Below are positions 1 through 64,000 of a stretch of DNA of 64,000 nt, in pieces; position 1 is the stretch's first letter; every line of letters starts with the position of its first letter. Where the stretch lies: positions 62,001-126,000 of the forward strand of contig NIVC01000452.1 in the NCBI GenBank assembly GCA_002269645.1, in the 5' to 3' direction. The position numbers and the translations under genes are program-made. The notes below the pieces were generated by a model that saw nothing but the letters and a program-made list of their open reading frames with translations, did no database searches and was not told where the DNA came from. Source of the DNA: Macrostomum lignano (lineage: Eukaryota).

Positions 1-3000
1 GCTGTCCGACTCGGACAGCCCGTCCGGTTAGCAGGTCGAGCGACAAAGCGGCGCACGCGTGCAGCCGAAGCGGCGTCCCAGCCGGGCAGTGGCAGGAGGC
101 GGCGGCCAGGCGGCTGAACACGGCGCCGCAGCGGGCCTCCAGTCCGAGGCGGCCAGCCAGCAGAGCGGCAATCTGCAGGCCGGTGACGGATCTGACAACA
201 GCCTGCCTGGCGTCCTCTAGCACAGCGTCTGTGCCGAACAGTACGGCTAGAGGAGCGCCGCGCTCGCCGCGTTCGACTGTGCCGCCGAGAACGACGACAA
301 CGGCGTCCCAGCTGGCCAGCAGCAGCCAGTGCGCCCACAGCTCCTGCGGCTCTCTGGTCCGGCGCCATTCGCCGCTAGCCGAACTGGGCGTCTCCGCGCC
401 TAATTGAGCCAGGTTGCTAAGCAATATAGAGTCCTTAGCAACGGCAGCTGGGAAGGTCAAGATTCGTTGATCGGCTACTAGGCGATAGATCTCGCGCAGC
501 CAGGCTCTCGAGGTGCACAGCAGCAGGCCGGAGTCCAGCACGCTAGACAGGAAAGCGGCCTCGGTGATTCGGGGGGCTCGAACCAGGCCCTGCGCCACCG
601 CAGCCAGGCGGAGGGTCCACAGAGATGCAAAGTACACCGCGTCCGCGTTTAGAGACCCGGCGCCGCCGGAGCTGTCTGGCTGGTCTTCAATTGTGATTAA
701 AGGGGATGGGGAGGCGGCTAGAGGCAGGTAGGAAACTTTTAAGGGACTTTAAGGCATCAGTGCGACTCTGATATAAATCAAAACAATTACTCCGAACAGG
801 ACACATTACACAGGCTCACATTACACTGGCTCACATTACACTGGCTCACATTACACAGGCTTACATTACACTGGCTCACATTACACTGACTTACATTACA
901 CAGGCTCACATTACACTGACTTACATTACACAGGCTCACATTACACTGGCTCACATTACACAGGCTCACATTACACTGGCTCACATTACACAGGCTCACA
1001 TTACACAGGCTCACATTACACTGGCTCACATTACACAGGCTCACATTACACAGGCTCACATTACACAGGCTCACATTACACAGGCTCACATTACACAGGC
1101 TCACATTACACTGGCTCACATTACACTGGCTCACATTACACTGACTTACATTACACTGGCTCACATTACACTGACTTACATTAAACTGGCTCACATTACA
1201 CTGACTTACATTACACTGACTTACATTACACTAGCTCACATTACACTGGCATTACACTGGCTCACATTACACTGGCATTACACTGGCTCACATTACACAG
1301 GCTCACATTACACTGGCTCACATTACACTTTTACGCATTACACTGGCACACATTACACTGGCTCACATTACACTTTACACATTACACTGGCTAACATTAC
1401 ACAGGCTCACATTACACTTATACACATTACACTGGCTAACATTACACAGGCCCACATTACACTTCTCAGCATACATGACAGAATCACCGTACACAGAGGC
1501 ACCAATTAGTTAAAGCGGGTTAGAAGTCCGTTAGACGGTAGACAAATGAATTAATCGAATTGCAAAAATGGTACATTTAACAAAAAAAGTTGCCGTCTCT
1601 TAAAATTTATCTAAAAAAACTTCTCCCATTACGCGCGTAGGAAACGCAGGTTTGTGCTTCAATTGAAATAAAAGTCTTTCAACGTGTGTCAGGTAAACAA
1701 ACTTATCAAATTAATTTTATTACCGTTTGAAGATTCCGACAGAACAGATAGAGCTGAAGCAGGTTTGATTGATATTGTCTCGCTATGGAGCATAAACAGG
1801 AACCAGAGCCGCTCACAAACAGGATTGAGACAATTAAGCGAGCATGCACTGAGCTAGTATAGTCAACCGGGGACCAGCATATCAACAAGCCAAACTCACC
1901 TGTACAAAAATCGCTGCTAAATGCCTGCAGTTGTTCGTCTAAATCGGCATCAGAGGCGGCCTCGCACAGCTGGGGCAGCAGCTGCACCATCAGCAGCACG
2001 TAATCGTTGGCGCACTGAGCCTGGTCATCCTGAGGCTGCTGCCCGCTATCCGAGCAGGCGCTGCTGGTAGCGGCAAACTCGGATGAGGCGTCACCAGTCG
2101 AGCTGTCGCCGTCCTGACAGACAGCGGCAGATGAAGCAGCCACGGCGGCGGCGGATGCGTCAAAGAAGGCCTCGGCGATGACGGCGGGATCGGCTAGCTC
2201 GGCTAGATCGGTCTTGGCGCAGCCGGCCAGCTGCTCAATTGTGGTGAGCAGGGTGTGCATCAGGTCTACGGATAGGTAGCGCAGGCCGCTGTCCGAGCTG
2301 CGGGACACCTGTCCGGAAAATGTCCAGATAATCAAAGTATTGATTACTTAATGTGCTAGCCGATGAGAAGTGCAGGGCCGCTGTAACACCCTGAGCGAGT
2401 CCGTGTGTGAGTGCGTGCTCAGAGATCAGCGGAACAGGTAGGGATGCTTGCCTCCTCGCTGGCTGTCGGATGGATCTGAGAGATTGCTAGAGGAATTGAA
2501 ATCAGTGCTAGGGGGGGGGGCGCCACAGTCAGTGCTAGGGAGGCGCCACAGTCAGTGCTAGTGGGGCGCCACAGTCAGTGCTAGTGGGGCGCCACAGTCA
2601 GTGCTAGTGGGGCGCCACAGTCAGTGCTAGTGGGGCGCCACAGTCAGTGCTAGTGGGGCGCCACAGTCAGTGCTAGTAGGGCGCTACAATCAGTGCTAGT
2701 GGGGCGCCACAGTCAGTGCTAGTGGGGCGCTACAATCAGTGCTAGTGGGGCGCCACAGTCAGTGCTAGTGGGGCGCTACAATCAGTGCTAGTGGGGTGCC
2801 ACAGTCAGTGCTAGTAGGGCGCTACAATCAGTGCTAGTGGGGCGCCACAGTCAGTGCTTGTGGGGCGCTACAATCAGTTCCGGGGGGCGCCACAGTCAGT
2901 GCTTGTGGGGCGCTACAATCAGTTCCGGGGGGCGCCACAGTGAATCAGTCAGTTCAAAGGCTAGGCTGCGGTTTTAGCCTAATGCTTAGAGCGTCGGACT

Positions 3001-6000
3001 CACGACTGAAAGGTCGGGGGTTCGATTCTCAGCCCATTCGGAGCAATTTGTGTCTTTGAGCAAGACACTTAACTCTGCAATGCTTCAGTTCACCCAGCTG
3101 TAAAATGGGTGCCAGCATTAGCTGGGGTAATTGAGGGTGTGTGGCGACCCCCCAGTTCTTGGACTGAACAGCCGTACGCAGCCTTCAGATGCGCCGCGCA
3201 ATAGCTGCGGCTGAGCTGTCGGTTGCACATCTCGCTTATTGGGACAGGTGTAATAAAATATTATTAATATTATCAAGCCAATGCCAGCCCACCTCAACAA
3301 TGCAGTCAACAACGATGCGCAGCAGGCCCAGATTGCTTCTAGCATCCAAAGGCCGGCCAGTGTCCGGGTCGAGCTTAGGCCCGGCCAATCGGAGCAGGCC
3401 GGCCGGGCTCTGCAGCAGCGGCCGAATCGCCCGCAGTGCCGGGGCTCGCATCTGCACTGGCGGGTACAGCAGCATCCGGTTGAACAGGGCCTGCATCGGC
3501 GTGTGCAGCGGGGCCCTGGCGCCAACCAGCCAGAGGCAGCGGACGGCCAGCTCGTAGCAGGCCCTCGCGGCTCCCTCAGGCAGCTCCGGCGCACCGCTGG
3601 ACACGCCGGAGCCGCGGCCGAGTGTTGGCGAGCCGCCTCCGCCGCTGCCGCTGCCGCCGCCGGGCCGTTCGCAGCGCTGATTGGCTAGCAGGCTTACAAG
3701 GCAGGGACACAGTCGGCGCCAGAGCAGCTCGGCAAATGCAACGGAATTGGCGCCAACACGGGCGGGCAGGCGGGCTAAGGCGCTGCCGAGGCCGTCTAGC
3801 AGGATGGGCAGGGAGGCCCGGTTCGATGTCGCTGCGGATTCGATCCGATCAACCAGGTGAGTCAGCAGATCCATCGCGCCACTCTCCCATTCTTCGCTGG
3901 AGGCGGACACTTCGGCGCCATTGTTGTCAGCTGTATCGGCGGCATTGTCGTCAATTCCACCGCAGCGTTCGATGTAGCCGCGCAACAGCTGGGTCAGGGT
4001 GGCCTTGGCGGCCATCTTCACTGCCGAATCCGCGCCAGATAGGGAGAATGCGTCAACGCATGCCTGCCAAGGGGAAACAGGGAATAGCTTTATAGGAACC
4101 TTTTGTTCCATTCTTCCTTCTTCACCCCTTGCTGCTATTCAATTCTGTCTTCGCATTGAAATCATTCAGATCATTCAGTCTCCTGTGGTCTCTCCTTTAG
4201 CATCTTCTAGATCTCCTTCAGTATCTTCTAGCTCTATTTCAGTATCCGCTCTCCTTCGGTCTCCTCTAGCTCTCTTTCAGTATCTTCTAGCTCTATTTCA
4301 GTATCAGCTCTCCTTCGGTCTCCTCTAGCTCTCCTTCAGTATCCTTCAGTATCTTCTAGCTCTATTTCAGTATCAGCTCTCCTTCAGTATCCAGCTCTCC
4401 TTCAGTTATCCTCTCTCCTTTAGCATCTTCTAGCTCTCCTTCAGTATCCTCTGTCTCTCCTTCAGTATCCTCTGTCTCTCCTTCAGTATCCTCTAGCTCT
4501 CCTTCAGTATCCTCTGTCTCTCCTTCAGTATCCTCTGTCTCTCCTTCAGTATCCTCTAGCTCTCCTTCAGTATCCTCTGTCTCTCCTTCAGTATCCTCTG
4601 TCTCTCCTTCAGTATCATCTGTCTCTCCTTCAGTATCCTCTGTCTCTCCTTCAGTATCATCTGTCTCTCCTTCAGTATCCTCTGTCTCTCCTTCAGTATC
4701 CTCTGTCTCTCCTTCAGTATCCTCTGTCTCTATTTCAGTATCCAGCTCTCCTTCAGTATCCTCTGTCTCTGTTTCAGTATCCAGCTCTCCTTCAGTATCC
4801 TCTGTCTCTGTTTCAGTATCCAGCTCTCCTTCAGTATCCTCTGTCTCTGTTTCAGTATCCAGCTCTCCTTCAGTTATCCTGTCTCTCCTTTAGCATCTTC
4901 TAGCTCTCCTTCATCATCCTCTGTCAATCCTTCAGTATCCTATAGCTCTCTTTCAGTATCCTGTCTCTCTTCTAGCTCTCCTTCAGTCTCCTCTAGCTCT
5001 CCTTAAGTATTTTAATAAATCAAAAAGTGAGCATTTAGACACAGAAGCTGATTGATCGCAGAGAGCAGCTTTTCACCAGGCAATATTTCCCTTTTCCCTT
5101 CATGTGTACTGCAAGCAAAATTATAAACCTTATACCGCATTAAAAAACGTATTGAATAGCATTCAATTTTTAAAGCAATCAACAACTACTGCACCCAAGA
5201 AATGTTTCACAATGCTCTGTGAAACACGCCCTGGGTGGCAAGCTGATTGAGTTTCTTATTGCTGGCATTTCAATCTCCAACATTCCTATAGCTCTCCTTC
5301 ATCTTCTCACTCTAAGTTATTAAACTTATTCCTTCCTCTCTCCTCTCCTTCCCTACTTCCCAGTCTATTCCTTACCTCTCTTCTCCCTCCCTGCTGTCCT
5401 CTCTTTCTCTCTGTCTCTCCTCTCCTTTCCCTCTCCTCTCCTTTCCCTCTCCTCTCCTTTCCCTCTCCTCTCCTCTCCTCCCCTTCTCTCCTCTCCTTTC
5501 CCTCACCTTCCCCTCTCCTCTCCTCACCTTCCCCTCTCCTCTCCTCTCCTTCCTCTCTCCTCTCCTCACCTTCCCCTCTCCTCTCCTCACCTTCCTCTCT
5601 CCTCTCCTCACCTTCCTCTCTCCTCTCCTCTCCTTCCCCTCTCCTCTCCTTCCTCTCTCCTCTCCTTCCCCTCTTCTCTCCTTCCTCTCTCCTCACCTTC
5701 CCCTCTCCTCTCCTCACCTTCCCCTCTCCTCTCCTCACCTTCCCCTCTCCTCTCCTTCCTCTCTCCTCTCCTCACCTTCCCCTCTCCTCTCCTCACCTTC
5801 CCCTCTCCTCTCCTCACCTTCTTCTCTCCTCTCCTCACCTTCCCCTCTCCTCTCCTCACCTTCCCCTCTCCTCTCCTCACCTTCTTCTCTCCTCTCCTCA
5901 CCTTCCTCTCTCCTCTCTCCTCACCTTCCCTCTCCTCACCTTCCTCTCTCCTCTTCTCTCCTTCCCTATTCCTCTCCTTCCCCTCTTCTATTCCCCTCTC

Positions 6001-9000
6001 TTCTCCCTTCCCTCCTCTCCTCTGATTGTAGCCCCTTGCCTCCTTTCCCTCTTTTTTGCGTCTCTGTATCCATATCTTGTTACAATAAGGTTAAAAGTTT
6101 GAGTATACAAGTACCAACATTAGCCATATTATTCAGTTTTGTTAAAATCAATAAAGTCACGAGCAAGATAGGTTAATTAAAAAAGCAAAAATATTGCATA
6201 CAATCAGATAGTTAAATTGGTGTAACAAACAAGTTACCACCGCCATTGGCGTTAAAAAACCATATTAAATAACGCGAAAGTTACGTCAAATAAAATTTCA
6301 AACCTGTGACTGCACCGATTCCGATTGTCCGCCCGCGCCAGCTGACATGGCCCGAGAGGCTTTGTCAGCTAGCGGCACAATCACCGAACTGATTGCGTCT
6401 TTGAGCCTATTGCGAGAGGCTGCGTACACTGACACACATAGCTGGTGGTTGGCGCGAATACAGGCTTACTGTTGTGTATTATAAAATACGGATAGACAGC
6501 TAGGCTACAATACATGATGTAATGTGGGGCTGGCGGTCACTCCCGAGTCTTGAAGCATTGCGGGGAGGTGGTGGTCACTCCCCAGTCTTGAAGCATTGCG
6601 GGGAGGTGGTGGTCACTCCCGAGTCTTGAAGCATTGCGGGAGGTGGGGCTGGTGGTCACTCCCGAGTCTTGAAGCATTGCGGGCAGGTGGGGCTGGTGGT
6701 CACTCCCGAGTCTTGAAGCATTGCGGGGAGGTGGGGCTGGTGGTCACTCCCGAGTCTTGAAGCATTGCGGGAGGTGGGGCTGGTGGTCACTCCCGAGTCT
6801 TGAAGCATTGCGGGCAGGTGGGGCTGGCGGTCACTCCCCAGTCTTGAAGCATTGCGGGGAGGTGGTGGTCACTCCTCAGTCTTGAAGCATTGCGGGGAGG
6901 TGGTGGTCACTCCCCAGTCTTGAAGCATTGCGGGGAGGTGGTGGTCACTCCTCAGTCTTGAAGCATTGCGGGCAGGTGGTGGTCACTCCCCAGTCTTGAA
7001 GCATTGCGGGAGGTGGGGCTGGCGGTCACTCCCGAGTCTTGAAGCATTGCGGGGAGGTGGGGCTGGCGGTCACTCCCGAGTCTTGAAGCATTGCGGGGAG
7101 GTGGGGCTGGCGGTCACTCCCGAGTCTTGAAGCAATGCGGGGAGGTGGGGCTGGCGGTCACTCCCCAGTCTTGAAGCATTGCGGGGAGGTGGGGCTGGCG
7201 GTCACTCCCGAGTCTTGAAGCAATGCGGGGAGGTGGGGCTGGCGGTCACTCCCGAGTCTTGAAGCATTGCGGGCAGGTGGGGCTGGCGGTCACTCCCCAG
7301 TCTTGAAGCATTGCGGGGAAGTGGTGGTCACTCCCCAGTCTTGAAGCATTGCGGGGAGGTGGTGGTCACTCCCCAGTCTTGAAGCATTGCGGGGAGGTGG
7401 TGGTCACTCCCCAGTCTTGAAGCATTGCGGGGAGGTGGTGGTCACTCCCGAGTCTTGAAGCATTGCGGGAGGTGGGGCTGGTGGTCACTCCCGAGTCTTG
7501 AAGCATTGCGGGCAGGTGGGGCTGGTGGTCACTCCCGAGTCTTGAAGCATTGCGGGGAGGTGGGGCTGGTGGTCACTCCCGAGTCTTGAAGCATTGCGGG
7601 AGGTGGGGCTGGTGGTCACTCCCGAGTCTTGAAGCATTGCGGGCAGGTGGGGCTGGCGGTCACTCCCCAGTCTTGAAGCATTGCGGGGAGGTGGTGGTCA
7701 CTCCCCAGTCTTGAAGCATTGCGGGGAGGTGGTGGTCACTCCCCAGTCTTGAAGCATTGCGGGGAGGTGGTGGTCACTCCTCAGTCTTGAAGCATTGCGG
7801 GCAGGTGGTGGTCACTCCCCAGTCTTGAAGCATTGCGGGAGGTGGGGCTGGCGGTCACTCCCGAGTCTTGAAGCATTGCGGGCAGGTGGGGCTGGCGGTC
7901 ACTCCCCAGTCTTGAAGCATTGCGGGGAGGTGGGGCTGGCGGTCACTCCCGAGTCTTGAAGCATTGCGGGGAGGTGGGGCTGGCGGTCACTCCCGAGTCT
8001 TGAAGCAATGCGGGGAGGTGGGGCTGGCGGTCACTCCCCAGTCTTGAAGCATTGCGGGGAGGTGGGGCTGGCGGTCACTCCCGAGTCTTGAAGCAATGCG
8101 GGGAGGTGGGGCTGGCGGTCACTCCCCAGTCTTGAAGCATTGCGGGGAGGTGGTGGTCACTCCCGAGTCTTAAAGCATTGCGGGGAGGTGGGGCTGGTGG
8201 TCACTCCCCAGTCTTGAAGCATTGCGGGGAGGTGGTGGTCACTCCCCAGTCTTGAAGCATTGCGGGGAGGTGGGGCTGGTGGTCACTCCCCAGTCTTGAA
8301 GCATTGCGGGGAGGTGGTGGTCACTCCCCAGTCTTGAAGCATTGCGGGGAGGTGGCGGTCACTCCTCAGTCTTGAAGCATTGCGGGGAGGTGGCGGTCAC
8401 TCCTCAGTCTTGAAGCATTGCGGGGAGGTGGCGGTCACTCTGGAGTCGTGAAACATCGCTGGGAGATGAAGCTGACAGCCACTTGAGCAATTAAAAAGCC
8501 GGACACCTGCCCTTATTCATGGTGTTAATAAATTTGTAGCTTCGAATCCAAACAAATGAAGCATTAGATCACTAATAACGTGAAATGAAATAGGAACTTT
8601 AAGAACAGCTGATGAGCATTTTTATTATATTTTGTCACAACAGAACAAATAAAAATTTTAAAGTATAGAGAAGCGTGTCACACAACAAATAAAACAGATT
8701 ATCTAAGTAACATTCTAGCAAGCGCTTATCTGCAGCTCACCTCAAGTACGCGATTGACAACCTTGCCATGCCAGACCCAGCAGCAGGTGCAAACCATGTC
8801 CAGTAACAGCCGCATCACCTCAATCTGTTGACGGGTGTGAATGCATTCCATAATTTATATAACTAGTCCTATAATTCATTAATATACCAACGATTCCCAA
8901 TAGTACTACAATCCACTACTTCTATAATTCACTAATCTTATAATCCACTAATTCCATAATCCACTAATTCTATAATCCACTAATTCTATAATACAATAAT

Positions 9001-9857
9001 CCTATACACCACTAGTCATATAATCCACTAATCCGAAAATCCACTAATCCTATAATCCACGAATCCGAAAATCCACTAATTCACTAATTCTATAATCCAC
9101 AAAATCTATAACCCACTAACCCGAGAATCCACTAATCCTATAATCCACTAATCCGAAAATCCACTAATCCTATAATCCACTAATCCTATAATCCACTAAT
9201 CCTATAATCCACTAATCCTATAATCCACTAATCCGAAAATCCACTAATCCGAAAATCCACTAATCCTATAATCCACTAATCCTATAATCCACTAATCCGA
9301 AAATCCACTAATCCGAAAATCCACTAATCCGAAAATCCACTAATCCGAAAATCCACTAATCCGAAAATCCACTAGTTCTATAATCCACTCTGTTCACACC
9401 AACCCACCTGCAGGTCATCAGGCAGAGAGTGCGTGGCCCACACGGCGTCCAGCACCTGCATTGGGGCCCAGTCGCGCTCCCGCTCGGACTCCATGGCGTC
9501 GCTGAACCGGGCGTCGTGCACCAGGCGTCGAATACCGCGCAGCGCGGCCGAAGCCAACGACCGGTTGCCGGACTCCAGCGCCAGCTGCAGCGGCTCGAGA
9601 CAGGCCGACCTGAGCTCGTGAGCTGGCACCGAGGACTGGCTTCGATCAGCTGAACTGCTGAGCATAGCCAGCGCCTTGTCCACTGACTGGCGCAGGCCGG
9701 ACACTTTGGCGCCATCTTTGGCGCACAGACTGGACAGGCAGGACTCGATACTGTCATCAGGGACTGACGATGGCGTTGGAGTTGCCGATTGGCTCGGCTG
9801 GCCTCCTTGCGGATGAGGCCGCTGCTGCTGCTGCTGAGGGCCGCTGACAACGCTCAT
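1..9857 (-). CDS. ARFGEF3: Brefeldin A-inhibited guanine nucleotide-exchange protein 3 (BIG3/ARFGEF3) homolog, 5' part; continues beyond the left edge
   Basis: Exons (minus strand): 9857-9408, 8824-8741, 4063-3293, 2308-1900, 717-<1; GT-AG with consistent phases 0,0,0,1. Peptides recall vertebrate BIG3: LRSACLEPLQLALESGN (cf. LREKCLLPLQLALESKN), SLPDDLQ|IEVMRLLL (cf. SLNEDLQVEVMKVLL), LNADAVY, AFLSSVLDSGLLLCTSRAWLREIY. In-frame stop upstream of the ATG at 9857. Confidence 0.9.
787..1465. repeat. 15-bp minisatellite (CACATTACACTGGCT variants), BIG3 intron 4
   Basis: Direct tandem repeats; source of the spurious (SQCNV)n ORF. Confidence 0.97.
2505..2945. repeat. 23-bp minisatellite (GCCACAGTCAGTGCTAGTGGGGC), BIG3 intron 3
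   Basis: Period 23 read directly (CTAGTGGGG at 2581 and 2604). Confidence 0.95.
2960..3275 (+). mobile_element. tRNA-derived CORE-type SINE
   Basis: tRNA-like head with A-box-like TAGCCTAATGCTTAG and B-box GGTTCGATTC; then GTGTCTTTGAGCAAGACACTTAACTC...CTTCAGTTCACCCAGCTGTAAAATGGG, resembling the MIR/CORE domain; ends in a TAATAAAATATTATTAATATTAT tail. Confidence 0.75.
4170..5010. repeat. ~21-bp minisatellite (CTCTCCTTCAGTATCCTCTGT), BIG3 intron 2
   Basis: Direct tandem repeats. Confidence 0.95.
5300..6050. repeat. Polypyrimidine low-complexity tract (CCTCT/CCTCACCTTCC units)
   Basis: Almost only C/T on the plus strand; source of the spurious R/G/E/K ORFs. Confidence 0.95.
6530..8445. repeat. 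38/44-bp minisatellite (GGTCACTCCCSAGTCTTGAAGCATTGCGGGGAGGT+/-GGGGCT), BIG3 intron 2
   Basis: About 45 tandem units in two length variants; the variant order near 6600 recurs near 7430. Confidence 0.97.
8900..9390. repeat. 16-bp minisatellite (ATCCACTAATCCTATA / ATCCACTAATCCGAAA), BIG3 intron 1
   Basis: Direct tandem repeats ending about 20 bp from the donor at 9407. Confidence 0.93.
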
Positions 9858-10199
9858 CTCAGCGGGCCCAGTGGTTCACAAGCCATCAATATTATCGAAT
9901 TCAATTGATGCCATTGCTTTACATGTCAGCCAAATAATAGTAAAATTGCTTATAGCCTACTGAGTAGTAGAACAGTACAAATTTTCTCTCGAATTTTTTA
10001 ATTTCTCTACAAGGTTTTTGATATTTTACGATTCCCTATCGTAATTTCATGGATTATTTTACTTTCTGATGGAATCATGTAGTCATTTTTCATACACTTT
10101 TACGGCAATATGCATTGTGTTCTTTTGACAGGTTGCGCCGTTGCGGTGGATACTTATGGAAGTAAAGGATTCTTATGGCAGTTTGCTGTGGATTTTTCA

Positions 10200-10480
10200 C
10201 TGCAAACTGGAAGAGTTTGTAATGGATTCTTATGGCAGTTTGTCTTGCATTCTTATGGCAGTTTGTCTTGGATTCTTATGGCAGTTTGTCTTGGATTCTT
10301 ATGGCAGTTTGTAATGGATTCTTATGGCAGTTTGTAATAGATTCTTATGGCAGTTTTTAGTGGATTCTGGTGGCAGTTTGTAGTGGATTCTGATGGCAGT
10401 TTGTAGTGGATTCTGATGGCAGTTTGTAGTGGATTCTGATGGCAGTTTGTAGTGGATTCTTTTGGCATATTGTAGTTTAT
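10200..10480. repeat. ~22-bp minisatellite (GGATTCTTATGGCAGTTTGT...)
   Basis: Direct tandem repeats between TPGS1 and the BIG3 start. Confidence 0.9.
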
Positions 10481-11374
10481 TTTTAGGGCAGTCTCAGCCC
10501 TCGTAAGAAAAGTACGGCTACACAGTCAAATTACATTGACTGTCAACAGAGATCAAAGTACTTCATAGAAAAACTGTGCCTATAGTACTGCTTTCTAGTT
10601 TAGACTGCAGTCTCTCTAAATAATGAAAATCTGCAGAAATTCAATACTTTAATCTTAAAAATTCTAATGCTCAAATTCACAAGTAGGCTAGAACTATTTT
10701 TCCTAACAAAACTATAGTACGAAATTCTAGAAAGACAGAAAAATCAATACAATTTAAAATATAAGCAATGTAGTGTAAAAAATTCTTAAGTCATTTTGTA
10801 ATTTCGTATTTTAACAGCACAGCCCGACAGACAAATTAGGACAATTGTGAAAAAAATAGCAGCATCACAGTAAAGTTCAGACTGTAGTTTCGCAGAAACC
10901 ATTGCATGCGAAAATTGCGAATAGCAGAAGAAAACATAGGACGGAATTGTAGCCAAAGGGCATAGATACATTGTTACCTGCTAGCCACAAAGACTTTCTG
11001 TTTCAATTATAGACAAACTGAGAATGTCTATGGCCGAAAGAGCATTGACTCAGCGCGAAGCCATCGAGAGGACTTCACGCCTGCATCCAAAGTTTAAATC
11101 CTACAGAATGAGATTAGTTTGGGCCATAGACAACTCGCAAATTTTCGACTAAGACACAAGAAAGTCGGCTTTAACATTTCGTCCTTATTGGCACCAAGGA
11201 CTACTGAAAAACTCAGGACGCACAACTTACACTTGGTAGATTTTTTTCAAGGCCCGCCTCAAAGTATTGTCTATGGTAAAAAGCCTCTACTAGATTTGAA
11301 GATTTGAATTGCAACGTTTGAAGTCGCGTTGCTTGTTGGAAAGTGTATGCATCAGTCGAGTTTACCGTCTTGAG

Positions 11375-11670
11375 CAGGGGCGTCGCCATGGATTTGACGA
11401 TGGAGGGGGGGACAAAGCCAAGAATTCAACATGTACATGTACATGACTAGATTCCTACATTTCCATTACTTTGAGAATCGTGTTGTCAGCGCTCATTTTG
11501 GCGCCGCAGGCACTCATTTTGGCGCTATATTTCAGCGCCCTGAAGAAAAATTATTGATTACAACAACGGGTCACAAAATGGGATGGGGGACAAAGCTGGC
11601 ATGTCCCCCATAGCTTTTACTGGGGTTGCTTTTTCTGGGGCTGTCCCTCCCCTCGGTGGCGACGCGCCTG
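11375..11670. mobile_element. Non-autonomous hAT-type MITE (296 bp)
   Basis: TIRs CAGGGGCGTCGCCA ... TGGCGACGCGCCTG (13/14); flanking 8-bp TSD GTCTTGAG (11367-11374) / GTCTCGAG (11671-11678), 7/8 match. Confidence 0.8.
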
Positions 11671-11950
11671 GTCTCGAGTGATTAAGTTGTCCTTGGTATA
11701 TATATGTATTTGCTCATAGAGACTTTTTACCATAGAGAATTCTTTCAGGCGGGCCCTTAAAAAGTTTCTACTAAGTTTAAGTTCTGCCTCCCGAGTTTTT
11801 CAGTAGTGTCCTTGATTGGCACTATAGAAGACGACCTACTTACTCGTTGATATATGCCCTCAGTCCGGGTTTTGTCTATGGCCCAACCTATTGTTATTCT
11901 ACAGGATTTCAACTTTCTACGAAAGGATCCTGAGCTGGCAGCGATCGCAG

Positions 11951-12799
11951 TTAATTCAACAGTAGTCGTTTAACAAAAACCCCGGCCGCTTCGGCCAAAA
12001 AGTCGGCCAAAGGCATCGGACTCTGCAGCGCCGCTAACTGTTGCTGCCTAGACGAAGCCAATGCCGACCGACCGCCGGTGCTTCTAGAAGAAGAATTCGC
12101 CGCTGGCGCCGGCGGCTTAGCATTAGCCAAGGCTTCCCTCAGCGAATACGGCGACAGACTGTCCATTCGATCGAACAAACTAGCGCCGCCGCCAATCTCG
12201 TCGGGTGCGATGGCGGCATCCAGCAGCTGCAGCAGGCAGGCGCAAGCTGCCCGATTATTACTGCCGGGCTTCAAGCAGCCGGCCACAACTTCGGCATCGG
12301 CGTACAGAGCTACACAATCGGCCATGTAAGCTTTGAAAGCCAGCACGGACATCACAGCCGAATAGAATCTGCCAAATTGTACAGCCGCCTGCGGTCGAAG
12401 GCGCAGCCGTTGAAGCAGCACACCGGAGCCGCCAGGCGGAGCGTCACGCAGCAGCAGTTCCATCAGCTGAGTAAAGTGCAAGCCGCATACGGCGTATTGT
12501 CTGCATTCGTCGCGTTGCATTTGGCGCAAACAATCGAAGGCCTCTTTAACTGAGAACAGAAAGCCGGGACTCTGCCAGTTGGCCTGGGTCAGGCTATTCT
12601 TGGCCTGCTCCAAGTCGGCTGGCCGGCCCTCCGTGCTGGCAAAGAATTCGGCAAGGTAAGCCAATGGGTCGGCCGGCTGTTGGGCGCCTAACCGACCGAG
12701 GGCCTCCTTAACCAGGCCTGGCACTCCGTGGCGAGTCAGGAAGGCTTTGTCAGATTCGCCACCACTTGGCGGAGGTGGCAACTGCTGCTGCTCAGACAT
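11951..12799 (-). CDS. TPGS1: Tubulin polyglutamylase complex subunit 1 homolog, uninterrupted ORF, 282 aa
   Basis: N-terminal RIIa-like docking motif AFLTRHGVPGLVKEALGRLGAQQPADPLAYLAEFF (cf. [35 protein letters not shown]); downstream LLQRLRLRPQAAVQFGRF recalls LLRKVQCRDHEAVPLSVF. Confidence 0.85.
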   Translation of the reverse strand: MSEQQQLPPPPSGGESDKAFLTRHGVPGLVKEALGRLGAQQPADPLAYLAEFFASTEGRPADLEQAKNSLTQANWQSPGFLFSVKEAFDCLRQMQRDECRQYAVCGLHFTQLMELLLRDAPPGGSGVLLQRLRLRPQAAVQFGRFYSAVMSVLAFKAYMADCVALYADAEVVAGCLKPGSNNRAACACLLQLLDAAIAPDEIGGGASLFDRMDSLSPYSLREALANAKPPAPAANSSSRSTGGRSALASSRQQQLAALQSPMPLADFLAEAAGVFVKRLLLN

Positions 12800-15700
12800 T
12801 TGAGTAGTTGAGCTGCTCTGAAACAGTGCAACAGAGAGGTCTAAAAATACATATTATCCTAGGCTTCAAAGCGAAGAGTATCTCATGTGGAAGTTGCATG
12901 CGATCAAATTTTGGGATCAGACTGTATCAGAACTGAAATTTTTGTTAAGTATTATGTTTATAACTTATGAAATAAAATTTTTCATAAATTGCAATAGCAA
13001 TAGTATACCCATAGCAATCAAAATCTGCTGGACTCTTTATGGATGCCTAATTTTTTGCATTGTCACTGACCCAATAAAATGTCATTTGGCATGATGCACA
13101 ATTGCTAGCTAACCAAGCCAATCCAGTTTGTATAATTTTTTGATAGCCAAATGATAAGTCACTAAATTGATAGCTAAAAATGAAAAGGAAAGGAAAGTAT
13201 ATAAGTAGCACAGCAAAGCAAAAAATGCAAAATTAAAAACAAGCAAAAACCAAATAAAAACAAAGTTTCAAAAAGAGTAAACAAAATCCTATTTTCTATC
13301 AAACTAAGTTGCATAACAAAGTTATTTTAGATATTGCATATATATATATACAATATCTTCCTTAAAAAACAAGTGAATTTGAAAATATTAATATTTTAAG
13401 CCTAGGATAGGACCATTCTATAAGCACTATTAAGGCAAAGAACTTAAGGTTTGTCATCCTAGATGACAAACTTTGGCTAGCAAGTTTTGTAAATAATTAA
13501 TAATACCAACTTTTTAGTCATTTCTACTACTACTAGGCCTATATAACCTCTTGCTTTTCTCTTATAGAAACCTATATAATTACCTAACTACTAAAGAGGT
13601 TCATGATCTTTATGAGTATTTTTGTAATAATAGAAGCTATCTATATATATATACTATTGTAGTGCAAAAGAATAATCTATTAACCAATGTCCAATGATTT
13701 ATAAAATCTTACTTATATTTTATCCTTTCTAGGCCTATTTGGTGCAATATGAATGATCATGCTTTAGCTGTTGAATAGAATTCTATGAATTACAGTATAT
13801 ATAAGCCTATAGAATGACTTGGCACTTCTATTCAAAAGCATACATGCACAACTCCCCTGATTTATACCAGTCATGCGACTTACTTTTTGACCAAAAATGC
13901 AACTTACCTGTAAAAGAAACCCTAACGCAATTATGGGTAAATGGCAAGAGTAATTATGACTGTCTTATAAGGGCTAAATGCCTTATCATCTAATTAGTAC
14001 TACATCTGTATTCTTTAGGCTGGGCATTTTTGCGACTCACCACAATTTACAGTGGCTAGATCAGCCAGGTCGGCTAGCAGTTGCGCATGTATGTTCAAAA
14101 GCAGTCAAAATAATTTAGACTTAGTTAATAAGACTTGCCAATCAAAATTTGCTAATAGTCAAGTCTAAGTAATCAAAATTTGTTGGTAGTTGAAATAATA
14201 GCAGTCAAAATTCTAGACCTAGTAGTCAAAAGCCATTAGAAATCAAATTGCAAGGAGTCAAGTTGCTAGCAATCAAAAGTCCAGAAGTCAAATTAGGGCT
14301 TATAATAATAAAAAATCAAGAAAAGACTTTAATTTTCTTTAAGACTTTAACTTTAAAGACCTAAAGAAAAGAAATAGCTACTACTAAAATAGAAAACCAA
14401 CTATCAAAAATATCAACACACTCACACTCACACATAGACTCACAAATGTTGATAGTTGGTTTTTTAATTTTTATTCTTATTATTTGCAAAGCAAGCAACT
14501 CTACCTGATTTCTATTACCGAAATGGCTGTTACTGAAGTCTGAAGTGGATTGTTACTAACCATGGTATATTTCACAACTGAGTTGGGCCTTGTCAAAATG
14601 ACTTATTAAGTTCTAGCTAATAGCTAGGCCCTAGCTAAACTTAGCAAGGCCTAACAAATAAAAAAATTCAAACTTAAAATTTTACAAGAGACCTAGGCCC
14701 TAAACTAGGCCCTAGTCTCTAGACTAGACCTTGTCAAAGAGTTGATATATTATATAGGCCTAGGACATCATAGGCCTAATTGACATAGTTTTTACGCCTA
14801 AGAAATTTATTCTTTTTAGGTTCCATACATAGGCCTATTTATACTCATATTCAGCTCAGCAGGCTTAGGCCTAGGCCTACCCCTATCTAGTATCTACATT
14901 TCTCCTTTGTTTCTTTTTTAATTTTTGTTGAGGTCCTTGGCTTAAGTTCTTTGACAAGCCTTTTATTAGCATGTTGTAGAGATCTAAGACGTTAGGTTTA
15001 TCAGGTTAAGTCAGGCAAGCAACCAACTAACCTGATTGCTGAAACATGAAAACAATTTTCAAGAGCCGTGATTTTCATCGGAGAATTTCGGGATCAAGTC
15101 AAAAGCTGTAAGCTGATCTGCCTGATCATTCTGCGTTCCGTCTAAAACTTTTTAATTGCTTTGCCTTAGCAATCAATCTTCTTCATAGAAAAAAATTTCA
15201 AATACCTAGGAGTAGTCAAATTTTAAAGAAACATTTTTTGCTTTTTGTTATTTTAAAACGGCATCAAATTTGATATGCGTGATTTGATTTGTTTTAGACT
15301 GTTTCAAAGAAAAATCAAGATTGGTTGATGGTTCCCAAGATAGATCCATTCAATTAGGCCTATTCTGATCAGCTTTTAGGTTTAAGTAGAAAAAAAATCT
15401 ACGTAATAAACGTCCCAATGTGTTTTAAATAATAGGCCTGTAAGGATTTAATGTAAATAAGGAAAAGGGAAAGAGATAGGCGGTGGTTCTTATTTTATTT
15501 AATCAAAAGTAAGAAGTATGGAGAAGTAGTAAGGCGAAGTAGTAAGGAAGTATCCGCTGTGGGCACCGTATATTTATAGCCATCAGGAGCATCGCCGGAA
15601 ACTTCTAGAAAATTTTAAGCATTATAACAAAACAAATATTAATTGTTGATTCCTATTAGATTTGCATTACTTGTAGTACTGCTTTACTGTAATAAATTAT

Positions 15701-17159
15701 ACATTGAATATTTATAAATGCGAGTATTAGAATTAGTTACTGGGAGAAGAAATTTCGAGAATTTAATTTGTACTCTACGGGGAAATTTCTAGAAATTAAA
15801 TAATTCAAATGCATCGAACTTTCGCGAAGGTCACTACAGGCCCATAATGATCTTTGCATAGACCTAGTGATCTGATAGTACTCCTTTGACTTCGGGTAGG
15901 GCTATAGCCTGCCTATAGGCCTAGGGCATAGTTTAAATATCTTGTTGTGTAATCTTTGTTTTTCTTTAGGCCCTGGCCTAAATAAAGTAATTTGTATTAT
16001 AAATTTTTTGCTAATTACTTTGTTAAGTTTTTGCTCATTTTAGAGTCTAGACTAGCCCTAGGCCCCTAGCCCCTATTTAATAATAAATTAATAATATTGC
16101 AGTCTTATTAGGCTTAGGGGTGCTAGAGCCTTTATCATTTCTACATTTTTATGAAAAAATTTAAGCCCATGCCTATTTTATTTAGGATTGTATTGTAGGC
16201 CTAGATGGTTTGCATGCATGATTTTTTTGGAAAGTTGCAAATGATATATTATTTAAAAAGCATCGGCTGGCCTAAGACTAATATTTCAATAGGCCCTAGG
16301 GCCTAGCTTTTAAAGAAAAAAATGTTAATTTATTAGAAATAATTATATAATTATTAATTAAAAAATAATATCATAATTTCTATTTTGCCTATCTAAATAT
16401 AGCATTTTTGGATTCAATAAAATTCTATACAAAAAAGTAGGGCCTATATTGGTTATGCAAAATGGCAAGACAATATATAAAATAATGAAATAATCATTGT
16501 TTTTATTCTATTGCTTGAAAAATCAAGACAAAAGTTTATTATAGGCCTAGTACTTATATTATGATATCCCATATACTAAAAATGAGTTGTCTATATCTAT
16601 CTATCTAGCTATGCGATAGATTTTAGAAAAAATGGCTCAACCAATTTTCTTCAAACTTGCACCATTCAATCAGAAATTTTCCTACGACAGTACATGTATC
16701 TTGGCTAAGAAATTGCTCAATGTTAAAAGGATTAAATATTTGAAAAACATGCTTTTTTGCAAAGGTCAAGCAGCTCTTTCGACCTGAAATGCATTGTAAA
16801 AATGCAAGAGAAAAAACTAACTGATTGAATTTCAATTGTGATAAAGATTGCATCACAACAAGATGAAAACAGTGTCGAAAAAATGCATACAAGACTTGAT
16901 TGTAATTGTATACCCATATTGCTGACTTGAATTGAGACTGATACTGGCTGACTGAGAAATTGATTATGTTATAACTTTTTACTCTAACCGACTTGCAATA
17001 AGAATTGATTTATAAGGGCCACAATTCATGTTCTCCAATTGAAAACAGATAGCCTAGATGCGAACAGACTGGAATGCTAATGCAGTGACCTAGGTTCGAA
17101 TCTTAGCAGTGCAAAATAATTTTTTTATTAAAACACTTTAAAACACAAATGCTAAACAT

Positions 17160-18400
17160 AAAAAAGCACAATGTCAAACATAGAAGAGCCACCATGCCAA
17201 ACAAAAAGGAGCCACCATGTTGAACATCAAAGAGCCACTATACCAAAAATGAAAGGGCCACCATGTCAAACATAAAAGGGCCACCATATCGAACATTAAA
17301 GAGCCACCATGCCAAACATAAAAGAGCCACTATTTTGAACATTAAAGAGCTCCTATGTCAAACATTAAAGAGCTCCTATGTCAAACATTAAAGAGCCACC
17401 ATGTAGAACATTTAAGAGCGACCATGTCAAACATAAAAAAGCCACTATGTCAAACATAAAAGCGCCACCATGTAAAACATATACGTGACTCCATGTCAAA
17501 CATGTACGTGACTCCGTGTCAAACATAAAAGAGCCACCATGAAGAACATTAAAGAGCCACTTTGTCAAACATTAGAAAGCCACCATGTCAAACATATTAG
17601 AACCACCATGTCAGACATTCAAAAGCCACCATATCAACATTAAAGAGCCACCATGTTGAACATTAAAGAGCCACAATGTCAAACATTAAAGAGCCAGCAT
17701 GTCGAACATTAAAGAACCACCATGTAAAACATTAAATTGCCACCATGTCAAACATTAAAAGAGTCACCATGTCAAACATTTAGGAGTCACCATGTCAAAC
17801 ACAACATGACTCCATGTCAAACATTAAAGAGCCACTATATCAAATATTAAAAAGCCACCATGTCAAACATAAGAGAGCCACTATGTAAAACATATACATG
17901 ACTTTATGTCAAACATAAAGGAGCCGCCATGTCGAACTTTAAAAAGCCACCATGTCAAACATTAAACATAAAAGAGACACCATGCCACACATAAGGGAGC
18001 CACCATGTCCAACATATACGTGACTCCATGTCAAACATAAAAGAGCCACCATGTCAAACATTAAAGAGCCAGCATGTCGAACATTAAAGAGCCATCATGT
18101 CAGACATAAAAGAGCCACTATGTCGAACATTAAAGAGCCATCATGTCAAACACAAAAAAGCCACCATGTCAAACATAGAAGAGCCACCAAATAAAACATT
18201 AAAGAGCCACCATGTTGAACATTAAAGAGCCATCATGTAAGACATAAAAAAGCCATCATGTGAAACATATATGTGACTCCATGTCAAACATTAAATAGCC
18301 ATCTTGTTGAACACAAAAAAGCCACCATGTCAAACATTTATGAGCCACCATTTCAAACATAAAAGAGACACCGTTTCAAACATAAAAAGAAGTGTCATGC
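17160..18400. repeat. Degenerate ~23-bp minisatellite (GAGCCACCATGTCAAACATTAAA)
   Basis: Diverged tandem repeats over 1.2 kb. Confidence 0.93.
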
Positions 18401-18419
18401 CAAACAAAATGGAGCCACT

Positions 18420-19700
18420 ATAAAGCTAAGGATATTGTTGCACTAGCTACTTGTTTTCTGGTGGATGCTTGCTATTTAAGGATGGATACTTGCTATCAGG
18501 GAGATGCTTGCTATTGGAAGGATGCTTGCTACTGGGGTAACTTGCTATTGGGAGATGCTTGCTCTTGGGGGGGGGGGCTGGAGGGTACTTGCTATCTGAG
18601 AGGGGGTTGCTAGATATCTATAAGGTCTCTTTGTATCCAGGTTATGCTTGCTATCTGGGGTTTCTTGCGGTCTGGGGGATGCTTGCTATTGCGGGATGCT
18701 TGCTATCTGGGGGATGCTTACTATCTGGGGTCTGGGGGAATACTTGCTATCTGGGGATGCTTGCTATCTGGGGTTGTTTGCTATCGGGGGGATGCTTACT
18801 ATCTAGGGTTGCTTGCTATTGAGAGTTGCTTGCTATCTAGGGTTGCTTGCTATTGAGAGTTGCTTGCTATCAGGGGGATGCTTGCTATTTGGGGGATGCT
18901 TGCTATTTGGGGGATGCTTGCTATCTGGGGTTTCTTGCGGTCTGGGGGATGCTTGCTATTGCGGGATGCTTGCTATCTGGGGGATGCTTACTATCTGGGG
19001 TCTGGGGAATACTTGCTATCTGGGGATGCTTGCTATCTGGGGTTGTTTGCTATCGGGGGGATGCTTACTATCTAGGGTTGCTTGCTATTGAGAGTTGCTT
19101 GCTATCTAGGGTTGCTTGCTATTGAGAGTTGCTTGCTATCAGGGGGATGCTTGCTATCAGGGGGATGCTTGCTATTTGGGGGATGCTTGCTATCTGGGGT
19201 TTCTTGCGGTCTGGGGGATGCTTGCTATCGCGGGATGCTTGCTATCTGGGGGATGCTTACTATCTGGGGTCTGGGGGAATACTTGCTATCTGGGGATGCT
19301 TGCTATCTGGGGTTGCTTGCTATTGGGGGGATGCTTACTATCTAGGGTTGCTTGCTATCGAGGGTTGCTTGCTATCGAGGGTTGCTTGCTATCGGGGGGA
19401 TGCTTGCTATCTGCGGGATGCTTGCTATCTGGGGGATGCTTACTATCTGGGGTCTGGGGAATGCTTGCTATCTGGGGATGCTTGCTATCTGGGGATGCTT
19501 GCTATCTGGGGTTGCTTGCTATCGGGGGATGCTTACTATCTAGGGTTGCTTGCTATCAAGGGTTGCTTGCTATCTAGGGTTGCTTGCTATCGAGGGTTGC
19601 TTGCTATCGGGGGGATGCTTGCTATCTGGGGGATGCTTGCAGTCTGGGGGATTCTTGCTATTTGGGGATCGATGCTTGAATGCTGTCTGAGGATGCTTGC
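18420..19700. repeat. ~17-18-bp minisatellite (GGGATGCTTGCTATCTG) with internal block duplications
   Basis: Direct tandem repeats; source of many spurious GCLLS/MLAIW/DACY ORFs. Confidence 0.95.
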
Positions 19701-21225
19701 TGTCTTGGGATGTTTTGTTTTTAGAGGGAATATCTTTAATTTTTTATGAAGGCTTTATTTCGCTGTCTGTTTGTTTTTTATAAAGAACAAGGATTCTATC
19801 CAGATGTCCCCCATCGGGGGCAAAGATTGCTAGTAATAACCTAATTTACTAAACTAATTTTTATGCTTTAATGATGCTTATAATATAATGTCTTAGATTA
19901 TTGATCAGGTTTAGTTATATAGAAGATTAGCAATATCAAGGGGCCAAGGCCTTAGCAAAGCCATTTCAAATAATTCCAAATAATATAGTCCAAGTCTAAC
20001 CAACTTTTACCATGTTTTTTCTATTAAAAACTAGGGCCAAGGCCTATTTTTCTCAAATCTTACAATATAAATTTGAAATTTTATTCTAAGACCTAAAAAT
20101 AATCATTGATGAAAATAATTAGGCCTAGGTCTCTATGCCTCTTTCTACATTGCTCTGACTGAGCCCTTGACCCAAGTCCCAAATTCCTAGTGTATTATAT
20201 TGCTATATTCTATTGAATTATATCCAATTTTAGATCAAATTTAATTTGTTATGGCTTTAGTAAGTTGGCATCAATCTTAGAAAAAACTAGGCCTAAATAA
20301 ATTTGGCATAAGGGATTTAATCAAGATGCCATAGCACTTGTATATAACAAGAAACCTAGAATTGGACCTAATTTAAGTAGGTATTTGCTTTAGGCGTTCT
20401 AGCTTTATTTTAAAGTTTAATAAAAAAGACAAATCCTAAGTTTTCCTTGGTTATTTATGTGCCTTTTTTGCTTATCCTCCCTAGTTATGCCAGGAAGAAA
20501 GGTCAAAGGGGTCATGTCCCTTTTAGCTATGGCCACAAAAATTTGGGCCATGCTTTTTTGGCTTAATACTATGCTGGGTCTATTTCCCAATATTGGATTA
20601 TTGTGCTTGTTGTAGCTTGTCCATCCTCTCAAAAATTTTTTGGAGCCACACCTGAGTTGTGCCTTTAAATAATTATTTTAGATAGTATCTATTTTTTGTT
20701 TATAAAATACTAAGGAATATTATTTGAAAGATTGTTATTAGGCATTAAAATGCCATATTTTACTTTATTAAACTATAGACTTAGGCTAATAATATATCTA
20801 GCAGAAATTTTTTCTATGTTTTTATAAAAACTTAATCTTTCTTAATTAAGGAAAAACAGAAAATTAATACCATTATCCTTTAAAGGCTATAGATTTTCTT
20901 CAAATTAAATTTGTCAAATTATAACACTAAATAAAGGCATGGGAATATTTAAAAACTTTGTCTATATTTTGAATTAGTATATATATAATTGACTTTTTAT
21001 AGTTTCAATACTCTTGTCTTTCAATTGAAAGCATTTGGGAAAAATGTCTAATTTAGTAATTTGGATTAAACTAAATATTATTCTTATTTAAGATTGTCTG
21101 ATTTTAGGGAAATGTTACAGTCTATAGATCATATCACTTGTATAAACATGTAGATATAGCAATATATATAAAATTAAATGCTAAATAGTACTATAATATA
21201 TGCTGTTCTCCACTTATAATTCTGC

Positions 21226-21939
21226 ATGTTGCACTGTCAGTTGCCAAGCCTAGCCGCCAAGGCCAACAAGCCATCATGCTTGAGGACAGTCATTCGAGTC
21301 TGTCTGGCCAAGCAGTCCAGCCATAGCCAGCAGGCCCCAATCAGTGCTGAGCAATTACTAGCCAATGGTCCAACCATTGTGCCTGACCTGTTGAAAAATG
21401 CCGCCTATTCAAATAGGTTAACAATCTACAAATATAAGTACATCCTGCCAGTTAACCTTGTGTCCAGCTTTAAAGTAGTTCAGACTGGCAGCGTTTTGCT
21501 GCTTTGCACGGGCAATGGGGTTGGTTGGCTGTGTGGCTTTGATACCACATCGGCATTTACCTATCTGCTGTCGCTCAGCCTGCTCAGCCTTGGCGTGCTG
21601 GCTTACGCTTCCCTTCTGCTTCGCCGCATTGTTGGCGAGCTGTCTATTGACGGCCGCAACTCCAACATTGTTTACCTGGCCCACGTCAGCTTCTGGGGCC
21701 GGCGGCGTAACCTGGCCGTCCATCGGGACCACTTGGTGTTCACAGAGGAGTCCGGGCATTTCTCTACGCTGGAGGTGTCGGGCAATTCGTTCCCATTCTA
21801 TTTGAGCTTGCGGCCGTCGGCTGTTAGGAGCTGCATACCCGATCAGCTGGAGCAGCTGCTCAAGCCGGAGCTGCGGGTGGCCCAGCTGCTTAAAGAGGCC
21901 GCCAATAAGCAGCATCATCAAAAGCGTCAAGGACAGTGA
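21226..21939 (+). CDS. TMEM186: Transmembrane protein 186 homolog (TMEM70/186/223 family, mitochondrial), uninterrupted ORF, 237 aa
   Basis: FKVVQT, two hydrophobic segments, LLRRIVGELSI and VYLAHVSFWGRR recall TMEM186 (LKLAQT, FLRRLVGILYL, LRVAHLNFWGWR); basic N-terminus. The start is uncertain because an in-phase acceptor-like TGTCAG ends at 21240. Confidence 0.8.
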   Translation: MLHCQLPSLAAKANKPSCLRTVIRVCLAKQSSHSQQAPISAEQLLANGPTIVPDLLKNAAYSNRLTIYKYKYILPVNLVSSFKVVQTGSVLLLCTGNGVGWLCGFDTTSAFTYLLSLSLLSLGVLAYASLLLRRIVGELSIDGRNSNIVYLAHVSFWGRRRNLAVHRDHLVFTEESGHFSTLEVSGNSFPFYLSLRPSAVRSCIPDQLEQLLKPELRVAQLLKEAANKQHHQKRQGQ

Positions 21940-22239
21940 AAGGGTGCGCTGCATAAGCAAGGCTGGCATTGGCGTGCACTGTCAAAAAATCAAGACGCTG
22001 TTGAACTGGTGCGCGCTTGCAAAACAGATGCACCCTAAGATAGTTCGCGCTTCGGTAGGCGTCCACTTCGATATTTGTCTTTAGTTTCAATGGGTTCAAC
22101 TTCAAAAACTATAATTTCCACACTTTGTAGAAAGTGACTTACTTCAGTGAAAGTGTTTCTTTGAATTTAAAATTCTTGTTTAAGGGTATCGTAGTTACTG
22201 ACGAGTAAAGGACACGCCCTCTCAAGGTTTGTGTCTCTT

Positions 22240-22550
22240 TTCAACTCTCTTCTTTCCCCTCCTCTCCCCACTTTCCTCTCCCCTCTCCTCTCCCCTCTCT
22301 CCCATCCTCTCTCCCCTCTTCCCTCTTCCCTCTCCCCTCTCCCCTCTCCTCTCTCCCCTCTCCCCTCTCCCCTCTCCTCTCTCCACTCTCCCCTCTCCTC
22401 TCTCCCCTCTCCCCTCTCCTCTCTCCCCTCTCCCCTCTCCTCTCTCCCCTCTCCCCTCTCCTCTCTCCCCTCTCCCCTCTCCTCTCTCCTCTCCCTTCTC
22501 CCCTCTCCCCTCTTTCCTCTCCTCTCTCCCCTCTTCCCTCTTATCTTTTG
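22240..22550. repeat. CT-rich simple repeat (CTCTCCCCTCTCC)
   Basis: Low-complexity polypyrimidine tract. Confidence 0.95.
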
Positions 22551-22574
22551 ACTTTTATCTCATGTTAAGAACTC

Positions 22575-22697
22575 GGTCGTTTCTACTGGCAACACACACA
22601 CACGTAATGAGCTTCTATTGGCTAAGAGCAGTCACGTGACAGCTGCTTTGTCCAATCCAATTGTTTTGTACGCGCGTGTTGTCAGTAGAAACTTCCG
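22575..22697. mobile_element. Short palindromic MITE-like element related to the 55.9-kb fold-back element
   Basis: CGGTCGTTTCTACTGGCAACAC...GTCACGTGAC...GTGTTGTCAGTAGAAAC forms an imperfect hairpin; its left arm matches 55951-56007. Confidence 0.55.
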
Positions 22698-23699
22698 AAT
22701 GAATTCGGAAATTGCGTCTTCGTGTTAACATTGATGCGTGCTTTGTTCAGTCTTGTAGCACATGCACTGCAGGCTTATTGAAATGCTTCCTCGTATCGCC
22801 AGATCCTTGTCTAATTTGTAATTCAATATATTTTAAGGTGCATGGCAAAAACCTGTATTGTGTAAAGCAGTTGTCGCGAAAAATACATGTTTCGTGTTCA
22901 ATATTTCTTGGTTTTCTATTTTAGAGAAACAAATGGTATTATGCAATACACTGTTAACTTGATTGAGTTTGCAGATCTGCTAACATCTATTTTATAAAAA
23001 AGTATTGTTTTATAGAAAAAAACAGTTGATTGTGTCGATGAATTAATTTATTTGTTATGCTGTCACAACAAGAATCAAGTCGGCACCCATTTAAACCGGG
23101 TCTATGAATCTTGCTAGCTTGAAAAAAAATCTTGCCGTTTGCACTTTCTCTTCTCCAGATCAGCATTTCGGCTAGAATTATTAACTGTTGCACGTTTCCT
23201 AGCAGTAGCAAAGTTCAGCTGGAAATACATCCTCGCTAGAAAATCTCGCACTCCTGAACATTTTTTATTAATGCCAGCTTATTAGGACACTGCATGCGCC
23301 TTGCTAATCTTTCAAATGTCATCAGCAAGTCGATGACATCGGCAGTTTTCTTCCTTGAACTTTTAACAGATGACAGGTCTGACAGCTCTGACGAGATGAA
23401 GGCCCCGAAGGAAGCAGTTTCTGGCAAAGCAACTCTTGTCACGTGTTGTGATTGAGAAGCATCTTTGAGTCCCTCTCGATTCTGGTTTAGTAAGAGGGTT
23501 GGAGATGTTCGCTCCAGCCAGGATGTTTTTTCTTCAGAAACTGGGGTGAAAATCTGCAAGAATCTTTTTCTCTACTCTATCTCTCGCTATCGCTGTCTCC
23601 TTCGTTCTGCTTTATTTCTTTTCCTATTTTGCTAAAAATATATAGCAAATTTTAGTTTCAATATTCCACATGGACAATCTGTAAAAGTTCTCTCAGGAC

Positions 23700-24730
23700 T
23701 AGCCCATTTTGCGCTTCGATTCTGGACTGGACTAGACCATTTGGTGCTTCGATTCTGGACTGGACTGGACCATTTGGTGCTTCGATTCTGGACTGGACTG
23801 GACCATTTGGTGCTTCGATTCTGGACTGGACTGGACCATTTGGTGCTTCGATTCTGGACTGGACTAGACCATTTGGTGCTTATAAATTCTGGACTGGACT
23901 AGACCATTTGGTGCTTATATATTCTGGACTGGACTGGACCATTTGGTGCTTATATATTCTGGACTGGACTGGACCATTTGGTGCTTATAAATTCTGGACT
24001 GGACTAGACCATTTGGTGCTTATATATTCTGGACTGGACTGGACCATTTGGTGCTTATAAATTCTGGACTGGACTAGACCATTTGGTGCTTATATATTCT
24101 GGACTGGACTGGACCATTTGGTGCTTATAAATTCTGGACTGGACTAGACCATTTGGTGCTTATATATTCTGGACTGGACTGGACCATTTGGTGCTTATAA
24201 ATTCTGGACTGGACTGGACCATTTGGTGCTTATAAATTCTGGACTGGACTAGACCATTTGGTGCTTATAAATTCTGGACTGGACTAGACCATTTGATGCT
24301 TATATATTCTGGACTGGACTGGACCATTTGGTGCTTATAAATTCTGGACTGGACTAGACCATTTGGTGCTTAGATTCTGGACTGGACTAGACAATTTGGC
24401 GCTTATAGATTCTGGACTGGACTAGACCATTTGGTGCTTAGATTCTGGACTGGACTGGACCATTTGGTGCTTAGATTCTGGACTGGACTAGACCATTTGG
24501 CGCTTAGATTCTGGACTAGACTGGACCATTTGGCGCTTAGATTCTGGACTGGACTGGACCATTTGGCGCTTAGATTCTGGACTGGACTGGACCATTTGGC
24601 GCTTAGATTCTGGACTGGACTGGACCATTTGGTGCTTAGATTCTGGACTGGACTGGACCATTTGGCGCTTAGATTCTGGACTAGACTGGACCATTTGGTG
24701 CTTAGATTCTGGACTGGACTGGACCATTTG
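23700..24730. repeat. 32-35-bp minisatellite (TTCTGGACTGGACTAGACCATTTGGTGCTTAGA)
   Basis: Direct tandem repeats whose variants change gradually along the array. Confidence 0.97.
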
Positions 24731-26630
24731 TTCATTATAGCTGCTGGCCTTAGGACTTAAAGTCTCCATTCAGCCCTTAGTTGACATTCCCTCTATAGCT
24801 AAGCAACAAAACATTCGCGTCATTAAAAGATTAGCATTTGGGTGCTTTTTCCTTTGAAAATGGAAGTTTGCATCCGTTTTTCGCGCAGCTTTACAGCCAG
24901 CGATAAAAAGTTCTAAGAAAAAAGTCTCTTCCGTCTAAGTTCTCGTTGGCTCACTCCTCAATAATGTAGGAACAGTGTGCGGAGAGTTCGTTCATGGTCC
25001 TTGAAGCTTCAGTGCGGGGTGACGCGAGTTGACTTTGAAGGCAAGGTTGAAATGAATTTAGCTCGATTTGTCGCAAAAGATGCAAAAATTTTCCTGTTCC
25101 GCGCTCTTATCTCTTAAAAACAAAACGACCATTTTTTGTAATTAGTAGCTAGCGGTTAATAAAATTAGGATTCATCTAATTAAGCTTCCACTCAAGCGCT
25201 TTTCGCACCTGCCTAACATTTCGAGGTCAACGACGCATAGATTAGTCTAATTATAGTTTTGTTTATAATGCTGTTTATTGTTTGTCATCTTTGTGGCACC
25301 TGCGACATTATAATTATTAGTAATCAGCGTGGTCATCGCATGCTTATTACATTATGAGCTTCATGTATTTTCATTTGTTGTATCAACGTAATGACCTTAA
25401 GCTAGGCCTTAGCTTAACAATTGATAGCATTTTAAAGACTAGGTCAACAACCATATAAAAATTGATATTGGTAAGCATTGTCTATATTTAATCATTCAGA
25501 CAGGTCTAGGAATAGCTACTAATATATGCATGCAAATGGAACTATGCCTACAATAATGGCTTAAGAGTAGCTGTATGCAACAATTTTATTACAAAAATTT
25601 CACTTTTGTGTATTTACAACTTAGACTTGGACTTATGAAATATAAACAAAATGAAATGGAAATGAAACTTTTACAATACAACAGAGTAACATCCTGTGCA
25701 TGCTAAATTAAAGAAATGGTAATCTTCAGGAAATTTGCCTAAAAAACGAAACGATTTTGAGTTTTGAGTCGCACGTCCTGTTATACTCCAGTGGTCCTTG
25801 GTAATGCATCAAATTTTCTGGAGTTGTCGAAGTCGGGGGTCTTCCTCGAGCGTCACTCGAACCAGGCGAAATTTCGTCAACCAATCAAACACAGAATTGT
25901 TTTTCGCATATGCACTACAGTCAAAGGCTAGTCAAATTCGCTTGAAGCTTTACGACTGCGGCAGGCCACTTTTATAGTCATACTTGAATTAAAAAATCAC
26001 GGCTGTCCAGTTGAAGAGTGCCAGTTGCCAGGTAGGTGGACGTTTAGAATCAAATTCTGATGCATACGTAGATTGATAGTGCAGCCTTTACATTTGGTTT
26101 GTAGGCTCGGAATATCTACATGCTCGTAATTTACCTGGATGTGTGCAATTTTTTTTGCTGCGAATCCTGGATGGCCCTTAAACTTACTGAACGCACTCGA
26201 AAAATACAAGTGCCAAGGAAGTACACGAAGCCATCTGAGCTCTACCGCGGGAGAAAAGCTTCATATGTAATCAACAATTAATATTTAAATGCTGAATTTG
26301 CATGCATTTCGCTTTCCGTGTGCAGCAGAGAAATCTTTAATCAAATTGATAATGAATCATGAATTTCCATGCGATCGAGCTTGGCCGCTGCTTTGATCGA
26401 GTCAAGCTATAGACACGCAAATGCGCGAGCACTGTACTGAGTCGGATTTCTGTAGGGACCTCACTGCAGGATCAGCTTCATTATCCAATGATTGCCAGCC
26501 TCTGACTGTCATTGGCCACGATCGTCTGATTGCGAACGCTCTAAAATAAAGATGACACGTCTCTATCGGAGCGTTGCGGATGCCTTGCTGGAATTTTTTC
26601 AGGGTCAATACTGTCAGTATCAAAAAATTT

Positions 26631-29596
26631 ATGGACTTGGATATCATTTACCGACTGGAGCACCTGCTAGGAGCTGATGACGCCAATAATGCAACGTTGG
26701 CTGCGCGTGAGCACCTCGGCTTGTGGTTTGTGCGTCATTATCCGAGTAAGTTGTTTACGCAATTGTTACGCTGCAAATTGACATGCGCGCTCCGCGTTTT
26801 TTTGCATGTTGTCTTTATCCTTCATCCCGGACTTTGAGGGTAGTGCATGCAGCTTGTGTGCGTCATGCTTACAAACGCGGAACATCCTGATGGTCTTTCG
26901 ATAAGAGCTATGTACGAGCGCGTATAGTATTTATCTGATTTATTTTTCAAATTAAAGCAACGAGTATATCACTGACGAGCGTATACGTAATTTATCAGCA
27001 GTTTTCTATAGTCCTGTCACCAAATTACTGACATTCCTGTCGTCAAAACATATTTTCCAATTATTATTCAACCTTATTGCACCCATGGAGACACAGCTAT
27101 ACAAGTACACAGCAAGGTTCCTTTAGGTTGAAAATGATTTTTACATGTACATGTGACATGTAGCAAAAATCAGTTGTTATTATTACTGAGTTCATTTTAT
27201 CTCCGTTGGCAGTTTACGTAGTACTAATGTGCCTATCGGCCGTGCTTGGTACCTTCGGTAACATCCTGGTGATTTCAAGCGTGCTCACGGTTAAGGTTGG
27301 TAACTAATCGATTAATTTAAACGAAAAGCATTTGAAACCTTCTCTACATGTACCTTCTAATGCAGATCGGCGTAATCTTATAAATGTTTTATTTTGCAGA
27401 AGCTTCGCTCCGCGACTAACAATAAATTCATAATTAACCTGGCCTTCGCTGACGTCACAGTCACCGGCATGGTCATCCCGATGAATATTGTTGGTAAGTC
27501 TTTCCTAGTACTTAAACCCCAGAGCTTCATGCTTGCTGGCGAGAGCAGAAAAGATTTTCAGATTGCCATCTGGTTAACTTCTGTGCTAAGAATTTAAGTC
27601 GGTCAAAGTCAGCAGTTGTGAAATCAATAGCGCATTTGCGAATGGCCAAGACGGGAAAGGCTCAAGTAGACTTCGAACTGATTGAAAGCGACAATTGCAA
27701 GGAAGTTGAAGAACAGGTGACAGGATCGGGAAATAAAGGAAATGTTTTTAATGAGAACACTCTTGAAAACATCCGATTAAGCATGAAAGCAGGGCAGCCG
27801 TGTTAAATCGATGTGTCAATATTAATTTGGCTAAATCATTAGCTTTTGTCGGATTGAATTAGAGCATGGGCAAGGTCACAGTCTCATGACAGAACTCTCA
27901 GGAAAGTCTCAGGAAGATGTCCCACGGGTAAACACCTGTAAGCATGCAATAAACTTGCATAGGTAAACACCTTATCATAACGCTCCCAAGGACTACTAGA
28001 CTACATAAGGAAGTGTTCCTAGTGGTCCTTGAACGCTCCCTTTATGATTCCCAGTCTATTTCATCAAGAAAAATAATTACGTCAAACAGGCGTCTTCTAC
28101 GGTGAAGAGTTCTTCGCAGGCTTACCCGGCTTGTGCTCGACCATCGGCTTCTTCTGCCTGACCTCGTGTTTCTGCTCCCTGCTCAACATTGGCGCCATCG
28201 CGTTCAACCGCTACATCTGCATCTGCCGTAATGCTAGCTACGTGCGAATATTTAGCAATAGAAACACTAAAATAGCCTGCTTCTCATTGTGGATTTTCAG
28301 CGCGATTGCGGGTAAAATTGTGGATTTTTTGTGTCAAACTTCGACAACATGTAGCTGTGCTGAATTTTATGTGACAATTGTAGTGGACACTGGCCTTTTC
28401 AGTACAAAAAGTCAAATTAGTTTTACAGCGTAATGTATATGAGATTTTTATGATGTACATGGATGGAATAGAAACTATCAGCCTGGTGTCTAGGGGAATT
28501 CCAGCCTGGTATCGGGGGGAATTCCAGCCTAGTGATTGAGGGAATTCCAGCCTAGTGACTGAGGGGATTCAAGCCAAATGTCTGAGGGAATTCCAGCCCT
28601 GGTTTCTGAGGGAATTCCAGCCCTGGTTTCTGAGGGAATTCCAGCCCTGGTTTCTGAGGGAATTCCAGCCTGTCTAAGGGAATTCAAACCTAGTGTCTGA
28701 AAGAATTCCAGCCTAGTGTCTGAGGGAATTCCAGCCTAATGTCTGAGGGAATTCCAGCCTAATGTCTGAGGGAATTCCAGCCTGTTTTCTGAGGGGATTC
28801 TAGCCTTATGTCTGAGGGAATTCCAAGCTAGTGTCTGAGGGAATTCAAGTCTGTTGTCTGAGCAATTCTCTTGGGGACCATTTTCGATGGATCTCCTATT
28901 CGATTTGTAGTTTCTCCGAACTTTTTCGGCTGGGGCGCCTTCAGCTTCGACGACAAGCAGTTCGTGTGCGCGTACGACCGTCTCGCCGACTTCTCCTACA
29001 CACTGTTCTTCGCTGTGGTTGGGATCTACATCCCCCTGCTGGTCATTGGCGTGTCCTACGCCAGAATCTACCTGTTTGTGCGCAGATCGCGCCAGCGCCT
29101 CTCATCTTCATCAGCTTCGCAATCCACTTCGAGCTCCGGCCTCTTTAATTCAACGTCTACCACTGGACACCGCAGGCTCCGCCGTGAACTGGTCATGCTC
29201 CGAACTTTCTTTGTCGTGTTCGTGACCTACGCATTCTGCTGGATTCCCTACGCAACCATCGTGGTCACTGACGTGTCCAACAGTTTCCCAGTGCAGGTGC
29301 ACGCGTTTGCTGTGCTGCTGTGCCACTCTAATTCCTCGTTTAATTGCATTATCTACGGCCTCTTTAATCGGCAGTTTCGAGACGCTTATCTCAGTATAAT
29401 CTGCAGTAGGGGTGTTCGGGTCGGCCATTTTTTCGGGGTTCGGGGTTTACCCCGAACCCGGTACCCATACCCCGAACCCCGAACCCCGTCCCGAACATTT
29501 CTTCCAACCCCGAACCCCGAACCCGGTACCAAAACCCGACCCGACCCCGAACGTAACCCCGAACATTTTCACGCTTATTTTGGTCAATCATTTTAA
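26631..29596 (+). CDS. Class A GPCR, melatonin-receptor/Tre1-Moody-like (NRY motif); present allele 399 aa with a transposon-derived C-tail
   Basis: Exons 26631-26745, 27213-27295, 27400-27493, 28090-28311, 28911-29596; phases 1,0,1,1. Motifs: N-glycan site NAT, TM1 GN, TM2 NLAFAD, TM3 AFNRYICIC, TM6 FCWIP, TM7 NSSFNCIIY, helix 8 NRQFRDAY. Confidence 0.88.
28480..28855. repeat. ~22-bp minisatellite (GTCTGAGGGAATTCCAGCCTA), GPCR intron 4
   Basis: Direct tandem repeats. Confidence 0.93.
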
Positions 29597-30685
29597 TAAA
29601 TTAATACACTTTTTCCACCGATAAAGGTACAATATTCATTTGTACTTCACTTCAATTGTAAGCCTTTTGGGCGCGACGTTAGCTCATGAATGACTTGGGA
29701 CAAACACAGGTTTATATTTGTTGTATAAGTGTAAATGGTATACTTCTTGCAATGGGATTGGGATTGAGATGGAAGGAATACCAAGACCCAAGATCTAATT
29801 AGTAAGATACATGAAAGTTCACAACTAAAATCAGGACCATTTCGTACCTATACTTACAACGAAATTGCTTTCATAGTAATATTACATCTATGAGTTTATT
29901 TAAGCTGCAAAAATAGAGTACAATAAAATTAGATTATACCCTGTAGTGTAGATATCAGTAGAGATAGAACTAGAGCGATAAAGAGATAGCACAGATAAAA
30001 CAAAGATACAATGAAACAGGAGAGTTAATCACAAATATATATTTATTTTTACTTTTGACTACAGTTAACAGTAAGTCAGTAGTTGTATAACAGAATTGCT
30101 ATGTAAAAACTAAAGTGACGTCTTTACATAAAATTGTATGCTGATATGAGTAGGTAATCATTGTGATAATTGATTATTGGCGACTGATGCGTGGAGAATA
30201 ATAGTGTATTTATAAATTTTAAGCTTCCTCATCCAATCCAGAAGTTCATTCCATGTTACACGTAGCACATGTAAAATTAATACTGAACGTAATTTTTTAA
30301 ATCATCAACTGCAAGACTGAATGGGTCGAAAAACGACAATCGTTATTTACCAGAAAGTGTAAATGAATCCATGGTTCTATCTGCTATTTTCGTTTCAAAT
30401 TGTATGTAAAATATAACTTAAGTTGTACCTGAAACTCAATGCATATCTTTCGCATTGTGGATTTTGCATAAGGAGTAAAAAGTGCTTGAAAATACTCTTG
30501 AGAATGATAATTGTTCAAAACCCCGAAAACTCCGAAAACCCGGTGGCCAAACCCGACCCGAACCCCGAACCCGGTACCCCTACCCCGAACCCCGAACCCG
30601 ACCCGGAACACCTACCCCGAACCCCGAACCCGGTACCAAAACCCGACCCGAAACCCGACCCGACCCCGAACCCCGAACACCCCTA
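29407..30685. mobile_element. Non-autonomous hAT element (1279 bp) inserted in the GPCR coding exon
   Basis: Perfect 14-bp TIRs TAGGGGTGTTCGGG ... CCCGAACACCCCTA; perfect 8-bp TSD ATCTGCAG (29399-29406, 30686-30693); subterminal CCCCGAA/CCCGA motif clusters at both ends; AT-rich interior with no transposase ORF seen. Confidence 0.92.
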
Positions 30686-30693
30686 ATCTGCAG

Positions 30694-30951
30694 GCTGCGC
30701 TGCTCTGGTAAGTTCAGAATCTTTGAGTCAGCTGCATGCACTAGTAGTGAGTGCCTCTGAGTCCTCATCGGCAAACTCACTTCATCAAACCAATCCTTCC
30801 AGTCGACAGGCCTCGCCAAGCCGGTCGCGTGATGGCCAACAACCGCCATGGTGGCGCCGCTTCTTCGGCCAACGATGACAACACGGGCTTGCTGGAAATG
30901 CGCAGGGTTGACGGACAGGTCGGAACTAACAGCGACTCGCGCGACTCATGA
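30694..30951 (+). CDS. Displaced original 3' coding end of the GPCR
   Basis: After removing the element and one TSD, the frame continues IIC-RLRCS, then GTAAGT donor (30708), TTCCAG acceptor (30802) in phase 1, then VDRPRQAG...NSDSRDS* (30803-30951). Reconstructed protein is 390 aa. Confidence 0.7.
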
Positions 30952-31039
30952 GTGCCGATTTCTGTCGACAATTGTTTTGACAATTGACTGTGACGTCGAC
31001 CGCACTTTGACTGAAGAAAGTACAAGTGCGCTCGTGTTG

Positions 31040-31345
31040 GGGCTCGTGTGTGCACGAAGTTCGTCCGGAAGGTTTTCGTGCGATTCACAGCCATGAGGAC
31101 CAACCCCCAAGGCGCACAGAGTGTACATGCCTGGTGATTAGACAGTCAGGACCGCTGTACACCCTGTGTGAGCGTGTGCATGAGTGCTGTGCCTGCGTAC
31201 AGTATTGGCGCGCTTGTATTGTGCTCAGGAGCCAGCGGAATGGGCAGAATTGCCGTCAGCGCTGGTTGTTAGACGATTTTGCCAAAGGCATTGCGCGAGG
31301 GTGCCCGCAGCCCTCTTGTAAATATTATTAATATTATTATTAACG
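31040..31345 (+). mobile_element. Dispersed SINE-like repeat (second family), 5'-truncated, AT-repeat tail
   Basis: 31093-31197 aligns by eye with 58229-58329 (+), 51949-52030 (-) and 2372-2420 (+); ends in AATATTATTAATATTATTAT. Confidence 0.65.
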
Positions 31346-31646
31346 TGTGTGTAGCAGTGTGTGTGCATCGACTTATTCGAGACTGAATGGCGTTCCATTG
31401 AGCAACTATTGACGATCCTAGAAGGGAAACTAAAGTAACAGTCCTTGTAATCCTAAAGAACAGTAAATACTCTATTATATATGTTTATGACATCACCTAT
31501 TTGTTTAAGTTTTTGTCCTGCGGGCTGCGCCCACTAAATCGTTCACGAATACACACACTTATTCACCCTGATACGCTGCTAGGATGGATAAAATGGCAAT
31601 TTTTCGCTTTTGGCATATTTCTTTGAAACTGCACATTGACACTGCA

Positions 31647-31648
<2 letters not shown>

Positions 31649-31736
<88 letters not shown>
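31649..31736. repeat. (CT)n microsatellite
   Basis: Perfect dinucleotide run. Confidence 0.98.
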
Positions 31737-31738
<2 letters not shown>

Positions 31739-32529
31739 GTGGCAAAAACTTTCTGGCAAAGGCTAAAACTTCATTTTCTCCCCACCCCCTCACTCTCGTG
31801 TTTCTCCTTTCTCTGTCCTGTCAAATGTTGTGCAAGAGAAGGCATGCAGCTTGAAGAACAAAAGACCGCTTGAAATAGTTGGGGCTGGTTGGACTTTTTT
31901 ATTAGCTAAGGCAAGCTCTCCAAACAGCTCAAAACCATTTATTATTTTTTTTATATTTTTCAAACCACGAAAGGTGAAGCTGAAGCAGAACTCAAGCTGT
32001 GGCTTCTGTTTCGCAAGCTTTTCGAGCCGGCAGGTAGCAGGACGGCTAAGAAGGCAACATTTTAAACCGTACACCAACATTCATTATTCATGTACGACCA
32101 GCTGCTGTGTAATGTTTACTGTCTCAACCTCTGCTGTTAGCATTAGAATAATAAGTAGTCAATTACTTTAAGTATAAAGCAGGCTATAAAGCTTTCGAGT
32201 TAAGAATGAAAGTACAAATCGTCTTTCTGATCTGATACAGTCACGTGACATCTGGCTCCAGCATCCAACTCCCCTAAGCGTCGCCTGACATAAGACTCAG
32301 TCAAAAATGAATTTATAGACTTGGGGTTAATGATGCACAGCTTAAATACTTGTGCCCTCGCAGTGCTGGCGGTACTTTATAAACAAAATTGAACAGGCAA
32401 AGTTGCCCAGCTCCATAAAAGACAGTCAATGCGCATTTTGAAAGTTTTCTATCTCACTACCCTCCTTTCAATTTGACAATGCCTGGGGTGGCGCAGACTA
32501 CTTAGTGGCAGGAGTTTGTTGAGATATCT

Positions 32530-32870
<341 letters not shown>

Positions 32871-33317
32871 CCGGCTATTCCATGGCCTGAGCACACTCTC
32901 TTCGCACGGCACAGCCCGGCCGCATGCAAGCATATTTCAATGCGTGGGTGAAGCTGCCTCAGCTGCAGGCTTCATTTTTCTGTGCCCAACGAATCCACCC
33001 GCACCTCCCCCTCTTCGATAATAAGCTGGGACAGCTGAGCTCTTCCTTCGCCATCCATTTTAGTCGCAGGATTGCGGCGGCCCGCCTTGGTATTGTGACA
33101 CGCCCTCCACCCCAGCCTCCACTCTAGCAGATGCAGCTACGCCCAGCGCTATTGCCGAGCGCAGCACAATAGAAAATTTAAACGCAGTGGACAGGAAGGC
33201 GTGGTGAGCCCACCGCGCAGGCAGTGCTGCCCTCTCGGGCCCACCCATTCGCCCGCTGCAGCCGCCCGAACTCAGAGTTGGTTTCGGGGGGGGGCAGCTG
33301 CTCAGAAAGATAGATAG

Positions 33318-35194
33318 ATGGAGAGCCAGAGCCTCAGGCAGGCAGGTTCAGAGACTCCCCGCCCGGCTTTGGCTAGCGAAAGCAAATCGAAAAGCCAGAT
33401 GTCGTCCTCGCAGGCCAGCTCAACCGTCGAGCGGAAGAAGATTCTGCGCGCCCGTGTAAAAGTTTGGGGCCGACTCACCCTGCGCCCGGAGGAGGTGTTC
33501 AACGTTGACAAGGCGGAGCAGGTCATTCACAGAGCGTTGGACGGCAAGCACAATGTGCAAACCTCCGTCAAGCTGTACAATGAAGGCCTGCGCATTGGCG
33601 ACAAAGGCGTCCTGGCCACTCTGGCCGCCGAGTTTATCCCATACATCAGCGTCTCGGCCTTCATCTCACTGCGGGAGACGCCAACCCTGCTGGCTCTGTG
33701 CAACAAACTTGGGAATAAATCCAACGTGACGGTACTGCAGTTCAAAGACGTCGCCGCTCTGGAAGCTGTTTGCAACGTCATCGACCGCCAGCGCCACCTC
33801 ATGGCCAAGGGCAGCGGCGCCGCCACGCCCAGCCATCCGGCCAGCTCCCTGAGCCGCTCAGAGGCGCCGGTCCAGCAGCAGCGACAGCAGCCGAAGCTGC
33901 AGCAGCCACCGCCGGCTGTTATAGTTACGGAGGTCAAAGACGAAGCACTGGAGGAGAGCACTGCGACTGAGGCGTCACCGTCAACCAGCGCGAAGATCAC
34001 CGCCACAACTACGACTTCGAAGAGTGTCACTCAGCCAGAAGACGTGTCGGTTGTGGTTGCCAGCAGCAGCGGCAGCAGCGGTGACGGCGGCAGAGTTGAG
34101 CTTTTCGAGAAGCGACCGTTCGCCACCGACATCACGCAGCCGCCGTCGAGTGCCGCGGTCACCGCCGTTGTCCACTCGCCGCTGGCGCCGTCGAACTCGG
34201 AGACGAAAATCGTTACTGTCGAGGACGAAGAAGACTTCCGCACCAGCATCGTGTTCGGCGAGGAAGTGCGCTCACTGGAGGGTCCCGCCAATGAGACAGT
34301 CGTGACTGAGTCTTCGGAGCGGCAGCAGCGCATGGAGGCGTTGCTGCAGCAGCGCTCCAACGGTCACGCAGTAAGCGAAACCACCAGCAAGCGGTCGTCA
34401 AACGGCCCGATCGAGACCGTCATTCTCAACTACGACGAAGTGGACACCGAGGGCACCCACGCCGTGTTCGACACGCCAGACGGGCCGCCGATTCAGCTGA
34501 ACGAGAGCGCGGACAATGTTCGTTTGAGACGACCGCAGAGCTTGCTGGTGAGCAGCCCCTGAGCTACTAGCTGAATTGAGAGTTGAATGAATTGAATTGA
34601 GACTGACGTATGAGTAGTAAAAAAGATGATGTAGGCTTAAATACTCATTGTTGGCCTATACTGATTGAGTCCGAGTCTCAAAATCATCATGGCTCTGGTA
34701 TGATAATCGCTATGGTAGGCCTTACATAAACATCAATGATAAGACAGTTTTGCATTAATCAAACTAAAATGCAGGTGACAGCCAGCAGCAGCTCGAACTC
34801 CGGCAGCGCCAAGCAGACCAGCGCCAGTCGCTGCGTGGTCACCAGCTTTAGCAGCGGCCGTTCGGACAGCCCGTCGGACGGTCAAAGCGTCCACCTGCGC
34901 TCCTCGCCGAATGCTGATCGGTCCTTCCGGACATCAACCGTGATTTACCGGGACTCGCTGGACAGTCCGAACGAACGGCCGAGGGTCACCTACATGTCCG
35001 GCGGCCAGCAGCAGCGGGTGGTATACGCTGGTGCGCCAAGCCCGCAGCAGCAGCAGCAGCAGCTGGTGAGGCTGGTGCCGGTCGGCTCAGCCAGGCGCAA
35101 GGTTGTACAGACGCGCCATCAGCCGCAGTTGTACACTATTCAGCCGGTGGCAGCTAGCGGCAGGGAGAACGGCGTCTACCCGAACGCTAAATAA
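33318..35194 (+). CDS. Uncharacterised protein (~549 aa): ~115-aa globular, possibly PH/PTB-like domain plus a long disordered S/T/Q/E-rich tail
   Basis: Exons 33318-34547 and 34775-35194; CTG|GTGAGC donor and ATGCAG|GTG acceptor join two long ORFs in phase 0; GC-rich coding composition. The start could instead be the later Met (MSSSQ). Confidence 0.75.
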
Positions 35195-36980
35195 GCCCGA
35201 GCTAAATATAAGCCTTGATGACGGTTTTGAGAAAGAAATGCTCAGAATTTTATGATTTCAGTAATTTAGAACCTCCATTTTTATTGCTTGATGTGCGCGT
35301 GGGCGTTAGTATTGAGTCAGTGTTTAGAACTCTACTAGTACTTACTAGTAAGTACATTACGGGTAGGCTGCAAGAGTCGCTCGGCCCAAGAACTTCTTAA
35401 ACGCTGGCCACACCTCACAGCGATTGCTCAGCTTCTAATAAAAATCCCAATTATTTTTATGTCTGAGATCTTAGGGAAGCCCCGACAACCTGTTCACGAC
35501 TCAGCCTTGAGTCGTAATCCTTTGCCAGCGCATATGAGCGGCAGTCATTCTAATTTTCGATTCGTCTTCAGCCGAGGATCGAATCGCTTGCGAGTTCAAA
35601 TCAATTAACCAACCGCTTTTGCGTGCAAGCTTTGACAACGCACCGGACTACACTCGTAGGAATTGTTTTCGAAGCCCTTACTCTGTCAATATTTACTGCG
35701 ATGATTCTCCCCGCCTCCTGCGTCATCATGTTTTTCCCCTATTCAAAAACATATCATCTTCAATTCAATGCGCTCGCTGTAATTTATGCGCTGGTTAGAT
35801 TAAATAGGGCCTTGTTTATTCTTGAGTGTACTCATTCCAATTATTAATTTATGACTATTTTACCGGTAGACTAAAGCGTGCAACTCAAATAGAGGATTTC
35901 GGCCGGTTGCACCTTTGTCTACTTAATTCTGACTGTTGTTTTCATTACAATTGTTTTTATTTTTAAATTGTCTCTATTCCTCCAAAAAATCGTTTTAAAA
36001 AAGCCATCTTGTTTTCAATTTGGTGCCGAAAATGTCCAGCTAAGTACTTTTAAACCCGAGAGTTGCGCGAGTAAAAATAATTACCATTCTATTTGGTTTG
36101 TTTTCGAGCTGTATTGTTTTTGGTATAAGGACACTACTGCTGTACTGTGTGATAAAATAAACTATTTTATTCAACTGTTTTGCTGCCACCCTACTATAAT
36201 TAGTTAATGGTTAGTTTTATTTTTTGATTTGATTGATTTTCATCTACTTTTAGGCGAGGCCAAGTAGTTGAGTTACGCCCAGCTTTGCAAACCCTAAAGT
36301 GCACGAACGTCTAAACTACTACTTAAAGTAGACGCTTTCAAATTCTAATATTATGAGACGCTCCTCTCGTGGGCGCGAATTGCCCGACCAACAAGCCTCA
36401 GAACAGGTTAATTTTCGAACACAAAATACCCCAGTTTCATGCATCTGGCCGAACGTGGAATCGAGCTCAGGTACCGTGCGTACTCGTATTCCATAAAAGA
36501 TAATATTTTAACAAAAATAAAATTTCAAACTCGTTTTGTTAAATTCACTACTCTACACGCTAATAAGCGACACAAAGATGCCATATAGATATTTTTATTT
36601 TTATTCATTTCCAGTCCGAATTTTAGTGTAAGAATTCTACAAATTAAAATAAGATTTGAGGAGCCAGTTAACAAGCATTGGGATAAAAAATTGACCCTTT
36701 GATGTATATGGCATGGAGCAGTTATCAAGGCTCCTTCACATAGTGCTTGGATCTAGTTTGAACGGATGTAATTAATAATTAATGATGAAGCCTGGGAAAG
36801 GTAGAGAAAAAATATGTACAGAGGGACAGATTAATAGATTATCAGTGTTTAGGAATGCGAATCACCCATCGACATGTTTTGTTACACTCAAATGTATCAC
36901 TGCGGACACACAGGACATGTTCTGTAGTATTGGCTAGATGACAGGCTAGGTCAGTTATATCGGCTTGGCCGATTGTTTGT

Positions 36981-37310
36981 CTACTTTCAGTTCAGTAGTA
37001 AGGAAGCATATGTAAGTTAATTTATAAAAAGAACGGCAGCTGGAGTGACTTCCAGCCGGTAAACGGCTTGCTATTGGCGCAGCCGTTAATGTACATTAAC
37101 CAGCACCGCTGAGAATGTACATGGCAGGCAGCTTTAGGTTGGAACTGCGAGAAAGACAAGTAAAAATTGGGCGGCGGGCCGGGGGGGTAGAGGTTTGGTG
37201 GGTAAAGGCGCGGGGGGTTACGAGGCTAAAGAAGGGGGGCCAATAAACGAGTCCTGTCATAAAATATATTAAAATGCTTTTTATTTTACTTTCTACTGAA
37301 CTGAAAGTAG
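36981..37310. mobile_element. Putative MITE (330 bp)
   Basis: Perfect 18-bp inverted repeat CTACTTTCAGTTCAGTAG (36981-36998) / CTACTGAACTGAAAGTAG (37293-37310); no external TSD, possible TA duplication within the repeat. Confidence 0.5.
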
Positions 37311-38829
37311 CTTATACGCAATGTGCACCGATTTTTGTCCGCCCATCTAGTAAGATATGATGGCATCTGAGATTTTCAAGGTCCTCAGGATGTTAAAACG
37401 ATGTTAATAAGACATATACTATCCCTTGGCTCCTCGATTTTGGGCGCAATAGCAAACATGTCAAAGGAGGTGGGAATTTATTCCTTGGTATTTTTCCTCA
37501 GCTTAGCATGGTGATAAAACGTGTTAAATGACAGGAACCATAATAAATGAAGCAGTTTTTTCGCCAAGTACATGAACATTGAGAATTTTTTGAACAATTA
37601 AAAGCCCTGAATACTCATATAATGATTAATTTGAGCTCTTTAGTATCTAATAAGCTAGCTATAATTCCAAGATGTATACTACAATAATGACGCTATTCAT
37701 CATGTAGTAATTTACTACTGTCATAAATAAAACTAAACATCGCATGAAAATCAGTGCAGTAGTGGTGTGACTGGCAAGATAACTATTTAAAACGGTTACT
37801 TAATGGGAGAAAAACAAGCAGGCTACAGGGAATTCTGTGTCGAAGGGGGAATAAACCAGCGCGTGTCTGAATACAGTTTTGCGCTATTTTCGGAACGAAT
37901 GCTGAGCTAGACAGATAAACACAGAGAGAGATAGAGACAGGTTAATGATAAATATGCTGCTTTCAATTAAATGAATGATGGCACAGAAAATGCATTCGTA
38001 CTACTTACTGGTAGTAGAACGGGTGCCCGCGTGAAACAAGCAGAGAAGAACTGGTCACGGATTTGTATATAGTGCTTCGGAATTTTCTGGCTTGCAGAAA
38101 TTGAAATTCAAAAGATAAAATCGAGTTTTTATAGTGCAAAAAAACTGGTGCCCGCAATAATGCGAATGGGCTTGACTAGATGTTACTATCTATAACAATC
38201 AATAGATCAATCACAAAGATAGGATGCATTCTCTGCGCATGGACAGCTGCAGAAAAGGAAAAAATATTCATCATCGACATAAAATATCGATGGCTTACAA
38301 CAAACTAGAATAATAGCTCGTATAAATTGGTATTGCAAGAATCAGCTGGAGTTAATCACAAGCGCGCAAGTTCTTATAAGTACCAAAATCACTCGCTGCA
38401 GCCAATGCGCTCGGGTGCGAGGGGCTGACACGAACGCGAGCCAATGTGGGTGCAATATTAGCAATAACAGGTGATACACTGTCTAAACAAAAAAGTGAAA
38501 TAGAATAATATATCCGCTTTTAAAAATGCCCGTCTCTACTAACGAAAAATAGTAGACTGAGCTGCATGAAAGTAAAACCCACAAAAATTGTAAAAAAAAT
38601 ATTACAGCAAAATATTGCAAAGGACACGACCAAAGTCCATAAAAAAAGCATAAAAACACGGAACTGTAGCTGACGGACAGCCCGAGCCTAGCTAACTAAT
38701 ATGATCGATTAGAAAAGAACAAATCGTTTTAAAATTTAAAATTCTGGTGTAAGTTGGGCATTTGGATTGTTAGTTCCCCATCAAAAAGCGCCTCGTTAAA
38801 AAGTGACCTGACCGTAGCAACACCACTGG

Positions 38830-39115
38830 GACTGAGCCATATAAAGCATCGACCACCCCACTGCGCCTGAGCCATATAAAGCATCGACCACCCCACTGCG
38901 CCTGAGCCATATAAAGCACCCACCACCCCACTACGCCTGAGCTATATAAAGCACCCACCACCCCACTACGCCTGAGCCATATAAAGCACCCACCACCCCA
39001 CTACGCCTGAGCCATATAAAGCACCCACCACCCCACTACGCCTGAGCCATATAAAGCATCGACCACCCCACTACGCCTGAGCCATATAAAGCACCAGCCA
39101 CCCCACTGCGCCTAA
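38830..39115. repeat. 35-bp minisatellite (GCCTGAGCCATATAAAGCACCCACCACCCCACTAC)
   Basis: Period 35; just 3' of the SLC4 stop codon. Confidence 0.93.
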
Positions 39116-39283
39116 TGATACAAAGCCCTCACCACTCCGGTCGATAATACCGGTCAACAAGGAGGAAAAATAGAAGAAAAGGAATTTAGTTCCAATCGAC
39201 GATCAAAAGGAAATAAAAAATTAATCAAAGCCTATTATTGAAAAAGTAAATAACTTCTACAACTCAAAAGTTGATTGAATTTC

Positions 39284-53145
<13,862 letters not shown>

Positions 53146-55629
53146 TTTAATTGGTCTAGGAACTTCTTATATAAAAACAAACTGAGTATTTGCGTTTATG
53201 ATTGCAGCAAATGGATGGGCAAAGTTTTGTCTGGATAAAGACAGCTAAATTTTGATAAGACTGAAGTATAAAAAAACAAAAAAAAATAATCCCTTTAAAC
53301 ATAAATTTGGCTTTCTAAGTAAAAAATTGATAAAAAATTATAATGCATTGGCAATGAATATTTTTCTTTAGTCCATTATTGAATAAAATATCTTTAATAA
53401 AACTTCTATTTATTTAGAAGAGATATAAAGATATAAAAAGACTTTAAAGATATATATGAATACTTTTTTCAAAAGTTAATACTTTTTAAAAATAATTTAT
53501 TACCTACTATTGATAATATTTCATGAAAAGCTATTTATATAGCAATATATTTTTATTAATCAATATATAGACAGACTCACACATTTATACCTACTAACAG
53601 ACCATTTTTAGTATATAGAAAAGCTATTTGGACAAATTAACAGATGTTTTTTGAAAGAAATTTTGTAATACAATATAAAAAGAGTACCTAAATTCTATAT
53701 TTTTGTTTTTTTTCTAATGCAATTTTAATTTTAATACAATGCATTTTCACTTAGAAAAGACTAAAGACTAAAAGACTAAAAGACTAAAAAATCTAAATTC
53801 AATAAAATTCAAGTATTTTTTTTTCCTTACAATGTTAATTTTACTCCATGTCATTTGCTTCAACAACAAAGCAAGAAAAGCAAAATTTACAAAAAAAAAC
53901 AGAAACCCCCCTTAAAGTTAAATAAAGCCAGAAGCCCAATCCTACTAAAGCAGTAATAGAGGAAATATTTCAGAATTTGAGCTAAAAATTCTTTGATCTA
54001 ATCACTGGCAATGTGAGTCATTATTAATTTAACTTTATTAACAATTAATTCGGCTAAAAATCGTACAAAAACTAGACCACGAAATCTAAGCGGAAATTTT
54101 ATAAACTTATCGTTTTGTTTCTATTGTTTATCCCTTTGTAATTGCGCGATAATACGCAATATAACAAACAATGCAAACTTTTATTGAAAAGATGACTTAT
54201 TTGTTTAAATTTTAAAAAGTATAATATGAAATATGCAAGATAATGTCTGATGTAATCTTTTACTGCACTTGATAGCAGATTGCGAAATAAAAATATATTC
54301 GTGATTTGTATTTTAACCATCAATGCCAAAAGTACGGTGCATTTTAATATTAATTTAGAGTTACAATGCGATTTACCTTTGTTTCAAAATTTTAATACAC
54401 GACAGCGCTGTTAGTACACTTTATACTAGAAATTCAGAGCAAAGTACATGTACATATATGTAGCGTAGGTGCGACTAACCATATGTCCTTAAATTGTCCA
54501 TATGTCCTGTGTAATTAAAAGAATATTTTCTTTTTATTCAAAAACTGTAATACTAATAGCTAATGAAATGAAAAATAATAAAGTTTGCGTACTACAACTA
54601 TTAAACTTGCGTATACACAGGGAGGTACATGTATGTACATTAATTATACATGCATGTGTACGCTTGTAAAAGTGCAGATCTGACCATACTACACGTATAA
54701 GATTATGAGACGACGAAAGTCAATCGTGATGCTTGCGCTTTGATCGTCATTGTATTACACGCAATTTGTATAATATGAAGTTCTATGTTATGCACGTAGC
54801 TATATTTCATTATATACTTCTAATTAAATGACATGCATGAGCTGTACAATTTTGAAGATCTTACATGCCAGATATTGTACCAGAAAGATATATACTTGAT
54901 ATTTTTCGATTTTTATAACAGTCACTACTATCATTAGTTTTTTTGCTAAATTCCTTGTATCGTGTAAAATAAATTCATAAATTAAGCCAGCATGCAGATT
55001 TGCGAGCGGACGGCATTATTTTATCTGCTTTTGTAATCTTGGCACTGGTATACCAGGTGATCTCTATACTGTTCGCTAGATACATTACCTAATATATCTT
55101 CATGTTTACACGACATACTTCTGACGAAGATATTTAAGCACACCAAAGTATGAGTGTGAGGGGTTTAATTGAAATTAGCTCGTACATGTAACGAGTAATT
55201 CACACACAGCATTTTTATATGCTGTGTAAACGACCGAATATAACATAAGGTCTGTTTGATAAAATAAACCATGAAAAAATATTGATCTTGATGCAAAATT
55301 TCAAAGCAATTAAGCTTAACATAAATGATGCACTGATCGTACACTGTCAATTAAAAGGCTGTATTTTTTCCAGGCAATCCATCAAATTGATTTACAGGAC
55401 TAATCGATATGCACAGACAGCAACATTTCGCACAGAGAAAAAAGCGAATGATTCATCTGTACACGTTTAATCATGCATCCCTATCGTTTCTATCAATAAT
55501 TATAGCACTGAAAAATGTCATGAGATGCTCAGGTGTACAAATAAAAATAAAATTCTCACAGTGAAATTAATATTTGTGACGCAATTATGAATACAGTGAA
55601 TACAGCTCGCAGCTCGCACAGGCAGTGCA

Positions 55630-55880
55630 TTTTAACTTGTAACTCTCCACGACGGCGTTCGTTCATCGATCAGAACTAGTAGAAATTCTCCTGGAGCGGT
55701 GTGTGCGAGAATAAAATATAAAGGGCATGTACACTCTCTGTGCATCGGTGAGAATGGTACGCAACCGCCCCCGGCCAATCTTCGTGCACACAAACCCCAA
55801 ATTAATATGGTCGCACAAGGACTCGAACTCGGGGACAATGGTGCGAGAGCCAGACGCGTTTACCGCTGAGCTGCTCTGGG
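55630..55880 (-). mobile_element. tRNA-headed SINE-like element
   Basis: Minus strand AGAGCAGCTCAGCGGTAAACGCG (A-box-like) ... GAGTTCGAGTCC (B-box), followed by GTGTGCACGAAG and CACAGAGAGTGTACATGCC, motifs shared with the 31040 element. Confidence 0.6.
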
Positions 55881-55923
55881 CCCTTATTTCTTAGCAACTC
55901 AAATATATTTCTTCTATCTAGGA

Positions 55924-56495
55924 TATACATGTGCAACTTTGGGAATCACCCGGCCGTTTCTATTGGCAACACACACATGTAAGTCGCTATTGGCTGAGAG
56001 CAGTCACACCGAAGAGCTTGCGTGCACGGCAGCCGTTCACGTAAGCTCAGAATTGCGTGCACGGCGGCTATCTACCTAGTGCTTTATTTGCATGTATGCA
56101 GCCGTCCACCTAGTGTTGTAATTGCGTGCACGGCAGCCGGAAATTGGCCGGGACTGGGGCCCTTAAATCCACGCATTGGCATTGGCAAACCTAATTAAAA
56201 AATATTTTTACTATATTGTTTTATAATGTTTTATCCCCCGTACACCATGGACTGCAAATGTAATCTTAATTCATTGTTTTTTTGTTAACTTGAATATTAA
56301 TTCGAATAGTATATGACTTACTGTATAAGCCTATAAGATATAGCTCTGCCGTGCACGCAATTCTGAGCTTACGTGAACGGCGGCCGTGCACGCAAGCTCT
56401 TCGTTGTGACTACTTTTCCGTCCAATAGCGACTTACATGTGTGTGTTGCCAATAGAAACGGCCGAGTGAATCTCCCAAGGTTGCGCCCAAGCATG
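55924..56495. mobile_element. Fold-back MITE with ~170-bp inverted arms
   Basis: 55932-56095 is the near reverse complement of 56345-56485; the 8-bp direct repeat ATCTAGGA flanks it at 55916-55923 and 56496-56503 (putative TSD). Confidence 0.75.
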
Positions 56496-56529
56496 ATCTA
56501 GGAAATTGTCTATAACCAAAGTGCATGCT

Positions 56530-59500
56530 TTATTCTCTACTTATAGAACACTGTTAACCGTGCGCCACAACCACACGACAGAAGACGTAATGTAGGCCTA
56601 ACGTTTATGGTTGACGCGTACACTTAGGCTTTATGTGTTAATAAACCCTGCTCAACAATGTATACTTACATCTCCATTGCCGCCTTCGAACATCATGTTA
56701 GAATAGCGCTTAAACGGGTAGGCAAAGCTCGATGTCTGCTGCATTGGTGGCTGCGGCCGCTGCAGACTGCCGCTTCCAGGCTCAGTGTAGGCGTACGCGT
56801 TGTTGACCTCTGGCTGGTCCAGATGCGCCCGAGGTATGCGACCTCGATACTGTGACAAGGACTGAAGTGTTATTGTTGGTTAGGCTGATGTTGAGCATTA
56901 TTGGAAAAGTAACAGATGATAAGATGTCTAAATTGACACGCCCGTATGCGAGATAATGCGCGGCACAAAAAGCAAAACATGTAGCAAAAATGGCACTCAC
57001 AGCGTCATTCCGCGAACCGTACGTGGAGACAACAACGGACTCCTGAGGCGAACTGTTATCAGCGATAGTCTTGGCCACTCGCTTTTTCAACCGTTTCTGA
57101 CGCCGGTTCATGCACAGCATGCCAGTCACCACGGCGACTATGATGACGAACAGGATTGGCACCACAATCACCAGGGCAAGAACGGCTGGGCTCAGCTGGA
57201 CAACAGAGCAGCTGTTTCCAGTGTAGCCAGTGAAGCACTCGCAGGTGAAGTTCTTGCCTGTAACCGTTTTGCAGATGCCGTTTCCTGAGCAGGAGCTAAC
57301 AGTGGAATCGCATTGCTGTGTGCAAACTGTGCCCTGGTTGCTGGTGTCGGAGTCCAGGTAGCCTGGGCGGCAGGTGCAATTGTAGCTGGTGCCCGTTGGG
57401 GTGCAGGTGGCGTAAGGCGAGCAGCCAGCCTCACCGGTGGCGCAGAAGTCGTACGCTGAAAGTTAAAGAAGCGGCTTTCTTTTATGCGAAATTTTCCTAT
57501 TCAAAGTAAGAAAAGTAGAATGTACGAATCGAGGAAAGTGGCAAGTGCAAGAAAAGGATAGTTGGTGAAGTGGCAGGCAATCGGTAAAGACAGTTGGTAA
57601 AGTGACAGACAATTGGTAAAGACACAGTCGGTAAAGTGACAGGCGATCGGCAAAGACACAGTCGGTAAAGTGACGGGCAATCGGTAAAGACACAGTCGGT
57701 ACAAGACCGTATTGCGGTCCCTACGCGTTGCTGTGGTGTTCTCAGCCGAAAAGTTGAACGCGCTGGCGTTGACACTGGAAGCGAACGCGGTTATTCCGGA
57801 ATCCACGTCCGAGGCGATGTCGCTAGCCGACATTCCGGGACTGGACGTGTTGGTTCCGACGTCCAGCCTATAGGTAGTGACCACCGATCCTGGCTCCAGC
57901 TTGACAAGTACGAATTGAAAGAAAGCGCTAGAGAATTGGCGATTCGATGACATCGACAGACAGGCGCGCATCTGAAATTTGAGTAAACAATTTTCGTTGG
58001 AAAGTGCACACAAATAGACTAGAGTAATAGAAGCTGCTTACATAGAGTTCAAATTTTGCGAAGAAGCTGATCGACGCGGCTGAATCAATCTGATTGAAGT
58101 CGGTGATAAAAGAAACTCCAACTATTCTATTTCGTGCTGTCACTGTGTTTCTCTCTGAAATCGAGTTGCTATCAATTATAAAATCACTGTTTTCAATCAC
58201 GGAAAACAGAAGTACAAGGTGACGCCTAATGAGGGCCAACCCCCAAGATACAGAGAGTGTACATGCTTGACGATTAGAAGTCAGGGCCGCTGTACACTGC
58301 TTGAGCGTGTGTATGAGTGCGTGCCTGCGAACAAGTATCTGGAGCTTGTACAAGAACTTTCCCTGACTTTCCCTGTACAAGAACTAATTTACTAAAGCAA
58401 ACAATCACTCACTAAGCTGGCATCTATCACCAATAAATTTTGATCCGCAAGAGCATCTCCTGATGCTTCCAATATAAAAGCACGGTCTGCCATTCTGACA
58501 ATAGTTGAGCGGACACTGCCCAGCTTCTGTAGTCTGCACGACGCTCAACGGAGGTGTTGTTGACAGTGTTGATAAAGAAGTTGATGGCTCTGTCACAATG
58601 GGACTTGGCTGAGGTCCAGTCGATGCAGGACCTGTTGGCTGCGGTCCAGTCGGTGTAGGACCTGTTGGCTGAGGTCCAGTCGATGCAGGACCTGTTGGCT
58701 GAGGTCCAGTCGATGCAGGACCTGTTGGCTGAGGTCCAGTCGGTGAAGGACCTGTTGGCTGAGGTCCAGTCGGTGTAGGACCTGTTGGCTGAGGTACAGT
58801 CGATGCAGGACCTGTTGGCTGAGGTCCAGTCGGTGTAGGACCTGTTGGCTGAGGTACAGTCGATGCAGGACCTGTTGGCTGAGGTCCAGTCGATACAGGA
58901 CTTGTTGGCTGAGGTCCAGTCGATACAGGACCTGTTGGCTGAGGTCCAGTCGGTGTAGGACCTGTTGGCTGAGGTACAGTCGATGCAGGACCTGTTGGCT
59001 GAGGTCCAGTCGATGCAGGACCTGTTGGCTGAGGTCCAGTCGGTGAAGGACCTGTTGGCTGAGGTCCAGTCGATGCAGGACCTGTTGGCTGAGGTCCAGT
59101 CGGTGTAGGACCTGTTGGCTGAGGTACAGTCAATGCAGGACCTGTTGGCTGAGGTCCAGTCGATACAGGACTTGTTGGCTGAGGTCCAGTCGATACAGGA
59201 CCTGTTGGCTGAGGTCCAGTCGGTGTAGGACCTGTTGGCTGAGGTACAGTCGATGCAGGACCTGTTGGCTGAGGTCCAGTCGATGCAGGACCTGTTGGCT
59301 GAGGTCCAGTCGGTGAAGGACCTGTTGGCTGAGGTCCAGTCGATGCAGGACCTGTTGGCTGAGGTCCAGTCGGTGTAGGACCTGTTGGCTGAGGTACAGT
59401 CGATGCAGGACCTGTTGGCTGAAGAGTACTGGATGGAGGAAGAGATCCCATCGGAGGAGTTCCGGATGGAGGTGGAGATCCCATCGGAGGGGTGCCAGAA

Positions 59501-60633
59501 GGAGGAGGAGATCCCATCGGAGGGGTGCCAGAAGGAGGAGGAGATCCCATCGGAGGGGTGCCAGAAGGAGGAGGAGATCCCATCGGAGGGGTGCCAGAAG
59601 GAGGAGGAGATCCCATCGGAGGAGTGCCAGACGGAGGTGGAGATCCCATCGGAGGGGTGCCAGAAGGAGGAGGAGATCCCATCGGAGGGGTGCCAGAAGG
59701 AGGAGATCCCATCGGAGGAGTGCCAGACGGAGGAGGAGATCCCATCGGAGGGGTGCCGGACGGAGGTGGAGATCCCATCGGAGGGGTGCCGGACGGAGGT
59801 GGAGATCCCATCGGAGGGGTGCCGGACGGAGGTGGAGATCCCATCGGAGGGGTGCCGGACGGAGGTGGAGATCCCATCGGAGGGGTGCCGGATGGAGGAG
59901 GAGATCCCATCGGAGGGGTGCCAGACGGAGGTGGAGATCCCATCGGAGGGGTGCCAGACGGAGGTGGAGATCCTATCGGAGGGGTGCCAGACGGAGGTGG
60001 AGATCCCATCGGAGGGGTGCCAGGAGGAGGAGATCCCATCGGAGGGGTGCCAGAAGGAGGAGATCCCATCGGAGGGGTGCCAGAAGGAGGAGGAGATCCC
60101 ATCGGAGGGGTGCCAGAAGGAGGAGGAGATCCCATCGGAGGAGTGCCAGACGGAGGTGGAGATCCCATCGGAGGGGTGCCGGATGGAGGAGGAGATCCCA
60201 TCGAAGGGGTGCCGGATGGAGGAGGAGATCCCATCGAAGGGGTGCCGGATGGAGGAGGAGATCCCATCGGAGGGGTGCCGGATGGAGGAGGAGATCCCAT
60301 CGAAGGGGTGCCGGATGGAGGAGGAGATCCCATCGAAGGGGTGCCGGATGGAGGAGGAGATCCCATCGAAGGGGTGCCGGATGGAGGAGATCCCATCGAA
60401 GGGGTGCCGGATGGAGGAGATCCCATCGAAGGGGTGCCGGATGGAGGAGGAGATCCTGTCCAAAGAGTGGTTGCTAGCTGTGCGTCTCCTGTAAATGTTA
60501 GGGGAGCCACATAAACATTTAGTCTAGTTAACTTTCAGTTAGCTCCTAAATTGGCAGCATTCAAAGTAAAATAAATACCTTGACACAGCAGACAGACGGC
60601 AATTATTGCCTGTAGCAATTTGGGTCTGCCCAT
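56530..60633 (-). CDS. Type I transmembrane mucin: signal peptide, PTS repeats, EGF, SEA, 2 EGF, TM, cytoplasmic tail (~1048 aa)
   Basis: Exons (minus strand): 60633-60579 ([18 protein letters not shown]), 60488-58413 (PTS plus [15 protein letters not shown]), 58154-58042 and 57971-57725 (SEA with LEPGSVVT), 57455-57001 (two EGFs, [28 protein letters not shown], stop-transfer RRQKRLKKR), 56849-56670, then either 56550-56530 or read-through to the stop at 56652. Phases consistent. Confidence 0.87.
57560..57700. repeat. Short degenerate minisatellite (CGGTAAAGACACAGTCGGTAAAGTGACAGGCAAT), mucin intron 4
   Basis: Imperfect tandem repeats. Confidence 0.8.
58605..60465 (-). repeat. Coding VNTR of the mucin: two 30-bp (10-aa) repeat blocks
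   Basis: Block A 60465-59420 (GSPPPSGTP[P/S]M, about 35 units, some 9 aa); block B 59420-58605 (GP[A/T/S/V][S/P]T[G/V]PQPT, about 27 units). Confidence 0.95.
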
Positions 60634-62734
60634 GCCAGAGGGTGGTGGCTGGTTAGGCTGTCTGTTGAACCTGATTCCTTGTGTATCCTTTTTTAATTCG
60701 ATAGAATTGTCGGAGCGGTGAGTCTGAGATGGCGCAGCGTTGAGTTTTTAGACTCGTGCCAGGCATTATTTAATAGAGAGAGGACCCGCCCACTCTGTGG
60801 CGAAGCGCCATTTGCTATTGCTTGCGCTCCATAGCGACGCTGCATCATAAAGATGGACATGCAGAGTGAGTCATTCTGTTCTTCTATCTCTCTGCATGTG
60901 TACACTGAGCTGTGTGCATTGTGCTCTCAAGTCTAAACCTTTCATTGACACAGAAAAGAAGAGCAGACATCGAGCTGGACTTAGACCGTTTGGGGGAGCC
61001 GAAAATAAGCTTAGATCAAATTCTGTGCTCTGCATAACTATACTTTTTAATACAAGCGATTTGGGGTTTTCGAAAGCTAACCAAATGCTAGATTAACAAA
61101 GCTTAATAACAATATTGCTCTTCGAAACTTTTCTTGACATTTTCTAAATTTCTACATGTACATTTTGGTTAGTTGAACACCGACAAGATGTATCCGGCAA
61201 GTTCTGACACTTTTAATCCCGCGGGAGCAGAAATGGAAGCAGCTGCATACCTCTGATGTCATTTAAGCTGTAACACTGTCTGGCTTTACGATGCTTTAAC
61301 CAAGGAATTCTTTAATTAGCAAGACAAGATTGCTAAGTATAGAACTCCTTGCTTTAACCATTTGAAAGCCAGAGGCCTGCACCGCTGCAGGCCATACCGA
61401 AACGGCCTAAAGCTCAGAGCTTCAAAAATGTCCATGGCATCAAAAACCATGTCCCGCATCACTAAAGCAAGTGCTGACTATGGCCGGCACATAGACATGG
61501 TTTAAAGAAGTCCATCAAGTATTTTCATTATGTTTTGACTCAAATGTTTGCTGTCTCTTTCGGGTGCGTAGAATCCATTTGTGGGTAAGGAGGGTTTAAA
61601 CAGGAACTAGCAGAAAAGCTCTATACTTCTGGGCTTTTAGGGGTGCACCTGATTCAGTAAGAAAGACAAATTTGTCTATGGCCTTGGCTTTGAAGCGATC
61701 TTACAGAACCAAGCTTGGATGCCTAGAGGTTAATTCAAGCATAAATTTTGAATGAAATGACCAAACGTGTACGAGATTAGAATTGGATTTATTCGAAAGA
61801 AGACATTTGCCGCTTTAAAGTGACATCGAAGGTGGTCTGGACGCAGCTGTTTCCATTTTTGTTCTGGATTAGTGAAGTAAGTAACCAATGTAGCCGCACA
61901 CCGCCAGCAGCCGCGTCTTTCACTAGAAATTAATGCGCTTTTTTAAACGCGAGACAGCTACGCGTCTCCACCCGTATGGCTCTCTGCCTTGAGTGCAGAG
62001 CATGCAAATAATGATGCTGAGTTCTTTTACGTTTTCTCTCTCTCTACTCCCTCTCTTGAGAGTAAACTAACCCTATAACATCGTACATGTACATATGTGA
62101 GGTATGCACTGACATGGTTTGAAGCCAGAGTAGACAAATACAAGATAGAAGAGCGAGTGCCATAGCTACATAAAATGTATGCAGCACCAATATATACAAA
62201 AAAGGTTGAACTTAAGCTTTAGATTAATAATGTAGGCCCGCACATTGAAAACGCACAAGATTTCACACAGAATTGAATGTGAAAAACTTTACGAAAACAT
62301 AGGGCGCGGAAACGAGAGGTCCCGGTTGAGGGTGTTTATGGCCAAAAAGTGATTTGATTCAGTGCAAAGCCAGCACGAATATAATGACAACACTTTTTCC
62401 CATTAACGCCCTTAATTAATTAAAGCATGGGTATTACTACTCGTAATATTGTGCCATAGACATTTGTGTCCTTGACAAAGTGGGACAGAATAATCGGGCG
62501 TTAAGTATAAGATATTCTATGGGTTTGAGGTTGGTGTGTGATTAAATCCCGAGAGCCGAAGGACATACCTTTTCTTACCAGAGACAAAATTTCTCGAGTC
62601 ACGAAGGATGAGAAGAGAGAAGCTCGCTTATTTAGATACATGCAATAATCCTTGCAATATGTCCGGGAAAGTGATCGATTAAATCCCGCAAAATAAGATC
62701 TATGTCAATAACCTCCCTGAAAGTGAGCTGAAAG

Positions 62735-63968
62735 TGGTTTAAATGTCATTAACTGCCCGCTAATTTGCATTAAAGTAAGTTTGACATAGACAATCGGGCG
62801 TTAAATGTCATTAACTGCCCGCTAATTTGCATTAAAGTAAGTTTGACATAGGCAATCGGGTGTATAATGTCATTAACTGCCCGCTAATTTGCATTAAAGT
62901 AAGTTTGACATAGGCAATCGGGTGTATAATGTCATTAACTGCCCGCTAATTTGCATTAAAGTAAGTTTGACATAGGCAATCGGGTGTATAATGTCATTAA
63001 CTGCCCGCTAATTTGCATTAAAGTAAGTTTGACATAGGCAATCGGGTGTATAATGTCATTAACTGCCCGCTAATTTGCATTAAAGTAAGTTTGACATAGG
63101 CAATCGGGTGTATAATGTCATTAACTGCCCGCTAATTTGCATTAAAGTAAGTTTGACATAGGCAATCGGGTGTATAATGTCATTAACTGCCCGCTAATTT
63201 GCATTAAAGTAAGTTTGACATAGGCAATCGGGTGTATAATGTCATTAACTGCCCGCTAATTTGCATTAAAGTAATTTTGACATAGGCAATCGGGCGTTAA
63301 ATGTCATTAACTGCCCGCTAATTTGCATTAAAGTAAGTTTGACATAGACAATCGGGTGTATAATGTCATTAACTGCCCGCTAATTTGCATTAAAGTAAGT
63401 TTGACATAGGCAATCGGGTGTATAATGTCATTAACTGCCCGCTAATTTGCATTAAAGTAAGTTTGACATAGGCAATCGGGCGTTAAATGTCATTAACTGC
63501 CCGCTAATTTGCATTAAAGTAAGTTTGACATAGGCAATCGGGCGTTAAATGTCATTAACTGCCCGCTAATTTGCATTAAAGTAAGTTTGACATAGGCAAT
63601 CGGGTGTATAATGTCATTAACTGCCCGCTAATTTGCATTAAAGTAAGTTTGACATAGACAATCGGGCGTTAAATGCCATTAACTGCCCGCTAATTTGCAT
63701 TAAAGTAAGTTTGACATAGGCAATCGGGCGTTAATGACATTAACTGCCCGCTAATTTGCATTAAAGTAAGTTTGACATAGGCAATCGGGCGTTAAATGTC
63801 ATTAACTGCCCGCTAATTTGCATTAAAGTAAGTTTGACATAGGCAATCGGGTGTATAATGTCATTAACTGCCCGCTAATTTGCATTAAAGTAAGTTTGAC
63901 ATAGGCAATCGGGCGTTAAATGCCATTAACTGCCCGCTAATTTGCATTAAAGTAAGTTTGACATAGAC
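62735..63968. repeat. 62-bp satellite (GCTAATTTGCATTAAAGTAAGTTTGACATAGGCAATCGGGTGTATAATGTCATTAACTGCCC)
   Basis: Period 62 (GCTAATTTGC at 62821 and 62883), about 20 near-identical units. Confidence 0.97.
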
Positions 63969-64000
63969 AATTTGTTCGATATTTCTTTCCTGCAAGCGGG

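Follow-up and report, generated by a model that had tools for sequence, protein, structure and literature searches.

The closest described counterparts of the element analysed here are hAT transposons of maize and of animals. Maize Ds elements some 1 kb in length (Ds-l4/Ds2 type) have 8-bp target site duplications (TSDs), terminal inverted repeats (TIRs) that begin with C/TAGGGATG, multiple copies of a hexamer in the last 200 bp at either end, and an unrelated filler without transposase (PMC3260210). For Hermes, subterminal repeats concentrated near the tips have been reported to be bound by the BED domain of the transposase, and nTnnnnAn is given as the hAT target consensus (PMC10368747). Animals also have non-coding hAT derivatives, for example the Mar MITEs of Drosophila (PMC3517528). 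When located in genes, maize Ds and Ds1 are known to be exonised, adding to the mRNA and altering the C-terminal part of the product, with splice sites supplied by the element (PMC5395267, PMC5432752).

The species in question here, Macrostomum lignano, a flatworm, is a neopolyploid, and its assembly Mlig_3_7 (GCA_002269645.1) contains most loci in about three copies. It has been reported that three copies exist for 70-85% of Mlig_3_7, that the subgenomes S, L1 and L2 have an SNP divergence of about 2% overall and 1.1% in CDS, and that the differences between them are mostly large insertions, length-weighted indels amounting to 5.5% even in CDS (PMC10733133). DNA transposons constitute 3.05% of the assembly, and a literature search for hAT elements in M. 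lignano found nothing specific. The window analysed, a stretch of 64 kb on scaffold NIVC01000452.1, contains a non-autonomous hAT-like element within the coding sequence of a GPCR gene. It is fairly probable that a hAT-type element was inserted in one homeolog after the split of the copies and left a tolerated truncation or knock-out, the new C-terminal tail and an accompanying AATAAA being by-products.

The interrupted receptor gene

The interrupted gene is a six-exon class A GPCR with canonical splice sites, otherwise intact (Table 1). Pfam 7tm_1 (PF00001) matches over the complete profile (1-260 of 260, E = 4.8e-45), all of it upstream of the insertion; the receptor has conserved class A motifs, CWxP among them. 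When the product of exon 5 was modelled with AlphaFold, helix 8 took up model residues 153-165; the native sequence ends with a Cys at residue 164, and residue 165 is the first encoded by the element. The full profile match and the modelled helix bear out the original prediction that the insertion leaves all seven TMs, as well as helix 8 and the first Cys, in place.

Similarity hits suggest a melatonin-receptor-like class A GPCR, since the best named matches are 'melatonin receptor-like' (40-48% identity) and the best PDB matches are MT2 (7vh0, E = 2e-35), GPR50 and MT1. These vertebrate receptors are the closest solved structures and resemble the flatworm protein in having NRY for DRY in TM3 and in the helix-8 motif NxxFRxxY, which aligns with it; identity, however, is only about 30-35%, and TM7 reads NCIIY, not NAxxY. 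The relatives in Lineus and Liolophura lack the tail intron, whereas the receptor gene has extra introns, that one included.

The native tail is predicted to be 54 aa long (RLRCS + 49 aa) because of a predicted splice, 30707^30803, which joins the strongest donor of the gene (10.7 bits) to a ttccag acceptor; this tail would contain one further Cys, 6 Ser and 2 Thr. In the last exon the predicted frame alone is open, with a GC3 of 0.69 against 0.68 in the rest of the CDS, and both the tail splice sites and the last-exon ORF are conserved in the paralog described below. Both parts of the tail lie orphaned 3' of the element, and the receptor frame has lost its native tail, as had been claimed. 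No GPCR paralogs were found inside the 64-kb window, and transcript-based annotation has no gene model over the GPCR on either scaffold (NIVC01000452.1, NIVC01001710.1); the locus reveals an unannotated, putatively melatonin-receptor-like gene. A neighbouring PH_trem ORF matches M. lignano A0A1I8GVJ7 at 100% identity, whereas an SLC4 exon yielded hits of just 55-63%, most of them flatworm fragments.

Table 1. Receptor gene, element and paralogous site (window positions, unless another scaffold is named)
Feature	Position	Strand	Description
GPCR exon 1	26631..26745	+	MDLDIIY...NNAT...HYP; start codon, N-glycosylation sequon; N-terminus resembles homologs
GPCR exon 2	27213..27295	+	TM1; 3' intron position common to Lineus and Liolophura genes
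GPCR exon 3	27400..27493	+	TM2; 3' intron position common to Liolophura gene
GPCR exon 4	28090..28311	+	TM3 with NRY motif, TM4
GPCR exon 5, 5' of insertion	28911..29406	+	ECL2, TM5-TM7, NCIIY, helix 8 NRQFRDAYLSIIC
C5 run, TM5 coding	29032..29036	+	C4 in paralog: frameshift in paralog, not in window
Left TSD copy	29399..29406	.	ATCTGCAG; receptor codons ATC TGC AG; fits nTnnnnAn
Left junction	29406/29407		ATCTGCAG / TAGGGGTG
Non-autonomous hAT-like element	29407..30685	.	1,279 bp; 39.6% GC; no notable ORF or transposase; missing from paralogous scaffold
Left TIR	29407..29420	+	TAGGGGTGTTCGGG
Element-encoded read-through tail	29405..29596	+	63 aa, SRGVRV...FGQSF; stop TAA 29594-29596
Left subterminal repeat region	29415..29565	.	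57% GC; 3 TTCGGG, next 8 CCCGAA
AT-rich interior 'filler'	29593..30515	.	31% GC; 0 CCCGAA/TTCGGG; without similarity elsewhere in window
AATAAA	29595..29600	+	overlaps stop; second at 29922; frequency as expected from composition
Right subterminal repeat region	30516..30685	.	65% GC; 10 CCCGAA; ends in right TIR CCCGAACACCCCTA
Right TIR	30672..30685	-	CCCGAACACCCCTA; inverted TAGGGGTGTTCGGG
Right TSD copy	30686..30693	.	ATCTGCAG; makes cag/G acceptor-like site at 30693
Right junction			CACCCCTA / ATCTGCAGGCTG
Orphaned exon 5 3' end	30694..30707	+	..RLRCS; then donor G/gtaagt
Orphaned predicted last exon	30803..30951	+	49 aa and TGA 30949-30951; native tail
Empty site in paralog	NIVC01001710.1		TATAATCTGCAGGCTGCG
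Contrasted sequence pair			ACATCCCCCTG vs ACATCCCCTG

Termini, target site and interior of the element

The TIR pair is perfect over 14 bp and is directly adjoined on both sides by the two copies of a perfect 8-bp TSD, as originally described; within the 64 kb, TAGGGGTGTTCGGG has these 2 copies only. When the window was scanned for a perfect 8-bp direct repeat combined with an in-register perfect inverted repeat of at least 10 bp, the element at 29407-30685 was the single structure found, and 200 Markov-1 simulated windows contained none. A 10-bp TSD, TAATCTGCAG, was ruled out, as it would disrupt the TIRs; the extra TA beside the 8-bp TSD is a coincidence with the TIR end, of the order of 1 in 16.

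The TIRs of hAT elements are short, about 10-25 bp, and start with YARNG, and TAGGGGTGTTCGGG has both properties. Its start, TAGGGGTG, is identical to the Ac/Ds start TAGGGATG at 7/8 positions, and the target A-T-C-T-G-C-A-G, whose second letter is T and whose seventh is A, conforms to nTnnnnAn. Together with the 8-bp TSD and the subterminal hexamers, these features support the assignment to a hAT-type non-autonomous transposon made in the original prediction, at a level above the subfamily (Ac, Buster, Tip100), which is not assignable without transposase. P and Merlin elements also produce 8-bp TSDs, but are disfavoured by the TIR and the target motif.

The interior organization recalls that of Ds. 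The hexamers CCCGAA/TTCGGG number 11 in the left 200 bp and 10 in the right 200 bp, with none in the interior, and 18/21 plus-strand CCCGAA in the window fall within the terminal 200 bp of the element; they are putative transposase binding sites. Within the left subterminal region lies a direct copy of the right one, 116 nt long (84%), and the longest ORFs in the element (at most 92 aa) are all repeat translations. The element differs from maize Ac/Ds in its flatworm host, in this direct copy at its left end, in the hexamer (AAACGG in Ac/Ds) and in TIR length (14 versus 11 bp). The nTnnnnAn target, the 8-bp TSD and the short subterminal repeats are features that it has in common with Hermes, hobo and Tol2. 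No other copy was detected in the 64-kb window (TIR with up to 2 mismatches; blastn), nor a second one in 22 kb of the paralogous scaffold, in an M. lignano assembly of 764 Mb; metagenome contigs scanned with the 22-nt right end of the element gave no match.

The empty site and the age of the insertion

An empty site on a duplicated chromosome, to which the original prediction had looked, is present in exact form on the paralogous scaffold NIVC01001710.1. The gene recurs there, 98.1% identical, with one TAATCTGCAG and without element or footprint, and the site agrees exactly with the predicted pre-insertion sequence. Because the paralog keeps the empty site, the insertion is real, copy-specific and younger than the split of the copies. 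The earlier claim of a recent insertion is upheld by this site, not by the perfection of the TIRs and TSD on which it had relied, since these comprise 44 bases in all, too short for dating at about 2% divergence. It has been reported that scaffolds chimeric between subgenomes make up 36% of the length of Mlig_3_7 (PMC10733133), which lends some plausibility to an element placed in the scaffold by repeat mis-assembly; such an artefact, however, does not yield a perfect 8-bp TSD and perfect TIRs at a site uninterrupted in the paralog, and is scarcely credible.

The copies diverge by 1.9% overall and 0.6% in CDS at this locus, exon 1 being 99.3% identical, and also differ in minisatellite lengths. 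With one TE insertion in addition, they resemble the copy-specific differences described between S, L1 and L2, although that analysis was genome-wide and is silent on this gene and element (PMC10733133). A third paralogous copy was not found by way of the upstream ORF 21226-21939 and two neighbour proteins confined to UniRef, for which no record turned up, and just two variants of the neighbour protein are present in the database.

The paralog has a 1-nt deletion in TM5, which may be a true lesion or an assembly error; an error is possible because the deletion lies in a homopolymer, and Mlig_3_7 is PacBio-based, with multi-mapping hampering short-read polishing (PMC10733133). If the frameshift is real, the window copy may be among the few intact 7TM cores, and the argument from redundancy is weakened. 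From TM1 to helix 8 the two copies are set apart by 4 synonymous substitutions and no non-synonymous one (P = 0.003), with a dS of 0.0185, close to non-coding divergence, which points to constraint over most of the interval after the split; the signal fits constraint on either copy, and is blind to the period after the insertion.

These data bear on whether the receptor gene is being lost, both copies seen being dead and unexpressed and the insertion having struck a gene already irrelevant. The two reachable copies do bear different lesions, a transposon and a frameshift, and annotation is absent on either scaffold. Loss is nonetheless improbable in view of the core substitutions with their near-neutral dS, of splice sites and ORF that are all intact apart from the two lesions, of the doubt attached to the homopolymer deletion (PMC10733133), and of the third copy that is expected though none was seen.

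Reading frame, AATAAA and splicing across the insertion

The receptor frame continues across the left junction (...FRDAYLSIIC/SRGVRVGHFF...FGQSF, then stop), and the TAA (29594-29596) overlaps AATAAA (29595-29600), both as first described. The accompanying claim that this tail and the element's 'own poly(A) signal' are meaningful is not supported when base composition is considered. The CCCGAA repeats contain no stop codon in any plus-strand frame, and the left subterminal region is the source of the Pro/Glu/Arg/Thr-rich tail translation. On entry into the element, two of three frames are open (62 and 71 codons), both ending where the AT-rich core starts, and the third stops at once on the TAG of the TIR; AATAAA occurs 2 times in this core against 1.9 expected. 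The 63-aa tail and the AATAAA appear to be by-products of base composition in the element. Read-through transcripts would probably be NMD-prone, because their stop would precede the last intron by about 1.1 kb.

It is of interest how far the locus agrees with an insertion allele that is expressed, polyadenylated at the element's AATAAA and translated into a working receptor with altered palmitoylation, GRK/arrestin interaction or trafficking, that is, with TE exonisation underway. Such a receptor would keep all TMs, helix 8 and Cys336; its 63-codon ORF leads to a stop overlapping an AATAAA that is followed, 8-20 nt on, by CA and a T-run; its tail would carry 9 Ser/Thr versus 8 in the native one; and past purifying selection on the core, with a sister copy that is apparently frameshifted, means that this copy could matter. 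However, composition predicts both the open frame and the hexamer, AATAAA is missing near the stops of most neighbouring genes in the window, the receptor's own end included, and RNA of the left subterminal region has a computed hairpin of -62 kcal/mol within the new coding stretch. The 4/0 signal is silent on which copy was constrained and on constraint after the insertion, and the absence of the element from the paralog gives no sign of retention by selection. The lack of a gene model on either scaffold, the roughly triplicated genome and the want of a frame-preserving splice also speak against the functional allele originally proposed, although a missing annotation says little, as neuronal GPCRs of low expression are frequently overlooked. 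A functional re-tailed receptor is therefore considered unlikely, and to describe the element as 'exonisation caught in the act' is speculation; should the chimera prove to be an expressed, working receptor, it would be a rare instance among animals of a GPCR re-tailed by a DNA transposon.

It could also be supposed that the element is spliced out as a new intron, as are Ds/dSpm in maize exons, leaving a near-native or short-tailed receptor. The exonisation and splicing of Ds and Ds1 are on record (PMC5395267, PMC5432752), the right TSD creates a good acceptor (ctaatctgcag/G at 30693, 61% pyrimidines), and GT is found at 29406, 29420 and 29553, all 5' of the stop. These candidate donors, however, score 2.2-2.5 bits versus 4.9-10.7 for the real donors of the gene, and each shifts the frame (-1, +13 and +146 nt), so that the best pair, 29406/30693, would give ...IC-SCAAL-STGLAKPVA and a stop, an out-of-frame 14-aa tail. 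A survey of every GT donor from 29380 to 29700 and every AG acceptor from 30300 to 30710 yielded no frame-preserving splice that removes the element. Clean splicing-out was rejected, the TSD acceptor being the sole good site and the pre-stop donors weak and frame-shifting, and the new-intron reading as a whole is very doubtful. Whereas the maize elements supply splice sites, the donors here are weak and frame-shifting, and the new peptide would arise by plain read-through.

Probable consequences for the receptor copy

Under the preferred reading of a copy-specific insertion, a non-autonomous hAT-type cut-and-paste element of 1,279 bp entered one homeologous GPCR copy after its divergence from the sister, duplicating the 8-bp target ATCTGCAG. 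The insertion point lies one codon past the Cys at the close of helix 8, and translation would hence enter the CCCGAA subterminal repeats and halt 63 codons on, at the AT-rich core, the native tail and its intron being severed. Most probably this leaves a truncated copy that is loss-of-function, hypomorphic or selectively neutral and would be tolerated because about three copies of most loci exist. The 7TM core, helix 8 and first Cys of this copy are untouched. Class A receptors that lack a tail or have a swapped one often still signal, and the insertion copy thus need not be null.

A further possibility combines the two lesions, the homeologs having diverged after the whole-genome duplication such that one is frameshifted in TM5 and the present one, re-tailed by the hAT element, is expressed through the element's poly(A) signal as a receptor changed in palmitoylation, arrestin handling or trafficking. 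This history appears quite improbable; if true, it would constitute a dated, sequence-resolved first step in TE-driven GPCR neofunctionalisation in a neopolyploid animal. The locus looks like an ordinary copy-specific insertion rather than a shown innovation, and represents an expected event in clean and datable form, in which one of about three gene copies in a young polyploid survives a coding transposon insertion. It indicates that in M. lignano a putative non-autonomous, hAT-like family was mobile after about 2% divergence of subgenome copies, a mobility of relevance to a model in which transposon-based transgenesis was difficult (PMC5730564). The filled and empty sites, found as a pair in one assembly, provide a usable marker for the paralogous chromosome copies.

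Structure and classification of the element

Sequence reading of positions 28000-31500 together with a repeat search delimited a 1,279-bp insert whose 5' end is TAGGGGTGTTCGGG and whose other end is the exact reverse complement, with ATCTGCAG abutting it on either side. No further TAGGGGTGTTCGGG terminal inverted repeat (TIR) was found when the whole window was searched with up to 2 mismatches. In a scan for perfect 8-bp direct repeats abutting perfect inverted repeats 10 bp or longer, this structure was the sole match in the window, and none arose in 200 Markov-simulated windows. The element ends are GC-rich (57% and 65%) and made up of CCCGAA/TTCGGG hexamers, which number 11 in the left 200 bp and 10 in the right, and are missing from the interior; the latter (923 bp, 31% GC) holds no meaningful ORF and has no similarity elsewhere in the window. 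The ends are asymmetric: the left one keeps the proper inverted orientation for ~40 nt and then repeats the right subterminal region directly instead of inverted, over 116 nt (84%). As RNA, the left end is predicted to form a hairpin of -62 kcal/mol.

All hAT features that can be checked on a single copy are present: an 8-bp duplication of the target site (TSD), a target fitting the hAT pattern nTnnnnAn (PMC10368747), a TIR with 7/8 identity to that of Ac/Ds (PMC3260210) and subterminal hexamers. Being non-autonomous, the element offers no transposase by which to class it, and the designation suggested by the sequence is "hAT-like, non-autonomous". Its architecture is nearest to that of Ds-type elements of ~1 kb that contain filler DNA. 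DNA transposons account for 3.05% of Mlig_3_7, and a literature search found no description of this family. A candidate MITE of 255 bp occurs elsewhere in the window. Its inverted end measures 9 bp (CATACATGC / GCATGTATG), and a perfect 8-bp direct repeat, TTCAAAAG, likewise nTnnnnAn, borders it on both sides; ~0.1 such structures are expected by chance in the window.

Coordinates of features in the window and in the paralogous locus L004
Feature	Strand	Window	L004
Candidate MITE		13831-14101	
Region without a call for the receptor gene		23318-33317	506-10000
Receptor exon 1		26631-26745	
Receptor exon 2		27213-27295	
Receptor exon 3		27400-27493	
Receptor exon 4		28090-28311	
Minisatellite, receptor intron 4		28479-28862	~6000-6630
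Receptor exon 5		28911-29406, then element, resuming 30694-30707	
C run in TM5 (C5 / C4)		29032-29036	~6830-6834
TSD copies		29399-29406; 30686-30693	
Element		29407-30685	
Direct copy / right subterminal region		29449-29564 / 30562-30671	
Read-through stop / AATAAA		29594-29596 / 29595-29600	
Receptor tail intron		30708-30802	
Receptor last exon		30803-30951	
Receptor native 3' region	+	30952-33317	
AGTAAA		31462	
SLC4 gene (L003 15967-21877)	-	40352-50946	16156-21878
SLC4 intron minisatellite		48474-50177	
701-aa ORF	-	58405-60510	

An empty site in a paralogous copy

A gene 2.4 kb downstream of the receptor, with a Pfam match to a "trematode PH-like" domain, encodes a product 100% identical to a Macrostomum lignano database protein. 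Its 90% cluster contains two NCBI proteins from two different Mlig_3_7 scaffolds, and both loci were compared with 10-kb flanks. One, L003 (NIVC01000452.1), is the window's own locus (adding 23317 to an L003 position gives the window position). The other, L004 (NIVC01001710.1), holds the entire neighbourhood as a paralogous copy, the receptor gene being 98.1% identical at aligned bases. The alignment exits the window at 29406 and returns at 30684, overlapping at the insertion by exactly TAATCTGCAG in L004 (7199-7208). There L004 reads ...CTCAGTATAATCTGCAGGCTGCGCTGCTCTGGTAAGT..., the pre-insertion sequence expected once the element and a single TSD copy are removed; no excision footprint is present at this site and the element TIR was not found in L004. 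This empty site shows that the insertion is real, derived, copy-specific and younger than the ~2% divergence of the two copies. The original prediction, which proposed looking for such a site on duplicated chromosomes, is confirmed as a reading of the sequence; support for its "recent insertion" comes from the empty paralogous site instead of from the perfect but short repeats.

M. lignano is a hidden polyploid, with 70-85% of Mlig_3_7 in three copies (S, L1 and L2) that differ by SNPs at 2.2% overall and 1.1% in CDS, and by length-weighted indels at up to 36% overall and 5.5% in CDS (PMC10733133). The receptor pair agrees with this published polyploidy.

The interrupted receptor

Exons were drawn from homolog tblastn matches, frames and splice consensus. 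The receptor matches PF00001 over the whole profile (E = 4.8e-45), which makes it a complete class A GPCR, and it has a melatonin-type NRY motif. Among named proteins it is closest to "melatonin receptor-like" sequences from a nemertean, a chiton and an annelid (41-48% identity), and among solved structures to MT2, GPR50 and MT1. Neither Mlig_3_7 scaffold has a gene call for it, and the protein database contains no M. lignano entry for it, the best match being nemertean (48% identity); it is thus an unannotated gene. As the annotation was made from transcript evidence (PMC5730564), the missing gene call weakly suggests low expression.

The receptor gene has two intron positions in common with the genes of Lineus and Liolophura. 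Its tail intron occurs in neither, so that the 54-aa native tail depends on a predicted splice. The donor scores 10.7 bits, more than any other of this gene; across the last exon no frame but the predicted one is open, and GC3 is 0.69 against 0.68 in the remaining CDS; the splice is predicted, but good. When the contiguous exon-5 product is modelled with AlphaFold, helix 8 spans model residues 153-165 (pLDDT 85, then 71), residue 164 being the last native one, a Cys, and residue 165 the first encoded by the element, with low-confidence coil throughout beyond. The modelled helix end thus bears out the claim that the element lies "right after helix 8".

The new tail and candidate poly(A) signal

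The insertion lengthens the product from 390 to 399 aa. Ser/Thr residues number 9 in the new tail and 8 in the native one; the former also contains 12 Pro and lacks Cys, of which the latter has 1. That this tail and the AATAAA overlapping its stop are special, as had been proposed, was not borne out. The CCCGAA repeats are stop-free in every + frame; of the frames entering the element, one meets the TIR's own TAG immediately and the remaining two run for 62 and 71 codons without a stop, ending at the start of the AT-rich core. With the element reversed, two of three frames are likewise open (23-34 codons). The core contains two AATAAA hexamers, where its base composition predicts 1.9. Of five window gene ends examined, a single one has AATAAA within 500 nt. 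The receptor's native 3' region contains no AATAAA or ATTAAA on the + strand across 2.3 kb after the native stop; only hexamer variants, such as AGTAAA, occur there.

Cleavage within the AT-rich core would yield a chimeric receptor. A transcript that runs on to the native 3' end and loses the tail intron by splicing would carry its stop ~1.1 kb upstream of the last junction and would be a likely NMD substrate. Cryptic splicing would take an acceptor made by the right TSD copy; only weak donors (2.2-2.5 bits), all frame-shifting, lie upstream of the read-through stop, and with the top pairing the tail would be 14 aa long and out of frame.

State of the two copies

The window receptor copy is intact but for the element. 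Seven substitutions and a single deletion separate the L004 CDS from that of the window. The synonymous substitutions number four and all fall within the TM1-helix 8 core; the other three are non-synonymous (L13P and, in the tail, A360P and A361T). The absence of non-synonymous changes among the four in the core (P = 0.003 under neutrality), with a core dS of 0.0185 equal to the non-coding divergence, argues for purifying selection during most of the time since the copies split, so that both lesions, the element and an L004 frameshift, would be late. Single-base indels occur only twice in 3.6 kb, and one of them is this frameshift, the loss of one C in TM5; it may be either a real second, independent disabling homeolog lesion or a homopolymer error of the PacBio-based assembly.

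On balance, a functional re-tailed receptor seems unlikely; the best explanation is that a neopolyploid genome has tolerated the truncation or knock-out of a redundant homeolog. The insertion is a fresh instance of an already well-known type of event, and its main interest is as a tidy marker, in M. lignano, both of recent hAT activity and of how homeologous copies have diverged.

Other features of the window

A 701-aa ORF of ~30-33-nt Pro/Ser/Thr/Gly-rich repeats, without a Pfam match, terminates in a Cys-rich EGF-like stretch. The annotated SLC4 bicarbonate-transporter product has 735 aa on the window's scaffold and 1,259 aa on the paralogous one. Many window introns are filled with minisatellites (48 TRF rows), among them receptor intron 4, with a 23-bp unit and ~270 nt longer in L004, and the SLC4 introns, which carry large arrays, e.g. 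23 copies of a 74-bp unit.
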